Below, piece after piece: positions 1 to 64,000 of a DNA stretch of 64,000 nt. A program made the translations under genes and the position numbers. This DNA is from a virus. Each line of letters opens with the position of its first letter. Position 1 is the stretch's first letter. Location of the stretch: positions 16,023 through 80,022 of the IMG/VR virus record IMGVR_UViG_3300035179_000003; one strand, given 5' to 3'. The notes beneath the pieces were generated by a model. That model was given only the letters and a program-made list of their open reading frames with translations, had not been told where the DNA came from and ran no database searches.

Positions 1-1544
1 GCTTTACCACCTGCCGATGCCTCGCCTTCCAATTCTTCAATTCTTAATTCAATCGATTGACTCGTTTCTTCCATTATATTTTTAAACTCAGTTTCCGGAT
101 CCATATCCAGTTCTTGTATTGCCGTCGTTCTTGATACGACGCGCTGTGATGGTGTTCCGGAAGAAGCCTGCAGGAGCATACCTTTTCTTTGTATATCATC
201 AGCCATTTTGAATGGCGACATTTTAATATCGATTTCAGGAATATTAAAATAAATCGCCAAATGATTTTTTACCCAATCTATCAATTCATGCATACTGGTT
301 CGATGATTGATAAATCTATTTTCAACAATTCTGAGAGAAACATTGCTCCCCGACCATGATGCGCCACCCCTTATAATTTCAGGTATTACGCCCATGCCGG
401 TAATAATTCCATCTTCGGTCTGTTTTATTTCAGGAGTAGTCATTAATAATCTGGCTTCTCCGCTGAAGGTCTGAAAACCAACCGGTAACGGCATGATGGA
501 TATATGGTTAGGATCTACCTTCCATTTTCTAAGCTCTTCTTCAATTTTCTGTCTCCAACTGGTTAAATTAATAGTGGCATGGGGAGAAACATCACCTGTT
601 CCCTGTGGAAATATAATTCTCAATGGAACGATATGATCGAGCGAAATCATTTCGTTTCCCTTTTTCAGAATTTTAAGATGAAACACGTCTTTTAAAACAG
701 GCAATACCGTCGGAATCCCCCATCCACGTTCAGATGGATAAAAGTATTGCGGTCCGGGTTGTTTAAAATAAAAAACATTATCATTTTTTAATTTTAATTG
801 TTTGTTCTGTTTTACAGCGTCTAAAATTTCAATACGCAAGGAGTTGACTATATCAAGATCGCCCTTTTTAACAGCCTCTACGAGAAACGGGGGTATCTGA
901 TAATAAAAAAAATGTTCATTTGTTATATTATTATATTTAATTTCAATAAACAGAAGATCCCATAAAATAATACTTAATTTATCTGTTTCTTTAGTCTGCA
1001 TGTCGCTGATTTCAAAATCGGTTAATGATCCACAGGATGAGCATTTTCCTTTATATATATAATTTTTATATTCAAGATCAGTCTCTGATTCGACAGTATT
1101 TATAGTGTTACATTTTTTACATGTTAATAATCTCTTAAATGGAAAATGTATGGAAATAAGGCTGGATCCATATGCATGATAATCCATTCCTATTTGATGC
1201 ATGACTTTGATGAATTTTAATTTTTTCTCAAAAATATCTTTCCATTTATCAACCGTTTTATCGCCTTCGATAAATGATTTTTTTTGATCGGTAAATTTGA
1301 GCGAAGTAATGGGGTATTCGGACATTCGTGCAATACATTGATATACAAGCGGATCAGAAAGAATACTGGAGGCTATAAACCGGAACATACCTTTAATTGT
1401 TTTAGGTATGAATGTATTGGTCATATCTAGGAACGGGGAATCGTATTTAATAGACGATCGGGTGAAAGAAACTTTAGTTTCCCCACCGCCCCCTGGGACA
1501 CCACTCGGACTCAATACGTTTCCAGCTAAGCCTTCTGCTGCCAT
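1..1544 (-). CDS. Probable phage portal protein, runs off the left window edge (not in ORF track)
   Basis: Open frame from ATG 1544 (MAAEGLAGNV...) to the edge; portal-like segment GWGIPTVLPVLKD...ISLDHIVPLRII; CxxC...CxxC insertion; lies in the virion operon. Confidence 0.6.
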   Translation of the reverse strand, partial: MAAEGLAGNVLSPSGVPGGGGETKVSFTRSSIKYDSPFLDMTNTFIPKTIKGMFRFIASSILSDPLVYQCIARMSEYPITSLKFTDQKKSFIEGDKTVDKWKDIFEKKLKFIKVMHQIGMDYHAYGSSLISIHFPFKRLLTCKKCNTINTVESETDLEYKNYIYKGKCSSCGSLTDFEISDMQTKETDKLSIILWDLLFIEIKYNNITNEHFFYYQIPPFLVEAVKKGDLDIVNSLRIEILDAVKQNKQLKLKNDNVFYFKQPGPQYFYPSERGWGIPTVLPVLKDVFHLKILKKGNEMISLDHIVPLRIIFPQGTGDVSPHATINLTSWRQKIEEELRKWKVDPNHISIMPLPVGFQTFSGEARLLMTTPEIKQTEDGIITGMGVIPEIIRGGASWSGSNVSLRIVENRFINHRTSMHELIDWVKNHLAIYFNIPEIDIKMSPFKMADDIQRKGMLLQASSGTPSQRVVSRTTAIQELDMDPETEFKNIMEETSQSIELRIEELEGEASAGGK

Positions 1545-1563
1545 TATAATCCCTTACCAGACG

Positions 1564-1818
1564 CTATCTTAAACCACTTGTTAATTTTTTACGTATTTCA
1601 GAAAAGTGTTTGAAGGTTTGCTCAATATCTTTAAGATTGCGCTTAGAAAATTGCACATTATTAATAACACGCTTTAAGGTGTCTCGATTCGCTGAACCAA
1701 TCATTGTATGCAAAGGACCATTCACTTTACCGCTAGACCTGAGTATTTGAACAATCTTACTATTACTCAACGCAACCTTCTCAAGTTCACCCTTTAATGC
1801 ATTCCCAATCTTAACCAT
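1564..1818 (-). CDS. Small hypothetical virion-operon protein (contains EKVA)
   Basis: 84-aa ORF directly upstream of the portal-like gene. Confidence 0.6.
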   Translation of the reverse strand: MVKIGNALKGELEKVALSNSKIVQILRSSGKVNGPLHTMIGSANRDTLKRVINNVQFSKRNLKDIEQTFKHFSEIRKKLTSGLR

Positions 1819-1839
1819 AATTTATCTCTGCTTTGATCG

Positions 1840-3180
1840 TTATGTTAAATAAATTGAACCTGTATGAAATATAGTGGTAATTTTTTTTATTCCAAAATTT
1901 CCATCACTACAACAAACAGTTTTTCCATATGTTGAACACCCTTTAACAATATGTATTTTTCTTTTTATAAATACAAAATCACCAGGCTGTATTGAATATC
2001 TTTGTTTACGGATAGATGGCTTAAAACCCTTTCTATTCAACTGCAAAACCCTATTATTTCTATGTTTCTGCTTAAATATAATTGGAGCCACTTTTCTCTG
2101 TTCGTTTCCACCAGCTATTACAAAAGCATCGTTATAATGGCTTTTTTCTAACCTCAAAATATTTCTTTTAACAAAAGTCTCATTTCCATAAATTAACTTA
2201 CAATTTGATAAAATATTTCTGAATTTATTCCTTATTATACTCATAAATGTTGCATCTTTGTAAACCTTATTCTTTTTTAACACATCATACAACTTGTTCT
2301 TATGCAATTTCTTATGACATCTCTCATGCAACAAAGCCAAATTCTTCTCCCGGTCTATTCCACCGTTACTCCTCGATATAATGTGGTGAATATGAAAACT
2401 GTTACCTTTTGAAAACTCTTTACCGCATAACTGACATCTTCCCTGCTCCCGGAACATTAAAAAACTTCTCATGTTTTGATATTCAAACAACGATCCTTGT
2501 TGATATTGTATTCCTGCTATATCTGGATTCTCTATTTTCTGAATATCAAAATTACCTACTTCAATTACAACATTCTTAATTGGTAATAGTTTTTTTAGCT
2601 TGTTAATCAAGGTTATGTGGGTGTTGAATCTTCTCTGTGTTGAAGGTGGTAAATAACCAATAGCTGTTTTTCTATTGTTAAATCTTGGCTTTCTATACCA
2701 CAATCTACTCCTTCTACCCCTTCGATACATTCTCTTTTCTATAAGTCTCTCAGATGTCCTTTGATCCAAAAGAAGCGTTCCTGCTACTATTTCTTTTTTA
2801 TCAGTTATTGCTGAAAAACCTATATTCTTAAAACCGCTGTCTATTCCCAAAGAACAATCTTGAACCTGATTCTCACACTCAAAATTCAATTTAATAACAA
2901 ATGGATTCTGCTTTACAACATGCGCTTTTCCTCCTTCTAAAAGATGCCTTGCCTTTGTACTTGTGCATGGCATTAAAGGTTTTCCATTAATTGACAATAC
3001 AAACACAATGCTTTTAAAGCCGGGTGCTTGTTCCCGTTGATCCACTTCGAGATTGTTTAAAGTCCGTACTTTATCCTGTACACTGACTCTTTCAAGTCTG
3101 TTTAATACAGGATTTACAGAGCAAGGAACTAGTGGAGTATTCCTTGGTGTGTTCTTAAACTTTACTTTAAACTGCTGCAT
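1840..3180 (-). CDS. iscB: IscB RNA-guided endonuclease (true start possibly GTG 3006)
   Basis: PLMP motif, RuvC-I GIDSG, RRGRR bridge helix, RuvC-II IEVGNFD, HNH (HIHH..N..HERCH), RuvC-III SHYNDA. Confidence 0.92.
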   Translation of the reverse strand: MQQFKVKFKNTPRNTPLVPCSVNPVLNRLERVSVQDKVRTLNNLEVDQREQAPGFKSIVFVLSINGKPLMPCTSTKARHLLEGGKAHVVKQNPFVIKLNFECENQVQDCSLGIDSGFKNIGFSAITDKKEIVAGTLLLDQRTSERLIEKRMYRRGRRSRLWYRKPRFNNRKTAIGYLPPSTQRRFNTHITLINKLKKLLPIKNVVIEVGNFDIQKIENPDIAGIQYQQGSLFEYQNMRSFLMFREQGRCQLCGKEFSKGNSFHIHHIISRSNGGIDREKNLALLHERCHKKLHKNKLYDVLKKNKVYKDATFMSIIRNKFRNILSNCKLIYGNETFVKRNILRLEKSHYNDAFVIAGGNEQRKVAPIIFKQKHRNNRVLQLNRKGFKPSIRKQRYSIQPGDFVFIKRKIHIVKGCSTYGKTVCCSDGNFGIKKITTIFHTGSIYLT

Positions 3181-3264
3181 AGATAAACAACCTAAGCCCT
3201 CTAATCAACTCTTACGTTGAATCTCACGATTCAAGCTCCGGCCCTTGTGGCCGGAGTAGTTGAC
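3010..3264 (-). ncRNA. IscB omegaRNA scaffold; guide from the flank about 3265-3280 (GAACAGAACTTTCAGC)
   Basis: Located between the element end and the PLMP domain; 5' GTCAACTAC hairpin. Confidence 0.75.
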
Positions 3265-3968
3265 GCTGAAAGTTCTGTTCTTAAAAGTCTTTTTGCTTGT
3301 ATACTTACCATATTATCCTCAATATCATTTTTGTAATTCCCGGTTATGAATTCCGCGAACCTCTTATAAATCGCCGGCCACTCATCTGACATTGAAACCA
3401 TCTTCCTCATTTCTAAGGCAATCAATGCCGCTAAAGAAGGGGGAGGGCAATAAATGCCTTCCTGATAAAATATAATACAAATATACTTCTCGACATCTAT
3501 ACTGAATTCACCGTTTCGATCCGGACGAATGTGGTTCATGGTTTTTACGCACTTAATAACATCACCTGGTGAAGGAGACCTTAATAGTTCAAAGTCCGCT
3601 ATAGAGCCTCCAAATGCGTTACAGAGTTGATTGAATTCGAACCAATCGAAAAATGCCGCGTCATTACGGCATAGGTGTCTGATTGCCAAAACCTTATCTC
3701 TGTTTACGTCTTCCAGGGCAAGTCCATAATCCGTCCAGAGTTTATGAAATATAGTTTCTATTTCCCACTCCCACCAATCCTGACCAAATTCTTTATTTAA
3801 AAAATCATAAATATCGATGGTTGATGATGCTTCATCATTAAGCAAGGTGTTTATCTTGGTAATATTAACGATAGGTTTAGGTCGCTCCAGTTGTTTCTGG
3901 ATCGTTTCAATAAGTGATTGATCACCAAGAAGATGGGCATCGTATAGTTGTTCAGACAATTTTTTCAT
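3231..3968 (-). CDS. Hypothetical virion-operon protein; C-terminus altered by the IscB insertion
   Basis: 245-aa ORF; last about 10 codons come from the element end. Confidence 0.75.
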   Translation of the reverse strand: MKKLSEQLYDAHLLGDQSLIETIQKQLERPKPIVNITKINTLLNDEASSTIDIYDFLNKEFGQDWWEWEIETIFHKLWTDYGLALEDVNRDKVLAIRHLCRNDAAFFDWFEFNQLCNAFGGSIADFELLRSPSPGDVIKCVKTMNHIRPDRNGEFSIDVEKYICIIFYQEGIYCPPPSLAALIALEMRKMVSMSDEWPAIYKRFAEFITGNYKNDIEDNMVSIQAKRLLRTELSASTTPATRAGA

Positions 3969-4002
3969 TTGTAAAAAGCCGTTTTCAACATTTCGTTCTT
4001 TA

Positions 4003-4668
4003 TTACAACAGTTTACCTTTGAATAAAACTTGATCGATCGGTTTTAATTCCTGAAAAGCCTTCACAGGATTGTCGCTATACGATTTAGAAAATTTTTCAC
4101 CGAATATAGACGCGACCTTCTCCATCTTAACCTTCTTACATGCCACCTTCCTAAGATCAAGCGAAGACACTTTAATATGTTCGGATATCCGCTCCTCGGA
4201 AGGATCGAATCCAAAAACAGTAAGAACCGGATCCGGTATTTCTTTGTCATACCCAGACTGCAGGTTCGCCAGTTTATCGAATTCAAGTAAGGCATGTAGA
4301 ACTACAAGTCCAGGAAAGTTGTCAGTGGCCAATGATGCTATCTTATCAAGCATCTTGATTGCATCGACACCGACCACGGTAGTCTTCATTGGATGGCATG
4401 CAACTTTCCGAAACTCAATCCCCTTCTTAAAAAAGTCAGAGATATTTGCCTTTAGATTCGCAACCTTAGCATAATTAGAAACGATCTGATTGTCGATGAC
4501 GACATTAAGATCGTTCGCTCTCTTTTCGAGATTGGTTGCAAAAGTAATTCGATCCTGAACATCAAATCTTTCAAGAAATTTTACAAAATAAGCCGCAGCC
4601 AATTTGACATGTTCAGCCGTCTCTATCGGATAACGTTCACGTATACAATAATGCATTTTTTGCTCCAT
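4003..4668 (-). CDS. Hypothetical head-associated protein with repeated KxA motifs
   Basis: 221 aa; AKVA, RKVA (x2), DKIA, DKLA, EKVA. Confidence 0.65.
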   Translation of the reverse strand: MEQKMHYCIRERYPIETAEHVKLAAAYFVKFLERFDVQDRITFATNLEKRANDLNVVIDNQIVSNYAKVANLKANISDFFKKGIEFRKVACHPMKTTVVGVDAIKMLDKIASLATDNFPGLVVLHALLEFDKLANLQSGYDKEIPDPVLTVFGFDPSEERISEHIKVSSLDLRKVACKKVKMEKVASIFGEKFSKSYSDNPVKAFQELKPIDQVLFKGKLL

Positions 4669-4670
4669 TT

Positions 4671-5558
4671 TTATGTACTCGAAATTAAGATACCCTTTTT
4701 AAAAACCATTTCACCGGACGTATCGTTTGGTTTTACATAAGTAATTGTTATGTCTATCCCGGACTGTTCGACAGCGCCTGTTATAACAGAAAGCTCGGAA
4801 TCAGCCCCAAGAGTTAATTTACTATCCTTTCCCGATACGGTCGCCACTCCTTTTATATCTAATGCATCATAAATGGTCGTTTGTGTCTTGAATACCGAAT
4901 CTAAAACCGATTCAATACCGTCTGTTCTCATTCTATTAACATTAAGAGCAGGCGCGAATCCACGAAGCGTTGTAGGAGTTACACTGGATATTTTTCCATC
5001 ATTATCTAAAACAACGGTACCCAATAAAACCGAATAATCATTTGGGGCCGAAGCCGTATAAACTGAAATTACGTCATCGACAATACTTTGTATCGCATCA
5101 CCGGCAGCGGCAGCTTTATCATCGTAAACTATTTCGGTCTCACCTTCAATATTAATGAGCGTTATTTTTTTACCTTCAGGATTTAATAAAGATTCCCGGA
5201 ATTCAGCCATATCATGGTTTGCATAAATGTATTTTGTCCCTGGGCCATAAACACTTTTTGTAATATCTTTATTAAAAATTATAATGTTTCCTGACGGGGT
5301 AAACGCTAATCCGCTTGAAACACTGATTGAAGATTTTGTTTTTTCAGATAATACCATTCCGCGTAAAACCCGCCCTTCGTCAGAATCGCCAACGACACCT
5401 CGAACGACACGGCGAACATTTTCCATCATTGCGGATTGAATCGACCATTTGGTAATATCTACAAAATCCCCTGTTCCATATGACGGGGAAGGGTAATCGG
5501 TTCCCAGGATTTCATGTATACGTTCTTTAATACCAATCTTTACATTAACCCTTCTCAT
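4671..5558 (-). CDS. Putative virion/tail structural protein
   Basis: 295-aa beta-rich ORF in the structural operon. Confidence 0.55.
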   Translation of the reverse strand: MRRVNVKIGIKERIHEILGTDYPSPSYGTGDFVDITKWSIQSAMMENVRRVVRGVVGDSDEGRVLRGMVLSEKTKSSISVSSGLAFTPSGNIIIFNKDITKSVYGPGTKYIYANHDMAEFRESLLNPEGKKITLINIEGETEIVYDDKAAAAGDAIQSIVDDVISVYTASAPNDYSVLLGTVVLDNDGKISSVTPTTLRGFAPALNVNRMRTDGIESVLDSVFKTQTTIYDALDIKGVATVSGKDSKLTLGADSELSVITGAVEQSGIDITITYVKPNDTSGEMVFKKGILISST

Positions 5559-5886
5559 TCAATAACTCCTGTGGAGAATCCGGTGGAGGATTTATGTTTT
5601 TTGTTTCGGATACATATTTTGCGGCCCATTCTTTTTGTTTATTTTTATCAATAAATTTTTCAGCCACCCCAACAAGGGCCTCAATAGCTCCAATGGTTTT
5701 TTGAAATTCTTTATTAAGTTTTTCAATTGCCGTATACGCATCCTTTAAAGCTGCGTCGATATTACTTGCCTGTCGATCGTACATCATTAATTTTTCAAAA
5801 ATACTTTTTGATTCGTCTGGTTGTTCGTCAACGTGCCGTGATAAATACGCGATCGCCAATCTTGTTTCTTTTTCCATAAACATCAC
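5545..5886 (-). CDS. Hypothetical coiled-coil protein
   Basis: 113-aa ORF, translationally coupled. Confidence 0.6.
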   Translation of the reverse strand: MMFMEKETRLAIAYLSRHVDEQPDESKSIFEKLMMYDRQASNIDAALKDAYTAIEKLNKEFQKTIGAIEALVGVAEKFIDKNKQKEWAAKYVSETKNINPPPDSPQELLNEKG

Positions 5887-5890
5887 CTTT

Positions 5891-6958
5891 CTAAACTAGT
5901 TGATAACGGTAATAATAATTATATAATTCAGAATTACCATCTTGTGCATAAATGTTTTCTGCGACGGTAAATCTTTCATTGTTCGAATCATCAATATCAA
6001 ATATATTTTGAAAAATTCCATCATACAATAATACTTTTTCAATAATTTGTGGAGGATTATTAATCGTAGAACTAAGATATCGTGAAGACCTCCACCGTTC
6101 AAGAATAATATTACTTCCGTCCGTTCCCAGAACAATACCAAACCATTTATCACTATCGACTAGTCTTAATTCAAGTATATCTCCTATTGATATTTTAGCG
6201 GTCATTTCATTATAAATGTCGCTTGATCCCGTTATAATAACAATATCCTGACTTGTTATGGGATCAAATTCAATATCAGCACTTTGCGTCGAACCGATAT
6301 AAAATTTTGGTAATGACGGTACCAGTGAAAAATAATCGATCGGTACAAGAATTCTTGAATCCTTTTTAAAACGAATGCCTGGAACGCCAGCCCATCGAAT
6401 ACGTTTATATTGAGAACTTACGGATGTTAATGGGGCAAAATATTCAATATCAAATCGAGTGGTTGTAATTCTCGAATCTTCACTGAAATTAAAAAATTTT
6501 GCTATGTTCAATAATTCGTTTTCAGAATCAACTATGCCCGAAATATCAACGTCGTATATTGGAAATATATTTCCAAATTGAAATATATCGATAAATTCAG
6601 GTTCGATTTGAAGAAAACATTTAAAATTGTTTAATTTTTCAATATTTAACAGTCCGGTAAACGACGTCAACGTCGTTATATAATTTTCTTCATTCGGTTT
6701 ATAACACTGAATTTTTGACTTATCCACTATATGATATGTTCGAGTTATTCGTATGCCGGATTCATAAATATCATATGTACCATCCGGCAATGGCGAACTG
6801 ATAAAATAACCATTGTCATCTGATTTTATCGAATCAACAATAACAGAACCGGTTGTAGGATTTGATGTTTTAATAACTATTTGAGCATTGCGCAAAATGT
6901 TGCCGGCACTATCCGTAATATAGCCTTGAATTGATTTAGATCGAAGATTTGATCCCAT
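5891..6958 (-). CDS. Virion protein with N-terminal carboxypeptidase-regulatory-like beta-sandwich
   Basis: IQGYITDSAGNILRNAQIVI...DDNGYF...LPDGTYDI. Confidence 0.6.
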   Translation of the reverse strand: MGSNLRSKSIQGYITDSAGNILRNAQIVIKTSNPTTGSVIVDSIKSDDNGYFISSPLPDGTYDIYESGIRITRTYHIVDKSKIQCYKPNEENYITTLTSFTGLLNIEKLNNFKCFLQIEPEFIDIFQFGNIFPIYDVDISGIVDSENELLNIAKFFNFSEDSRITTTRFDIEYFAPLTSVSSQYKRIRWAGVPGIRFKKDSRILVPIDYFSLVPSLPKFYIGSTQSADIEFDPITSQDIVIITGSSDIYNEMTAKISIGDILELRLVDSDKWFGIVLGTDGSNIILERWRSSRYLSSTINNPPQIIEKVLLYDGIFQNIFDIDDSNNERFTVAENIYAQDGNSELYNYYYRYQLV

Positions 6959-6974
6959 AATAGTAATATACCAT

Positions 6975-9900
6975 TTATTTGGAAACTAATTTAAAATAAG
7001 TTATGCCAAACTTTTTAATATCTTCTTGGATATTATTTTTATTATAAAGAAACGCTTGATCATTTAACCATGGATAATTTCCATTTGGCCAATTATCTAA
7101 TGTTCTTTTTCCTACATATTGCATAGTAGTTCCATCTGCAGGATATTCTTTTTTTCGAACTACTCTAATTCTAAACAGACAATGTTGTTCTAAATCATCA
7201 ATGTCCAGATATTTAATAATATAATTATTATTATATTTTATGGAGCTAAATATTTCAAAATTTTGATTTTTACTAATCATATATCTTGCTTCTCCGATAT
7301 TTAATTGCGATATATAAGTATTCGTCGGAGTATTGGCAAGATCAATAACTATTGTATCATTAATAAATAATTCATTATCAAGCGTGGCTTTGTCTTTTTT
7401 TACATATAATTTAATAAATGAATATTGAGAAAGATAATCATATGTTTCCGCGTAAATAATATGATATGAAGTGTTGCTATAATTATTGGTAAGAACACCA
7501 TTTGTCAAACTATTAATAACATCATCAGAAAGTTCAATATCAAACCGTGCATTATAAAAATCAGCATTCGCCACGACAAAAGAAGTTATTTCACCGACTT
7601 TTTCTTCGGTAATTGTTCCTGCCACGATAAAAAGATTGTTATGTATTATTTTATCAACAATTTTTTCGGTATCGGTGGAAATGGTATTAAGAGATTTCCA
7701 ATTATTGGTTTTCCATGTTTCGATAACGATATCCGATTTATAATTATCGTCGATCATGTATGCAAAACCTGAAAAATAAGAATAAAGCCATTTCTTTTTA
7801 TCTGGAACGCCATTGAAATCTTTATGGTTAAATTCTTGAAATAATGTTGATAAATCAATATCAGTAATATAAGAAGGGTTTTCCCGATCGATATAAGAAG
7901 AATATTTATCTCCGAATTTCCATACCTTGTTATCAATTAAAAAATTTAATCTGATATCATATTCTTTACTATCAAACTCTACGATATAAGTACCAAATTT
8001 TTCAAATTCTTCTTGCTGCGGTCTTATAAGACTTAAAAAGCGATATGGTCTTTCATGATATATTAAATGAGCAGGATATTCAAATCCATCATATTCAATT
8101 TCGGAATAATCCGATTGAATTACGTTTAAAATACCAAATGTAAATGATTTATCCCCATAATATATATATCGATCATTATTTGCGTCATATACTGTTTCTT
8201 CGTACAATCTGTGGGATCCGGCTTTTATATAATTTTGTTTACAATAAATCTGAGTTTTTTTATATCCTCCGGTAAAATCCATTATAATACGTTCGGAAAC
8301 CGAACCTGGGCAAAATGGAAATTCTACGTTATAAACCACGAGATGATTTCCGTCTTTTGCGCGTATGGTTTTAAAAGAATCATTTTTTTGAAGAATTTTA
8401 ATATACCCGTTGATTCCGGGTAATTTTAACATTGGACGGAATAACTCATATTCCTGAACATCGTTATAATTTGGATAATTTAATAACCGCGACACGCTGT
8501 TTGGTATAGGAATATGATTAGGGTCATCCGGTAAGTATGATGATTCGGGATGATAGTTACTACAATAAAGTTTAATGAATTCCGATATCGATCCATTATT
8601 TAAAACATCAAAACCATAACCCATTCCGGAAACGGTCATTTTATTATCAGTATATAAACCGGTATCCGCAAGATCGGTAATCCAAAATAATTTTCTCACA
8701 CCAGTACCGACAACACCACCGATTAAATCATCAAGACATGCATCTTGTCTTCTTAAAATATTTGAAAAATTATTATAAAATCCGGTTCCATGAATAAATA
8801 AATTGGTATCCGGGCTTCGTATGGTTACTGTGTGAATAATATCGGTATTATATTCATGTTCGTTTAATTTACTATCAAGCTCTTTAATAAAAGAATAAGG
8901 AGCCTTGATTTCGAGAAACATGGTCGGATTTTCATAAAACGTTTCGGCATTTTCAAATTTTATTGGTTTTCTATCTTCATTTACAAAACTAAATTCAATA
9001 ATTTGTCCATCCGATAATGGCTTAACCATCATATATGGTTGGGTCATAACGATTGCAGAATGCCGCCTATTACGTTCGGTATCGATATCGATTCCCTCAA
9101 GCATTATATTACTTAAATTATCAGGATCCATCGTTTGTATTGAATATAAATTTTCATTATCCCGAATCATATATTTACAAATACTAAATGAAATCCTTGA
9201 TTGATCATCATATTCTTTAAGATGAATCCCGGGGTGGCGTATTAATTTTATGGTATCATAAAGTATATCAGACCATGCTCTGGCATATATTTTTTTAGGT
9301 ATGACACGGCCGCAATCTTTAATTTCTGGATAAAATGAAATAATATTACTGGAATCATCTGGTGGATGCCTAAATGGATATGTATTACTCCAATCCGATG
9401 AATTTATAAATGTTAAAAATGGATTGTGCGGATCATAATCATTAGTACCGCAAACAATTTCATCATATTCATATTTAAAATTTTTTAATTGAGTAATTTC
9501 TTGTTTATCGATTATAATTTTATAATCTATCAACATTTTAATATCATTAGGATAGGAGAAAAAATAATTCCTAATATTATCCCCGGTTATACCACAAAAT
9601 AAATTTTTAAATGCCGGAATATTAATTTTAAAATAGTCATCGGATAGGGTATGCGATACTATATATTCATATCCCCAGATATATTTATTATATCCAACAT
9701 AAGACGCTTTATCGAGATTACATTTAAAGCCTAGCGCTTTATAAACAGGAAGCCTTCCAAGCCAATGATTAACGGTCAATACGTGGTCAATATCATTACC
9801 TGGTTCGTATGATTCCGTTATTAAATCGGATTTATCTAAAAATTGAATTAAATCATATTCTGAATAATTTTGTGATATACTACGATATTGTTTCGTCGTT

Positions 9901-10211
9901 AATTCAAAAGTATGGGGTGAATATTGTTCCCTAACCGCATCTGCAAAAAATGGAAATTGATTTGATAGCTCGGTAACGTCTTTGTATTCCTGATACATTA
10001 TACTTTTATCACTAAAAAAAGAAACATAACAGGTATGTTTATTAATAAATGTATTATTGTTATGTTTGAATAAAAAATCAGCTAACCATGAATATTTCTC
10101 AGAAGAAAATCCATATGATAACCCAGCAGCTATCGGCTTGCTTAGATTATTAAAATTACTGATAATCGAATGATAATATGATGAACGTTTTGGATTTATA
10201 AGTTTTAACAC
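6975..10211 (-). CDS. Large hypothetical virion protein (1078 aa)
   Basis: Long ORF coupled to its neighbours in the tail operon. Confidence 0.65.
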   Translation of the reverse strand: MLKLINPKRSSYYHSIISNFNNLSKPIAAGLSYGFSSEKYSWLADFLFKHNNNTFINKHTCYVSFFSDKSIMYQEYKDVTELSNQFPFFADAVREQYSPHTFELTTKQYRSISQNYSEYDLIQFLDKSDLITESYEPGNDIDHVLTVNHWLGRLPVYKALGFKCNLDKASYVGYNKYIWGYEYIVSHTLSDDYFKINIPAFKNLFCGITGDNIRNYFFSYPNDIKMLIDYKIIIDKQEITQLKNFKYEYDEIVCGTNDYDPHNPFLTFINSSDWSNTYPFRHPPDDSSNIISFYPEIKDCGRVIPKKIYARAWSDILYDTIKLIRHPGIHLKEYDDQSRISFSICKYMIRDNENLYSIQTMDPDNLSNIMLEGIDIDTERNRRHSAIVMTQPYMMVKPLSDGQIIEFSFVNEDRKPIKFENAETFYENPTMFLEIKAPYSFIKELDSKLNEHEYNTDIIHTVTIRSPDTNLFIHGTGFYNNFSNILRRQDACLDDLIGGVVGTGVRKLFWITDLADTGLYTDNKMTVSGMGYGFDVLNNGSISEFIKLYCSNYHPESSYLPDDPNHIPIPNSVSRLLNYPNYNDVQEYELFRPMLKLPGINGYIKILQKNDSFKTIRAKDGNHLVVYNVEFPFCPGSVSERIIMDFTGGYKKTQIYCKQNYIKAGSHRLYEETVYDANNDRYIYYGDKSFTFGILNVIQSDYSEIEYDGFEYPAHLIYHERPYRFLSLIRPQQEEFEKFGTYIVEFDSKEYDIRLNFLIDNKVWKFGDKYSSYIDRENPSYITDIDLSTLFQEFNHKDFNGVPDKKKWLYSYFSGFAYMIDDNYKSDIVIETWKTNNWKSLNTISTDTEKIVDKIIHNNLFIVAGTITEEKVGEITSFVVANADFYNARFDIELSDDVINSLTNGVLTNNYSNTSYHIIYAETYDYLSQYSFIKLYVKKDKATLDNELFINDTIVIDLANTPTNTYISQLNIGEARYMISKNQNFEIFSSIKYNNNYIIKYLDIDDLEQHCLFRIRVVRKKEYPADGTTMQYVGKRTLDNWPNGNYPWLNDQAFLYNKNNIQEDIKKFGITYFKLVSK

Positions 10212-13200
10212 ATCATCACCGCGCTTCCGCCAAATTTAACATTATTAATGATATTACTTTTTCCTTTATCATAAGTATTATTTATATAAATAATTAAAAG
10301 ATTTTGGATGTCATCAAAATAAAATTCATATCTTCCGTCATTAAAGATCGAATTAAGCAATCCGCCGATATATTTATCCGTTTTAAATAATATAATCGAT
10401 CGTGTTCCCGAATCAAAATAGGCGGTTACCTGATATATGATCTTATTTGGCTTATCAGATAAATAAGAATAATCTTTTCTGAATTCTTTTAATCTAATTA
10501 CTACCTTCGATTCCCGACAAAATTCATATCTGTGTATTATTTCCAGATCCCTATAAACTTTTGTTCTGGTTTTAAAATTTTGATCAAAGACAGAAAATTT
10601 ATCCTGAAAAATAGTCTCTATGTCATCTGATTTTATAATCATGTTATTTACTAATAATTCATAGGGGCCGATATCGACAATTCCTGATATATAAATCCTT
10701 GGATTACCGATAATATCAAATTGTTCAGTAACATATGAGTTATCGCCGGCATCATATATAGGAGACGATTTTTTACATAGAAAAGACCGCTCCATAAGAT
10801 AAAGAACATCAAACAATCTTTCTGTTAATGTAACATATTTAAATTCAGGATCGATGCTTTCAAGAGAATCAATTGCTGTTTGTACAAAAACAAATGGATA
10901 ATCGCTAAAATTATAAGTCAAATTATTTTTAATAATATCATTATTATTAGGAGACGTCTGAAACTTTAACGTATCATTATAATAAGATATTATTTTGGTA
11001 TTAATACAGGTATTCGGGTCGTCTGATTTAAGAGATAACTGCATGGTATCTACATTTGAGGTATTCCGATATATTAATAATGAATTAATCGTTTCTATTA
11101 CGCCTTCTTCTATTATTGCATCATTATTTATCTGTACGATACAATTGACAAATCTGAGTTTATGAACATCATTAATAAGATAATCCTGCGAAACATCATA
11201 AGTACTGAAAATTTTTAAATTTTTAAATTCAACAATACTTTGATTTGAATCATTATCAATAAGAGGCCCTTGATACGCTAACGTACTTGGACCTCGTTTT
11301 ATTTCCCGTGGAAATGTCGCAATAGTAACGGTTCTGGACTCTCTATCATAAAGTGTAAACGTTCCAGCAAAAGTCTCGCCGCCCTGGGCGTATATGATTA
11401 AATTATCGACTAATTTTAAATTACCATTTTGGGATTCATGTTTCAGGAATTCATTTAATGAATATCGCGGATTCCCACTATAATATTCATTGGTATTAAA
11501 TTGAACCAATGGATTAACGTCGGTTAAAAAATTAGCTTCCGGATTCCCATCATCTCCTATTTTTCTTAAATATAAAATCATTGTTCCTGGAATTGTTCCG
11601 TTAAAAGCATTAACGTTAAAAAATATTTCTCCGACGTTTAAATCTCCGAAACCGGTAATATCAAGCGATTCAAAGGCTCCGATATCCCATTTAAGCAATT
11701 CCCTTAATGATCCGAAAATATCATCAACAAATAGGCGACTTATATCAGCCGCATTATCGACGGCATAAAAGTCTTCATATTCATCAAGATAATAATTCCC
11801 TTCCCATCTATTTAAAAATTTAATTTGTCGATCTTCTGATATAATATTGTTTCTAAAATAAAAATTTCCTTTTCTGTTTGAGTATTCGCATGCCACATTT
11901 CTTAATTCGGAATATTGGAATAAATTATTTCTAACATAGGCTGTTGTCGTATATTTATAATCGCTTTTATAAAAACGAAGGGCCTGTCTGCATCGTGAAA
12001 TGGTATTATTTAAAATAAAAACACTCGACCAGTCCCTTTCATCATAAATATTATTAGAATAATCGTTCATGTTTCCTGTATTGATCCCGTATCCGGAACA
12101 TTCATAAATTAAATTATTAATAATATAATTTTCTTTCGTGAAATCGATTCTTAATCCAATATTTTTAATAATATTATACCAAACGCATACTCCTCCTGAA
12201 TTAAGAATCGTAACGCCATTCATTATTTGCATTCCGGATATTTCCGAGCATTCACATCCGGTTAATATAATTGAATTTATTGCAGCGCCAATGCCAAGCA
12301 TACCATTATGTTTTTGTGATTTATTACATTCCGTTTGTTCATTTTTAGGAGCAAAAATTTGCACAAAATGATCGACGTCGGCATTTACGTTTGTTAATGA
12401 AAGATCGCTATTTAATATATTATCATCAAAATACACAATACCAAATCGTACTTTACCAACTATTAAATCTGAAAAGCGAAGAATAATATCGTTTGATAAA
12501 GAAATGTTTGGTATATAAATTTTACTAACCACTCCATGATTTCTATCGGTTAATGAATACCCATACATGTCGCATACGATCCAATGTCGAAGAGATAGTT
12601 TTCGTGTAAGAATACAACTTAATGGAAATGGATTATTATTATCGACTACTTCGCATCCAACGGCAAGTTTATTATTTACTTGATCTTCTGAAAAAATAAT
12701 TAAGCTATAATGCTCAAATGTTTTAACTTGGTAGGTTACTATACTACTTGATTTTTTTGTTTTAAGATCGGTATTATACGAGCTTATTCCTATATTTACA
12801 AGACATGGAATATATTCTAATGCGCCAATATCCCAAACACGATCTCGTATCCAGTTCGTCGCATCAATTGAAAATTTTTCAATTAATGAAAATCCCGTTC
12901 CACGCATTGATATACTATCATTTTTCGGACGATAATTACGAAGAGGGTATTCTGATTGATAATCAACATATTCAAATGGAACAAAACTCATGCATTTATT
13001 TCTATAACCAGCTGATGAATCACTGGAAAGGCAATATTGAATATTTTCATTATTAAAAAATGAACATCGGGTCGAAATGTTATTAATTAGATCATCAGTT
13101 GGTTTATTATAAAAACCAATAACATCACATTCATCAACAGTATTATTATAAACATAATCTTTTCCGGAACAGATTATTCCATATTGCCCCATTCCATATA

Positions 13201-15004
13201 TGACATTATTAATAAAAGAATTGTTTTCATTGGATCCGACATTAAGATATGTATTGGTATCTGCAATGCCCCATATTTTAATGTATCCTATTCCATGCAT
13301 CGCGGATGATTTGATTTTAAAATTACAATCCGCAGATATATTAATATAATCATCATTGACATAATTCCATTTATTATTATAAAAATAATATAATGAAATT
13401 CTTTTTTCATAATATGATGATTTTAGAAAAATACCATCTGGATATAACAAACCACCTCTTATAATTCTAAATTTATATTCTTGGCCGTATTTATGATTTC
13501 TTAAAACTGTTTTAGTATTAAAAATAAGTGAAGTCAAGTTAAAAGTCATTTCAGCAACAATATTGGCGTCGTCACAGATTGTCATTTTTACATATCCGCT
13601 TGATTGAGAAATTACTGAAAATTCAAAATCAAAATCACCCGAATATTCAACAGCAGCTGGCAATATAGATTCATAAGCTGCGCTAATATTACTTTTTCTA
13701 TAAATGATATCATTGTCGCCATATTTTTTAATTAACCAATTATTAACTATGTCCGGTCCCCATATCACAGGATCGATACCATCTGAGAAATCACTTTTTA
13801 TAGCCGAATCAATATGGCCGTCATTTTTTGATACAATGCCATTTCCAGCATCAAATATAATATTATTTTGAATTTTAACATTATGACAATTATTAAGAGT
13901 TGCACAACTCGAATTATCATCGACAGTCATTATTATGCCATCAATTACGGTATTATCAACAAAAATATTTATACTACCTTCATTGATAAAATTTGCATTT
14001 TCCGGATCAGCACAATGAATTTGTGGTATATTACATTCGTCGGTAAGATTTCTTGGAGTAAAAATTTTTATATAACAATCAATATCAGTATCAAAATTTC
14101 TAATAAAGAAACCAAGTTGACTGCGCACCTCACCTTTATAAACAGTAACATTAAGGCGATATCTAACCGTTCGAAGATTAAATCCAGTAATATCATTAAT
14201 CGGACTTATGCCATTAAATAAATTATAAAGTGAATTATACGCATATTTAATACTAATAACATCAGTTGTCCCAAGATCGGAAACTGATTCTCCGAGATTT
14301 GTTTTGACAAGCCACTTTGAATCATTGATTTTTTTATAAATATAACACGCGCTACCTCTATAATATATTACACAACCAATTCCAATAAAATCATTAGTTT
14401 GTGGAGCTGAAAAGGTAGCAATATCATTATTAATTCTTATTGTTACGTTTGATCCGGTTAATAAATTGCTCTCATCTGTTCCGACTGAAAAATATAAATC
14501 TTTAATTTGTACATCAGGTATTGAATCGGCGCCAACACTTAAAGCATCTATTTTTTCAGAATCTATATCGATATCGACGTCAACCAGATCAAATCCACGA
14601 TTAAGAGTATTATAATAATCTCTTTTAATGTGATAATCAAAAACATTTGATGTTGTATCGCTGGCATAAGTAAAATCTTCAAAGTTCAAGCTATCAATAC
14701 ATCCGGTAGGAACAACAAAGGTTCCTATTCGAAAATAAAAATCCTCTCCAGGAACCGAGTCCGGCGGAATTAAAATATCACTAGGCTCCCCAGCGACATA
14801 TACAACCTTGGTTGGCGTAATAAAAATGGCGTCGGCGCGATCATATGTTTCATCCGCTGCATCAACAGCCATTATCGATTCACCATAATTAATCTCAATA
14901 TTATTAAGACGCCCAATGCCAACTGATGAATTAATATTCATATAACCAGGCACGGGGCTTATTAATAAACCGGAAATTATTCCATCTTGAATATATTCGC
15001 TCAA
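10205..15004 (-). CDS. Large tail-associated protein with right-handed beta-helix repeats (1599 aa)
   Basis: Repeated NNII/NNTI..C..GI motifs; WDIGA and VDIGPYE module ends; modules shared with the next gene. Confidence 0.65.
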   Translation of the reverse strand: MSEYIQDGIISGLLISPVPGYMNINSSVGIGRLNNIEINYGESIMAVDAADETYDRADAIFITPTKVVYVAGEPSDILIPPDSVPGEDFYFRIGTFVVPTGCIDSLNFEDFTYASDTTSNVFDYHIKRDYYNTLNRGFDLVDVDIDIDSEKIDALSVGADSIPDVQIKDLYFSVGTDESNLLTGSNVTIRINNDIATFSAPQTNDFIGIGCVIYYRGSACYIYKKINDSKWLVKTNLGESVSDLGTTDVISIKYAYNSLYNLFNGISPINDITGFNLRTVRYRLNVTVYKGEVRSQLGFFIRNFDTDIDCYIKIFTPRNLTDECNIPQIHCADPENANFINEGSINIFVDNTVIDGIIMTVDDNSSCATLNNCHNVKIQNNIIFDAGNGIVSKNDGHIDSAIKSDFSDGIDPVIWGPDIVNNWLIKKYGDNDIIYRKSNISAAYESILPAAVEYSGDFDFEFSVISQSSGYVKMTICDDANIVAEMTFNLTSLIFNTKTVLRNHKYGQEYKFRIIRGGLLYPDGIFLKSSYYEKRISLYYFYNNKWNYVNDDYINISADCNFKIKSSAMHGIGYIKIWGIADTNTYLNVGSNENNSFINNVIYGMGQYGIICSGKDYVYNNTVDECDVIGFYNKPTDDLINNISTRCSFFNNENIQYCLSSDSSAGYRNKCMSFVPFEYVDYQSEYPLRNYRPKNDSISMRGTGFSLIEKFSIDATNWIRDRVWDIGALEYIPCLVNIGISSYNTDLKTKKSSSIVTYQVKTFEHYSLIIFSEDQVNNKLAVGCEVVDNNNPFPLSCILTRKLSLRHWIVCDMYGYSLTDRNHGVVSKIYIPNISLSNDIILRFSDLIVGKVRFGIVYFDDNILNSDLSLTNVNADVDHFVQIFAPKNEQTECNKSQKHNGMLGIGAAINSIILTGCECSEISGMQIMNGVTILNSGGVCVWYNIIKNIGLRIDFTKENYIINNLIYECSGYGINTGNMNDYSNNIYDERDWSSVFILNNTISRCRQALRFYKSDYKYTTTAYVRNNLFQYSELRNVACEYSNRKGNFYFRNNIISEDRQIKFLNRWEGNYYLDEYEDFYAVDNAADISRLFVDDIFGSLRELLKWDIGAFESLDITGFGDLNVGEIFFNVNAFNGTIPGTMILYLRKIGDDGNPEANFLTDVNPLVQFNTNEYYSGNPRYSLNEFLKHESQNGNLKLVDNLIIYAQGGETFAGTFTLYDRESRTVTIATFPREIKRGPSTLAYQGPLIDNDSNQSIVEFKNLKIFSTYDVSQDYLINDVHKLRFVNCIVQINNDAIIEEGVIETINSLLIYRNTSNVDTMQLSLKSDDPNTCINTKIISYYNDTLKFQTSPNNNDIIKNNLTYNFSDYPFVFVQTAIDSLESIDPEFKYVTLTERLFDVLYLMERSFLCKKSSPIYDAGDNSYVTEQFDIIGNPRIYISGIVDIGPYELLVNNMIIKSDDIETIFQDKFSVFDQNFKTRTKVYRDLEIIHRYEFCRESKVVIRLKEFRKDYSYLSDKPNKIIYQVTAYFDSGTRSIILFKTDKYIGGLLNSIFNDGRYEFYFDDIQNLLIIYINNTYDKGKSNIINNVKFGGSAVMMC

Positions 15005-15016
15005 AATTAAGCCATT

Positions 15017-18000
15017 CTATAAAAATTGTTCAACAACACAATTAATAAATTGACCAACACCATGAAAATTCTCAATAGAAGCCAATGATCCAATACAATT
15101 AATAATTTCATCATTAACATCATGGGAATTATAACTATAATTACCCGTATCCACACAGGTGTTATTATATGATTCACTTTCATCCAAATCAATTCCGGAA
15201 ATGGTCTGGTGATATACTATATTACTGATTGCCGTATTTCCGGATTTTAAATCAATTCCAATATTTCCTCCAGCGATAATATTACATTTAATCAAACAAT
15301 TATCATATGTATTTCCAATAGATATAGCCGGAGACGTATTTGTAATTTTATTTAAAACAAATCCTTCAAGAATAATATACGAATTATCCAACTGAATCGT
15401 ATCCTTATAATTAAAAACAACGCCACCATAATATCCATGATGGCGTTGTCTAACCATACATTCGGTAAAAACATTATAAGGAGTTGCTAATTTTAATTTA
15501 TAAACACTATTAGTAATCCAATTAATTATATAAATAGAATCTTCAAATTCCGAATCATCTTTATAAAACCAAATTATGACATTGGTCTCGTTTAATGCAA
15601 GATTTCTAAAACCAAGAAGCGTTTCAAGATCATTAACTCCGCTACCATTAATACTTGACGTTGAATTAAATACTCTTTTAATTTCAGTAATATCTTGTGG
15701 TGTTGTAACATCAGCAGGTAATTCACCCTCAGCCGTGAGAACAAGCCATATAAAATCAGTTCCCTTTTCGGACAGATAAACCGTAGTAGCATTAAATGTG
15801 ACCTTATCACCAATTCCTATTTTTGAACTCATTGAGGATCCAATAAATGTCGCAATACCATTTTTAATAATAATTTGAAGAGAAGTATTATTTAGATTTG
15901 AATCATCATTACCTAATGAAAAATTTGCCATTTTACCATTTCTTAAAGGATTATAATTAAGAAAACCATTATTCCACCTGTCCAATCTGTCATAACCGGT
16001 TGCGTCATAATTAAAAGAAAAATTTGGATCGGCTTCAAGATTTATTGAATTTGTTTTTAACGATTCATAAAGAGTAATATCTATATCGATTTCGTAAGGA
16101 AAATAATTACTATATCCAATAAATTTATTTAATGTATCATCGTTTCCAATACAGCAATCGGCTGTTATATGCGGGGACTTGGGACTTCTATTAATATATG
16201 CATCAGATATGCATTTATTAACTATATTGTTCTTTAAAGAACAGCGATTATAAAACCTATTAATCGGATGGGAATCAATTACAATTCCTTGGTAACAATT
16301 AAAAATAGTATTATTATATATGTTCAAATAATTGTTTTTATTTCCGGAATTGCCTATAAGAAAATTGTCCGCTTCTGATATTTTTTTATCAAAACCAGTT
16401 GGTTTGACGTCGCTTAAATATGACAATACGCCCCATGGCTCGCCATAAACTTTAGCAGTATCGATAAGTTGACTTAATGTAATTGGATCCCCCTCATTAC
16501 ATATTATTTCAACCCTTTCCGGCAACCATCTGATTTCCGGATATAAAAGACCGCCAAAATAAGGCCAAAAACATACTTCATAATCTGAATTCTTATCAGT
16601 ATGGTCAATAGTTTCTATAATTAAATCTTCGAATCGCGCGGTTGTCGATCTGCCGATGTTTTCTTTAAATTCAATCCCAATTCCATTACAATCATAAACA
16701 AAATTATTAATAACAGAATTACTGTCTTCTCCATTATTAGAATCAAACGTAATGCCATTCTTTTTGCAATCACGGATAATATTATTTTTTATCAAAAACC
16801 CGACCTCTTCTCCATAAATACCGTATTGCCCCCCTCTTATCTGCAGACCATCTATTATAGTGTATGGACACATTATTCGAATTGATTTTTCACCGCCGTC
16901 TTCACCATAATGAATAAATAAATTTTCATCCCATTTTCCATTATGCCTTCTATTAGCAGGGGTTTGAATTGTTACAAATCTTGTTATATCGGTATCAAAA
17001 TCAATATCTATACATTTTGTGGATTTGCCCTCGGAACAGTTGATGATAATTTTGACGTCATCTGCTATCGGATTAATAACAGAAAGATCATCTATAGCTG
17101 AAAATAAATCAGAATGAGAAAAATAAATATGATCTATCGTATACTCGGTAACCCCGTCTCCACTAATAGGATCACCTTCTGAATTAATTGCTTCCCAAAT
17201 ATCATTATCTATTTTTCTTTTTAAATAATATCTGTTTATTCCGATATAAACAACACAACCCGGACACAGGTATTCGCTCAATTGATCTTCTGAAAACGTT
17301 ATTATACCTATTGAGGATATCGTACACGTTGCAGGGCCTTCTAATAAGTCAATGTCTAAAGAACCGATTGAATATATAACTTCTTGTACTTCATGATATG
17401 CGCCAATACAATAAGTATTATCAAATAAATTACCGAAAATATCAATATTATTATATAATGAAACGGCAATTCCGGTTTTAACATAATCGAAAAATCCAAA
17501 TAAAACCCGAAGATTATCAGTAGCCGTATTTAAAAATTCAACAACTACTTCAGATAAATTCCCTTGATCGCTTCCTGCCGTGCCATCACTTGTAATGCAA
17601 TTAAAAACAGGAGAGAGCCCGATTGCATTATCGTTTAAACACGTTGAACCGCCCTTCATCAAATTATTTTTAATTTCAAGTTGTAAGGATTTATATTCGA
17701 TAGACGTATCACAATTATTAAAAGTATTATTATATAAATGACATTGAATGGAAGTGGTTATCATACAATTGATACCAATAGTATTTCCATTGAAATAATT
17801 ATTGGATATATAAGCCTTTTCAATTGTTTCAATTGAAAATAATACCCCGTTATCCCATGCCCCTGTTATTATATTACATGTCGCCGATCCTCCAAGCGCA
17901 ACGTTGATTGCCGACCCGCCCGATCCTGTTTTTTTAAATATTAATCCCTGTATATGAACATTGGAAGTAATAAAAATCGTTCCTCCCATAATATAACCGG

Positions 18001-18745
18001 ACGTCGAATCTCCTTGATGCCTTTGAACTTTATTACAATCGGTTTTTATATTTATTGGAGTATAAATAGTTATCGTATTGTCTTTAGAAAGCGTCCAATC
18101 TGTAGATATTGCTATACTACCTGAATTATCATCCATTTCATAACAACATATTCTCAACGAACTGGATATTGAAATTAAATTTTTAGTACCCAGCTTATTA
18201 CCAACTCCGGAAAGCGCACTTACAATAGAATGAAAACTTTTATCAATTTTTACTACAGTTAAATTAACGCTATAACTATCGGGAATACATCCACTGCCAT
18301 CATGAACTAACCAAATAGAGCAAGTCAATTTATTATTAATAACGACGTCAAAATTTGAATTTCCATCATTTAAAGTAACAACATCGCCAATCCCAAAATA
18401 GGGATGTGTCTGTGGTATATCGAATTTTAAAATACCATTTTTAATCATTGCCTTTGGCATTGTATTATTAATATCTTTTGTAATATACGAATCATCCGAT
18501 TCCGCGGCAACGCCAATTGAAAATGTAATGATGTCATAAACCGGTTTGATTCCATGTGATGATAACCCCGAGCGGCCGGCTATATTTGAATATGAATGAG
18601 TAAATCCGGCGGCTACGTCTTCTATCGTAAACGGACCATACGTATACCACCATCCGTCGGTCATCGCCTCAAGATAACCGCTGACGTTACCGTCGGTAAA
18701 CCAACCCCCGGTCTGAGTTGTTAAATAATTTCCTGGAAGGATCAT
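15017..18745 (-). CDS. Large tail-associated beta-helix repeat protein (1242 aa)
   Basis: Three repeated modules; NNTF/NNII parallel beta-helix signatures. Confidence 0.65.
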   Translation of the reverse strand: MILPGNYLTTQTGGWFTDGNVSGYLEAMTDGWWYTYGPFTIEDVAAGFTHSYSNIAGRSGLSSHGIKPVYDIITFSIGVAAESDDSYITKDINNTMPKAMIKNGILKFDIPQTHPYFGIGDVVTLNDGNSNFDVVINNKLTCSIWLVHDGSGCIPDSYSVNLTVVKIDKSFHSIVSALSGVGNKLGTKNLISISSSLRICCYEMDDNSGSIAISTDWTLSKDNTITIYTPINIKTDCNKVQRHQGDSTSGYIMGGTIFITSNVHIQGLIFKKTGSGGSAINVALGGSATCNIITGAWDNGVLFSIETIEKAYISNNYFNGNTIGINCMITTSIQCHLYNNTFNNCDTSIEYKSLQLEIKNNLMKGGSTCLNDNAIGLSPVFNCITSDGTAGSDQGNLSEVVVEFLNTATDNLRVLFGFFDYVKTGIAVSLYNNIDIFGNLFDNTYCIGAYHEVQEVIYSIGSLDIDLLEGPATCTISSIGIITFSEDQLSEYLCPGCVVYIGINRYYLKRKIDNDIWEAINSEGDPISGDGVTEYTIDHIYFSHSDLFSAIDDLSVINPIADDVKIIINCSEGKSTKCIDIDFDTDITRFVTIQTPANRRHNGKWDENLFIHYGEDGGEKSIRIMCPYTIIDGLQIRGGQYGIYGEEVGFLIKNNIIRDCKKNGITFDSNNGEDSNSVINNFVYDCNGIGIEFKENIGRSTTARFEDLIIETIDHTDKNSDYEVCFWPYFGGLLYPEIRWLPERVEIICNEGDPITLSQLIDTAKVYGEPWGVLSYLSDVKPTGFDKKISEADNFLIGNSGNKNNYLNIYNNTIFNCYQGIVIDSHPINRFYNRCSLKNNIVNKCISDAYINRSPKSPHITADCCIGNDDTLNKFIGYSNYFPYEIDIDITLYESLKTNSINLEADPNFSFNYDATGYDRLDRWNNGFLNYNPLRNGKMANFSLGNDDSNLNNTSLQIIIKNGIATFIGSSMSSKIGIGDKVTFNATTVYLSEKGTDFIWLVLTAEGELPADVTTPQDITEIKRVFNSTSSINGSGVNDLETLLGFRNLALNETNVIIWFYKDDSEFEDSIYIINWITNSVYKLKLATPYNVFTECMVRQRHHGYYGGVVFNYKDTIQLDNSYIILEGFVLNKITNTSPAISIGNTYDNCLIKCNIIAGGNIGIDLKSGNTAISNIVYHQTISGIDLDESESYNNTCVDTGNYSYNSHDVNDEIINCIGSLASIENFHGVGQFINCVVEQFL

Positions 18746-19305
18746 GACTCTTCAACTACCATGTATCTGTGAACGGCGCCCCTATGGGTTACCCTGCTCG
18801 GATGGGTGGCATATACTTCCCCAACGCCGCCCTCAAAAGCCGAAGCAATATATAATGCATGATTAATATCGCCAATATAACCGTCTTCATACCATATAAA
18901 TGAAGCGGTTCCGTCTGATATTACAATTTCATATGGCAATGAAAATAACGTATTTTCAAGATCGTCATGGTAAACGGTAAATTCAAGAATTTTAAAATCA
19001 CGCATACCAGCCGATGCAGGAATATATTCCGATACTTTACCAACAAATTTATGTTTATCAATTAAAATTCCAACATCGGTTAAGTCTACCGTCCAATGAT
19101 CCACTTCGGAATGATACGTCATCACAATATTTGAAACGGAAGAATTCGAATTGGTCATTAAATCCCAGAGATTGATATCAATCTGAACGGTTTCAATAGA
19201 CAATTCCCTTCCAATCTCTTTTTGATCGGAATCCCTTATAACATTATATCCATCAAAGATCATGACCGTATCGTTGAATGGGTTTATGATTTGAGCGTTT
19301 ACCAT
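18742..19305 (-). CDS. Hypothetical structural protein
   Basis: 187-aa ORF, ATGA overlap with the downstream gene. Confidence 0.6.
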   Translation of the reverse strand: MVNAQIINPFNDTVMIFDGYNVIRDSDQKEIGRELSIETVQIDINLWDLMTNSNSSVSNIVMTYHSEVDHWTVDLTDVGILIDKHKFVGKVSEYIPASAGMRDFKILEFTVYHDDLENTLFSLPYEIVISDGTASFIWYEDGYIGDINHALYIASAFEGGVGEVYATHPSRVTHRGAVHRYMVVEES

Positions 19306-19319
19306 ATTAAAATTCCTTA

Positions 19320-20540
19320 TTATTTTATAATATAAGATATAGAAAACGATGGTAATATTAATAATTTAGTAGATGCCAATATTATATTACTTAAATTAAC
19401 CAACCAAATACCCACACCTTCACCATTTGCATATGGCGGAGATATAAGGCATGGTGTTATATTATTATCATTAATAAAATTAAAACTTTTAAAAATTCCC
19501 GGCCATGTTACAATATTATTATCTATCAATATTTCTTCAATATCAATTGGTATCCAAATATTTAATGCAGTAATTGAAAAACCAGTTGAATTTGTAAATG
19601 ATATATTATTGGACGCACCAGAACGATAGACATCTAAAGTTACCATTTTTCCACATTTAATAATATCTACTTTAATATTAACATCTAAAGTATCAAGACT
19701 AGCTACGGCGTCTTTTCCAATCCATTCTTTATAATCTTCAAGAAAATTCTCAAATAAATCACCCGGGCCCTGTGCTCCAATATGTATTCCTTCAAATAAT
19801 GGAGCGTCACCTGTTCCGATATTTTGATCCAAAGATTGTAAATAAGTCCAGTTATCCACCGTAATTTCAGAAGTGTCAATATGCGTTAATTGTCCAGCCT
19901 CATTGGTCGTTAGGGTGCCGAGGGTTATCCATGGTTCTTTAATCATTTCATATTCCGTGAAATGATCAAGAAGAACATATACCCATGTAAATAAATCCCT
20001 TAAAGATTGGGATGCATCATTATCATCATTAGCAAACGCATCTCCAAGATAAGACGTTGTCCCATAAGCCGTATTCCATTTTGTAATACCTAATAAGGCT
20101 GATGGTGATTCTAATTTAACGGTAGGATCAAGTTCCGATGATCCGCCAACAATAAACTTATCAAGCATGTAATTCTTTTTTGTATTAGTATTAAGTTCAA
20201 CCCTTACCGCACCAGCCTTATCTTTAATTTTAAATTCAACGCCAACGCCCGCCCGCTGAGCAAATAGTGAAAAATCAGTACCAGGACCACCGCCGGATGC
20301 TTCATTGCGTAATCCCAGCCAATAAGCGGCATGGACATTATTTGCCTGGACGGATGCAATTCTATGATTCGATCCAATGACAAAGTTTTCACCATCGATG
20401 CTTCCCGTTCCGGTAGACCCTGAATGGGGAACCCTTAAATAATCCGTATATAAACCGTCTATCCAGTTTATAGTTCCGCCAAAAATTTTATCACCGGATA
20501 TTGACTTATCAAGCATATCTCTTCTAACTGTAGTAAGCAT
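19320..20540 (-). CDS. Putative tail fibre-like protein
   Basis: 406 aa, Gly/Thr-rich; C-terminal KCGKMVTL segment resembling fibre C-terminal domains. Confidence 0.5.
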   Translation of the reverse strand: MLTTVRRDMLDKSISGDKIFGGTINWIDGLYTDYLRVPHSGSTGTGSIDGENFVIGSNHRIASVQANNVHAAYWLGLRNEASGGGPGTDFSLFAQRAGVGVEFKIKDKAGAVRVELNTNTKKNYMLDKFIVGGSSELDPTVKLESPSALLGITKWNTAYGTTSYLGDAFANDDNDASQSLRDLFTWVYVLLDHFTEYEMIKEPWITLGTLTTNEAGQLTHIDTSEITVDNWTYLQSLDQNIGTGDAPLFEGIHIGAQGPGDLFENFLEDYKEWIGKDAVASLDTLDVNIKVDIIKCGKMVTLDVYRSGASNNISFTNSTGFSITALNIWIPIDIEEILIDNNIVTWPGIFKSFNFINDNNITPCLISPPYANGEGVGIWLVNLSNIILASTKLLILPSFSISYIIK

Positions 20541-20548
20541 AGGGCCTC

Positions 20549-21019
20549 TTATTTAATTGAAAAAAACAATTTGGTCAATGTTACTATTGAACCTTGCGGC
20601 CAAATTAATCTATTGAATTTGATATCGCTATTTGATCCATAAGTTCCGACACTGCCTTCAACGGCATTTATTAATGCATTATTTATAGCGCCGGTAATTT
20701 TAAAATGGTCTACGGTACCTGTATTTTCAACAGAACTTTTTAATGAATTAGAACTATTATATGAAAAAATATATTTTTCGAGATCAGCACCGGATCCCTG
20801 CGAAACGTTATCATATAATATTCTACACAAAACAGTATTATCCTGGGAATAAAAATAAATAAATTTTGGAACGTTTGATGGGTCCAATAAGGAATCCGCC
20901 ATTTTACCAAGCATTTGCATTTTTAATTCTAAATTGATATTCATATCTTTAAATATAATACTTTGTTTGAGATTGTTCGCTCGGAAAATATTTTCCAAAT
21001 TCGGCGCCCGGTATAGCAC
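20549..21019 (-). CDS. Hypothetical tail protein (start may be downstream, near 20944)
   Basis: GTVDHFKI...EGSVGT..SDI motif seen in phage tail genes. Confidence 0.5.
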   Translation of the reverse strand: MLYRAPNLENIFRANNLKQSIIFKDMNINLELKMQMLGKMADSLLDPSNVPKFIYFYSQDNTVLCRILYDNVSQGSGADLEKYIFSYNSSNSLKSSVENTGTVDHFKITGAINNALINAVEGSVGTYGSNSDIKFNRLIWPQGSIVTLTKLFFSIK

Positions 21020-23099
21020 TAATCATTTCAAGAAGATCCGCGTCAAGATTTATTCCGCTTTGTCTTCTAAAATAATTAAACTCTTCCCATCCGCTGAATT
21101 TTTTCATTGAAACATTGCGGGCTATAATATCGAATTTTTCCAGTTTATCATCAGTGTCATAAATAGTATCGATTGGGGCGTCAAGATATGCTTTATAATA
21201 AACGCCGGATTCAAGCAATAGATAAAGAAATTTATGTGTCGGCCACAATAAATGAACATATCCTGCGTTTACATTTTCATGAACAAATGGAATATAATCA
21301 TTATATTGTGATCCGCAAATAATCAGAGTAGCAATTTCACTATCCTGAATCACATCTAATACATGATAAATACCATCTATTTCCGATCCATAAACAAGGA
21401 TTTCCGGATATCTGTTTTTTGCATGCATTATATCAATCATATGTTCCAGATATCCTATTTTATTACTATTAAAATAACCCATACGTTGATCGCTGTATAC
21501 GGAAATACTTTCTTGATAAAAACTAATAATCTTATTTTTATTTACCAGTTTTAAATATAATAAATCACCAATCGACAATCCTGAAGAATCTTCCAACCTA
21601 ATAATACCATTAAGACGATCGACTACTTCAAGAATTTTTACATGACCAATCGATTCATTCATCATTTCACAGCCCTCGGCCGCAAAAGGACTGAGTTTAT
21701 TTATTATATCTAAAGTAATATTATTACCATCAATAACGGTTATTTTATAACCATATGATTCATACAATCCTATTACTTTACATTTTTCAGGAGAAATCGG
21801 AAGGCCATAATAAACGTTTAAAGCCTTTTCCATGTCATCAAGATTTTGATTAAATTTCATCAAACCATGAATTGCGGCTTTTCCGGATATATTATTATAA
21901 TTATATTCTTTCCATCGATTAATATCGACCAACGCTCCATACATTTCATACATATAATCTTCAATAATAGGAGTCGTTTTACAATAGAACGTATCCTCTA
22001 TTTCAATATCGTTAAATAATTCAAGCGTATTATTATAAAATATAAAATCCTGATCTTTAATAAGCGTTATGCCATCTTCCGATTTATCGATATAATTACT
22101 GATTTCAAGAATATCGACAACATTTTCATCTATTTTATAAACTTTTGCATTTGTTAAATAAAAATTAAATGGGTTGTTTTCGAGGTAAGCAAGGCTTCCA
22201 TTGATTTTTATCATATATTTTAATTTATCATAAGTATAATATCCATTATCTTCCGTTCCATTGAACGAATTATACCCCTCATACCAATTCCATGTTTTTA
22301 TTTCAGGCGGATAAAATCTTTCGTTTGCTTCTTCAAATTCAATAAATTCCGGAAGTTCACTGAAGATATAAGCATTATTTGGATATGTATCGATAGCATA
22401 ATTTAAAATAGGAACATTCGGTTGTGTGCTTTTACTATATAATTTTCCCCATTTACCGGTTTTTGAATTTGCCAGTGTAATAATATCATTAACGGTATCG
22501 CCAGGATCAACAATAATTTCAATACCGTCATCATGCCACGTTACTTCGGATATGGTCCCTTGTTGAATAAATATTTTAAAATCAGAAGCGTCCATTTGCG
22601 CTTTAATTCCGAATTTACCGATATCGTCTTGTGTAATTTTATTAATTGTCGAATTTATTTCTATAGAACAGGATGTTTCTTCCGGCTCTTCGGAGGACAT
22701 AAGCAGATTTATTTTAAAATATTTATTACCTATGACAATATACTGGTTTTCCCCAATCGATCTGATACGATAATAATCTTCAGGGGTAATTTCTATAAAA
22801 TCATAAAACAGCCCATTGATCGGTTCCAAAACGACGGTTCCAAGAGGTTTTATTATATTATTCGAATTAATATCAGTAGGATCGAGATCGGTTGGCTTTG
22901 AATATAATGGACCAATTTTTATATCATAATAATCCGTAATATCATGTTGATTAATTAAGGCAGTAACATTTACGAATCTCCCTACCTTAACGATAAGATC
23001 GGATGACATTTTACCAAGGCCATTCCAGAAATTTTCCCAAATGTCAACATCTTTATCGGATAGATAATTCCAGAAAGTAGATAAATAATTCCAGAACAC
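20949..23099 (-). CDS. Putative baseplate wedge protein
   Basis: 716 aa, follows the baseplate-J-like gene; FWNYLS.FW N-terminus; ALNVYYGLP. Confidence 0.5.
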   Translation of the reverse strand: MFWNYLSTFWNYLSDKDVDIWENFWNGLGKMSSDLIVKVGRFVNVTALINQHDITDYYDIKIGPLYSKPTDLDPTDINSNNIIKPLGTVVLEPINGLFYDFIEITPEDYYRIRSIGENQYIVIGNKYFKINLLMSSEEPEETSCSIEINSTINKITQDDIGKFGIKAQMDASDFKIFIQQGTISEVTWHDDGIEIIVDPGDTVNDIITLANSKTGKWGKLYSKSTQPNVPILNYAIDTYPNNAYIFSELPEFIEFEEANERFYPPEIKTWNWYEGYNSFNGTEDNGYYTYDKLKYMIKINGSLAYLENNPFNFYLTNAKVYKIDENVVDILEISNYIDKSEDGITLIKDQDFIFYNNTLELFNDIEIEDTFYCKTTPIIEDYMYEMYGALVDINRWKEYNYNNISGKAAIHGLMKFNQNLDDMEKALNVYYGLPISPEKCKVIGLYESYGYKITVIDGNNITLDIINKLSPFAAEGCEMMNESIGHVKILEVVDRLNGIIRLEDSSGLSIGDLLYLKLVNKNKIISFYQESISVYSDQRMGYFNSNKIGYLEHMIDIMHAKNRYPEILVYGSEIDGIYHVLDVIQDSEIATLIICGSQYNDYIPFVHENVNAGYVHLLWPTHKFLYLLLESGVYYKAYLDAPIDTIYDTDDKLEKFDIIARNVSMKKFSGWEEFNYFRRQSGINLDADLLEMISAIPGAEFGKYFPSEQSQTKYYI

Positions 23100-23107
23100 G
23101 CGGCTCC

Positions 23108-26041
23108 TTACAATTTTTGAACTGATAGACTGTCTATGTTAAAAAAATCAATATCACGTATTTTAAGCGTATCATTAAATGTTCCGGCAATCTCTTCACC
23201 ATTATCGTCAAATCTACGATATGATATTTCAATAGGAGTTTTTATGTTATTTACCAAATTATTATTATAAAAATATGAAATCATATTATTAATTGAAAAT
23301 GTACCGTCAATATTCTGATCTACATATTTTTTAATTTCATCCGCTATTTCATTAATTGTTTTTGATCCAGTAAAATAAAAAGTAAAGCTGAGAAAACACG
23401 GAAATTTATGTTTTATTAAAACGCTTCCGTATACCGTATCTTGAAAAAATTGTTGAATAATTGAAATTTCAGGATAAAGAATATATTCAACATTAATAAT
23501 CGTTGCAGTAGAATTATTTAACACTATTCTTTTCTTTTCCAGATATGATCCAACGATATTCGGATCCGGATCTATAATGGTGTAATCTGAATCGGAAAGA
23601 ACCTCGCCATTTAATGTAACCGACAATATTTTAAAAACTGGACCATCGATTTCAAAATAAGAACCGCTAGTGGCCACGGATACGACAATCGATTTATACT
23701 CTTCAATATTTTTAATGGTCGAAACGTATAAATCAGATTTTGTATTTGAATGATAAGTATCGACATTATCACTTTGTAATTTTAAATATTCAACCCTTAA
23801 AAGGGAATAAATATCATCATTGATATTTCCATTATACCGGATACTTGCCTGAGATCTTCCTGAAGCAGCGATAAGAAAATAAACATAATTCTCATTTACA
23901 CGATAGCGGTTAAGGTTTCCCAATCTATGACTCAATAAACCGGTAACCGAAGTTTTTGATCCATCCGGATTGGTCATTCCACTCAGTTCAGACCATCCAC
24001 CACGAGTAAGCTCGGAATTAACTGGAGAAGAAACAAATTGTGCTTCTTTATCCCATATAAAAGCCTGGTATCCATCATTTAAACCATTATTTAACGATCC
24101 CCGACCATACGATCTTAAAAAGGCAATCACCGGATCTTCAAGATCTTTAACATACAAAGCAAACAACGCTATTGCGCGCGCGGGATTAATATCAAACGCT
24201 TTTAATCCGATTACTTTCCATATATCGGTCTTTTTCGGTGATTTGGTATCAAGAGATACTTTCATCATTGTTCCATACCTGGTCGATGCCACCGCAAGGA
24301 TCCCTCCGCGACTTTTATCGGAAAAAATCGATAATATTTTTCCAGGAAGTTGAAAATGAAGTTCGTTTTCCAACTCATCAGGATCATTAAATATTTTGGC
24401 GCTGGTTTTATTTAAATATAAAGTAATTCGTAAATCATCATATAAAATAAATTCAAATTCATATTCAATTCCTGGCTGAATTCTGAAATGGCGTTCCGCG
24501 AGAGCGCCCATTCCTGTAATTGAAACATGGTCAATGATATCCTGATCCGTCGCAAATACCTGAGCAGTTCCATATTTTTCAGAATGAGCCATATATACAA
24601 CGCCATTTAAAGTGGTTTCATCATAACCTTTGGTAACCATAATACCAAATCCTATACCGGTATAGCCATCAACTATATAATTATTAACTCCACCTAACAT
24701 AATCTGTAATTTACTGTCTTTATTTTCATCAGTAAACGCCGGCCAGATGAATGAGCCGGTTAATTTTATTCCAGTTCTTTTTAATATATCTTTACCGGCA
24801 ACGATCGGGTTTGTACATCCTCCGGCAAGATTAATGGTATCATTTAAAAAATTTAAAACATCAGTTGACGATATTCCGCTTAAAAGATTAGCAAACCCAC
24901 CATTTTTAGAACCATTCGTTCCATATTTCCAATTCTCATTTGGAACCTGTATTGCCGTAAATCCAATATTTTCATTTAAAATATTAAATAAATCCGAAGT
25001 CTTAACCTCCATATACCTTTTATAATCATTAAAATATAACCCCCGATACATATCATTATCCGACTCCTGATCCAGTGGAAAACCATAGAATGCCGCATCG
25101 CTTGCCTGTATATTTGGACTATCTGGATTAAATACGGTTGTAGATGGATCAATGGTTAAAGGTATCGGATACACAGAATAAGATGAATGTGGACCCCAAT
25201 AGGTGTCTGATTGAAAACTACCAGGATTTGGCGGGAAAATTCCCCAATAAGCTATGTGCTTTACAATTCCATCACCAGTAAGTTTTCCCAAATAATCGGC
25301 TTTTCTAATCTGTTTTGACAAATCGGTTGCCGTTACCAAATCACGTACCATATATTGGTCGCCTGCACCAGCGGCATATATAGAATCAATATTCGTAAAT
25401 ACTGATTTTAAAATATTAAACAGACTCCGTTTATTTACTAAACTTCTATCATTAAGGGAATATCTAAGCCTAGAATAATATTGATCGTTATTTTCATGAA
25501 TGGATCCACCGACTGTATCTTCCGGATTGGTTGCAAATTTATAAACAAAATCAATATTTGTTAATTGAGAAATGGTATTTTTCTCTGCGACATATTCATT
25601 CCCAGGACTGACGGCAATAATATAAATATCGATACAATACAATGCCGATGAATCATCGGAATTTTTAAATGAATTTTTACTTATAAATGACGGTATTGAC
25701 GCTTTATATTGTAATCCACCGTTTGACACTGCCCGAAAATTTTCCGTTATTGTTAAATTTTTTTTCTCATCAAAATAAACACGAACATATGTCGAGACTA
25801 AAGAACCGGCTATTCTTTCATTAAAAAATTTATTACCAAAAAAATCAAGCTCTTCTTCGCTCATGTTTTTATATTCATCGATATTATTAATTTTTCGTTG
25901 TTCCACTAAGGAATTATAAAAATCCCTCATTAAAAGAGCGGAAGGTTTAACCGCAAGATCGTCAAGTACCGTTCCTTTTCTTCCGCTTGATTTTGAATAT
26001 TCCGCCCATTTTTTGCGTATAAAAGCGTAAAAATCAAACAT
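23108..26041 (-). CDS. Baseplate J-like wedge protein (977 aa)
   Basis: GTVLDDLAVKP, LDFFGNKFF.ER..G, A..PG.EY, TNP.DTVGG..E motifs typical of gpJ/gp6-like proteins. Confidence 0.7.
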   Translation of the reverse strand: MFDFYAFIRKKWAEYSKSSGRKGTVLDDLAVKPSALLMRDFYNSLVEQRKINNIDEYKNMSEEELDFFGNKFFNERIAGSLVSTYVRVYFDEKKNLTITENFRAVSNGGLQYKASIPSFISKNSFKNSDDSSALYCIDIYIIAVSPGNEYVAEKNTISQLTNIDFVYKFATNPEDTVGGSIHENNDQYYSRLRYSLNDRSLVNKRSLFNILKSVFTNIDSIYAAGAGDQYMVRDLVTATDLSKQIRKADYLGKLTGDGIVKHIAYWGIFPPNPGSFQSDTYWGPHSSYSVYPIPLTIDPSTTVFNPDSPNIQASDAAFYGFPLDQESDNDMYRGLYFNDYKRYMEVKTSDLFNILNENIGFTAIQVPNENWKYGTNGSKNGGFANLLSGISSTDVLNFLNDTINLAGGCTNPIVAGKDILKRTGIKLTGSFIWPAFTDENKDSKLQIMLGGVNNYIVDGYTGIGFGIMVTKGYDETTLNGVVYMAHSEKYGTAQVFATDQDIIDHVSITGMGALAERHFRIQPGIEYEFEFILYDDLRITLYLNKTSAKIFNDPDELENELHFQLPGKILSIFSDKSRGGILAVASTRYGTMMKVSLDTKSPKKTDIWKVIGLKAFDINPARAIALFALYVKDLEDPVIAFLRSYGRGSLNNGLNDGYQAFIWDKEAQFVSSPVNSELTRGGWSELSGMTNPDGSKTSVTGLLSHRLGNLNRYRVNENYVYFLIAASGRSQASIRYNGNINDDIYSLLRVEYLKLQSDNVDTYHSNTKSDLYVSTIKNIEEYKSIVVSVATSGSYFEIDGPVFKILSVTLNGEVLSDSDYTIIDPDPNIVGSYLEKKRIVLNNSTATIINVEYILYPEISIIQQFFQDTVYGSVLIKHKFPCFLSFTFYFTGSKTINEIADEIKKYVDQNIDGTFSINNMISYFYNNNLVNNIKTPIEISYRRFDDNGEEIAGTFNDTLKIRDIDFFNIDSLSVQKL

Positions 26042-26046
26042 GATTT

Positions 26047-26493
26047 TTATCCTTTTTTAATAATAGGAAGACGCCATATTAAATCCGTATAAGCCTCGAC
26101 TTCTATCGGATAAATCCGTATAGTGGCATAAACGGTATAATTAATAATATCAACACTGACAAGTTCAGCTTTTTCAATTTTTTCCGTTTTGGGAGTAAAT
26201 TCGGTCTCATCGCTCTGCATACTTTTAACGGTTTCATTGATGGTAATAATCAGAGCCGCGGAAAGACTTTGGGAGTCTAAAAATACATTTTGTTTATTAA
26301 TAATCTTTTCCGCATCGCCGCCGTATGAATCGATAATGACTTCTTTATTATAAACAAATTGACGTTTCTTTGTTAAAAAAGTGATTTCAAATATATTCAA
26401 AAGAAGCCTATTTCCATAAACTTCTTGGGGGTTATCGCCAATGGTAACCGAGAAATCTTGTGTTAAATCAGTAATAAGATCAATATCGCTCAT
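26047..26493 (-). CDS. gp25/gpW-like baseplate protein
   Basis: 148 aa, FLT...YGG motif, immediately upstream of the baseplate-J-like gene. Confidence 0.55.
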   Translation of the reverse strand: MSDIDLITDLTQDFSVTIGDNPQEVYGNRLLLNIFEITFLTKKRQFVYNKEVIIDSYGGDAEKIINKQNVFLDSQSLSAALIITINETVKSMQSDETEFTPKTEKIEKAELVSVDIINYTVYATIRIYPIEVEAYTDLIWRLPIIKKG

Positions 26494-26495
26494 AG

Positions 26496-26505
26496 TATAA
26501 ATATA
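26496..26505 (-). promoter_or_regulatory. Putative structural-operon promoter TATATTTATA (also 29709-29718 and 48634-48643)
   Basis: Same 10-mer lies just upstream of three minus-strand operon starts. Confidence 0.5.
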
Positions 26506-26554
26506 ATATTAATTCACATTAATTATATTATTTTATAGAAGAATGTGATTATTT

Positions 26555-27697
26555 ATGATACAAAAGAAATCCTACAAATTCCGCATTTATCCCAATAATG
26601 CCCAAAAAGTCTTACTATCTAAAACTTTCGGATGTGTTCGATATATCTGGAATCAATTTGTAGAATCATTCAATAAAAAAGAAAATCCTAAATCTACTAC
26701 TATTTTTAGAAAAGAAATAGAATGGTTAAAAGAAGTATCTTCTGCGGCTATTCAACAAAAAGAAATTGATTTTAAAGAATTTAAAAATCAGTTTTTCTCT
26801 AAAAAGAGAAAGAAAAAAATAGGAAAGCCTTCTTTTAAAAAGAAATTTGAAAAACAATCTTATCGATTACCTAATCAGAAATTTATCTTAAAAAATAATA
26901 AGATCAGACTTGAAAAGATAGGATGGATAAAAATCATTCTTGATCGAGAAATTCCTTCTTGTAAATTTTTATCAGTTACTATTTCAAAAGATAAAGTTGG
27001 AGATTATTATGCCTCAATCTTAGTTGAAGAGAATGTCCAAGAACTACCTAAAACAAATAAAATAGTAGGAATAGATTTAGGAATACAAGATCTTATTACT
27101 ACTTCAGATGGATTACAGATAAAAATGTTTGATGAAAGTGAGAACCAAGCTAAAATTAAGCATTTATCCGGACATCTATCAAGGAAGAAAATAGGATCTT
27201 TGAGATTTAATAAGACAAAGATTAAGATAGCTAAAATCTATCGTAAAATAGCAAGAAAGAGAGAATGGTTACATCATAATATTTCTTCTTATCTTGTAAA
27301 AAATTATGATAAGATTATAATAGAAGATCTTAATATTTCCGGAATGATGAAAAACCATAATTTAGCAGGATCTATTCAAAAACAGGGATGGTTTACTTTA
27401 GGAAAACAGATTGATTATAAGTCAAGATGGTATGGTAGAAAATTAACTAAGATAAATCGATTTTATCCTTCTTCTAAATTGTGTTCATTATGTGGTAGAA
27501 TAAAAAAAGATCTAAAATTGTCAGAAAGATTTTATATTTGTAAATGTGGAAACAATATTAATAGAGACTTAAATGCATCTCTAAATATTCTATCTTCAGG
27601 AGTTACTGAAGATTATCGATCATTGATGGAAAGTAAGACTTTTAATAATCAGGAGACATTAAAAGCAATTCCAGATGAAATGATTAACTTTTTATAA
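26555..27697 (+). CDS. tnpB: TnpB RNA-guided endonuclease (solo, AT-rich)
   Basis: YKFRIYP/FGCVRYIWN N-terminus; RuvC GIDLG, IEDL, NRDLNA; Zn finger CSLC..CKC. Confidence 0.92.
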   Translation: MIQKKSYKFRIYPNNAQKVLLSKTFGCVRYIWNQFVESFNKKENPKSTTIFRKEIEWLKEVSSAAIQQKEIDFKEFKNQFFSKKRKKKIGKPSFKKKFEKQSYRLPNQKFILKNNKIRLEKIGWIKIILDREIPSCKFLSVTISKDKVGDYYASILVEENVQELPKTNKIVGIDLGIQDLITTSDGLQIKMFDESENQAKIKHLSGHLSRKKIGSLRFNKTKIKIAKIYRKIARKREWLHHNISSYLVKNYDKIIIEDLNISGMMKNHNLAGSIQKQGWFTLGKQIDYKSRWYGRKLTKINRFYPSSKLCSLCGRIKKDLKLSERFYICKCGNNINRDLNASLNILSSGVTEDYRSLMESKTFNNQETLKAIPDEMINFL

Positions 27698-27722
27698 ATT
27701 TTTGTAGAAAGTGTAACTATAA

Positions 27723-29690
27723 CTAATCCGGTGGAGTAATAAAACTTTTTTCATCAATCAAATTTTGAACACTGAAATTCTGAGCATATTTTCTAGCGCC
27801 CATTCTATCAAATAGTTTTTCTTCCGTATCCTGAATGTATTCATTATTATATTGAGGAATGGAAACATCTTCCATAGACATGACAAATGTTTCGGCCACA
27901 GCCGGATCGCCATAAAGATCTTTATAATATTTACTACAATTTTTTAAAGTGGGTATTGATTCGTTGAATTTTCCGGCCCTAGTATTGGATATGATATTTT
28001 CAATTATATTTGCAACACTAAGGCCCTTTGCAAAAATATCTAATAAACCGGCGCTTGATAACATTCTTGTTAAATCACCGGCTTCTGATGTTTTATACGG
28101 CTGGTACGACTCGAGAACGTTTTTAACATAATTGTTATGATTAAAAAGTTGCCTGAATCGTGATTCCATCGTAGTAATTATGTTATATGCATTTTCTTTA
28201 TCGGACATTACGGTCGTAATTAAAGTAAAAGCATCCGCTATTAATTGGATATAAGGAGGCGTAGCCGAATATAATACATCAACAGTCCATACCCCAATCT
28301 TGGTATCCCAATCCGGTATATTATACAATTTATGAATAAATTCATCAAATTCCTGATTTGAGCTTTGTAAAACATCATCCGCATTTATCATATCGATAAG
28401 GCTTTGAGTAATGGTAGCGTGGAGCGTTTCATCGGCGATCCCGATGGTAGTATGACCAAGAATTATTTTTGACGCCATTTCAAAATTAGAATCTTTCACG
28501 GTAATTTTAGAAAACATATCCCTGGTAACTTCCAACAAGGTACTTGCCGAATCAAGCGGGCCGATTAATGTCGCACCAGCGGCATTTCCAGATCCTTTTA
28601 ATATAGAAACTATCTCATTAATCAAATTTTTTATTAAATTCCTGATGTTATATATTGTGTTACATAAATTATGATATTCAATATATTGTTCGTAAGCATT
28701 TTTCATATTTTCATATACATTACTGATTTCATCTCCCAGCAGCTTAATATCGAAGGAAAATTCCGATGCTATTCCACCAACCGCTTTTGCATAAGAACTT
28801 AAATTAACCGATGCGCTAGCGTTTGTTTCCAGTTCGGCTACATTCAATTTTTCTTTCCATTCGGTCTGTAAACCAGTGTTATAAGCATCATATTTATTTT
28901 TAATTATTTCTGTTTGAGTAATGCTTAATTTATCTGAAAATTGATTATTATACCAATGTTTAAGATCGGATGTTTTTGCTATATATATTTTATCAATCGC
29001 GGCTTTTTTCTCTTGAAAGACAAGATAACGTTCTTCTTCAACACGTTTAGTAACTTCTCCGATATCATCAATCAACGAATAGGGTTTTGTTATTTCATAA
29101 GCCTGCTGAATATTAAAATGAATTTTTTTATATGTCGATTCATTAAAAAAAGCATTATCGGCTCCAAGATCCCTTATCATATCGGCCAATAGATTGATCG
29201 CATTATTAAGATATGGAATAGCGTCTTTTATCTGTTTATAATATTCAGCATTTGATATTCTAAGAGCCCATTTCCCCAATATACCCATGACAATAGAAAT
29301 ACTTTTTTGAGCGCGGAATAAATAATAACGTTCATCATTGATAGCTTTTAAAGCGGCTTCATGTGGAATAGCAACCAGGGAAAATATTGCAGTTGGAAAC
29401 GATAATAATATTTTTAAAATCTGAGAAAGAATGGCTTCTACAAATGTTGACGCTATTCTTGATATTGGTCCAATCAATGATTCGGCGACCGACGCCGCAA
29501 GGGATCCTATAGCCGATACGGCTTCAGCGCCTATAATATCGAGAAGGCTTATAAAACCAAATTTTTTTTTAGCCCTTTCACCGGCATAGGTATTAACCCG
29601 TAATCTATTCTCTTCAATTTTTTTAAGAATGGTATAAATTTTATTATGAAGAGTTAAAAGAATTTCACATGCTTGTCTCGGAGGAGCCAT
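27723..29690 (-). CDS. Hypothetical alpha-helical virion protein (655 aa)
   Basis: Long ORF, RBS AAAGGA, first gene of a minus-strand operon. Confidence 0.65.
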   Translation of the reverse strand: MAPPRQACEILLTLHNKIYTILKKIEENRLRVNTYAGERAKKKFGFISLLDIIGAEAVSAIGSLAASVAESLIGPISRIASTFVEAILSQILKILLSFPTAIFSLVAIPHEAALKAINDERYYLFRAQKSISIVMGILGKWALRISNAEYYKQIKDAIPYLNNAINLLADMIRDLGADNAFFNESTYKKIHFNIQQAYEITKPYSLIDDIGEVTKRVEEERYLVFQEKKAAIDKIYIAKTSDLKHWYNNQFSDKLSITQTEIIKNKYDAYNTGLQTEWKEKLNVAELETNASASVNLSSYAKAVGGIASEFSFDIKLLGDEISNVYENMKNAYEQYIEYHNLCNTIYNIRNLIKNLINEIVSILKGSGNAAGATLIGPLDSASTLLEVTRDMFSKITVKDSNFEMASKIILGHTTIGIADETLHATITQSLIDMINADDVLQSSNQEFDEFIHKLYNIPDWDTKIGVWTVDVLYSATPPYIQLIADAFTLITTVMSDKENAYNIITTMESRFRQLFNHNNYVKNVLESYQPYKTSEAGDLTRMLSSAGLLDIFAKGLSVANIIENIISNTRAGKFNESIPTLKNCSKYYKDLYGDPAVAETFVMSMEDVSIPQYNNEYIQDTEEKLFDRMGARKYAQNFSVQNLIDEKSFITPPD

Positions 29691-29718
29691 TATTGTTCCT
29701 TTCTATTATATAAATATA

Positions 29719-29746
29719 GTTAAAAAATCATAAAATCTGGTATAAT
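29719..29746 (+). promoter_or_regulatory. Phage promoter GTTA-N18-TATAAT (also 48644-48671, 56192-56219, 60884-60911)
   Basis: Four copies with identical spacing ahead of plus-strand units. Confidence 0.65.
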
Positions 29747-29776
29747 AATAATGAACAAACTCAATAGGAGGATATA

Positions 29777-30130
29777 ATGAAAATTTTAAATAAAGAAAAT
29801 TTCGACTGGGCAATAGAAACGGCCATTCGAAATAATAAATTAGAAGATATCGGATTCTATACCTTATCTGATTCTCGTGCATTGCAGTCAAGCGAACACT
29901 CTCCGCTGTGGCGTTGCGAGTTGATCTTGACAGATCGATGCAATTTCAAGTGTCCGTATTGTCGTGGACTACGGAATGATATTTTGGGGGAAATGCCTTA
30001 CGAAAACGCGTTGTCAATAGTTAATCAGTGGATTAATGAAGGGTTGCAAAATGTTCGATTTTCTGGTGGGGAACCAACTTTTATGGAAGGAAAATGTCAT
30101 GATAAAATGGAAAAATCTTCAAAAGGGTGA
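29777..30130 (+). pseudogene. Truncated radical SAM protein (N-terminal part only)
   Basis: CNFKCPYC and FSGGEP motifs, then the frame ends after about 15 unrelated codons. Confidence 0.7.
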
Positions 30131-30485
30131 TATGAAAATTATTCATGAAATAGCAATTCGTGCCAATGGATTAACGAAAGTGTCAATAAAAGAATATGAC
30201 ATGGACATCGCGGCATGTCATATATCCGGCAATCCATTAAATTTGGAGGGATTGCTTTTGGCGGATGATTATAATTTTTTCCATGATGTTTGGGGAATTC
30301 ATGAAAATATAGACAAGGAAACAGGGGTGTTAAAAAATTTGTTTTATCCAAGATATTCAAACAACGCATGTCCCAAAAAACGTGCATTTGGATATTGCTT
30401 CAATCTATTTGATGACTGCCCCAATTGTCCGGAACCGTATTTTTCCGCTTGTCGGAATGTTAAAGAGCAGGAAAATGTGGTATAA
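30099..30485 (+). CDS. DUF6874-like phage protein with Cys-rich tail
   Basis: MDIAACH..GNPL.L..LL.ADDYNFFHDV.GI...ID.ETG; RBS AAGGA before ATG 30099. Confidence 0.55.
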   Translation: MIKWKNLQKGDMKIIHEIAIRANGLTKVSIKEYDMDIAACHISGNPLNLEGLLLADDYNFFHDVWGIHENIDKETGVLKNLFYPRYSNNACPKKRAFGYCFNLFDDCPNCPEPYFSACRNVKEQENVV

Positions 30486-30585
30486 CAAATATGTAATAAT
30501 TAATCTTTCTAAGGTTGCCATGCCACACATAAACAACGGCCTGGACGCAGGATTAGGGCAGTGTGTGGCACAAGCAACCGCATTA

Positions 30586-30748
30586 GCAGTAGAAATTCAA
30601 AAATATATACTTAAGCACAGTTGGTCGAAATTTTCCCTGGCTATTATTGGAAACCAGAACACAGGAAAACATCGACGAGCGTTGGAGGCATTGTCCGGAA
30701 CAAGGGGAACCAGCCTTATCAACTACGTGTATTGAGAATTTCTACTGT
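30586..30748 (+). ncRNA. Putative stem-bracketed structured RNA
   Basis: CAGTAGAAATTC/GAATTTCTACTG terminal inverted repeat; nested GTCGA/TCGAC, TTTTCC/GGAAAA and CTGG/CCAG stems. Confidence 0.45.
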
Positions 30749-30787
30749 ATTTTTATAATTAATAAAATAAGGAAAAAAAGGAGTTTT

Positions 30788-31951
30788 ATGATAACAAAAT
30801 TAACAAAAAAGCAAGAATTAAAAATCCCTGAATATTTCGAGAAGTGGAATAAAATAGCATTTGACAATAAAGCTATTGATAGGAAAAAAGCAAAAATGTT
30901 ATTGAAAAAATATTTAGGTTTTGCTGATATAAAACCAGAAATATTTTTGTTTTTGGATTCTCCAATGACATGTGAATTAGCGATTAATATATTGAAAAAT
31001 ATAGGAGATTCGCAGTTGGATTTGCAGTTGGATTCGCAGTTGGATTCGCAGTTGTGTTCGCAGTTGTATTCGCAGTTGTATTCGCAGTTGGATTCGCAGT
31101 TGTGTTCGCAGTTGTATTCGCAGTTGGATTCGCAGTTGTATTCGCAGTTGCATTTGCAATTGTGTTCACAGTTGCATTCGCAGTTGCATTTGCAGTTGGA
31201 TTTGAAAAAAAAAAAATATTATAGCTTGGAATGGTTTTATCAAAGTGGGAATATTTGTTCTGGGTATTGTTGTTTTTATGATTATTTAGGTTCTGAGTTA
31301 ATATCTTTAGACAAAAAAACTAATGTTGTATTTGATATTTTTAAAAATATAACAAAAGAGTTACATTTTTTCTTTGTTTTCGAAAAAATTGTGTTTATTT
31401 CAGAAAAGCCTAAGTATATAAAATATAATAGTAATAATCAATTACATTGTGAGAGCGGTCCATCTGTAGAGTATGGTGATGGGTATAGTATGTACAATTT
31501 AAATGGTGTTTTAGTAAATAGAAATATAGTAGAAACATCATTTGATAGATTGGATGCAAGACTTTTATTGTCAGAGAGAAATGCAGAAGTCCGCAGGGAA
31601 ATTGTAAGAAAAATAGGCATAGAGCGTATATGTAAAGATTTGGGAGCACAGGTAATTGAAAAGGGAACAGATCAAATTGGTCAGCCATGTGAATTATTAA
31701 AGTTGGATATAGGAGATGGGAATAAGAGGCCATATTTGAAAATGATAAATCCGTCTATTGGAACATATCATATAGAAGGAGTTCCGCCCGGTTGTGATAC
31801 AATTGAGAAAGCATTTAATAGTAGAAAGCCGAAAGTAATAAGAGATATACCTATTAATGATAAAGGTAAAAATTGGTATCAACAAGGTGATGTTTATATA
31901 TGGCCGAAAAATGTAAAAAGTTTAAAAAAAAATCCTAAAATATTAACATAA
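30788..31951 (+). CDS. DUF6745-like phage protein with SQLx repeats
   Basis: RBS AGGAG before ATG 30788; LHCESGPSVEYGDG and ERNAEVRR motifs. Confidence 0.7.
   Translation: MITKLTKKQELKIPEYFEKWNKIAFDNKAIDRKKAKMLLKKYLGFADIKPEIFLFLDSPMTCELAINILKNIGDSQLDLQLDSQLDSQLCSQLYSQLYSQLDSQLCSQLYSQLDSQLYSQLHLQLCSQLHSQLHLQLDLKKKKYYSLEWFYQSGNICSGYCCFYDYLGSELISLDKKTNVVFDIFKNITKELHFFFVFEKIVFISEKPKYIKYNSNNQLHCESGPSVEYGDGYSMYNLNGVLVNRNIVETSFDRLDARLLLSERNAEVRREIVRKIGIERICKDLGAQVIEKGTDQIGQPCELLKLDIGDGNKRPYLKMINPSIGTYHIEGVPPGCDTIEKAFNSRKPKVIRDIPINDKGKNWYQQGDVYIWPKNVKSLKKNPKILT
31010..31201 (+). repeat. 16 x 12-bp coding tandem repeat (TCGCAGTTGNAT)
   Basis: Directly visible; encodes (S/L)QL(D/C/Y/H). Confidence 0.95.
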
Positions 31952-31961
31952 AGGAGTTGTT

Positions 31962-32204
31962 ATGAAAAAGAAATTAGATCGTCCGGTATTGGCAGAGGGA
32001 GAAATGACGGGACATGCCCATATGTTGGATGGTGAAGTTGATGTTTATGATATCGATATGATAAGGGAGTTTACTTTGAAAGATGAAACAAGGTTGGTTC
32101 ATGAGGAGCATGAAACAATAGAGATCCCTCCCGGTGAATACCAGTCGGATACCGCTGTTGAATACGATCATTTTGCCGAAGAGGCAAAAAAGGTTCGAGA
32201 TTAA
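31962..32204 (+). CDS. Small partner protein of DUF6745-like genes
   Basis: VLAEGE.TGHAH...L.HEEH..I.IP.G.Y motif. Confidence 0.65.
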   Translation: MKKKLDRPVLAEGEMTGHAHMLDGEVDVYDIDMIREFTLKDETRLVHEEHETIEIPPGEYQSDTAVEYDHFAEEAKKVRD

Positions 32205-32206
32205 AA

Positions 32207-33205
32207 TTGAGAAAAACTCATTATGAAGCAGCAAGGGAATATCTTAAAGATATCGGTTATGATATTCCCGAGCTTACACGAAAGACAAGGATATCATATC
32301 CTGAAAAAATTACTTTTGCCGAATTTCAAATCTTAATACTAGCAGAAATATCTTCATTAAAATTATTAAGCGATATTCAATTTGCCTATTATAGCAATCT
32401 TTTTTTTCATTTGTGTCAATTAAAAAGAAATGAAGAAAAGATTTTTTATATAACAAAAGACCTATCAGTTAAACTGGCTGATACTAATTTGAATATTTCA
32501 TCAAGATTTCTGAAATCGCCATTTTCTGAAATCTATGTTCAAATTGAACGCGGATTATTTGAAATCATTGATGCGGATGATTTAACAAAGGTCGCTGTAG
32601 ATGGATTTTATGTATTTTTTAACAACCAGGAAATTCGTATAATGGTTGTTGGAATACTTGAATCAACGGAACTGATTCCATTTAATGATAGCGTATTTTA
32701 CTTTCGGTTTGATTTACCGGAAGGAAAATTACATGATATAGTGGAAAGGCAAATGGAAATGGCATCGCCTCAAGAATTAAAAGCGACAAAGGGCGATATT
32801 AATCAACATAAATTAAAAGAATTAACTTTTTTTATTTTTAATGTCTTATTATATATAACCAGTAAAGACCCCGATATTATTAATATGCTACCCGAAAAAG
32901 TGGATATTAGTAATAAAAAATCTAAAAAGAAAATAAAAAAAGCTATTCAAAAAAACAATAAAACGTCTTCATTGCCTTATATTCTTGTAGGCAAAAAAAT
33001 AAAATCGGAAGAAGTAAACGCCGTTGCCAATGCCGGTGGTATCGTTCATTGGAAATTAGAAAAACGTATTTATGTCGAAGGTTATTGGAGAATACAATGG
33101 TATGGAAGTAAAGATGATAAATACGCCAAACACATTTTTATTGAACCATATTATAAAGGGCCGGAATTAGCGGAATTAATCAACAAAAAATATAAAGTCA
33201 TTTAA
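32207..33205 (+). CDS. Hypothetical phage protein (332 aa)
   Basis: C-terminal V.GYWR.QWYG...FIEPYYKG motif. Confidence 0.7.
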   Translation: MRKTHYEAAREYLKDIGYDIPELTRKTRISYPEKITFAEFQILILAEISSLKLLSDIQFAYYSNLFFHLCQLKRNEEKIFYITKDLSVKLADTNLNISSRFLKSPFSEIYVQIERGLFEIIDADDLTKVAVDGFYVFFNNQEIRIMVVGILESTELIPFNDSVFYFRFDLPEGKLHDIVERQMEMASPQELKATKGDINQHKLKELTFFIFNVLLYITSKDPDIINMLPEKVDISNKKSKKKIKKAIQKNNKTSSLPYILVGKKIKSEEVNAVANAGGIVHWKLEKRIYVEGYWRIQWYGSKDDKYAKHIFIEPYYKGPELAELINKKYKVI

Positions 33206-33217
33206 AAAGGAGTTTCT

Positions 33218-33592
33218 ATGGAAAGGAAAAATCTCATCAATCTATTAAAAGGTAATACAAAAATTACCATTTCAGAATTTCGAAAAAAACATCCAGGCAT
33301 TAAAATGTCTGATTTTCAATTTTATGATTGTAGGCGTTTGGCTATGAATAAGCCTTACAAAAGAGACGGAACGACTATTGTAAAAACGTATCGTCGTTCA
33401 TCAATGATATTTAAACTTCTTCCCGTTGAAGAAGTGGAGTATGATGCAAAGAGTATTCAATTAGTTCAAAAACTAATCGATGTAATCAATACAACCGCTG
33501 AAATCAATCAACGCTTAAGTCTTGTTGAGATTGTAAATCATAACGGTGATATAAATAAACTTGAATTTAGAATGAGCCCAAAGAGAGGTTAA
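33218..33592 (+). CDS. Hypothetical protein
   Basis: 124 aa, RBS AGGAG. Confidence 0.7.
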   Translation: MERKNLINLLKGNTKITISEFRKKHPGIKMSDFQFYDCRRLAMNKPYKRDGTTIVKTYRRSSMIFKLLPVEEVEYDAKSIQLVQKLIDVINTTAEINQRLSLVEIVNHNGDINKLEFRMSPKRG

Positions 33593-33599
33593 AAAATTT

Positions 33600-33986
33600 A
33601 TGACAAAAATAGATTTAATACAAAGAATGAGTGATATAGGATGGATTGTCACCAGTCAAGAAAAACTTATTTTTACCAGAAATTTTGGCGGTAGAAAAAG
33701 GGGACGTTCCATAACTATTATGTTTAGTCATAGTGGTAATACCAATCATGTTACTATGTTCCATCCATTTTATAATTTTTATTCCACAATATCACATTTT
33801 AAAAGCGCTTATGAAGATCGAAGATTATCTTTGAATAAAAACTTTTTAATAAAGATAATCAAAGAATTCAAACGCGAAGGTATATGGGATGTGGTTATTA
33901 ACAAGGATTTTCTTGCCGTAAACGATTTTAATAAAAAATCGTCGAAAGCAAAAATAAGAACAGAATTAAAAGAGTTGTTATCGTAA
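33600..33986 (+). CDS. Hypothetical protein
   Basis: 128-aa ORF in operon. Confidence 0.6.
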   Translation: MTKIDLIQRMSDIGWIVTSQEKLIFTRNFGGRKRGRSITIMFSHSGNTNHVTMFHPFYNFYSTISHFKSAYEDRRLSLNKNFLIKIIKEFKREGIWDVVINKDFLAVNDFNKKSSKAKIRTELKELLS

Positions 33987-33987
33987 A

Positions 33988-34057
33988 AACAACCCCAACC
34001 ACCCTGCAAGGTTTTCTCAAGAAATTCCTTCGCCTTGCAGGGGAGTGTTGGGTTTTT
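33988..34057 (+). terminator. Long hairpin followed by a T-tract
   Basis: CCCTGCAAGG/CCTTGCAGGG stem extended by CCAAC/GTTGG, then TTTTT. Confidence 0.55.
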
Positions 34058-34064
34058 ATAGAAA

Positions 34065-34850
34065 GTGGGTTATATGAAAAACATCAGAAGAGGTGTTTTT
34101 GAAACAAATTCGTCAAGCACACATTCCGTTACCATATCAGGTTTTGATCTTATGCTTGATGTATCATTGGTTCCTGATATAAATGGAAATATTATTATTC
34201 AAGGGAAAGAATTCGGATGGAAATGGGAAAAGTTTAATGATGCTTATTCAAAAGCATCATATTGTTTTTTGAATTTTAAAGAACGTCGTGAAGAATTAAA
34301 AGAAATAATAAAAAAACAAACCGGCGCCAATAACGTTATTTTTGACGAACATGACGGATATATCGATCATGTTGGCGAGCATTGTTCTATAGAAAAAATA
34401 GAAGATTTTCATTTTTTTATATTTGATAAAAATTCATGGCTTTTTCTTGGTAACGATAATGAATATGCCCCAAACGAATTCTATGACCTGCCAGGAACAA
34501 AATATAATTATCTTCTTACCACAGAAGGATTACCATTTGTTTTAAAATGGAAATTTAAGGACTTGCCTACAGATGAAGACGCTGAAGAAGCAATTTCTTC
34601 TCTTGTACAAAATATTAGATTTAATCAAACAAAAAATTGCTGGGAAAGAGATTGGATTTTTAGCAATTCCAGAGAAGTATATTATATTTATAGCAAATAT
34701 TATCTTCCGGCAAAAAATAATAAAATCGTTTTTCTCAAAGACAACCTTTATCATGAAGCATATAAATTAAAAACAAAAGTATCCGAATTAATATTGAAAA
34801 AGGAGAATCAAATTGAAATTTCCTATACAATACAAAAACGGAAATGTTAA
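34065..34850 (+). CDS. Conserved phage protein with FETNSSSTHS motif (radical-SAM neighbour)
   Basis: IRRGVFETNSSSTHS N-terminus; GYIDH motif. Confidence 0.7.
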   Translation: MGYMKNIRRGVFETNSSSTHSVTISGFDLMLDVSLVPDINGNIIIQGKEFGWKWEKFNDAYSKASYCFLNFKERREELKEIIKKQTGANNVIFDEHDGYIDHVGEHCSIEKIEDFHFFIFDKNSWLFLGNDNEYAPNEFYDLPGTKYNYLLTTEGLPFVLKWKFKDLPTDEDAEEAISSLVQNIRFNQTKNCWERDWIFSNSREVYYIYSKYYLPAKNNKIVFLKDNLYHEAYKLKTKVSELILKKENQIEISYTIQKRKC

Positions 34851-35670
34851 AATTACTCTCCATTCCGACGGTACTAAAATCAGAACATTTACCGGCGAGC
34901 CAATGCCGGAATTTCCGGAAAGTATTGATCTGAAAATTACCAATAAATGTGATATAAATTGCCCATATTGCCATGAGTCGTCACTACCTGGGGCAAGAGG
35001 CGGTAATATTTATCGTATCATTCAGGAATTAGAAACCCTTCCTCCTGTCGGTATCGAATTGGCAATCGGCGGTGGAAACCCCGGCAGCCATCCCGATCTT
35101 ATATTTCTTTTGGAAACATTAAAAAAAAGAAATTTTATTTGTAACATCACCCTTCATAGGGAACATGCATGGCGTATTGAAGATTTTATACTCCAAGATC
35201 TGGTTCATGGTATCGGAATTTCCGGAGCGAAGGTTCCTGAATTTTTATGGAATAATGTTATTTATCACTTTATTGCTGGAATAAATAATATAGAAGACAT
35301 AGAACCGTTTAAAAAAATTCTTGTTCTTGGTTTTAAAAATTTAGGAAGAGGAAAAAAGTGCAATCAAGAAAAAATTAAAAAAAATCTTGATAGATGGTAT
35401 AAATATATTCCAATGTATTTTAAAGAAAAAATTATTAGTTTTGACAATCTCGCAATTGAACAATTAGGTATAAAAAGATTTTTTACTGATGAAGGATGGA
35501 AATATTTTTACATGGGCGATGATGGCCAATTTTCAATGTATATCGATGGCGTGCGTGGAGAATTTGCTATTTCAAGCACCAGCAAAAAACGCGTCTCGTG
35601 GAATGAGACGTCTATTATAAATTTTTTTCAAAAGGAGTTTTTGTGGACAAAGAACTTAAAGAACTTTTAG
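34813..35670 (+). CDS. Radical SAM protein
   Basis: CDINCPYC motif; AIGGG. Confidence 0.85.
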   Translation: MKFPIQYKNGNVKITLHSDGTKIRTFTGEPMPEFPESIDLKITNKCDINCPYCHESSLPGARGGNIYRIIQELETLPPVGIELAIGGGNPGSHPDLIFLLETLKKRNFICNITLHREHAWRIEDFILQDLVHGIGISGAKVPEFLWNNVIYHFIAGINNIEDIEPFKKILVLGFKNLGRGKKCNQEKIKKNLDRWYKYIPMYFKEKIISFDNLAIEQLGIKRFFTDEGWKYFYMGDDGQFSMYIDGVRGEFAISSTSKKRVSWNETSIINFFQKEFLWTKNLKNF

Positions 35671-35769
35671 AGAGAATCGCAGAAGGCCTTGAGACGATAA
35701 ACATTACCCTGGAAGAACAACTTACTCATATTGACATAACCCTTACCTCATTATTTGAATCCATAAACG

Positions 35770-36015
35770 ATGGGACGTCAAATGGTCCACTTGGTAATGA
35801 CAATGCAGTCGGGGGATAATGGTCCAATTTTTTTAGATGTAATTGGGTGTTTTTCGACGCTTAAACGTGCAAAAGAAATTATTGACATGATCGAATCCGG
35901 GATGAAAATTCCTGGACTCGATTATGATACACTTCAACCATGTGATGGAGTAGCAATGGTTGGATCGTTTGAGATAAATAAAACCGTTAGGAAGACAAAA
36001 CATGAATTGGGATAA
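35770..36015 (+). CDS. Hypothetical protein
   Basis: 81-aa ORF. Confidence 0.45.
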   Translation: MGRQMVHLVMTMQSGDNGPIFLDVIGCFSTLKRAKEIIDMIESGMKIPGLDYDTLQPCDGVAMVGSFEINKTVRKTKHELG

Positions 36016-36928
36016 AATTAATAAAATAGTAAAAGAAGCAAAAAATACGATAGATGGAAAAATTAAAAATCATTTATGCGCTTTTGACAATTGCATTACC
36101 AGGACCAGGGGCAAGGATAAGTATTGTAAAAGACATAAAAAAAGCTTCAAATCAATAATATTTATATTATTAAGCGCCATGATATATGCGGAACAACCAA
36201 AATCCATAGGACCAACCGTTGAATTTATTTCTAAACGATTTCATATGCAGGAACCAAATTATCTTATATTCGGATTTCAAAAATCCGATTCCAGTATTAA
36301 ATATAAAAATCAGGTAAAAATTCTTATAAGTATGAAATTTGACATTGTCGATTGGAAACTGGATTCGATTAAGAAGTTTCAAATTACCTTTGGGTATCGC
36401 CAAAAAAGTTTCTGGAACGTATACGATGGCGCCGTAAGTCGTCCTATGTACGAGAATGATTATAGTCCATCATTCTATTGTTCTTATCAAACTATGGCTC
36501 GCGCGCTTCCTATAGCTTTCCTGGGCGGTTATGTCCATGAATCAAATGGTAATACCGATAAATTATCCAGAAGCTGGGATAGAATTTGTAGTAGCATGTC
36601 GCTTGGAAATTTAGAATCAAACCAGGCTTTTGCCCAACTTGATTTGTGGTATCCATGGGGAATGGAAGAAAATCCTGAAATATGGAAACATTATGGAATT
36701 GGGGAATTAACCATTTATTATAAACCATATAATTTCTTTTGCTGTTCAATAATTTGGAAAATAATTTCTGATAATTTTGAATTTGGATTTTATGGAAATC
36801 CGTTTTATCGGACGAAAACAATCAAACCGACTATTTATATTCAGTTATATATCGGCAGTGGTGAAAATATGTCGGATTATAAAGAAAGGCATACATGTTT
36901 ACGAATAGGAATGGCGACATTATTGTAG
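36002..36928 (+). CDS. pldA: Outer-membrane phospholipase A1 (OMPLA)-like protein with an extra N-terminal segment
   Basis: Active-site motif HESNG....SRSWDR; YRQKSFW, ENDYSP, Y.G.GE...DY; signal-like IIFILLSAMIYA. Confidence 0.8.
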   Translation: MNWDKINKIVKEAKNTIDGKIKNHLCAFDNCITRTRGKDKYCKRHKKSFKSIIFILLSAMIYAEQPKSIGPTVEFISKRFHMQEPNYLIFGFQKSDSSIKYKNQVKILISMKFDIVDWKLDSIKKFQITFGYRQKSFWNVYDGAVSRPMYENDYSPSFYCSYQTMARALPIAFLGGYVHESNGNTDKLSRSWDRICSSMSLGNLESNQAFAQLDLWYPWGMEENPEIWKHYGIGELTIYYKPYNFFCCSIIWKIISDNFEFGFYGNPFYRTKTIKPTIYIQLYIGSGENMSDYKERHTCLRIGMATLL

Positions 36929-37335
36929 CAAGTTGTAAAAAAGAAGCAATCGGTAAAGTATATAATGAGATAAGTTTTCCAGATAATAAAATTTTTGAAG
37001 GCTGTCTTCCAATTACTAATATCTTATCATTTCGCTCCTCAGAAACTATTTTAGAAATAAATAAATATAGTTATCATTATTCATGGTTAAATATATTAAA
37101 CCCGGATTATGGAACAATAAAAAATGTTCCCAAAGACAAGCGGGATGAATATTGTAGTTTTGTAGAAAAAATGACTTCATTTATTGGCAAAAGACTTATG
37201 TTTATAAAAAAGAACGAGCCTGATAGAACTATATATCAAATGATCGGTGATGGATCATGGCTTTTTGCCGAACAATGGATAAATTTTTCAATAATTTCTA
37301 TAAAAATTTTAGGAGAGGATATTCATATTTTATGA
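36895..37335 (+). CDS. Hypothetical protein
   Basis: 146-aa ORF, RBS AAAGG. Confidence 0.5.
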   Translation: MFTNRNGDIIVASCKKEAIGKVYNEISFPDNKIFEGCLPITNILSFRSSETILEINKYSYHYSWLNILNPDYGTIKNVPKDKRDEYCSFVEKMTSFIGKRLMFIKKNEPDRTIYQMIGDGSWLFAEQWINFSIISIKILGEDIHIL

Positions 37336-37495
37336 CAAGAAAAGGATTTCCAACAATTGAAAATGCAAAACAAGCTACGGAAAAACGATTAAAATATTGG
37401 AAGATTTATTTACAAAAACCAATAGACGACGATGAGAAAATTGTTGTTGATATAATTAACGAAAGATTAAAAAAAAATAAAAGGAGATTTTAAAA

Positions 37496-37753
37496 TTGGA
37501 AAATAAAGAATGGTTAGAAGCTGTAAAATTATTAAAAAATCCAGAAATCATCTCTTTTATTAAGAGAAAAAAATCATATTGGTGCAGAAATAAAAGGGGA
37601 ACGTTCGGAAAAGAAGTTCCCCAAGAAATTATAATCCAATGGATTTCTGAAAAAATCATCAGTCAAATCGTTGTTGGATTACATAAACAACCAATAGAAG
37701 AACTCTGCAAACTAAGAGAAAAATACCATGAAAAGATATCTGTTAAAGATTGA
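37496..37753 (+). CDS. Hypothetical protein
   Basis: 85 aa, RBS AGGAG. Confidence 0.55.
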   Translation: MENKEWLEAVKLLKNPEIISFIKRKKSYWCRNKRGTFGKEVPQEIIIQWISEKIISQIVVGLHKQPIEELCKLREKYHEKISVKD

Positions 37754-37928
37754 AAATAACACCACGCCTTATGTCAGTTATTCTTTTAAAAACGATAAAA
37801 AAAGAATCGAAATGGCAAAAGAACACAGAATAATTGATCGGGAAAAAAGAGATGGATTATTCCGAGTAGATGTTTTTAAAAATGGAAAAATCAGGGTTGA
37901 ATCTTTTAAAGCCATAAAACTCAAGTGA
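37728..37928 (+). CDS. Hypothetical protein; 3' end clipped by the mini-IS
   Basis: Removing 37925-38158 restores ...KLNTGA* abutting ATG 38172. Confidence 0.55.
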   Translation: MKRYLLKIENNTTPYVSYSFKNDKKRIEMAKEHRIIDREKRDGLFRVDVFKNGKIRVESFKAIKLK

Positions 37929-38158
37929 CTGCTCCCAAGCATTTTTTCTAAGTGCAAGAGTTTCATTGTATACCCAACGAGTTTGTTCCAAGATATTGCT
38001 CATCTTGGTGGTTTGGAATTTGGTGGGGTATAATCGGTATTTGAAAGTTTTGCGCATTAGAGGTAATATATTACATTTTGCACAAAGAGTGTGACTATTT
38101 TTAATAGATAGTACTGGTTCGCTTTCATCCCACGGTTAAAACCGTGGGTTTTCTCGCT
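37925..38158 (-). mobile_element. Internally deleted IS605-type TnpB mini-element
   Basis: Left-end hairpin CCCACGGTTTTAACCGTGGG; TnpB N-terminal fragment MRKTFKYRLYPT; ends in the right-end-like GGGAGCAGTCAC. Confidence 0.8.
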
Positions 38159-38171
38159 CACAGGAGCATAA

Positions 38172-38510
38172 ATGATTAAACTTGAAGATTGTAAAGATGG
38201 ATTTCTTTATTTTATTGAAGCCAGAAATGCAACAATCGGAATTTATGATAAAAAAGAATTAGGATTTATAATAAGTAGACATAAATTTAAAAGTAATTTT
38301 CTATTTATAGAATATCATTGGGATATTGGTAAAATAAAACCAGACATGGAATATTTTGGTACTGTTAAACCACTTAAAGAACTTTGTCCCACAAATATAT
38401 CTTTTTTATCAGAAGATGAAAAATTAAAATTTTTAAATGAGATGGAAATATCTAAAAAAGATGAAATAGATATCTATAAATGCGACAACCCTGAAACGGA
38501 GATTTATTAA
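38172..38510 (+). CDS. Hypothetical phage protein
   Basis: 112 aa, RBS AGGAG. Confidence 0.65.
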   Translation: MIKLEDCKDGFLYFIEARNATIGIYDKKELGFIISRHKFKSNFLFIEYHWDIGKIKPDMEYFGTVKPLKELCPTNISFLSEDEKLKFLNEMEISKKDEIDIYKCDNPETEIY

Positions 38511-39043
38511 TGTTTTTTTTCACTGCAGATCAACATTTTAATCATGAACGAATTATAAATTATTGCCATAGACCATTTATTGATATTGTCGAAATGAACG
38601 AAGTATTAATTAATAAATGGAATAATAAGGTAACGCCAAAAGATTCCGTTTATGTTCTCGGTGATTTTTATTTTAAAGATTTGCCATCGTATCATTATTA
38701 TGATATACGAAATAGATTAAATGGAAAAATATTTCTTATTACCGGAGATCATGATGATTATATAGGCTCGCCGTCTTCTTACCAATTAGAAACAAAAACG
38801 CCATATCTTTTCTTAAACAATCAAATTGCCTTATTTCATTGGTGTATCAGGAATTGGCAAAGATCGCATTTTAATTCCTGGCATTTATATGGACATAGCC
38901 ATGGGAAATTATTTCCTATTGGTAAATCATGGGACGTCGGCGTTGATAATAATAATTTCGAACCGTTGTCATATAGGGAAATTGAAACGATTATGAATAA
39001 TCGTCCCGATAATCCAAACCATATCAAAAAGGAAAAATCATGA
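38510..39043 (+). CDS. Calcineurin-like metallophosphoesterase
   Basis: FTADQHF, LGDF, GDHD, HLYGHSH, DVGVD. Confidence 0.85.
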   Translation: MFFFTADQHFNHERIINYCHRPFIDIVEMNEVLINKWNNKVTPKDSVYVLGDFYFKDLPSYHYYDIRNRLNGKIFLITGDHDDYIGSPSSYQLETKTPYLFLNNQIALFHWCIRNWQRSHFNSWHLYGHSHGKLFPIGKSWDVGVDNNNFEPLSYREIETIMNNRPDNPNHIKKEKS

Positions 39044-39237
39044 AAAAATACAAAGTCACGGTTGAAAAGCAAACATATCAAAACGGATCCGTCGAAATTG
39101 TTGCTGAAGACGAAAAAAAAGCTATTGAAAAAGTAAACATATTGATTATGGGAGGCAAATTACAAACTACCAATATAAAATGGGACGACCCAGTTTATAT
39201 CGATTTTAGTTTTCAAACGACGGGAGATGTAGAATAA
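39040..39237 (+). CDS. Hypothetical protein
   Basis: 65 aa, coupled. Confidence 0.55.
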   Translation: MKKYKVTVEKQTYQNGSVEIVAEDEKKAIEKVNILIMGGKLQTTNIKWDDPVYIDFSFQTTGDVE

Positions 39238-39269
39238 AATTTTTAAATGAATAAAAAAAGGAATTTCTT

Positions 39270-39665
39270 ATGTCAAAATTAATAGATTATGTTTTAAGCC
39301 ACACAGAACGCGGAGAATGTATTTGTGGAAAATGTTGTGATTCTTTAGGATCGCAACAACCCGATGGTCATACGGTTGATTTAACATTTTTCAAAGTAAA
39401 AGCAATTAATAATGCGGATGCCAAAGAATTTCTAGCTTTGATAAATGATGGATATTCAAATCTGCTTGATGGAAAAGAATATAATTACTTAACACTTGGC
39501 GGAATTCTTGGAAGTCAGGAGGCTGCACTAATGACCATAGGACTTGGCCATTTACTTGGAATATGGTCAGCGCTTACTCCGGAAATCATGATGCCGTTTT
39601 TATCTAAAGATTTAAAATTACAAATGGCTAGATGTGGTATGGTTGCATTACAAAAAAAAGAATAA
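39270..39665 (+). CDS. Hypothetical phage protein
   Basis: 131 aa, RBS AAGGA. Confidence 0.65.
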   Translation: MSKLIDYVLSHTERGECICGKCCDSLGSQQPDGHTVDLTFFKVKAINNADAKEFLALINDGYSNLLDGKEYNYLTLGGILGSQEAALMTIGLGHLLGIWSALTPEIMMPFLSKDLKLQMARCGMVALQKKE

Positions 39666-39697
39666 AATAGATTTTAGTTTTAAAACAACTATTAACT

Positions 39698-39732
39698 AAA
39701 AAAGGGGATAAATCCTATCCCCCCTTTTTTTT
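39698..39732. terminator. Bidirectional intrinsic terminator
   Basis: A6-GGGGATA/TATCCCC-T8 between convergent genes. Confidence 0.8.
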
Positions 39733-41089
39733 AATTAATAAACATTTTTGTTAATAATCCATAAAATGTAGAAACCTTCTCAAGGTTTTTTTCAACATCC
39801 ATTGTATAAAATGCGGGTGCGCGCAATGCGCCTGAAGAATATTGTTGTGGAGATTTAACCCTGGCAACCATTCCAACATAATTTTCCGGATGAGCCAACA
39901 TGTCTTTTCGTTTTTCCTGAGTGAAACCTGTACCGACATTGCCAACAATTTTACCTTTTGGCGTCAAACTATACTGAAAACCACCGGCTTCATTCTTTTT
40001 TACTTGTGGATAAATATTCCGTATATAAACGTCATGGGTATCCCGGAATTTTTGCTTTCTTGGCGAACCGCCCGGTTTATTTAAATCCCACTCGACGACG
40101 CCTTCAACGGTATCCGGATGTTTTTGTTTCTGTATTTTATTAAGCAGATCCTGTTTGTCCTTTTGTGTTATGACAGTTTCAGCAACACGCATCGCAGGAA
40201 TCTTTAATTCTACCTGTTTCATCATTTTCAACTTATCGGCATAAGGCGCGCTCGAAACATCCTTGCCTTTAAATTTTACTATATCGAAAATATATGGTTT
40301 GAGCGGAGCTGTTTGTTTTTGTTTTTCCAAACTCTTATCAACATTTGAATTTAATATTCCACTGATTTGTTCTGCAGGAAGAGGGCCTTTGGACGTTGTT
40401 CCATATAAATCACCCCTCAATACCGTTCCGCTCAATGATTCAGGAACTTTTAAATCGCGTAAATGTGGAACCTGATTAGTATGTTCAATGGGTTTGCCGG
40501 TTTTTTTACTGGTACGATATGAGTAAATATCATTTTCTTTATTAGCATTTAATTGAAATATTGAATGACTGCCATCGACCTTTGGTTGTAAAACTTTATT
40601 TTCATCGGAAAAATCCAATGATTTTTTAACGGTTTGATATTTTGGCTTTGAAGTAACGGGATTTTTAATTACTGACGTCTTAATCATCAGCCAATGTTTA
40701 TCATCAGCGCCTTTTGGACGTATCATTGTAAAATAACCTTCAGGCAACTTCATTTTAATTTTATCATTCGTCGCTGAAATAACTTTTATTTTTTCATCAT
40801 ATACTTTTTTAACTGTCCCGGCGCCATATCCCTTTTTAATCTTTCCCTCAAAATCCATATAGCTTGATAAATGTGTAGGCTGTCGTATAGCAAGAGTTTT
40901 CTGTTTTTCACCAGGCAATGATCTGGTTACCCAACTATGTGCAATTCCTTTATCTTTTAAACGTATATCATAATGTTCGGTTTTTGCTTTGTGTTTTTGA
41001 ACAACAAGACGCGTGGTACCTTTTTGATTTATAGGATCAAATCTGGTACGGGAGGGGAGGCCTGGGGCATCATGTTTATTTTCATCCAT
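39731..41089 (-). CDS. LigD-type 3'-phosphoesterase fused to ATP-dependent DNA ligase
   Basis: PE motif VVQKH.A...HYDIRL...HSW...Y.DFEG.I..GYGAG.V; ligase KVDG, FDI, EGVV; OB fold VGTGF, LRAP. Confidence 0.8.
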   Translation of the reverse strand: MDENKHDAPGLPSRTRFDPINQKGTTRLVVQKHKAKTEHYDIRLKDKGIAHSWVTRSLPGEKQKTLAIRQPTHLSSYMDFEGKIKKGYGAGTVKKVYDEKIKVISATNDKIKMKLPEGYFTMIRPKGADDKHWLMIKTSVIKNPVTSKPKYQTVKKSLDFSDENKVLQPKVDGSHSIFQLNANKENDIYSYRTSKKTGKPIEHTNQVPHLRDLKVPESLSGTVLRGDLYGTTSKGPLPAEQISGILNSNVDKSLEKQKQTAPLKPYIFDIVKFKGKDVSSAPYADKLKMMKQVELKIPAMRVAETVITQKDKQDLLNKIQKQKHPDTVEGVVEWDLNKPGGSPRKQKFRDTHDVYIRNIYPQVKKNEAGGFQYSLTPKGKIVGNVGTGFTQEKRKDMLAHPENYVGMVARVKSPQQYSSGALRAPAFYTMDVEKNLEKVSTFYGLLTKMFIN

Positions 41090-41814
41090 TATCTATAACT
41101 CGCAATTTTATTCGACATGGCGCGCTTTCGTCGCGTTATCCACATATCATTTACGTTCAATTTTTTAGCTATGTCCTTATTACTCAATATCGGTTTGCCG
41201 GCATATCCGAATGTATGCTCGAAAATAACCTTGTCCTTATCTTCCAACTCCTGATATAAATAATCGGCAAGCGCCTTGTCCTTACTTTCGGCCTGCACCG
41301 CGTTTCCGTAAAAATCAAACGACGCCTTGGATGCAGTCGTTTCTCCGCTCAACTCGTTAATCATCCTCGCCGATTCTTTACGGTTCCACCCAAGCTCGTC
41401 TGATATCTGATCGATATTAGGTTCATACCCTAAACGATCGGTGAGATTTATCACTGCCGTGCGAAATGTAGCGCGTTTTAAATTACGCGCTTCTGGTATA
41501 TGGCCGGAAATCAAACTCTCGGAAGCAACGCGCTGCACTTTTTTCAAATTATTATATATATGCGTTATTGGTTGGGTACCCAGAGTCGGATCATAAGAAT
41601 TAAACGCTTTAATCATCTGGGATTGAGCATTAGCCCTTAATGTAGAAGGGGAAACGCCGACCGTGCGATAATGGCCGACAACACTTTCAATGACTGGTTT
41701 ATATCGCATTGATAATTCAGAAAACAGTACGGGATCTTTAGTTTTCTGCCATTGCATAATCATGTCTACTTCATTCATTTTTTGGTATCTACGCAAGGAT
41801 ACCCCGCCCCTCAT
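41089..41814 (-). CDS. Phage sigma-70-family factor
   Basis: Region 2 (AFNSYDP..G..P.THI), region 3 (LGYEP..DQISDELG), region 4 HTH (SNKDIAKKLNV). Confidence 0.75.
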   Translation of the reverse strand: MRGGVSLRRYQKMNEVDMIMQWQKTKDPVLFSELSMRYKPVIESVVGHYRTVGVSPSTLRANAQSQMIKAFNSYDPTLGTQPITHIYNNLKKVQRVASESLISGHIPEARNLKRATFRTAVINLTDRLGYEPNIDQISDELGWNRKESARMINELSGETTASKASFDFYGNAVQAESKDKALADYLYQELEDKDKVIFEHTFGYAGKPILSNKDIAKKLNVNDMWITRRKRAMSNKIASYR

Positions 41815-42077
41815 GGGCAGGAATGAATTGCGCCCTTATGTTAAATAAATTGAACTTGTATTAAAAATTTTTTCTATCCTCTTAATTCCAAAATCAAACT
41901 TGTTTAATCCATCTGTACAAATAACACTTTTTCCATACGAATGACACCCATTTACTGTATACTTTTTTCTTTTAACAAACACAAAATCACCGGGTTGTAT
42001 TGAATATCTTTGTCTACGAATTGAAAGCTTAAAACCTCACGATTCAAGCCCCGACCCTCGTGGTCGGAGTAGTTGAC
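41793..42077 (-). mobile_element. Internally deleted IscB mini-element (285 bp)
   Basis: GTCAACTACTCCGACC hairpin joined to a paralogue of the iscB 3' end and the terminal hairpin GCAATTC...GGGGTATCCTTGC. Confidence 0.85.
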
Positions 42078-44617
42078 TAGGCATTTCGTGTAAATCTCCT
42101 TGAATCAATAACCTTGTCTCTATATCTTTCTACGGCCTCACGTCGCTCTTTAATAAAATACGTTACCGGCATATTTTCATTAATAGTGCTGAAATCTCCA
42201 GGGCCTTTCATTAAGCCGCCATTCTCTTCTTTCAATTCACAAGAATCATCGCTATTCCAAAAATCATTTGTAATCCCATAATAACGATCATAAATGACGG
42301 TATCATCAAAATCTTTAACTCTGGAAATATATTTACCGCCAACAAGCGACGATACCCCAAGAATGCCATGATAAAAAGCATCGGCCGAACAAACGTCCCT
42401 ATAAATATAATCCAAACACCAGCCATAATCAGCCTTCATATTTTTTCTAAGATTAACGACAGCCTCATGAATACTGTCAAACATAAAATATTTTATTTTA
42501 TTGTCTTCGGTATATTCCCCTACCATAAGACTGTTTCTTCTATGACGAAGAACAAGTTTATAAAACCGCGCAATCCTGTTGACTTCATAAACCCGATCAA
42601 GAAACATGGACGTTCTTTTGTTGTTAGAAAAATCATCCTCACTTATAGAAAGTAAATCTTTAGCATAAATATATTCAGGATTTCCAGTTACCGACAAAAC
42701 ATCATACGCCGAATTTTTAGCTTTAGGATTTTTTATAACCATTTGTTTTGGATTTTGAACATAATACGGTTCTTTTTTATACAACATATTATTAATATCA
42801 ATCTCAGCCGTCTTTTTATCTGTCTCTTTCATAAACAGAGGGTTGCCATTTCCATCCATATCTGTCGGGTCATCGACAAAACGCGGATTAGACAACACTA
42901 TACTTGTCGCAGCCTCCCCGCCGGCAGTAGTCATAATAATAGAATGACGCACTTGCTGAACCATACCGATAATATCTTTAATCGGTTTTCCACTATCCGG
43001 TTGAGAACCGGCTATTATAAGAGAAGGGAATCCGCAAATTATAAAAGGATTGAACATCATATCAACCGACGCGACCCTGCCAAGATATTTTGAGTTTAAA
43101 AATTTAATTATAGCATGCCTTTTAATAGCACACTCTTCAAGATTTACCTTTTCACCTGTTCCAAATTTTAATCGCTGTTTTTCCTCATTCTTATTCACAA
43201 TGTCTTCTTCAAGTTTTTTCTTATCGGCTTCAGACATGCCTTTTAAATTTTTTTTAGATTTAAGTCTTTCGTTTAATTTATTAATTTCACTTTGTAATTT
43301 GTCCCGTGTTTTTTTTATCAACATTTTTTCTTCAAGAGTTTTTTCGGCATCGGAACAAGCGAGGGCGTGTTCGATATTATCAAATAAAATATTAACACCC
43401 TTATATTTTTCTTCCTCAGTAATTGGAGGCTTAGAACGATTCAGTTTATCCTGATTGGCAAATTTCGATTTAAATAATTCATTAGGGACCTGATAACTAA
43501 TAGTAAACGGATCACCTTCGGATCCTTCTGAAGACAATAAATCAGTTAATTTAAAATATCCACGAGTATAATCGATATCATAATCCTGCCTCCATTCCAA
43601 CCTATCATACATCGATGGAAACACGATATTGCAATTCGGAGGAGCGGTAAATTCGAGAGGCGGTAAAAGCATCGATTCGTTTATTATATATTTAGCGCCA
43701 AATTCCTTTGGATGTTTATCAACGATAAAACTTCTGACTGATCCTGACATTACAAAATCATTCGATTGTTCCCCCGATTCAACCGGTATTAACGAAGGCG
43801 TATTACATGAATAAACCCTGGTATTGAATAAGGCGCCAAGACGCATAATAGCAGCCTCTACACTAGTGAATACCGCGTTGCCTAATAAATAAGATCCAAG
43901 CGTTGCGTTTGAGTGATTACGATTCCAGAATCTTGTACCCGCCTGATTAACCGGTATTAAAAATTTCTTTTCTACCCGAAGGCGTTTATTTAAAAATGTA
44001 CAAATCGATGTTCCGCCAACCGCTTCAAGCCACAATCCACGAACGACCGCATCAAGAAAATAACCAATATCAGCGCCCTGAAATGCCTGATACGAATACT
44101 CGCCTTGTTTTTGCGGACTGACTTTATAATTTGCCGTTCCCGCAAGAAGATGCACCATATAAGAAATGGTAAACAATTTACTATCGACTTCTTTTATATC
44201 CCCCTTTACCTTACCATCAATTGCATAATTTTGGAAAAGACCCATTTTATAATATACGGTTGAATTACCAAGAGTATCTTCCCCGGTAAACGATAACGCT
44301 GCCGGAGTTTTCCGAATATCCATTCTAAAATCCCGGCATATCATTGTTAATGCCCGGGCTTCGGATGCTTCATCGATTTCATAAAAACTGGAAAACGAAC
44401 CGTCAAAAAATAGTTTCCACTCAGGCCTACTGCCGAACCATTCACGATAAAAAATCTGTATCGCAGTTTTAGGTTTTATATCATAAATATTTTCGCTCGA
44501 ATAAACATTAATACTTGCCTCGTTACCATTTGGCGTGCAGGTAACGGTAGCGCTTTTGAAAGGAATCTCAATACCCTCCATTAATAATTTAAAATCTAAT
44601 TTATAACCCTTGCGCAA
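42077..44617 (-). CDS. Putative baseplate hub-like tail protein (846 aa)
   Basis: Two genes downstream of the tape measure; N-terminal LFFDG..S..Y....L.CRD and MMFNPFI.CGFP hub-like motifs. Confidence 0.5.
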   Translation of the reverse strand: MRKGYKLDFKLLMEGIEIPFKSATVTCTPNGNEASINVYSSENIYDIKPKTAIQIFYREWFGSRPEWKLFFDGSFSSFYEIDEASEARALTMICRDFRMDIRKTPAALSFTGEDTLGNSTVYYKMGLFQNYAIDGKVKGDIKEVDSKLFTISYMVHLLAGTANYKVSPQKQGEYSYQAFQGADIGYFLDAVVRGLWLEAVGGTSICTFLNKRLRVEKKFLIPVNQAGTRFWNRNHSNATLGSYLLGNAVFTSVEAAIMRLGALFNTRVYSCNTPSLIPVESGEQSNDFVMSGSVRSFIVDKHPKEFGAKYIINESMLLPPLEFTAPPNCNIVFPSMYDRLEWRQDYDIDYTRGYFKLTDLLSSEGSEGDPFTISYQVPNELFKSKFANQDKLNRSKPPITEEEKYKGVNILFDNIEHALACSDAEKTLEEKMLIKKTRDKLQSEINKLNERLKSKKNLKGMSEADKKKLEEDIVNKNEEKQRLKFGTGEKVNLEECAIKRHAIIKFLNSKYLGRVASVDMMFNPFIICGFPSLIIAGSQPDSGKPIKDIIGMVQQVRHSIIMTTAGGEAATSIVLSNPRFVDDPTDMDGNGNPLFMKETDKKTAEIDINNMLYKKEPYYVQNPKQMVIKNPKAKNSAYDVLSVTGNPEYIYAKDLLSISEDDFSNNKRTSMFLDRVYEVNRIARFYKLVLRHRRNSLMVGEYTEDNKIKYFMFDSIHEAVVNLRKNMKADYGWCLDYIYRDVCSADAFYHGILGVSSLVGGKYISRVKDFDDTVIYDRYYGITNDFWNSDDSCELKEENGGLMKGPGDFSTINENMPVTYFIKERREAVERYRDKVIDSRRFTRNA

Positions 44618-45380
44618 GATTAAGTCCTATTTCGTTAAGGTTTAATCTTCCAAAATTTGACATGCCGTTAAATCGTTGTTCGTATTTTATTTTACCATTA
44701 CCATCGGAAATAATAATTAAATTATTTCTTACCCAATAAACATTTCTTACAAGAAGAGAGAATGAGAAATCTTTTTTCAAACTTGTTTCTGCGGTTTTAG
44801 TGGCGGAAATATTAATCATATATCCTTCAATAACTTTATTATCGCAGGAAAGATACATACGGGTTTTATTTTCAATACACTTCCTGCCGGCAAGTAATTT
44901 TTCATAAGCTACCATGAATTCCTGATAATACGGATATTCAATACTGTCGATAAATACTCCGTTAAAATTATAGACAGCCGGCCGCTCGCCAAAAAAGAAA
45001 ACATTCCAGCTATTATCAAAGTTCTGATGTATCTTAATAATTTCATCATGGGCTTCACGAACGGCCAAAAGGGAAAAATTATTAAAAACGCCATAATAAT
45101 TATTTACTCCATCAAGAGACGTACCATCTTCCGGAGTCGCAACATAAATATTACCTCCGGGCATATCGTCTTCTTTAATCATAGCGCTTTCGGTAGATTG
45201 GGCCAGCAACTCATTGATTGGAGAAGAAAAATCAGATAGAAAATCTCTTTCATTAATTTTCTCGTCTATTACATTATCAAAATTATCCGTAAATAATATA
45301 ATAGACGATAAATTTTGCGGTTGCTCCGTCATCCCGACTGAATATGGTCTTATTTTAAAATCATCCATTATAATACCCAC
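44601..45380 (-). CDS. Putative tail tube initiator-like protein
   Basis: Follows the tape measure; FFFGERP..Y.F.G..ID motif. Confidence 0.45.
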   Translation of the reverse strand: MGIIMDDFKIRPYSVGMTEQPQNLSSIILFTDNFDNVIDEKINERDFLSDFSSPINELLAQSTESAMIKEDDMPGGNIYVATPEDGTSLDGVNNYYGVFNNFSLLAVREAHDEIIKIHQNFDNSWNVFFFGERPAVYNFNGVFIDSIEYPYYQEFMVAYEKLLAGRKCIENKTRMYLSCDNKVIEGYMINISATKTAETSLKKDFSFSLLVRNVYWVRNNLIIISDGNGKIKYEQRFNGMSNFGRLNLNEIGLNLAQGL

Positions 45381-48300
45381 CTATTATTCCAATAATTAGT
45401 AATTGGAGGATTGACATTTACATATCGACCCTTGCCAGCGTCTCCTGTAACCGATGAAGCCGTTTGATCCATACGTTGTAATGCCTGCGCAGCTACATTA
45501 ATATCTTTAACTTTATCTAAATCAATAATTGATTTACCCAATGCATCTGTAAATATAGATTGGCTTCTTATATCTCCAGCACCCTTTCCCTGTAATATTG
45601 CAATATTTAAAGCCTGCGCCATTTGACCCCTACGCTCTTTTTCGATACTCTCTGTTCCGGCAGCAAATCCCGGATCACGAACAATGTTACTAACTAAACC
45701 TTCCCATGTTTTGGCTTGTGTAAAATATCCTTTGGTTGCACCACTTAATTGGGAAAGCATCCAGGCATTTTCTTTTGCCCATTGCGGGCCGACAATATCT
45801 CTGTTTTGTGAAAATGCACCTCTACCGGTTAAAAGATCAACATAATCACGCCTGAAAGCATCAGTCATTTTGATACCACGACGATCGCCAGCAGCAATAA
45901 AAGCTTGTCCTCTGGCCTCAAGCGCTACAGTAGTGTCTTTCGCAGCTATTTGGTTTCTGGCAGATTCAATGCCGGTAAAAATACTCTCTTTACCTTTAAA
46001 TAATTGCATAAATCGTAATTCATCAGATTTTAATACGCCCGTTTTTCCCGATATTGCCGATAATTCAGCATAACGATTTGCGAGGACGTCCATTCCTACG
46101 CCGGTTTCAGGATTAACGGAAATACCAAAACTTCTTATTTTTTGAACCAACTCATCGTTCCACCCAACATTGGCACCGGCATGACTATAGGGTAAATGCT
46201 CTCTCCATCCTGCAGTTGCCCTGGTCGGTAATTTTCCATAAAACATATTACGCGCGGACGCCTTTAAAACTTCTTTTTCCGTCAATCCAGCCTGCATAGC
46301 ATTTACTAAATAATTAGGCATATCATCGTATTTTTTAAATGCCTTTTCAGCTTCCAAAACTCTTCTTTGTAATTGTGTAATACTATCAGAGTACTTACCG
46401 GACAAGAGACCATCCCGGCGGGCGTTCTCCATTATTCTTTGTTCTTTTTTAAGATTACCAGGAGAAAAATCGAGTTGAACATTATACTCTTTCATCGTAT
46501 TATCTAATTCAAGCTTAGCCTTTTGTCTTTCAGCGCCGGTTTGATTAAAAATCGATATTGAAAATTCAGAAGGGTTCCCTTTCAACGCAGCATAAGCCGT
46601 AGATTTTTCTCCGCCTAACGCGCGAATAACATCCTTGTTAAATGGTAATTCTCCAAGAGTTTGATTAAATGAAGCTGCGCTGGTTGCTTGTAATACGGTT
46701 TCAAGATCTTCGCGTGACATTTTACTTGTATTAAGATATTTTATTCTCGAACCAGTACGCCGAGCGGAAGGAGCTACATTACCCTCAGCAATAACCTTTA
46801 TACCTCTAGCCAAATCTCCATACGTCTCAGCGCCCCAGGCTCTTGCCAATCCAGTTTTTATATCGCCAATGTCTCCACGGCCAAATACAGATGCGCTATA
46901 TGGATCGACAATACCAAGAACCTTACCTCCCCATAACAAACTCTTATCAATAAAGGTACCGGCGCCATAAGATTCAGCGGTCCATTGGGCAAGTTTATTT
47001 GCATTACTCATCATTTTAACGCCCATGTCTTCTCCGGCATCAACAAAACCCTGATAAGTTTTTTGTATCATCCCGGCCAAACCATATGGTTGTATCGGAC
47101 GCCGTTTTAAACCAATCATAGCGTCTTCAACATTAGCGGTAGCGTTCATTATCTCATATCCCTTCGGACCAATTAAATAATCGGATACTAATCGACGCTC
47201 CCGCTGATCATTCGTGCCTAGGCCGGCAAATACCCATGCTTTAGCCTCTTCGGTTCCCGGTTTATGTGAACCCCATGCCTTAAATAAATCCATCATTGCT
47301 GCATCACGTTGCCATCCTTTAATTCTTGGATCATTCCAGAAGTCTTCTTTGCGTTTTTCAAATAAAACACGATTCGGACCCATGGCATAACCAAGACGAC
47401 CGGCGCCGCTAACCATTTCATAAGCACCAACCCCGCCGGCAGTTAATTTATTTAATTTATCAAAATTAATCGTTCCATCCGGATTCATCGCGTATGCAGT
47501 CATTTTCGTTCCCATTCCTGACGACATCATATTCATCTGGAACCGAGCTATCGCGCCGCCGGCGGCAGCTACGCCACCCGCACGATCAACAACATATTGC
47601 CCTCCCATGCTCGCCTTTGCCATAAGCGCCGCCTGCGCAGCACCCTGTTGATACATATTAGCGCCAACAGCAGCCGAATACGGAGTTCCCTGAACAGCCT
47701 GGGCCCCCGCCGCGCCTATCATCATCATATTTTCGGCGCCCATGCCGGTAATTCCGCCAAACGCCTTTACCTGAAGAACTTGATTACGCACATCCTTTAA
47801 CGATCTGAATCCGGTATTCTGCAGATTTTTAATAACCGACATACCACCTTCGATCGTAGTCTGCAAAAGCTTAACAACGTCTTCGGTCGTTTTTTTAAGA
47901 TCTTCGAAGTTTTGTTGATATTGTTTCATCGTACCAGCGTCGGCGCCCCAACCGCGCGCGTTAAGCATATTGTTCGATATCGCTATTTTATGAATACGCA
48001 TTTGCTGTTCGCGGTTAAAAAATTGACCGGTTCCATTAAGCGGCCCTTCACCTGTGCCGGGATCCATCCCTGTCACCAATCTTCCGGCAAGCATTGAAGA
48101 TTCATTGTATGATAATGGTGAATTAAACCCAAGACGTGAACGATACTGATCAAGATCAAGCGACATACTTTGCATTAATTTCTGACGTTCTATAGTTCTT
48201 TCAATACCCTTTTCAATAAAATGAGCAGGAATGGCGCCAATAGCTAATGATGCCGCCATGGCAGGAACAAAGGGCACTTTTAATGCTAGTAACATTAAAT

Positions 48301-48631
48301 CTATTGCCGTGGAAGGCGCAAAATTAGCAAAACCTGTTGCTATTCCAGCAGAGCGTCCTATCCTTGCCATTTCAGCCTGCCGTTGATAATATCTGGTAGA
48401 TTGATCGTTATAAACACCATATTGATATTCGCCATGCGCCATTGACCGTTGCTGTATTGGGGTTAAATCTTGCGGAGTAATGGTATTTTGGGCATATTGA
48501 GATATCATCTGATAACGCAGCATATCCTGGTATCTGATGCGATTGTCAAAACTGGCAAAAGGATCTATATTCCCAGGACGCCCACTGTTTATTGGACCAT
48601 AAGCATTGGGTGGAAGTTGTTCATCAGCCAT
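45368..48631 (-). CDS. Probable tape measure protein (1087 aa)
   Basis: Ala/Gly/Met-rich helical ORF lying between a frameshifted chaperone and tail-tip genes. Confidence 0.65.
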   Translation of the reverse strand: MADEQLPPNAYGPINSGRPGNIDPFASFDNRIRYQDMLRYQMISQYAQNTITPQDLTPIQQRSMAHGEYQYGVYNDQSTRYYQRQAEMARIGRSAGIATGFANFAPSTAIDLMLLALKVPFVPAMAASLAIGAIPAHFIEKGIERTIERQKLMQSMSLDLDQYRSRLGFNSPLSYNESSMLAGRLVTGMDPGTGEGPLNGTGQFFNREQQMRIHKIAISNNMLNARGWGADAGTMKQYQQNFEDLKKTTEDVVKLLQTTIEGGMSVIKNLQNTGFRSLKDVRNQVLQVKAFGGITGMGAENMMMIGAAGAQAVQGTPYSAAVGANMYQQGAAQAALMAKASMGGQYVVDRAGGVAAAGGAIARFQMNMMSSGMGTKMTAYAMNPDGTINFDKLNKLTAGGVGAYEMVSGAGRLGYAMGPNRVLFEKRKEDFWNDPRIKGWQRDAAMMDLFKAWGSHKPGTEEAKAWVFAGLGTNDQRERRLVSDYLIGPKGYEIMNATANVEDAMIGLKRRPIQPYGLAGMIQKTYQGFVDAGEDMGVKMMSNANKLAQWTAESYGAGTFIDKSLLWGGKVLGIVDPYSASVFGRGDIGDIKTGLARAWGAETYGDLARGIKVIAEGNVAPSARRTGSRIKYLNTSKMSREDLETVLQATSAASFNQTLGELPFNKDVIRALGGEKSTAYAALKGNPSEFSISIFNQTGAERQKAKLELDNTMKEYNVQLDFSPGNLKKEQRIMENARRDGLLSGKYSDSITQLQRRVLEAEKAFKKYDDMPNYLVNAMQAGLTEKEVLKASARNMFYGKLPTRATAGWREHLPYSHAGANVGWNDELVQKIRSFGISVNPETGVGMDVLANRYAELSAISGKTGVLKSDELRFMQLFKGKESIFTGIESARNQIAAKDTTVALEARGQAFIAAGDRRGIKMTDAFRRDYVDLLTGRGAFSQNRDIVGPQWAKENAWMLSQLSGATKGYFTQAKTWEGLVSNIVRDPGFAAGTESIEKERRGQMAQALNIAILQGKGAGDIRSQSIFTDALGKSIIDLDKVKDINVAAQALQRMDQTASSVTGDAGKGRYVNVNPPITNYWNNRWVL

Positions 48632-48693
48632 GATATAAATATAGTTATTTTATGAAAAAATCGGGTATAATTATTATAAGAAAGGAGTTTCTT

Positions 48694-48906
48694 ATGATAG
48701 ATACGAAATTATTAAATGAAGTTTATTCGGAGTTGTTAAATTACAAACGGCATGATATAATAGCAATTCTTAATGCCGCGGAATCCGGCAAGCTGATCGG
48801 AAAAAAGGTTATTGTTCATATAAACAATACTCCCCAACAAATAATCATCGTGTTAGTTGCATTTTTAAAAGAACACGAAGTTAAGGTTGAGATATGCCAA
48901 GAATGA
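48694..48906 (+). CDS. Hypothetical protein
   Basis: RBS AGGAG downstream of the promoter motif. Confidence 0.6.
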   Translation: MIDTKLLNEVYSELLNYKRHDIIAILNAAESGKLIGKKVIVHINNTPQQIIIVLVAFLKEHEVKVEICQE

Positions 48907-49097
48907 AATGCCTTGACAGTACCTGGAAATTTGTCCATGGAAAAAGTATAAAAGACCCTGAACTGACAAAAAATAAGTTCTACAGGCTTACAGAAAGAAA
49001 CGTTCAGGTAATGACAAAAGAATCCATGGTGAGCCTCGTCGGTGATTCTGGCGAGGAAATTACAAGACCAAAACATTTATTTAAAATCTTTAAATGA
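48894..49097 (+). CDS. Hypothetical protein
   Basis: 67 aa, coupled. Confidence 0.5.
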   Translation: MPRMKCLDSTWKFVHGKSIKDPELTKNKFYRLTERNVQVMTKESMVSLVGDSGEEITRPKHLFKIFK

Positions 49098-49645
49098 GGA
49101 GAATAGTTATGAAAACCATAATCATAATACTTATTACCATAATAATCACACTTGGCAATAAGTTAACAAAACAAGAAGACGAGTATTTAAAAGATTGGGA
49201 AAATAAAAAAAATACTCCGTCAATAATAATCGATTCTATTATTCCCGATACAACGACTTATGGATGGGATAAGGTTTATAATTATGTCCTAATAAGCGAC
49301 AGTATCCAGAGGATTATAGATTCCCTTGATAAAAAAACCATTATATTATATGAGTTAATGTACAAAAGTTCCAAGTACTTTCATACACTCAACGATCTGA
49401 ATTTATCAGATCAGAAAAGATATTTCGACTATTTATTAAAATACAAAAAAACAGATACGTTAAGAGTGTATATCGCCCTTGATATACTCATACGAATTTT
49501 AGAATATGAGTATAATATCTCTATCATTATCATGGAAAATCAAACCGGAAATGCAAAGGCCCGGTCGTTTCTCCATGTTAAAGCAAGGGAAAATGATTTA
49601 ATTATAATGAAAAAATATAAAAACTACCTAAGGAGGGAAAAGTGA
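49094..49645 (+). CDS. Hypothetical exported/membrane-anchored protein
   Basis: MKTIIIILITIIITLG hydrophobic N-terminus. Confidence 0.6.
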   Translation: MRRIVMKTIIIILITIIITLGNKLTKQEDEYLKDWENKKNTPSIIIDSIIPDTTTYGWDKVYNYVLISDSIQRIIDSLDKKTIILYELMYKSSKYFHTLNDLNLSDQKRYFDYLLKYKKTDTLRVYIALDILIRILEYEYNISIIIMENQTGNAKARSFLHVKARENDLIIMKKYKNYLRREK

Positions 49646-49935
49646 AAATATTAATAATTATATTAATCCTTCTATTTGGATGCCAGCCGGTTCTCTACCA
49701 AAGAGAACCGATCGAGATAATCGATTGCGCGTTCAAATACAATCAAAGAGTAGCGAAACTCCCGGTAGTTGTCGGAAAGTTTTATGTGACAAGGACCGAA
49801 TATTATATTACTTTGGTTGACTCTACCTCATACACAATCATGGTGGATGAGGAAGAATTTAATAAAATAAAAAAGGGAGAATGGTATGTTAAAGGAAAGT
49901 ATACAACGAAAGATTTGGAGCAGAGTAGAAAATAA
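49642..49935 (+). CDS. Putative lipoprotein
   Basis: MKILIIILILLFGC lipobox. Confidence 0.6.
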   Translation: MKILIIILILLFGCQPVLYQREPIEIIDCAFKYNQRVAKLPVVVGKFYVTRTEYYITLVDSTSYTIMVDEEEFNKIKKGEWYVKGKYTTKDLEQSRK

Positions 49936-50094
49936 AATCCTTACCCGGTGTTATCGGAAAGGAGTTAATGGATTCATATTCGTTGATAAACTAATGTTGA
50001 ATGTAGACGGAATTGGATATCTCTCTGGACACAAACCATTACTGGTTTATATTCCAAAACATATCGTAAAATTAATTTCTGCGTCTTAAAGGAT

Positions 50095-50132
50095 GCCGGT
50101 AAGGGAAAGAAAGGCAAAGACACCTTACCGGC
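50095..50132. terminator. Hairpin between convergent units, directly after the stand-alone guide
   Basis: GCCGGTAAGG/CCTTACCGGC perfect 10-bp stem. Confidence 0.55.
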
Positions 50133-50322
50133 TCCGCAGAAAACACCGTAGTTGACATCCTCTGCCGGGGATTTATCCCCGCAGATTCCTGGGACTAATT
50201 ATGCAAAGCACAAGTAGCACCAAGTTGGTTCACGCTTCGACAGAGTGTGCGTCTGGGAGCCGAAGCCCTCAGACGTCTTACCCCTCCTCCACGCGCAGTC
50301 ACCGAGTGTCCCTCGGCCATGT
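50132..50322 (-). ncRNA. Stand-alone TnpB omegaRNA: scaffold 50322-50152 plus guide CTACGGTGTTTTCTGCGGAG
   Basis: 171 bp identical to 51379-51549, ends in TCAA, different 3' flank, upstream TATATT element. Confidence 0.8.
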
Positions 50323-50362
50323 ATAATAATATAATTCAAAGAAGGGTAGGTAGCGATAAATA

Positions 50363-51345
50363 TTATCCACCACCACCGGGTTTAATGTAAAAACTCACAT
50401 TCTTGATTTTTTCAAACAATTTCGCCGCTTTCTTCACATAATCCACATCATCATATGCTTCTTCAGGAAATATCAAACCCCGGAATTTACGCACAATCTC
50501 CCCCCTTTTCTCGGGACTCGCCACCGACAATAACGGTGTAATATATTGAATCGCGCGCTGTCTGTTAAATTCTATAATCGCTATTTTTTCGTTTAAAGAC
50601 CCTGGAATGAATTTAATTCCACTAAACAAAAAATAAGCTTTTGCAGCGCCGGAGGGAGTCCCTAGGATTTTGGGATAATACCTTTCATGTTGATAATATT
50701 ATGTATTTTGGTATCGAATTTAAACTTCTCATCCAGAATAAAATCGATTACCGCCGGGGACATCTTTCTAATCTTCATAAGACGGTATTTTATCTTCTTT
50801 TTAAGTTCGATCCTTAATTTTTCCGCATTTTCCAAATCGCCATTAGCCAGAAGTTCATTACAACGCATTACAGCCGTTTTAAGCGTGTTTAATTGGGCGG
50901 TGCCATCTTCTTCACATAACTCTTTTTTATTCATTCCTCGATAGGATAATGTAACGAAGAGGATGGATTTATAAGATTCAGCCATTTGATTAGTGATCCG
51001 ATCATCATTTTCCTTAACATATTCAAAGACCATTTCGTCTATCAGGTTGATTTCCTCAGCATTTAAAGTGGAAATTGTGAATGTGTATTTGTTTAAATTC
51101 GGGGAAATTATATCAGTTTCCGCATAGCTATTAAAAATCATTTTTTCAGCCAACTCGAGATCTTCTGTTGATATGCTGGGTAAATCAGGTGGTTTCTCTT
51201 TTACAATCTCCGGAGTTGATAGAGTTTTTTGAATAGCCTCTTCAACCATCTTGTTTGCATCCCTCTTTTGAAAATCCAATACTTTCTCGGCATTTTCCTT
51301 AAAAGGATCTTTAAAATTTTGTTTCTTATCAAACACCCCTGTCAT
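50363..51345 (-). CDS. Tail assembly chaperone with programmed -1 frameshift (ORFs 50662-51345 and 50363-50629)
   Basis: Slippery C CCA AAA (50674-50668) two codons before the stop; the -1 frame is open (ILGTPSGAAKAYFLFSG...) into the second ORF; upstream of the tape measure. Confidence 0.75.
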
Positions 51346-51378
51346 ATAAAATTATCCTTTCTTTAAATGGTTTATTAA

Positions 51379-52714
51379 TTGACATCCTCTGCCGGGGATT
51401 TATCCCCGCAGATTCCTGGGACTAATTATGCAAAGCACAAGTAGCACCAAGTTGGTTCACGCTTCGACAGAGTGTGCGTCTGGGAGCCGAAGCCCTCAGA
51501 CGTCTTACCCCTCCTCCACGCGCAGTCACCGAGTGTCCCTCGGCCATGTCTATGTTTTTTGCTGCGTTCTCGTCTCTGTCGTGATGTGCGCTGCATTTGG
51601 GGCAGTCCCATTCGCGGACATCCAATGGCAACAATTCGACGATATGGCCGCAAGTCGAACACAATTTACTGGACGGAAAAAACCTGTCAACAAGCTTTTC
51701 TTCCTTCCCGTACCGTTCACATTTATACTCAACCATCTGCCGAAAAGCCCCCATGCCGACATCGAGAATTACACGAGCGAAACAATGATTGCTCGACATG
51801 CCCCGCACGTTCAAATCCTCAATTCCGATCACGTCAAACTGTCGCACGAGATCGGTGGTAAACTTGTGAAGAGTGTTGGCACGACACTCTCCAACATGCT
51901 CATGTAGGCGAGCAATTTTCACGCGTTGCCTCTGCCATCGGCCACTACCATTTTTGCGCCGGGCAAGAACGCGCTGCAATCGGGCCAGCTTGGAGAGATT
52001 ACCACCAAGGTAGCGCGGGTTGGCAATGCGTTCACCGTTCGACAGGGTAGCAAGACGGCTTACCCCCAAGTCAACACCAACTGTCTTCCCGGTCTTCGGC
52101 AACTTCTCGACTTCTTCATCGAGGCAAAGAGTGACAAAGTACCTCCCGGACGGCTTCTTGATTATCGTAACCGTCGTGGGGGAGCTCTTGAACTCTCTAC
52201 TCCAACGAATATTAAGACGACCGAGGCCGGAAAGAACAAGGTTTTTATTTACGTCATCCCACTTAAAAGCGCTGATAGTATACTCGGCAGTCTGTTTATT
52301 TCTTTTCTTTTTAAACGAGGGGTAACGCCCACGCTTGGCCCAGAAATTGAGGAAGGCAGTTTGAAGATGGCGAAGCGCTTGCTGAATGGCGACGCTGGAA
52401 ACTTCGGACAGCCACTTTGTTTCTTCTTGTCTTTTAAGAACAGTAAGCATTTTGGATGTGTCGTAATAATTGATTCGCTTCTGTTCCGTTCGCCATGCTT
52501 CAGATCGCAAGCGAAGTGCCCAATTGTAGATGTAACGACAACAACCGAAGACGCGGGAAAGCTCTTGTGCTTGGGCGTCAGTGGGATAGAAGCGAAATCG
52601 GTATCTTGTTTTCACACTAATATTATACATTGTGTAAGTCGAAAAGTCAATACTTGTTTCCAGAAAGGGGCGGCAATTCATCCACAACAGTTAAAACCGT
52701 GTGGTTTTCTTGCT
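51379..52714 (-). mobile_element. IS605/IS1341-type TnpB-only element, GC-richer than its surroundings
   Basis: Left-end hairpin CCACACGGTTTTAACTGTTGTGG; right-end hairpin GGGGATAAATCCCC..TCAA; no tnpA. Confidence 0.88.
51422..52615 (-). CDS. tnpB: TnpB nuclease (probable leaderless GTG start 52615)
   Basis: GVDLG, IEDL and DRDENA RuvC residues intact; CSTC..CPKC; TTGACT-17-TATAAT promoter just upstream of the GTG. Confidence 0.93.
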   Translation of the reverse strand: MKTRYRFRFYPTDAQAQELSRVFGCCRYIYNWALRLRSEAWRTEQKRINYYDTSKMLTVLKRQEETKWLSEVSSVAIQQALRHLQTAFLNFWAKRGRYPSFKKKRNKQTAEYTISAFKWDDVNKNLVLSGLGRLNIRWSREFKSSPTTVTIIKKPSGRYFVTLCLDEEVEKLPKTGKTVGVDLGVSRLATLSNGERIANPRYLGGNLSKLARLQRVLARRKNGSGRWQRQRVKIARLHEHVGECRANTLHKFTTDLVRQFDVIGIEDLNVRGMSSNHCFARVILDVGMGAFRQMVEYKCERYGKEEKLVDRFFPSSKLCSTCGHIVELLPLDVREWDCPKCSAHHDRDENAAKNIDMAEGHSVTARGGGVRRLRASAPRRTLCRSVNQLGATCALHN

Positions 52715-52719
52715 GTATA

Positions 52720-53960
52720 ATTTATAACTACAAACCATGAAAAAGACAATAAAAAAATACAAACTCAAAACACGCTACGTGAGTTCGGCAAAGCTTTTAA
52801 TTAACAAAAAGAGAAATTTTTGGTTTCCTATATAGGAATTTTAAAACCACCCCCCCCTAATTACAAAAAAAATATTGAAAAAAACAAGAAATTTTTTTTT
52901 CTCCTCCCTCGAAAAGTAAAATTGTATATAGGAGGGTTATAATTATACTTTTATTTATATATATATATTATATATATTATATATATATTTTTATTATATA
53001 TATATAGATATAGATCTAACATAGCGCGAGCAAAAATTGAGCCAATCTGTAATTACTTGTTTTTATTTATTTTACAACAAAGGTTTAAAGTAATGGTTTA
53101 AGATTGGTTTTTAATATGCACATTATTGATAAATTTAATAAACTATTTTATGTGTTTCGCACTTGTTACAAAAAATCTGTCCAGCTTGACAAAATAGTGT
53201 ATGCATTTGTTACAACATTTTTTCATTTTGCAACAAAATGGGAAAAAAATTGACAAATAGGAGGCCTTTTTTGATAGTAAAAAGGGCAATTCTGTCCAGC
53301 TTGACAAAATAGTGTATGCATTTGTTACAGTGAAAAATGAAAAAGTGACTGCAACAAAATGCATACTTTTTTTTTAAAATGGACAGATTTTTTTTGACAC
53401 TTTTTATACTTAATCGTTTAAGGGAAAAATTTGCCTAGTAAAATGGCCATTCCCGGAAATCAATGTAAAAAATATATTTTAAGTTATTGATTTTTAAGGA
53501 CATAAATTAAGAAATGAAATTAAAAAAAAGTTGTCAAGTAATTCTATATCTTATTTAAAATCAATTTATTAGTATAGATATTTTGATTTTTTATAATCTA
53601 TTTTTTTAAAAAAAAAATCAATGACTTACAGATTTGGTTTTTTTCCGTTTTGTCAAAATTGACAACATGCTGTATGCATTCTGTTGCAGCCCGCTAAGCC
53701 ACACCAGTACAGGTGGGGTTCTGAATTTGCCACTATTATTCTGTAAAGATTTTTAAAAAAAAACCATTTTTGGTCATTAATGTGATATTTATCACATTAA
53801 TTCTTGTGTTGTAAAGTGAAAATGAAATTTTGATAAAAATGATTTTTATATTTCTATTATTATTAAAGACTTATGATTTATAATTAAAGTAATACTATAG
53901 AGGAGAATGGCTTTAATCGCTTAAATAATTTTTTTTAAAAATATTATATTGTTTTTTAAA
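52720..53960. other. Long AT-rich intergenic region, candidate replication origin
   Basis: (AT)n tract about 52955-53010, 39-bp direct repeats, gene orientation switch. Confidence 0.5.
53176..53329 (+). repeat. 39-bp exact direct repeat (53176-53214 and 53291-53329)
   Basis: TCTGTCCAGCTTGACAAAATAGTGTATGCATTTGTTACA occurs twice. Confidence 0.9.
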
Positions 53961-53965
53961 ATATT

Positions 53966-54448
53966 ATGTTTTATATTATATACATGGGTAAAGATTGTTT
54001 AATTATTAATTATAAATTTAATAATACTGAAATTAAGAATAAATTCAGGGAAGAATTAAAAAAAAGAAACCTGACTATGCAGGCGGCGTTTTCCATATTT
54101 ATCAATCACTTGACAGGAGGCACTAACTTGTTTGATGAAATTAAAATGAAACCAAAGAAAATCACGTATGGATATACACCATACGAGTTTTTTACAATTG
54201 AAAAAGTATACATTGATGATGAACCGAATGGCGAGTATCATATTAAAATTAATGACGGATCTTCCTCGAGAAATGCGTTAATATTTTTTCAGATGTACCT
54301 TGAAAATTTTCAGGTGGGTATGGTTGATGAAATACTTAATATAGAATATCCTATATATGCAAAAACATCAGATACCGATACTATTAAAAATGTCGATTCA
54401 GTTTTTACCGAACTAAACAAACAGTTAGAAGGTTTTAGAAAGAGGTAG
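53966..54448 (+). CDS. Hypothetical protein, possible N-terminal ribbon-helix-helix
   Basis: EIKNKFREELKKRNLTMQAAFS. Confidence 0.55.
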   Translation: MFYIIYMGKDCLIINYKFNNTEIKNKFREELKKRNLTMQAAFSIFINHLTGGTNLFDEIKMKPKKITYGYTPYEFFTIEKVYIDDEPNGEYHIKINDGSSSRNALIFFQMYLENFQVGMVDEILNIEYPIYAKTSDTDTIKNVDSVFTELNKQLEGFRKR

Positions 54449-54451
54449 TCC

Positions 54452-54874
54452 ATGGATATTGAAGTGACCGTTAGTGGAGAAGGTGTTGTTGGTGAACAAA
54501 GGGCAGAGGATCTTCCGGTTTCAACAAAACCTGGATTTGATCCTAATAAGACCCAGGACGTCAGATTTGACGCCGGGGATGAAGAGGGTGGTATTATAGC
54601 TCCTTCAAAACCAAATAGGTCTGTAGAGGGTTCTGTGATACTTACGGGCATTAAAGTGGCTTATTACGTCGGAGAAGAACGTGTAAGCAAGGATGTGAGG
54701 GATATATTCGATAGTGAAAATGATGCGAAAGCTGCAGTTGTGAATTCAAAAACATATTACGCGCAGACGACTCGCGGATTAAAACTGGTTACAATTATTT
54801 CGGGGGCTCCAAAGATATCGGTCGGAGACGTCGAAAGATGGATTTATATCGAGGGAGAGTGGAAGAAAACATAA
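54452..54874 (+). CDS. Hypothetical protein
   Basis: 140 aa, RBS GAGG. Confidence 0.65.
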   Translation: MDIEVTVSGEGVVGEQRAEDLPVSTKPGFDPNKTQDVRFDAGDEEGGIIAPSKPNRSVEGSVILTGIKVAYYVGEERVSKDVRDIFDSENDAKAAVVNSKTYYAQTTRGLKLVTIISGAPKISVGDVERWIYIEGEWKKT

Positions 54875-54897
54875 ATATTTTGTAGAAAGGCGGTTTT

Positions 54898-55200
54898 GTG
54901 CTTATTAATAAAATTCAAACAACAGGAATGGATTCAAAACCATCAGAAAATTTTCAATATCTATCTGATGAATTAGATAAAGAAATATCTAAATTATATT
55001 CAGAAATGGTAGATTTTGAAAAAGTTATTGTTTCGGTATTGCGCCCGTCATGTAAAAGCGAGAATTGTGAAAAAAATCCTGTAAATGATACACGTTCTCC
55101 TATGGAAAATTGGTTAGTAGAACAAATAAGAAGAATTAGAGAAATCTCTAATCATCTTTGTGATTATCGTGAAAGATGCTGCCTCACACAAATGAAATAA
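54898..55200 (+). CDS. Hypothetical protein
   Basis: 100 aa. Confidence 0.55.
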   Translation: MLINKIQTTGMDSKPSENFQYLSDELDKEISKLYSEMVDFEKVIVSVLRPSCKSENCEKNPVNDTRSPMENWLVEQIRRIREISNHLCDYRERCCLTQMK

Positions 55201-55557
55201 ATGGATAAGTATATTTTTATTTTTATTGTTCTATTTTTTATCTTTCTTTTAAGGTATTTGATTTATTTCGATAAATACAATAAATTAGATACCTTAAAAG
55301 ATAAGATAAATTATACCCATCATGACATTGATTCATTTACTATAATCATTAATATATTAAGTAATAAAAGAAAAAAAACATTTTTAGATCAACAATTATT
55401 TTATAGAACTTGTTTTTTATTAAGTAAGAGTTACTCTTATTATGATAGTATTGTTACTATATATAATTCAGAAATTGATATTACGTTTTATAAAAATACC
55501 CCATTCGGGGTTCATAAATCGTTATTACCGGAACGATATACTAAATTAGTCCAATAG
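55201..55557 (+). CDS. Hypothetical membrane-anchored protein
   Basis: N-terminal hydrophobic helix. Confidence 0.55.
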   Translation: MDKYIFIFIVLFFIFLLRYLIYFDKYNKLDTLKDKINYTHHDIDSFTIIINILSNKRKKTFLDQQLFYRTCFLLSKSYSYYDSIVTIYNSEIDITFYKNTPFGVHKSLLPERYTKLVQ

Positions 55558-55565
55558 GAATTATT

Positions 55566-55793
55566 ATGGTTGATTTTGAAAAAGAGTTTCCTCTTGTGAA
55601 TTTTGAACAAAAAAGTAAGAATGTTCTTTTAATTCTTGAAGATAGTTATGTTGACGGCGAACCTGTTATGGATTTGGAAAAGCTGGATGGAAAATATGAA
55701 TTTGGGATTCATAAAAAAATATTTAATGCTTTTTCTGATGAGTATGACATGGATATTTACAATAAAATTATTAAAATGCGCAGGAAAAAATGA
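55566..55793 (+). CDS. Hypothetical protein
   Basis: 75 aa. Confidence 0.55.
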   Translation: MVDFEKEFPLVNFEQKSKNVLLILEDSYVDGEPVMDLEKLDGKYEFGIHKKIFNAFSDEYDMDIYNKIIKMRRKK

Positions 55794-56218
55794 AAAAAGA
55801 ATTTTGTCCGTTGTGTTGTAGATATATAGATACAATCTGTAAATATTGCGGCACGCAAGTGTGGACCGATGATGATGGTAAACTATGTTTCGATAATCCC
55901 AAAACAATGCTTATTTTTGAGGATAATGATTTTGAATCGAAATATCTTTTATTGACCCCTCCGAATAAAATTGAAGTACCGCGAAATTTATCTTTTCGTA
56001 AAAAGGTTATTATTATAATGAATATTCTTGATATGAAAATATTTACTTTATCAACCCAGATACAATTTGGGCCATATGTTTATTATCCAAGAATAGTAGA
56101 AATAAATGGTAGAATAAGATATATGGTTACAGGGTTTAATCCTGAACTTCTTCATCAGGTAACATTTAAAAAATATTCATTTTATTACGGTGTTAAAAGA
56201 GTAATAAATCTGGTATAA
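55790..56218 (+). CDS. Hypothetical Zn-ribbon protein
   Basis: CPLC...CKYC. Confidence 0.55.
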   Translation: MKKEFCPLCCRYIDTICKYCGTQVWTDDDGKLCFDNPKTMLIFEDNDFESKYLLLTPPNKIEVPRNLSFRKKVIIIMNILDMKIFTLSTQIQFGPYVYYPRIVEINGRIRYMVTGFNPELLHQVTFKKYSFYYGVKRVINLV

Positions 56219-56232
56219 TAATTATGGAAGAA

Positions 56233-56457
56233 ATAGTTACTTTTATGGAGATAGACGATTGAAGAATTATACCACCAGCGTGCCCTTAGCCGGCTAAAGT
56301 CCGGCCTAACAACTAGTACCTGGCGTGGTTTTGAAGCCACAGAAATTAGGGTTAACAAATTTCATTAATACTGTAATATTGATGAGCAAATTAATCGGCG
56401 TTACAGCGCAATCGCTTTGGCAAGCGACAATCTGTTGAAGGCTATAAAGGTAACTAT
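56233..56457 (+). ncRNA. Putative stem-bracketed RNA directly behind a promoter
   Basis: ATAGTTACTTTTATGG / CTATAAAGGTAACTAT terminal stem; no ORF of 60 aa or more. Confidence 0.45.
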
Positions 56458-56593
56458 ATTTTTATAAACAATTTATTTACAAAGAGTTATATTATTTATC
56501 TAAAAAAAATATTAAGGAACTGATTACACTCTTTGTCTAGTTGTACAAAATTTTGCCAGCTTTGAATTTATAGTTCGGCTGGCTGGAGGCACA

Positions 56594-56779
56594 ATGAACT
56601 TTATTGGATTTTTCGCGGCAGCGTTTTTCTCGTCACTTTTTATTCATTTAGTGGTCGTTCAGCCTGCATGGGGCTTGATTGCTTGGTCGGGTTTTACTGG
56701 TATAGGCTTTGTCGTTTCAATAGTCAACGCCAGCCGAAAGAAAATTAAGGAAGCTGGCAAAACTTCGTACAACAAATAA
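56594..56779 (+). CDS. Cassette 1: small two-TM membrane protein
   Basis: RBS GGAGG; stop lies inside attC1. Confidence 0.65.
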   Translation: MNFIGFFAAAFFSSLFIHLVVVQPAWGLIAWSGFTGIGFVVSIVNASRKKIKEAGKTSYNK

Positions 56780-56839
56780 ATGGTGTTCGCTAACGCACAT
56801 TGCGAAGCGCAACGTCACCATTTATCGGACGTTGTACGA
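56765..56839 (+). repeat. attC-like site 1
   Basis: TCGTACAAC..ATAAATGGTG..CACCATTTAT..GTTGTACGA. Confidence 0.8.
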
Positions 56840-56870
56840 CCATATTTTGCTTTTTGGAGGTTATAGGCAC

Positions 56871-57080
56871 ATGGCTAAACAGGAACAGTTTTGTTACAAA
56901 TGTTATATGTCAAGGATGTGTGATGCGCAGTTTCCAAACGGTAGTCCGCCATGTGCAGCACTGGTTGAAGTGCAAAACACGGCGCACAACAAACAAAGTA
57001 CGCCATGTTCTCATATAGATGATGTTTGTCCTGAGTGTGGGGCACCTACTGTCAACGGGACATATTCACCGTATCGGTAG
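56871..57080 (+). CDS. Cassette 2: small Cys-rich protein reading into attC2
   Basis: RBS GGAGG; CYKC, CPEC. Confidence 0.55.
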   Translation: MAKQEQFCYKCYMSRMCDAQFPNGSPPCAALVEVQNTAHNKQSTPCSHIDDVCPECGAPTVNGTYSPYR

Positions 57081-57109
57081 GCACGGCGTACATTTGTAAC
57101 CCGTTGGTT
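56984..57109 (+). repeat. attC-like site 2
   Basis: GCACAAC..ACAAAGTACGCC..GGCGTACATTTGT..GTTGGTT, with an extrahelical base. Confidence 0.75.
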
Positions 57110-57135
57110 AACATAATTTTTTCTCTGGAGGTTAT

Positions 57136-57342
57136 ATGCGCGGCAAGAGATTAACAAAGTTACAACTGGAATATTTAGACAAAAATATTACTCATGGTGC
57201 ATATATTGCTTATCCAACAAATATTTTTCAATCTGACAATTATTTAAAGTGGCGAAGAGAACGCCGCGCAAACTTGTTGAAGAAAAAATTTCGTCAACCA
57301 ATACATATTAGAGGAAATTCCGCCTGTGCCTTTAAATTATAG
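57136..57342 (+). CDS. Cassette 3: small basic protein
   Basis: RBS GGAGG. Confidence 0.5.
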   Translation: MRGKRLTKLQLEYLDKNITHGAYIAYPTNIFQSDNYLKWRRERRANLLKKKFRQPIHIRGNSACAFKL

Positions 57343-57368
57343 CGCGCGCAGGAGAAAGAGAAAAAAAA

Positions 57369-57800
57369 ATGAAAACAATAAGCATACAGCAGCCTTGGGC
57401 ATGGGCCATAATTAACAAGGGGAAAGATATTGAAAATCGTGATTGGTACACAAATATTCGTGGAAAAGTATTGATCCATGCTGGCAAAAAAATAGACAAA
57501 GAAAGCTATTATTTTTTACACCATCAAATGGGATTGTTCATTCCAGAAGATAAAGAATTACAAACGGGTGGCATTATTGGAAGTGTTGAAATTGTAGATT
57601 GCGTCAGGTCAAGCACAAGCAAATGGTTTTTTGGAAAATTTGGATTTGTATTAAGAAATCCAATCGAATTACCATTTATGCCATATAGGGGACAATTAGG
57701 ATTTTTCGACGTTTCATACAAAGATGCGCGCGAGGAAGGGGAGGGCACAGGCTCCACATCCTCTAACACGCAAAGAGCAGAACAAAAAGAAGGTAGTTAA
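57369..57800 (+). CDS. ASCH-domain protein
   Basis: SIQQPWAWAI..GKDIENR.W....RG..LIHA; G.IIG.V...D; GQLGFF. Confidence 0.85.
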   Translation: MKTISIQQPWAWAIINKGKDIENRDWYTNIRGKVLIHAGKKIDKESYYFLHHQMGLFIPEDKELQTGGIIGSVEIVDCVRSSTSKWFFGKFGFVLRNPIELPFMPYRGQLGFFDVSYKDAREEGEGTGSTSSNTQRAEQKEGS

Positions 57801-57843
57801 AATATTATAGTTTTTTGCTCCGCTCTTTTGCGGGGCGTTATAC
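57761..57843 (+). repeat. attC-like site 3
   Basis: CTCTAAC..CGCAAAGAGC..GCTCTTTTGCG..GTTATAC. Confidence 0.75.
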
Positions 57844-57848
57844 GAAAT

Positions 57849-57986
57849 AAGAGGTTGCTTTTATGGTTATAGGCGGCAAACAGTACCGGGTACGGCGGGT
57901 AGGATTTGAACCCGAAGCCGATGGTTCGACTCCATCTGTGGTGGGGCACACTCCACTTGCCGCTTTATACTATAGAGGCAACCCTT
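57849..57986 (+). ncRNA. ORF-less cassette 4: stem-bracketed tRNA-like RNA
   Basis: About 28-bp terminal stem; perfect T-arm GATGG-TTCGACT-CCATC; ATTTGAA anticodon-like loop. Confidence 0.6.
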
Positions 57987-57992
57987 TAAATC

Positions 57993-58063
57993 GCACAACA
58001 AAGCAATGGTGGCGGAGGCCTAAATTTTGAGTACAAAACTTCACCATTGCTCGGACGTTGTAT
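57993..58063 (+). repeat. attC-like site 4
   Basis: GCACAAC..AGCAATGGTG..CACCATTGCT..GTTGTAT. Confidence 0.8.
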
Positions 58064-58067
58064 GTAA

Positions 58068-58279
58068 GTTTTCGCTCTTTGAATTTATAGGCAATGGCGG
58101 GGTTAGGGAACGGCAGCTTTGCCAATACGGGGGTAATTTGTGTTCAACCCGCTGCCTACATGGGAGTAACCTAACTACATTAATGTAGCGGAGTGTCTGG
58201 TCTGGGCCAGTACCAAATGATATTTGCCATGTATGGAACTAAGAACCGTCATTGCTTTTTAATATTGTGGAGCGAAAAC
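58068..58279 (+). ncRNA. ORF-less cassette 5: stem-bracketed structured RNA
   Basis: GTTTTCGCTC/GAGCGAAAAC and GCAATGGCGG/CCGTCATTGC terminal stems; internal GGCAG/CTGCC and TACATGG/CCATGTA. Confidence 0.55.
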
Positions 58280-58283
58280 CAAC

Positions 58284-58351
58284 ACACAACAGCCAAAGTA
58301 TGTTCGTTCCGCAAATTGTTTCACAACTTCATACTTTGCCACACGTTATAA
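58284..58351 (+). repeat. attC-like site 5
   Basis: ACACAAC..CAAAGTATG..CATACTTTG..GTTATAA. Confidence 0.8.
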
Positions 58352-58407
58352 GAAATAATATTTTGCGCAAAAGGTAAAGAAGCGCGCCATAAAGGTTCGG
58401 AGGAAAA

Positions 58408-58872
58408 ATGCAAAAAGAAATAAGACAAAAACCAAAATACAAACAGGTTGAAGACGGGTTTTCCGATGTCCTGGTTTATGTGACAAAAGATAACAAAGAG
58501 TTTAAAACAGAAAAAGAAGCAATGATCCACGAAGCGGATTTGGTATCGTTGGAAGATTTCAATAAAAAGTACCATCATTTTAAAGAAGGTTTTTCCGGAA
58601 GGGATTACGATGTCATTATTATTGACGAACTCACCAAAGAAAACAAAATAGAAATCGGAAGACGCTTTCGGCATATCAGTGAATCACAATTAAGGGTTGG
58701 CGTGAACTTAATATTTACCGACGATTCTGGCGACTATACGTATCAGTCGGTTGACCATCCAGAAGATTTGTTAAGAAATTTCGAAAACGAAATTGAGGAA
58801 ATTAAGAATACAAAATGTTACAGCTTACAACAAACGCTAACTGGTGCAGTAAGAAGTTGCAACTTCAGTTAG
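58408..58872 (+). CDS. Cassette 6: hypothetical protein
   Basis: RBS GGAGG; Y.TKD.KEF.TEKEA..HE motif. Confidence 0.65.
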   Translation: MQKEIRQKPKYKQVEDGFSDVLVYVTKDNKEFKTEKEAMIHEADLVSLEDFNKKYHHFKEGFSGRDYDVIIIDELTKENKIEIGRRFRHISESQLRVGVNLIFTDDSGDYTYQSVDHPEDLLRNFENEIEEIKNTKCYSLQQTLTGAVRSCNFS

Positions 58873-58886
58873 CTAATCCGTTATAA
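58824..58886 (+). repeat. attC-like site 6
   Basis: CTTACAAC..GCTAACTG..CAGTTAGC..GTTATAA. Confidence 0.8.
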
Positions 58887-58891
58887 GAAAT

Positions 58892-59023
58892 AGAAAGGGC
58901 TTTTATGGTAGTAGGCGGCTTAATTAATGAACAAAGTAGCAGTCTTGAACACCTGCCGATTTATGGCGTAAATGGTTCGAACCTCAAGATTACTCGCCGC
59001 TTTACACTATGGAGACCCTTTTT
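58892..59023 (+). ncRNA. ORF-less cassette 7: stem-bracketed tRNA-Ser-like RNA
   Basis: Terminal stem homologous to that of cassette 4; GCAG-T-CTTGAAC..CTGC, variable-arm-like GCC/GGC, GGTTCGAACC. Confidence 0.55.
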
Positions 59024-59028
59024 AAATT

Positions 59029-59124
59029 ACGCAACAAATAAAGGTTGTCATGCCACTAAGAATGGAGATTACCCATCATTATAGGAAAACGGCGGCACAG
59101 GCAACTATTTATCAAACGTTGTGC
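59029..59124 (+). repeat. attC-like site 7
   Basis: ACGCAAC..ATAAAGGTTGTC..GGCAACTATTTAT..GTTGTGC. Confidence 0.75.
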
Positions 59125-59157
59125 GCTATATTTTACTTTTTTATATTGGAGGAACTC

Positions 59158-59484
59158 ATGGAAAAAGATGAAGCATTGTCATATTTAAAAGAATGTGTGG
59201 ATAGTAAGGGTGGGAATATTTATAAAGAGGCTTTGCAAACTATTAGTATGGAAAATCGGATAAATAAAGGTGACATAGTTAAAATTAAAGGGTCTACGTC
59301 TTGGAGTGGTGAAAATTATTTAGTATCAAACATTTATCAAAACGTTGACGATCCTAATGATCGGCTGTTGTGTGTCAGTTGGGTTGAGCCCCATTCGCAT
59401 TCTCCACGATCTGCGCTGGCGGCAGAATATCAATTTATACACGCGCCAAGAGAAATTAAGAATGAAAAACAGGCCAGTGTATAA
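59158..59484 (+). CDS. Cassette 8: hypothetical protein
   Basis: RBS GGAGG before ATG 59158. Confidence 0.6.
   Translation: MEKDEALSYLKECVDSKGGNIYKEALQTISMENRINKGDIVKIKGSTSWSGENYLVSNIYQNVDDPNDRLLCVSWVEPHSHSPRSALAAEYQFIHAPREIKNEKQASV

Positions 59485-64000: not shown

What the first reader, a model, noticed from the sequence alone, without database searches (positions are those of the whole stretch)
50095..50360. Stand-alone, re-guided TnpB omegaRNA set up as its own transcription unit
Seen: 50152-50322 is identical over 171 bp to the 3' end of the TnpB element (51379-51549). It starts at the scaffold's first hairpin (ATGGCCGAGGGACACTCGGT) and ends at TCAA, with no left end and no upstream tnpB coding sequence. 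A TATATT element lies 5-6 nt upstream. The guide position reads CTACGGTGTTTTCTGCGG instead of TTAATAAACCATTTAAAG and is followed by a 10-bp hairpin. Established: the TnpB guide is the sequence 3' of the right end, and this TnpB keeps its D-E-D RuvC residues. Inference: the phage has retargeted a transposon nuclease into a minimal programmable weapon against the host or a competing element. I found no full target in this window.
Basis: partly seen in the sequence, partly recalled or inferred. Interest (0 to 1): 0.85.

Follow-up and report, generated by a model that had tools for sequence, protein, structure and literature searches.

The report
Solo TnpB guide-RNA copy in phage
A large uncultured phage carries, 1.2 kb from its TnpB transposon, an exact extra copy of only the transposon's guide-RNA gene; it looks like a stripped-down insertion whose "new guide" is simply the neighbouring phage DNA, a kind of stand-alone guide already known from bacteria and not a purpose-built weapon.

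Summary
Window 50152-50322 is an exact 171-bp copy of 51379-51549, the omegaRNA and right end of a tnpA-less IS605-family TnpB element. An independent assembly (L004) has the same junctions.

The copy holds every covarying omegaRNA helix and the full right end. It lacks the left-end hairpin and tnpB.

- The 3' edge is exactly the transposon end (GTCAA).
- The 5' edge abuts TTATA. I infer this to be the family's TAM from multi-copy relatives (TYATC/TCATA).

So the copy most likely arrived by the element's own insertion chemistry. Its 18-nt guide would then be native flank, lying between the upstream operon's stop codon and its terminator hairpin.

I found no second target in the 80-kb record. 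IMG/VR gave only chance-level hits.

Most likely it is served in trans by TnpB and recognises the uninterrupted allele, which would give homing or retention among co-infecting strains. A 664-nt mismatch-free tract around it, within flanks 1.7-3.5% diverged, fits this.

Stand-alone omegaRNAs are published (PMC10691335, PMC10055086). This scan has also noted several solo omegaRNAs in other phages.

Verdict: a new member of a known kind, of moderate interest.

The parts
50152..50322 (-). Stand-alone copy of the omegaRNA scaffold plus transposon right end (171 nt). It includes hairpin 1, the long-range helix, the GAAT-hairpin-GGATGTCAA right-end module and a 41-codon remnant of the TnpB C-terminal tail.
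   Evidence: Exact identity to 51379-51549. The family covariance model R1 matches over all 147 positions, 114.7 bits, E 6e-32. Identical in L004.
50134..50151 (-). Guide position of the solo copy, CTACGGTGTTTTCTGCGG. Inferred to be native phage flank of the insertion.
   Evidence: Read directly. Unique in the window and in the whole record at up to 3 mismatches.
50322..50326 (-). TTATA, matching the inferred family TAM, directly abutting the solo copy. The junction is ambiguous within the shared bases AC, so the insert may start at 50321 (CATGG).
   Evidence: Sequence. TAM inferred from multi-copy relatives as T[C/T]ATC, and as TCATA in L090 and L091. TTATA occurs at 4.1e-3 per position in the window.
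50095..50132 (.). GC-rich hairpin (10-bp stem) between convergent genes, starting 1 nt after the guide. Probably the native terminator of the 227-aa/88-aa operon; it would end the solo omegaRNA transcript.
   Evidence: Fold. A terminator-like site on the minus strand at 50129-50113 with a T-rich tail.
50362..50391 (-). Promoter-like pair TTTACA-18-GATAAT, about 40 nt upstream of the solo copy and overlapping the end of the 88-aa gene.
   Evidence: Consensus scan, 10 of 12 matches. The region gives 7 such sites against 1.8 expected from shuffles, so this is weak evidence.
50363..51345 (-). Two phage genes (227 aa at 50662-51345; 88 aa at 50363-50629) bracketed by the two 171-bp repeats and co-oriented with tnpB and the solo copy.
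   Evidence: ORFs. The same gene pair occurs in 67%-identical relatives L006-L009 that have neither tnpB nor omegaRNA.
51379..52722 (-). Full tnpA-less IS605-family (IS1341-type) element, with about 50% GC in a genome of about 33% GC. The left end has the hairpin CCACACGG..CTGTTGTGG and an internal TTGACT-17-TATAAT promoter. The right end stops at GATGTCAA. The left boundary is either 52722 (favoured) or 52715.
   Evidence: Composition. Boundaries from alignment with L090 (85% TnpB identity) and with L091-L093. Family geometry from cyanobacterial multi-copy sets.
51422..52630 (-). tnpB (402 aa from the ATG; relatives often start at the GTG five codons later). RuvC D-E-D and the zinc finger are intact.
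   Evidence: Pfam, alignment with close homologues, PDB match to ISDra2 TnpB.
51361..51549 (-). OmegaRNA of the full element (51379-51549) and its guide (51361-51378, TTAATAAACCATTTAAAG). The guide overlaps the 5'UTR and ribosome-binding site of the 227-aa gene.
52723..52727 (-). TTATA, the inferred TAM of the full element. A second TTATA lies at 52720-52716, so the pentamer is the same under either boundary model.

Best explanation
The 171-bp segment is a stand-alone omegaRNA: a stripped-down derivative of the neighbouring tnpA-less IS605-family TnpB element that keeps only the guide-RNA scaffold and the transposon right end.

Origin (inferred): it reached this site by the element's own single-strand transposition chemistry, which inserts 3' of the TAM. 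Either a truncated piece was cut at an internal TAGA/C site, or a full second copy inserted and later lost its left end and tnpB. Its 'new' guide is therefore the 18 nt of phage DNA that flank the insertion, as for every OMEGA insertion.

Expression (inferred): it lies between the stop codon of the 227-aa/88-aa operon and that operon's terminator hairpin. It would be transcribed by read-through, or from a weak nearby promoter, and the transcript would end just past the guide.

Function (inferred, not shown): TnpB made 1.2 kb upstream loads it in trans. The complex then recognises TTATA + CTACGGTGTTTTCTGC, the uninterrupted version of this same site. The occupied site is protected because GTCAA replaces the TAM. 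The effect would be retention or homing: empty alleles in co-infecting sibling phages are cut and repaired from the occupied copy.
For: - Exact repeat, present in two independent assemblies.
- The 3' edge coincides to the base with the right end defined by comparison with L090-L093 and 11 cyanobacterial relatives, all ending GGATGTCAA.
- The 5' edge abuts TTATA. Five-copy and three-copy relatives define the family TAM as T[C/T]ATC followed by a 17-nt spacer and then the hairpin. L090 and L091 have TCATA and the window's full element has TTATA. TTATA occurs at 0.4% per position.
- The donor site inside tnpB reads ATAGA|CATGG, which resembles L090's TTAGA|C.
- The copy contains every covarying helix. 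Fifteen of 23 consensus pairs show compensatory changes, the first being hairpin 1, five nt from the copy's start. The covariance model matches end to end.
- An intact TnpB lies in cis.
- The guide has no other match in the record.
- L004 against the window shows 0 mismatches in 664 nt around the solo copy, while neighbouring segments differ by 1.7-3.5%. P(max gap) is 5e-6 under uniform spacing. The full element differs by only 0.07-0.2%. This is what recent gene conversion or homing with co-conversion of flanks would give.
- The literature reports mobilised stand-alone omegaRNAs that act in trans (PMC10691335) and PATEs that encode omegaRNAs (PMC10055086).
Against: - No empty-site relative could be recovered. 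The only relatives without the insert are about 67% identical and their intergenic DNA cannot be aligned, so 'native flank' is inferred and not observed.
- The left boundary of the full element is ambiguous (52722 or 52715), and the TAM is inferred by homology, not tested.
- TTATA next to the junction has a 1-3% chance expectation in this AT-rich DNA. That is supportive but not decisive.
- The copy has no left-end hairpin, so how it was mobilised or trimmed is unexplained. No TnpA is encoded in the 80-kb record, which is only 44% complete.
- There are no expression data. The mismatch-free tract rests on two genomes and could instead reflect local conservation or ordinary recombination.
- No other TnpB-bearing viral record examined has a solo copy.
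Confidence: 0.58

Rival explanations
1. Inert leftover. The copy is a decaying fragment of a second insertion, or of an aberrant transposition or repair event. It is either not made into RNA or not used by TnpB. Its only consequence is a pair of 171-bp direct repeats that can recombine and delete the two genes between them.
For: It has no left end and no nuclease gene of its own. Promoter evidence is weak. No target exists other than its own site. Another internally deleted IS200/IS605-type derivative in the same phage (about 41.8-42.1 kb) is already 74-89% diverged, so such remnants do accumulate here. The 100% identity may only mean the copy is young.
Against: The cut leaves the whole covarying scaffold intact and removes almost everything else, ending 5 nt before hairpin 1. 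A random deletion endpoint would fall that close only about 1% of the time. The copy lies inside a transcribed, co-oriented operon and upstream of a terminator. It shows zero change in two strains that differ by 1.7-3.5% in adjacent DNA.
Confidence: 0.22
2. The phage has domesticated a second, re-aimed guide under its own promoter, so that TnpB attacks the host chromosome or a competing mobile element. This would be a minimal two-guide programmable weapon.
For: A complete scaffold with a different guide sits next to an intact nuclease. Promoter-like and terminator-like signals bracket it. The guide-plus-hairpin flank is richer in GC (about 52%) than the phage average. Phage-borne TnpB loci with guide arrays have been proposed elsewhere (Thermus Lalka phages).
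Against: No mechanism is known that would install a chosen guide other than transposition. The copy carries transposition hallmarks: the exact right end and an abutting TAM. No TAM-flanked target was found in the record or in IMG/VR. The 12 exact 16-mer hits are about what chance predicts by my estimate and lie in unrelated contigs; the closest to a TAM is TTCTA in L111. The hairpin is placed where the operon's own terminator is expected.
Confidence: 0.08
3. Assembly or chimera artefact that duplicated the transposon end.
For: Exact repeats of about 170 bp can be mis-joined by short-read assemblers. L005 breaks at the repeat.
Against: Two assemblies that differ by 65 SNPs and a 1.4-kb indel share both copies and all four junctions. 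The unique flanks on both sides are continuous phage genes.
Confidence: 0.01

Closest known systems
Stand-alone (trans-acting) omegaRNAs of OMEGA systems (Altae-Tran et al. 2021, as summarised in PMC10691335)
   Same: An omegaRNA scaffold with its own guide but no adjacent effector or transposase, in the same genome as a compatible effector. Thought to add target sites without duplicating the whole system.
   Different: The published cases are bacterial and described as 'evidently mobilised'. This one is in a phage, lies 1.2 kb from its TnpB, and lacks a recognisable left end. Trans use is not shown here.
PATE-like mini IS200/IS605 elements that encode omegaRNAs (Meers et al. 2023, PMC10055086)
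   Same: A protein-less derivative of an IS605-family element that keeps the guide RNA and depends on TnpB from another copy.
   Different: PATEs keep both the left-end and right-end hairpins and can still be moved by TnpA. Here only the right end is present.
TnpB-driven transposon homing and retention (ISDra2, ISGst; PMC10055086) and 'non-restorative homing' into co-infecting phages (review PMC13565253)
   Same: TAM plus flank-derived guide. The occupied site is immune because the TAM is displaced. Cutting of the vacant allele followed by recombinational copying is predicted.
   Different: No TnpA is in sight, so no excision creates vacant sites. The vacant alleles would have to be sibling phage genomes. 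Only indirect population evidence exists (a mismatch-free tract).
Free-standing homing endonucleases of T-even phages (Seg, Mob), which co-convert flanking markers
   Same: Proposed outcome: preferential inheritance of a small cassette and its flanks in mixed infections.
   Different: Recognition would be by RNA, not protein. The nuclease gene and the cassette are physically separate.
Type V CRISPR origins from TnpB (TranC and similar; PDB 9jfo was among the hits)
   Same: One TnpB-family nuclease with more than one guide-encoding locus.
   Different: The whole omegaRNA is duplicated. It is not split into tracrRNA and crRNA, and there is no repeat-spacer array and no adaptation genes.

Membership tests
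IS200/IS605-family TnpB element (tnpB-only, IS1341 type): the full copy | TnpB with HTH, OrfB_IS605 and zinc-finger/TNB domains and the RuvC D-E-D triad | tested here: met
   Pfam E 1e-27, 1e-22 and 1e-18. E 8e-70 to ISDra2 TnpB. Motifs conserved in the alignment.
IS200/IS605-family TnpB element (tnpB-only, IS1341 type): the full copy | Structured omegaRNA overlapping the 3' end of tnpB and ending at the right end | tested here: met
   Consensus structure from 17 relatives; 15 of 23 pairs have compensatory changes. No Rfam family matched.
IS200/IS605-family TnpB element (tnpB-only, IS1341 type): the full copy | Subterminal left-end and right-end hairpins; right end GAAT-hairpin-...TCAA as in IS608; TAM 5' of the left end | tested here: met
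   Right end conserved in all relatives. Left-end hairpin present. TAM inferred as TTATA from TYATC/TCATA in relatives; it was not tested biochemically.
IS200/IS605-family TnpB element (tnpB-only, IS1341 type): the full copy | A Y1 transposase (TnpA) available for mobilisation | tested here: not met
   No PF01797 match in the 80-kb record, which is 44% complete. TnpA would have to come from the host or from the unsequenced part.
Stand-alone omegaRNA (OMEGA) | Complete scaffold with no adjacent effector ORF | tested here: met
   Covariance model matched over positions 1-147 of 147. Only a 41-codon tail remnant of tnpB is present.
Stand-alone omegaRNA (OMEGA) | A compatible effector encoded in the same genome | tested here: met
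   The scaffold is identical to that of the intact tnpB at 51422-52630.
Stand-alone omegaRNA (OMEGA) | Distinct guide derived from the DNA flanking the right end | tested here: met
   Different 18-mers follow GTCAA at the two copies. That the flank is native is inferred.
Stand-alone omegaRNA (OMEGA) | Expressed and used in trans by the effector | not testable with these tools
   Only promoter-like and terminator-like signals and operon context are available.
PATE (palindrome-associated transposable element) | Both left-end and right-end hairpins flanking a protein-less interior | tested here: not met
   There is no left-end hairpin. The 5' end goes straight from TTATA into omegaRNA hairpin 1.
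CRISPR array or mini-array | Short direct repeats interspaced by spacers, with a crRNA separate from the scaffold | tested here: not met
   The only repeats are two 171-bp whole-scaffold copies 1227 bp apart, with two genes between them.

The most novel reading that the evidence does not exclude
A phage-borne TnpB runs a two-guide gene drive. The second guide gene has lost its left end and can no longer transpose, yet it still spreads between co-infecting phage strains, because TnpB cuts the uninterrupted allele and repair copies the cassette together with about 0.5 kb of flank. That would be an RNA-guided counterpart of the free-standing homing endonucleases of T-even phages. It would also be a natural intermediate between a transposon-bound single guide and a nuclease served by several fixed guide genes.
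Probability: 0.22. Interest if true: 0.7.

Novelty: new member of a known kind. Interest (0 to 1): 0.42.

Why it matters
If the solo guide is used, this phage shows in nature how a TnpB nuclease gains a second target without duplicating itself. It would also show how an OMEGA element can persist in a virus with no transposase, by homing between co-infecting genomes. That bears on two questions: how multi-guide (CRISPR-like) systems began, and what the many phage-borne TnpB genes are for. Taken alone it is an ordinary by-product of IS605-family activity. It fits a published category, and this scan has already noted several similar cases in other phages.

Tried and rejected
- Rfam found no family in 49.5-53.5 kb.
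- INPHARED blastn of 48.6-53.0 kb gave no match.
- An exact right-end 19-mer gave no hit in IMG/VR.
The contigs of the closest TnpB homologues (P0002-P0011, 76-87% identical) and the six contigs carrying the identical 227-aa protein could therefore not be fetched. They would have settled the TAM, the left boundary and perhaps the empty site.
- The single metagenome scan gave two strain variants and four 67% relatives. The relatives lack tnpB and omegaRNA, but their intergenic DNA is too diverged to reconstruct the empty site.
- Guide search: unique in the window and the record. The 12 IMG/VR 16-mer hits lack the TAM and are unrelated. L111, with a TTCTA flank, was examined and rejected as a coding-region chance match in an unrelated phage.
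I dropped this for three reasons. ATTATAC is the reverse complement of the common -10 box GTATAAT and recurs at unrelated promoters. Multi-copy relatives place the TAM 17-19 nt from the left-end hairpin as TYATC. And TTATA satisfies both boundary models.
- An 'internal deletion that keeps the left-end tip' was considered. The solo flank reads TTATTATAC against AATTATAC, which needs two substitutions and an indel next to 171 perfect bases, so this is unlikely.
- An RNA-mediated (retro-copy) origin was rejected because the copy stops at the DNA right end and does not carry the donor's guide.
- Five other TnpB-bearing viral records hold no solo copies.
- The genome search 'relatives' is not available for virus records.
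- The predicted 12-bp pairing between the right-end tail and the guide's 3' half relies on G-U pairs and has no DNA-level repeat, so I treated it as chance.

Full report
**What is there**

The window is part of an 80-kb IMG/VR virus record, about 44% complete, with about 33% GC.

On the minus strand lies a GC-rich insert (about 50% GC) that is a tnpA-less IS605-family element:
- a left-end hairpin and an internal TTGACT-17-TATAAT promoter;
- tnpB at 51422-52630, with HTH, OrfB_IS605 and TNB domains, E 8e-70 to ISDra2 TnpB, and the D-E-D triad and zinc finger conserved;
- an omegaRNA that overlaps the last 42 codons and ends at GATGTCAA (51379).

Exactly 1227 bp downstream on the same strand, 50152-50322 repeats the last 171 bp of the element without a single change. 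These are the only two copies in the record. Two phage genes (227 aa and 88 aa) lie between them.

The repeat is real. Metagenome contig L004 differs from the window at 65 positions and carries an extra 1.4-kb helicase gene, yet it has both copies and all four junctions. L005 breaks at the repeat.

**What the copy contains**

I aligned the omegaRNA regions of 17 relatives, with TnpB 45-85% identical to the window's. The consensus structure has 23 pairs, 15 of them with compensatory changes:
- a first hairpin in which three pairs covary in 6-8 sequences;
- a long-range helix;
- an internal hairpin;
- the right-end hairpin, preceded by GAAT and followed by GGATGTCAA, the same layout as IS608.

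No covarying helix lies upstream of hairpin 1. The solo copy begins 5 nt before that hairpin. A covariance model built from the family matches the copy over all 147 positions (114.7 bits) and matches nothing else in the window except the parent.

So the copy is a complete guide-RNA scaffold plus a complete right end. It has no left-end hairpin and no nuclease gene. Rfam has no model for it.

**How it got there**

The 3' edge of the identity is the transposon right end to the base, as defined by where similarity stops in L090-L093 and in the multi-copy cyanobacterial relatives. Illegitimate recombination or a retro-copy would not stop there. A retro-copy would also carry the donor's guide, and this copy does not.

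For the 5' side I first had to fix the TAM. Five copies in one Heteroscytonema genome, and several other multi-copy sets, show identity starting right after TCATC or TTATC, followed by a 17-nt spacer and then the left-end hairpin. At the corresponding place L090 and L091 have TCATA, and the window's element has TTATA.

The window actually reads TTATA-AA-TTATA-C-AGC. The boundary could therefore be 52722 (same geometry as the relatives) or 52715, but the TAM pentamer is TTATA under both. Its apparent recurrence (ATTATAC at both junctions) arises partly because ATTATAC is the reverse complement of the common -10 box GTATAAT, which also occurs at unrelated promoters.

The solo copy is preceded by ...TTA-TTATA with the insert starting C-ATGG, so TTATA abuts it. 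The junction is ambiguous within two shared bases. TTATA occurs at 0.4% of positions. Allowing for the ambiguity, the chance expectation is 1-3%.

The donor site inside tnpB reads ATAGA|CATGG, which resembles L090's TTAGA|C.

Together with the exact right end, this points to the element's own insertion chemistry. Either a truncated piece was cut at a pseudo-site, or a full second copy was later trimmed. I cannot tell which, and the absence of a left-end hairpin remains unexplained. No Y1 transposase is encoded in the 80 kb held.

**What the guide is**

If the copy is an insertion, the 18 nt after GTCAA are simply the phage DNA that was there before.

The context fits. The stop codon of the 88-aa gene is at 50363 and the insert follows 36 nt later. 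One base after the 18-mer comes a 10-bp GC stem between convergent genes, which the scan also flags as terminator-like on the minus strand. This is where the operon's terminator should be.

The guide has no other match in the window or the record at up to 3 mismatches. A 16-mer search of IMG/VR gave 12 hits, about the number I estimate from the size of the collection. None has the TTATA/TCATA motif, and none lies in related phages; the closest, L111, has TTCTA, which is within chance for 12 hits.

I could not recover an empty-site relative. The only insert-free relatives (L006-L009) are about 67% identical, and their intergenic DNA cannot be aligned. 'Native flank' is therefore inferred, not observed.

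**How it probably works**

Shown:
- a complete scaffold;
- an intact nuclease 1.2 kb away on the same strand;
- co-orientation with an operon;
- a terminator just past the guide.

Inferred: the RNA is made by read-through, or from the weak TTTACA-18-GATAAT site, and is trimmed and loaded by TnpB in trans. Trans use is published for stand-alone omegaRNAs (PMC10691335) and for PATE-encoded omegaRNAs (PMC10055086).

The complex would recognise TTATA followed by the guide match, which is the uninterrupted allele of this same site. The occupied site is protected because GTCAA replaces the TAM.

With no transposase to vacate the site, the only vacant alleles are sibling phages in mixed infections. 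The expected effect is homing with co-conversion, as discussed for 'non-restorative homing' in PMC13565253.

One population observation fits. Between L004 and the window there is not one difference in 664 nt around the solo copy, of which 461 nt are native flank on the guide side. The adjacent segments differ by 1.7% and 3.5%. Under uniform spacing of the differences, P = 5e-6. The full element differs by only 0.07-0.2% from L004 and L005. Two genomes are too few to exclude plain conservation or ordinary recombination.

**Comparison and verdict**

The object fits the published category of stand-alone omegaRNA. It fails the PATE definition because it has no left end, and it is not a CRISPR-like array.

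The weapon reading is not excluded, but nothing specific supports it, and it needs a guide-installing mechanism that is not known.

This scan has also flagged solo TnpB guide RNAs in several other phages, with similar conclusions. Those are unchecked AI notes and I did not use them as evidence, but they show the pattern recurs.

In the papers I could search I found no description of phage-borne stand-alone omegaRNAs, although the search could not handle the Greek-letter spelling.

I rate this a new member of a known kind, of moderate interest. The most attractive open possibility is RNA-guided homing between phage strains.

Noticed in passing
window 26555-27697 (+): A second TnpB gene (380 aa) with AT-rich, phage-like composition. 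It is 36% identical to the GC-rich TnpB, keeps the DLG, IEDL and RD motifs, and has an omegaRNA-like tail (hairpin, then GATGGAAAGTAAGAC). It has no GC-rich transposon ends and looks long resident. The family covariance model does not detect its RNA.
   Followed up: partly
window 1840-3180 (-) and about 41779-42083 (-): An IscB-type gene (RRXRR + HNH, 446 aa) in an element starting GTCAAC, plus a roughly 300-nt internally deleted derivative of it (45 nt at 89% and 201 nt at 74% identity). The phage therefore holds a second pair of the form 'full OMEGA element plus stripped copy', and this pair is older.
   Followed up: partly
L004:3232-4680 (corresponds to window about 48632): Strain variant L004 carries a 482-aa SNF2-family helicase gene between the promoter and the start of the 1087-aa gene. 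The window lacks it entirely. This is a clean 1.44-kb presence/absence polymorphism.
   Followed up: partly
window 49691-50354, 48635-49690 and 44098-48631: Divergence between two strains is strongly mosaic: 0% over 664 nt around the solo copy, 3.5% in the next 1 kb, and 0.22% in the 1087-aa gene.
   Followed up: yes
window 48631-48680 (-) and 29690-29746 (-): Two intergenic regions share a roughly 45-nt element (TTATTATACC.GATTTT...TAACTATATTTATAT). On the opposite strand it reads as an extended -10 box (TGGTATAAT or GGTATAAT). It is probably a divergent phage promoter module.
   Followed up: no
L006:4736-4776 and window 3196-3236: A 67% relative that lacks the TnpB element carries the start of an IscB-type element (GTCAAC + hairpin), 88% identical to the window's. 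That element family is therefore shared across the phage group.
   Followed up: no
window 50134-50175 (-): In the RNA fold of the solo copy, the right-end tail (GCAGAGGAUGUC) pairs with the 3' half of the guide (GGUGUUUUCUGC) through G-U pairs. If this forms, it would occlude the guide. The parent copy has no such pairing. Probably chance.
   Followed up: no
window 52613-52660 (-): The left end carries TTGACT-17-TATAAT, conserved as TTGACA-17-TATGCT in L090. Its -10 box overlaps the annotated ATG, so tnpB probably starts at the GTG five codons later on a very short leader.
   Followed up: no

Follow-up and report, generated by a model that had tools for sequence, protein, structure and literature searches.

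The usual description of an integron cassette is an ORF followed by an attC site, with ends that share just a 7-bp core, and integrons and CALINs alike are recognised by an imperfect palindrome lying between an inverse core (RYYYAAC) and a core (GTTRRRY). In the hok-type mRNAs of type I toxins, tac/fbi pairing results in fold-back inhibition; RNase III stalks are found in rRNA operons and at the early mRNA sites of T7, about 19-20 bp of uninterrupted double-stranded RNA being long enough for that enzyme; and YrlA is a tRNA-like Y RNA bound by Ro60. Integrase-less phage-borne attC clusters, the CALINs, have already been described (Qi et al. 2023, PMC9892861), and translating a cassette increases the mRNA of those that lie downstream (PMC11511950).

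Here, I describe a phage-borne array in which leader-trailer helices enclose the cassettes, and in which two short members, cassettes 4 and 7, are best read as mini-gene cassettes of a sediment-phage pool and not as dedicated ncRNA genes.

The array and its attC-like sites

The window is the whole stretch of 64,000 nt that was analysed, namely bases 16023-80022 of an 80-kb IMG/VR phage contig, itself estimated to be 44% complete; coordinates are those of the window, and all features given below lie on the plus strand. Co-oriented short cassettes form an array downstream of TGGTATAAT (56211-56219), an extended -10-like element which, as read from its letters, is the putative promoter of a polycistronic transcript, and which has a near-copy at 60898-60938, preceding another gene. 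The separators are imperfect palindromes bounded by ..ACAAC and GTTRTAN, that is, of the layout by which integrons and CALINs are recognised, the core sites seen being GTTATAC, GTTGTAT, GTTATAA and GTTGTGC, with position 5 off the GTTRRRY consensus. Six attC sites were read and folded; in five of them the bottom strand is the better folder, under RNA and DNA energies alike, as in integron attC. The site of cassette 4 (57993-58063, R'' GCACAAC to R' GTTGTAT) folds at -24.5 kcal/mol on the bottom strand against -19.0 kcal/mol on the top, and that of cassette 7 occupies 59028-59124 (R'' TACGCAAC to R' GTTGTGC). With the crossover at G|TT, the first bases of a cassette complement its own inverse core, columns 1-9 of the cassette alignment pairing with columns 261-269, and columns 5-7 carry compensating changes. 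A strict attC search returned only an unrelated palindrome at 33993-34053.

No tyrosine recombinase or integron integrase (PF00589) was matched on the 80-kb contig, of 44% completeness; the array is therefore CALIN-like. Terminator-like sites are not enriched and are absent from within the array; sigma-70 promoter-like sites number 17 against 14.1 expected, likewise no enrichment, with none at a cassette border and none on the minus strand of cassettes 4 and 7. The motif TTATAGG was rejected as a genome-wide promoter element, being confined to the array. The likeness of the trailers to ACTATAGG led to a search for a T7-type RNA polymerase (PF00940), with no match in G000-G003, a result that is little informative because the control genomes were likewise silent. 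Within their phages the arrays form GC islands, with 43% against 24-26% in one jumbo phage.

The leader-trailer helix

The initial annotation had noticed that cassettes 4 (57837-58056) and 7 (58880-59117) share homologous brackets around different interiors, and this holds. The 5' bracket, CTTTTATGGTnrTAGGCGGC (20 nt), lies at 57858-57877 and 58900-58919, and the 3' bracket, GCCGCTTTAyACTATrGAG (19 nt), at 57959-57977 and 58996-59014, two copies each where 0.02 would be expected by chance; the two interiors are unrelated to each other. The leader of cassette 4 (57837-57877) is made up of the crossover core GTTATAC, GAAATA, an SD-like GAGG and the 5' bracket with an AUG at 57863, and it pairs with a trailer (57959-57999) that holds the 3' bracket, an anti-SD stretch and the inverse core GCACAAC. 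The leader of cassette 7 (58880-58919) comprises the core GTTATAA, GAAATA, a G-run and the 5' bracket with an AUG at 58905, its trailer (58996-59035) the 3' bracket and the inverse core ACGCAAC. With the two brackets paired, a helix of 29 pairs spans from crossover core to inverse core; the first nine of these, the R'/R'' cores, are what integron crossover predicts, and the other 20 are additional. The leader-trailer duplex reaches -39.7 kcal/mol in cassette 4 (z -8.2) and -33.2 kcal/mol in cassette 7 (z -4.8), and in the hairpin folds of both (z -6.2 and -3.4, respectively) the brackets constitute the long stem.

Cassette 5 (58057-58344) has a second type of leader, which pairs with a trailer at 58247-58290 (element 58057-58290; duplex -41.5 kcal/mol, z -8.6; stem fold z -4.2). 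As had been noted, it shares CTTTGAATTTATAG with cassette 1: the copies at 58077-58090 and 56560-56573 lie within a 34-nt leader of 76% identity, the 14-mer alone not being significant (2.2 expected with two mismatches allowed). In cassette 1 (56540-56773) the helix (-49.3 kcal/mol, z -10.3) is drawn around a membrane-type ORF of 61 aa (56594-56779), and in cassette 3b (57308-57770) it spans 460 nt around a 143-aa ASCH-domain ORF (match E 1.1e-5), with the trailer within coding sequence (-49.5 kcal/mol, z -7.9); the duplex of cassette 3, likewise a protein cassette, has z -5.3. Trailers are situated inside ORFs in cassettes 1, 3b, 4 and 7.

Pattern scans found the same chassis with unrelated interiors on a 44-kb viral contig (G001), where four copies are divided between two arrays, and further copies in a 170-kb phage contig (G002), a 32-kb contig (L036), four metagenome contigs (L021, L024, L025 and L027) and a contig filed under a Thermoplasmatales MAG (L094). 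Strong leader-trailer helices enclose most cassettes of the arrays in G001, G002, L094, L027 and L036, whose ORFs measure 58-97 aa and commonly contain the trailer. The helix is therefore a generic cassette feature, not confined to ORF-less cassettes, and its occurrence around ordinary protein cassettes leaves no evidence for a swappable set of RNA genes. Isolated phage genomes gave no match, and among viral contigs there were no related loci of the upstream 142-aa protein or of P0005 (the L027a relative).

Identical copies of cassettes 4 and 7 are present in many sediment runs. In L025, cassette 4 is unchanged and the next cassette is a different one. Contigs from sediment runs diverge from the window at the cores, namely at 56540-50, 57836-8 and 58055-60, the last of these within the attC of cassette 4, and also at the inner edges of leaders (56583, 57869 and 58089, up to which other contigs match the leader of cassette 5). 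The neighbour swap and the position of these breakpoints indicate that both cassettes and payloads are exchanged.

Twelve chassis cassettes from at least six phage or metagenome contigs were aligned for covariation. RNAalifold returned the terminal helix only, with 29 consensus pairs, of which 14 are altered on both sides, and 93.3% of the helix cells are paired; the covariation score of 0.434 compares with 0.164 in shuffles, none of 500 reaching it, and with 0.09-0.14 for slid partners. Twenty consensus pairs follow one another in columns 12-32, and the folds show an unbroken run of about 19-20 bp between internal loops. Four U.G/G.U wobbles in UUUUAUGG/CUAUGGAG are (nearly) invariant, being kept in 10-12 of the 12 sequences, and under RNA energies the top (sense) strand is the more stable in all 15 elements. 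The earlier observation that these stems carry G.U pairs on the sense strand, opposite to the attC sites, is thus borne out (15/15 top-strand elements as against bottom-strand attC in 5/6). The data support selection of the terminal stems for sense-strand pairing; of the claim that selection acts at the RNA level this much stands, action in RNA and in top-strand single-stranded DNA being indistinguishable from sequence alone.

For cassettes 4 and 7, the helix is best read, at about an even chance, as a sense-strand, probably RNA-level leader-trailer clamp common to a shared cassette pool, in which mini-ORFs stay translatable. A broader proposal, tentative and on balance not expected, is that cassettes of unrelated sediment phages carry a standard sense-strand RNA chassis which a dedicated reader, be it host RNase III or a phage protein, would use to insulate, stabilise or gate each of them regardless of the cassettes next to it, whatever the payload: a protein gene, a mini-ORF or, as in cassette 5, a truly non-coding segment.

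A role at the level of DNA appears rather unlikely. The leader-trailer repeat would extend the R-box pairing in single-stranded DNA, either tying up R'' on the top strand, which would leave the bottom-strand attC as the only one to fold and so impose the choice of strand, or lengthening the attC stem in the excised circle. Such a role would account for a helix that is always contiguous with the R'/R'' cores regardless of where the ORF lies, for trailers that overlap coding sequence, for an outer helix that is purely Watson-Crick and able to form on either strand, and for a strand bias opposite to that of the attC. Under DNA energies, however, the top strand is barely ahead of the bottom strand; a DNA stem would be poorly stabilised by four G.T mismatches, all of them (nearly) invariant, in a stretch of 10 bp; some chassis-like helices lack R cores; and the conserved SD-AUG is left unexplained.

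Mini-frames and payloads

Cassettes 4, 5 and 7 had been called ORF-less, which is true of cassette 5 only: its sole ATG frame, from 58095, encodes 27 aa and there is no through-frame, so that it looks like a decayed or truly non-coding member. Cassettes 4 and 7 hold ATG frames of 55 aa (57863-58030) and 59 aa (58905-59084), just below the 60-aa display threshold, a setting at which an ORF-less label can conceal frames that are kept open. The first crosses the entire hairpin, and both end in the attC loop. In frame 0 neither has a stop, against three and three in the other frames of cassette 4 and five and six in those of cassette 7 (GC 41%). Nine of the 12 chassis cassettes keep the frame of the conserved AUG open up to the inverse core (R''), where 2.33 would be expected from shuffled interiors (P 8.3e-6), and frame 0 of their interiors is free of stops, where the other two frames contain 13 and 20. 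The remaining three (G1a, G1b and TPA1) have early stops, as has cassette 5, and may be either decayed or truly non-coding.

The 5' bracket, and with it the leader of cassette 4, aligns with the ribosome-binding region (SD, spacer and AUG) of an 86-aa cassette protein, which has 111 relatives down to 42% identity. In that family the ends encoded by leader and trailer are conserved, the middle is hypervariable and the C-termini encoded by the attC are shuffled. One payload, that of L027a, has a relative of 67% identity in which the frame is still open, and its hairpin is joined to three different attC-encoded tails; together with the shuffled C-termini, this points to module exchange at R'' as well.

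It is doubtful that the products of cassettes 4 and 7 are functional micro-proteins that evolve fast, for instance anti-defence factors, next to which the helix would be incidental. The open frames with a homologous start site, a length of 55-59 aa not far from that of the cassette ORFs nearby (58-97 aa), the 86-aa family with its conserved ends and hypervariable middle, and the L027a payload all favour such products. Against them, codon usage gives no frame-0 signal, frame 0 being the best in 4/9 mini-ORFs as compared with 21/24 true cassette ORFs, and the peptides of cassettes 4 and 7 have neither a Pfam or PHROG match nor diverged relatives, occurring as identical copies on 7 and 12 contigs, respectively. 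Moreover, different cassettes use different reading frames for the 3' bracket and R'', all three being represented, and in the alignment of N-termini third codon positions are conserved as much as the others, hence the conservation there is at the nucleotide level. The mini-frames thus stay open although they do not resemble evolved proteins.

Quite unlikely, too, is the proposal of the initial annotation that cassettes 4, 5 and 7 are mobile ncRNA genes, their stem being an RNase III-like processing chassis that releases structured payload RNAs. What survives of it is the exchange of cassettes and payloads and a helix that covaries in a sense-strand-specific manner, with an unbroken run that would suffice for RNase III; the missing through-frame of cassette 5 and three homologues, the lack of codon bias in the mini-ORFs, two chassis-like helices beyond the attC cassettes (56223-56466 and 60444-60593) and a perfect T-arm in cassette 4, revealed by alignment to the tRNA model, also speak for it. 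The payloads themselves do not look structured: compared with dinucleotide shuffles, the interiors show no extra stability (z from +0.3 to -1.35; +0.28 in cassette 5), and covariation, found in the terminal helix, is accompanied by no consensus structure outside it in the 12 elements (RNAalifold). By gathering and E-value thresholds, no Rfam family was found in the region, HEARO being the only one and lying elsewhere in the window. As a tRNA, cassette 4 was rejected (RF00005, 13.6 bits where gathering requires 29, with an E-value of 8.3 over 509 nt), ARAGORN gave no tRNA or tmRNA, the other members have no T-arm, and a Ro60 partner (TROVE, PF05731) had no match on the contig, incomplete at 44%. 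An 8-nt ATGGTTCG in the payloads of cassettes 4, 7 and G1b was too weak a candidate for a common element (roughly estimated at ~0.02), and the hairpin in which it lies differs among the three. Frame 0, moreover, is open far above chance in the chassis cassettes, and the same stem surrounds protein genes, with trailers within coding sequence, where a cut by RNase III would remove the stop codons and leave non-stop mRNAs.

That the cassettes are functionless, decaying remnants of protein cassettes, whose stems persist only as part of the recombination unit, would agree with the early stops of cassette 5, G1a, G1b and TPA1 and with the orphan peptides, and is very improbable in view of the identical copies that cassettes 4 and 7 have on 7 and 12 contigs, respectively, and in many sediment runs, and of an open-frame excess and many compensating changes that indicate continuing selection.

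Mechanism and known systems

Under the preferred reading, that of a clamp around translatable mini-ORFs, the 5' bracket would be a translation-initiation region, in which a G-rich SD-like run is followed, after 5-9 nt, by the AUG, and the frame from this AUG would run open through the hairpin and end inside the attC. In the polycistronic transcript of the array, the helix would clamp both ends of each cassette segment, and in the mini-cassettes it would hide the SD and the AUG as well; by analogy with the tac/fbi pairing of hok, it may represent a fold-back control of stability and translation and not a cut-out signal. Translation of the open mini-frames could sustain the polycistronic mRNA and the downstream cassettes, or the frames could encode fast-evolving micro-proteins. 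Movement would take place by attC recombination, with an integrase supplied from an off-contig source, and the conserved leader and trailer may double as homology for module swapping. Several observations weigh against the clamp: a helix of -40 kcal/mol over SD and AUG should block initiation unless it is opened; the mini-ORFs have no codon signal, their peptides are orphans and the 3' bracket is read in three frames; and G1a, G1b, TPA1 and cassette 5 are without a through-frame.

If the helix acts in RNA, it would amount to a natural 'standard part', by which mobile cassettes behave alike in any array, and would bear on how polar effects are avoided in integron arrays.

Among systems controlled at the RNA level, hok-type mRNAs are alike in that a covarying long-range 5'-3' pairing encloses a frame of ~50 codons and hides its initiation region; they differ in that they pair a small hydrophobic toxin with a cis-antisense RNA, whereas the peptides of cassettes 4 and 7 are polar and an antisense RNA gene is not in evidence, and in that the unit here belongs to a polycistronic array and is bound to recombination cores. 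RNase III stalks resemble the chassis as long, interrupted helices built from the flanks of a functional unit within a polycistronic RNA, yet the trailers here lie within coding sequence, which speaks against a simple cut-out. To YrlA the likeness concerns cassette 4 only, where a long terminal stem surrounds a T-arm module; the tRNA model score of 13.6 against 29 bits, the silence of ARAGORN, the absence of a TROVE match on the contig and the restriction of the T-arm to this one cassette set it apart.

Among cassette systems, the PeSL cassettes of T4-type phages (Arbiol et al. 2010) have conserved boundaries between small accessory genes, where modules are swapped; unlike them, the boundaries here hold no promoter and consist of attC-like sites and a whole-cassette helix. 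The ORF-less integron cassettes (sRNA-Xcc1 and the promoter cassettes of Treponema, PMC6557892) are similarly short, devoid of a called gene and arranged in arrays; cassettes 4 and 7, by contrast, contain open frames, and promoter-like sites are not enriched. Closest are the phage CALINs (PMC9892861), with which the array shares small co-oriented cassettes, palindromes between inverse-core and core sites and the lack of an integrase on the contig. The cassettes described here differ from these in adding, beyond the 7-bp cores, a leader-trailer helix of 20-45 bp with conserved sequence and sense-strand bias, in having cores of the form GTTRTRN in place of the strict GTTRRRY, and in that many of their ORFs continue into the attC. 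Set against the usual picture of an integron cassette, what is added is an end-to-end covarying sense-strand helix together with a conserved initiation region, in a pool that spans several unrelated phages.

Origin of the arrays and shuffling of cassette modules

The cassettes look foreign to each carrier phage and alike among themselves, both in the window and in L091, a stretch of a 170-kb phage contig (G002:C1:98000-113000). The L091 array, at approximately 640-3080 of the reverse strand, has a GC content of 42.7% against 24-26% in its flanks; for the window array the values are 40% against 34%. The same cassette family also occurs in L094:1-8000, directly after a run of Ns. This contig is catalogued under an uncultured Thermoplasmatales MAG; probably either its DNA is from a phage or the scaffold is chimeric or was mis-binned.

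One hairpin payload (L027:761-1003, reverse strand, in a metagenome contig with the same chassis, and the proteins P0003 and P0004) is found fused to three alternative attC-encoded C-termini, and CxxC..CxxC motifs are present in two of these. Likewise, N-terminal and C-terminal modules are shuffled in the 86-aa cassette protein family, the junction being QQLK, encoded by R'', the inverse core of the attC site. Such shuffling would not arise from crossover at the core R' alone.

Structured elements outside the cassettes

Between a promoter-like site directly 5' of it (TGGTATAAT) and the first cassette lies a 240-nt element (56223-56466) with neither an ORF nor attC cores; its leader, GAAATAGTTACTTTTATGG, resembles that of the chassis, the leader-trailer helix enclosing each cassette, and a 17-bp stem closes it (z -4.4). 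Two further structured elements are neighbours (60340-60593), 3' of an RlaP nucleotidyltransferase gene (59557-60333; PF10127): a three-way hairpin (60340-60450; z -3.7) and a chassis-like helix lacking R cores (60444-60593; z -4.3).

Two tandem units of approximately 77 nt (61319-61480), whose first 32 nt are 81% alike, both form hairpins (z -3.4 and -2.9) and overlap a 52-aa frame. On the reverse strand, the window also holds a HEARO (IscB omega-type) RNA (113 bits; 1840-3264 including the overlapping ORF), within which a 446-aa HNH endonuclease ORF (1840-3180) begins, and, within the phage, a TnpB-type transposase (51422-52687; phrog_506, E 4e-122).

The trailer core and phage promoters

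A search of four contigs (G000-G003), run without a working control, found no single-subunit RNA polymerase. The trailer core of the cassettes, ACTATAGAGG / CACTATGGAG at 57959-57977 and 58996-59014, resembles positions -7 to +3 of T7/SP6-type promoters.
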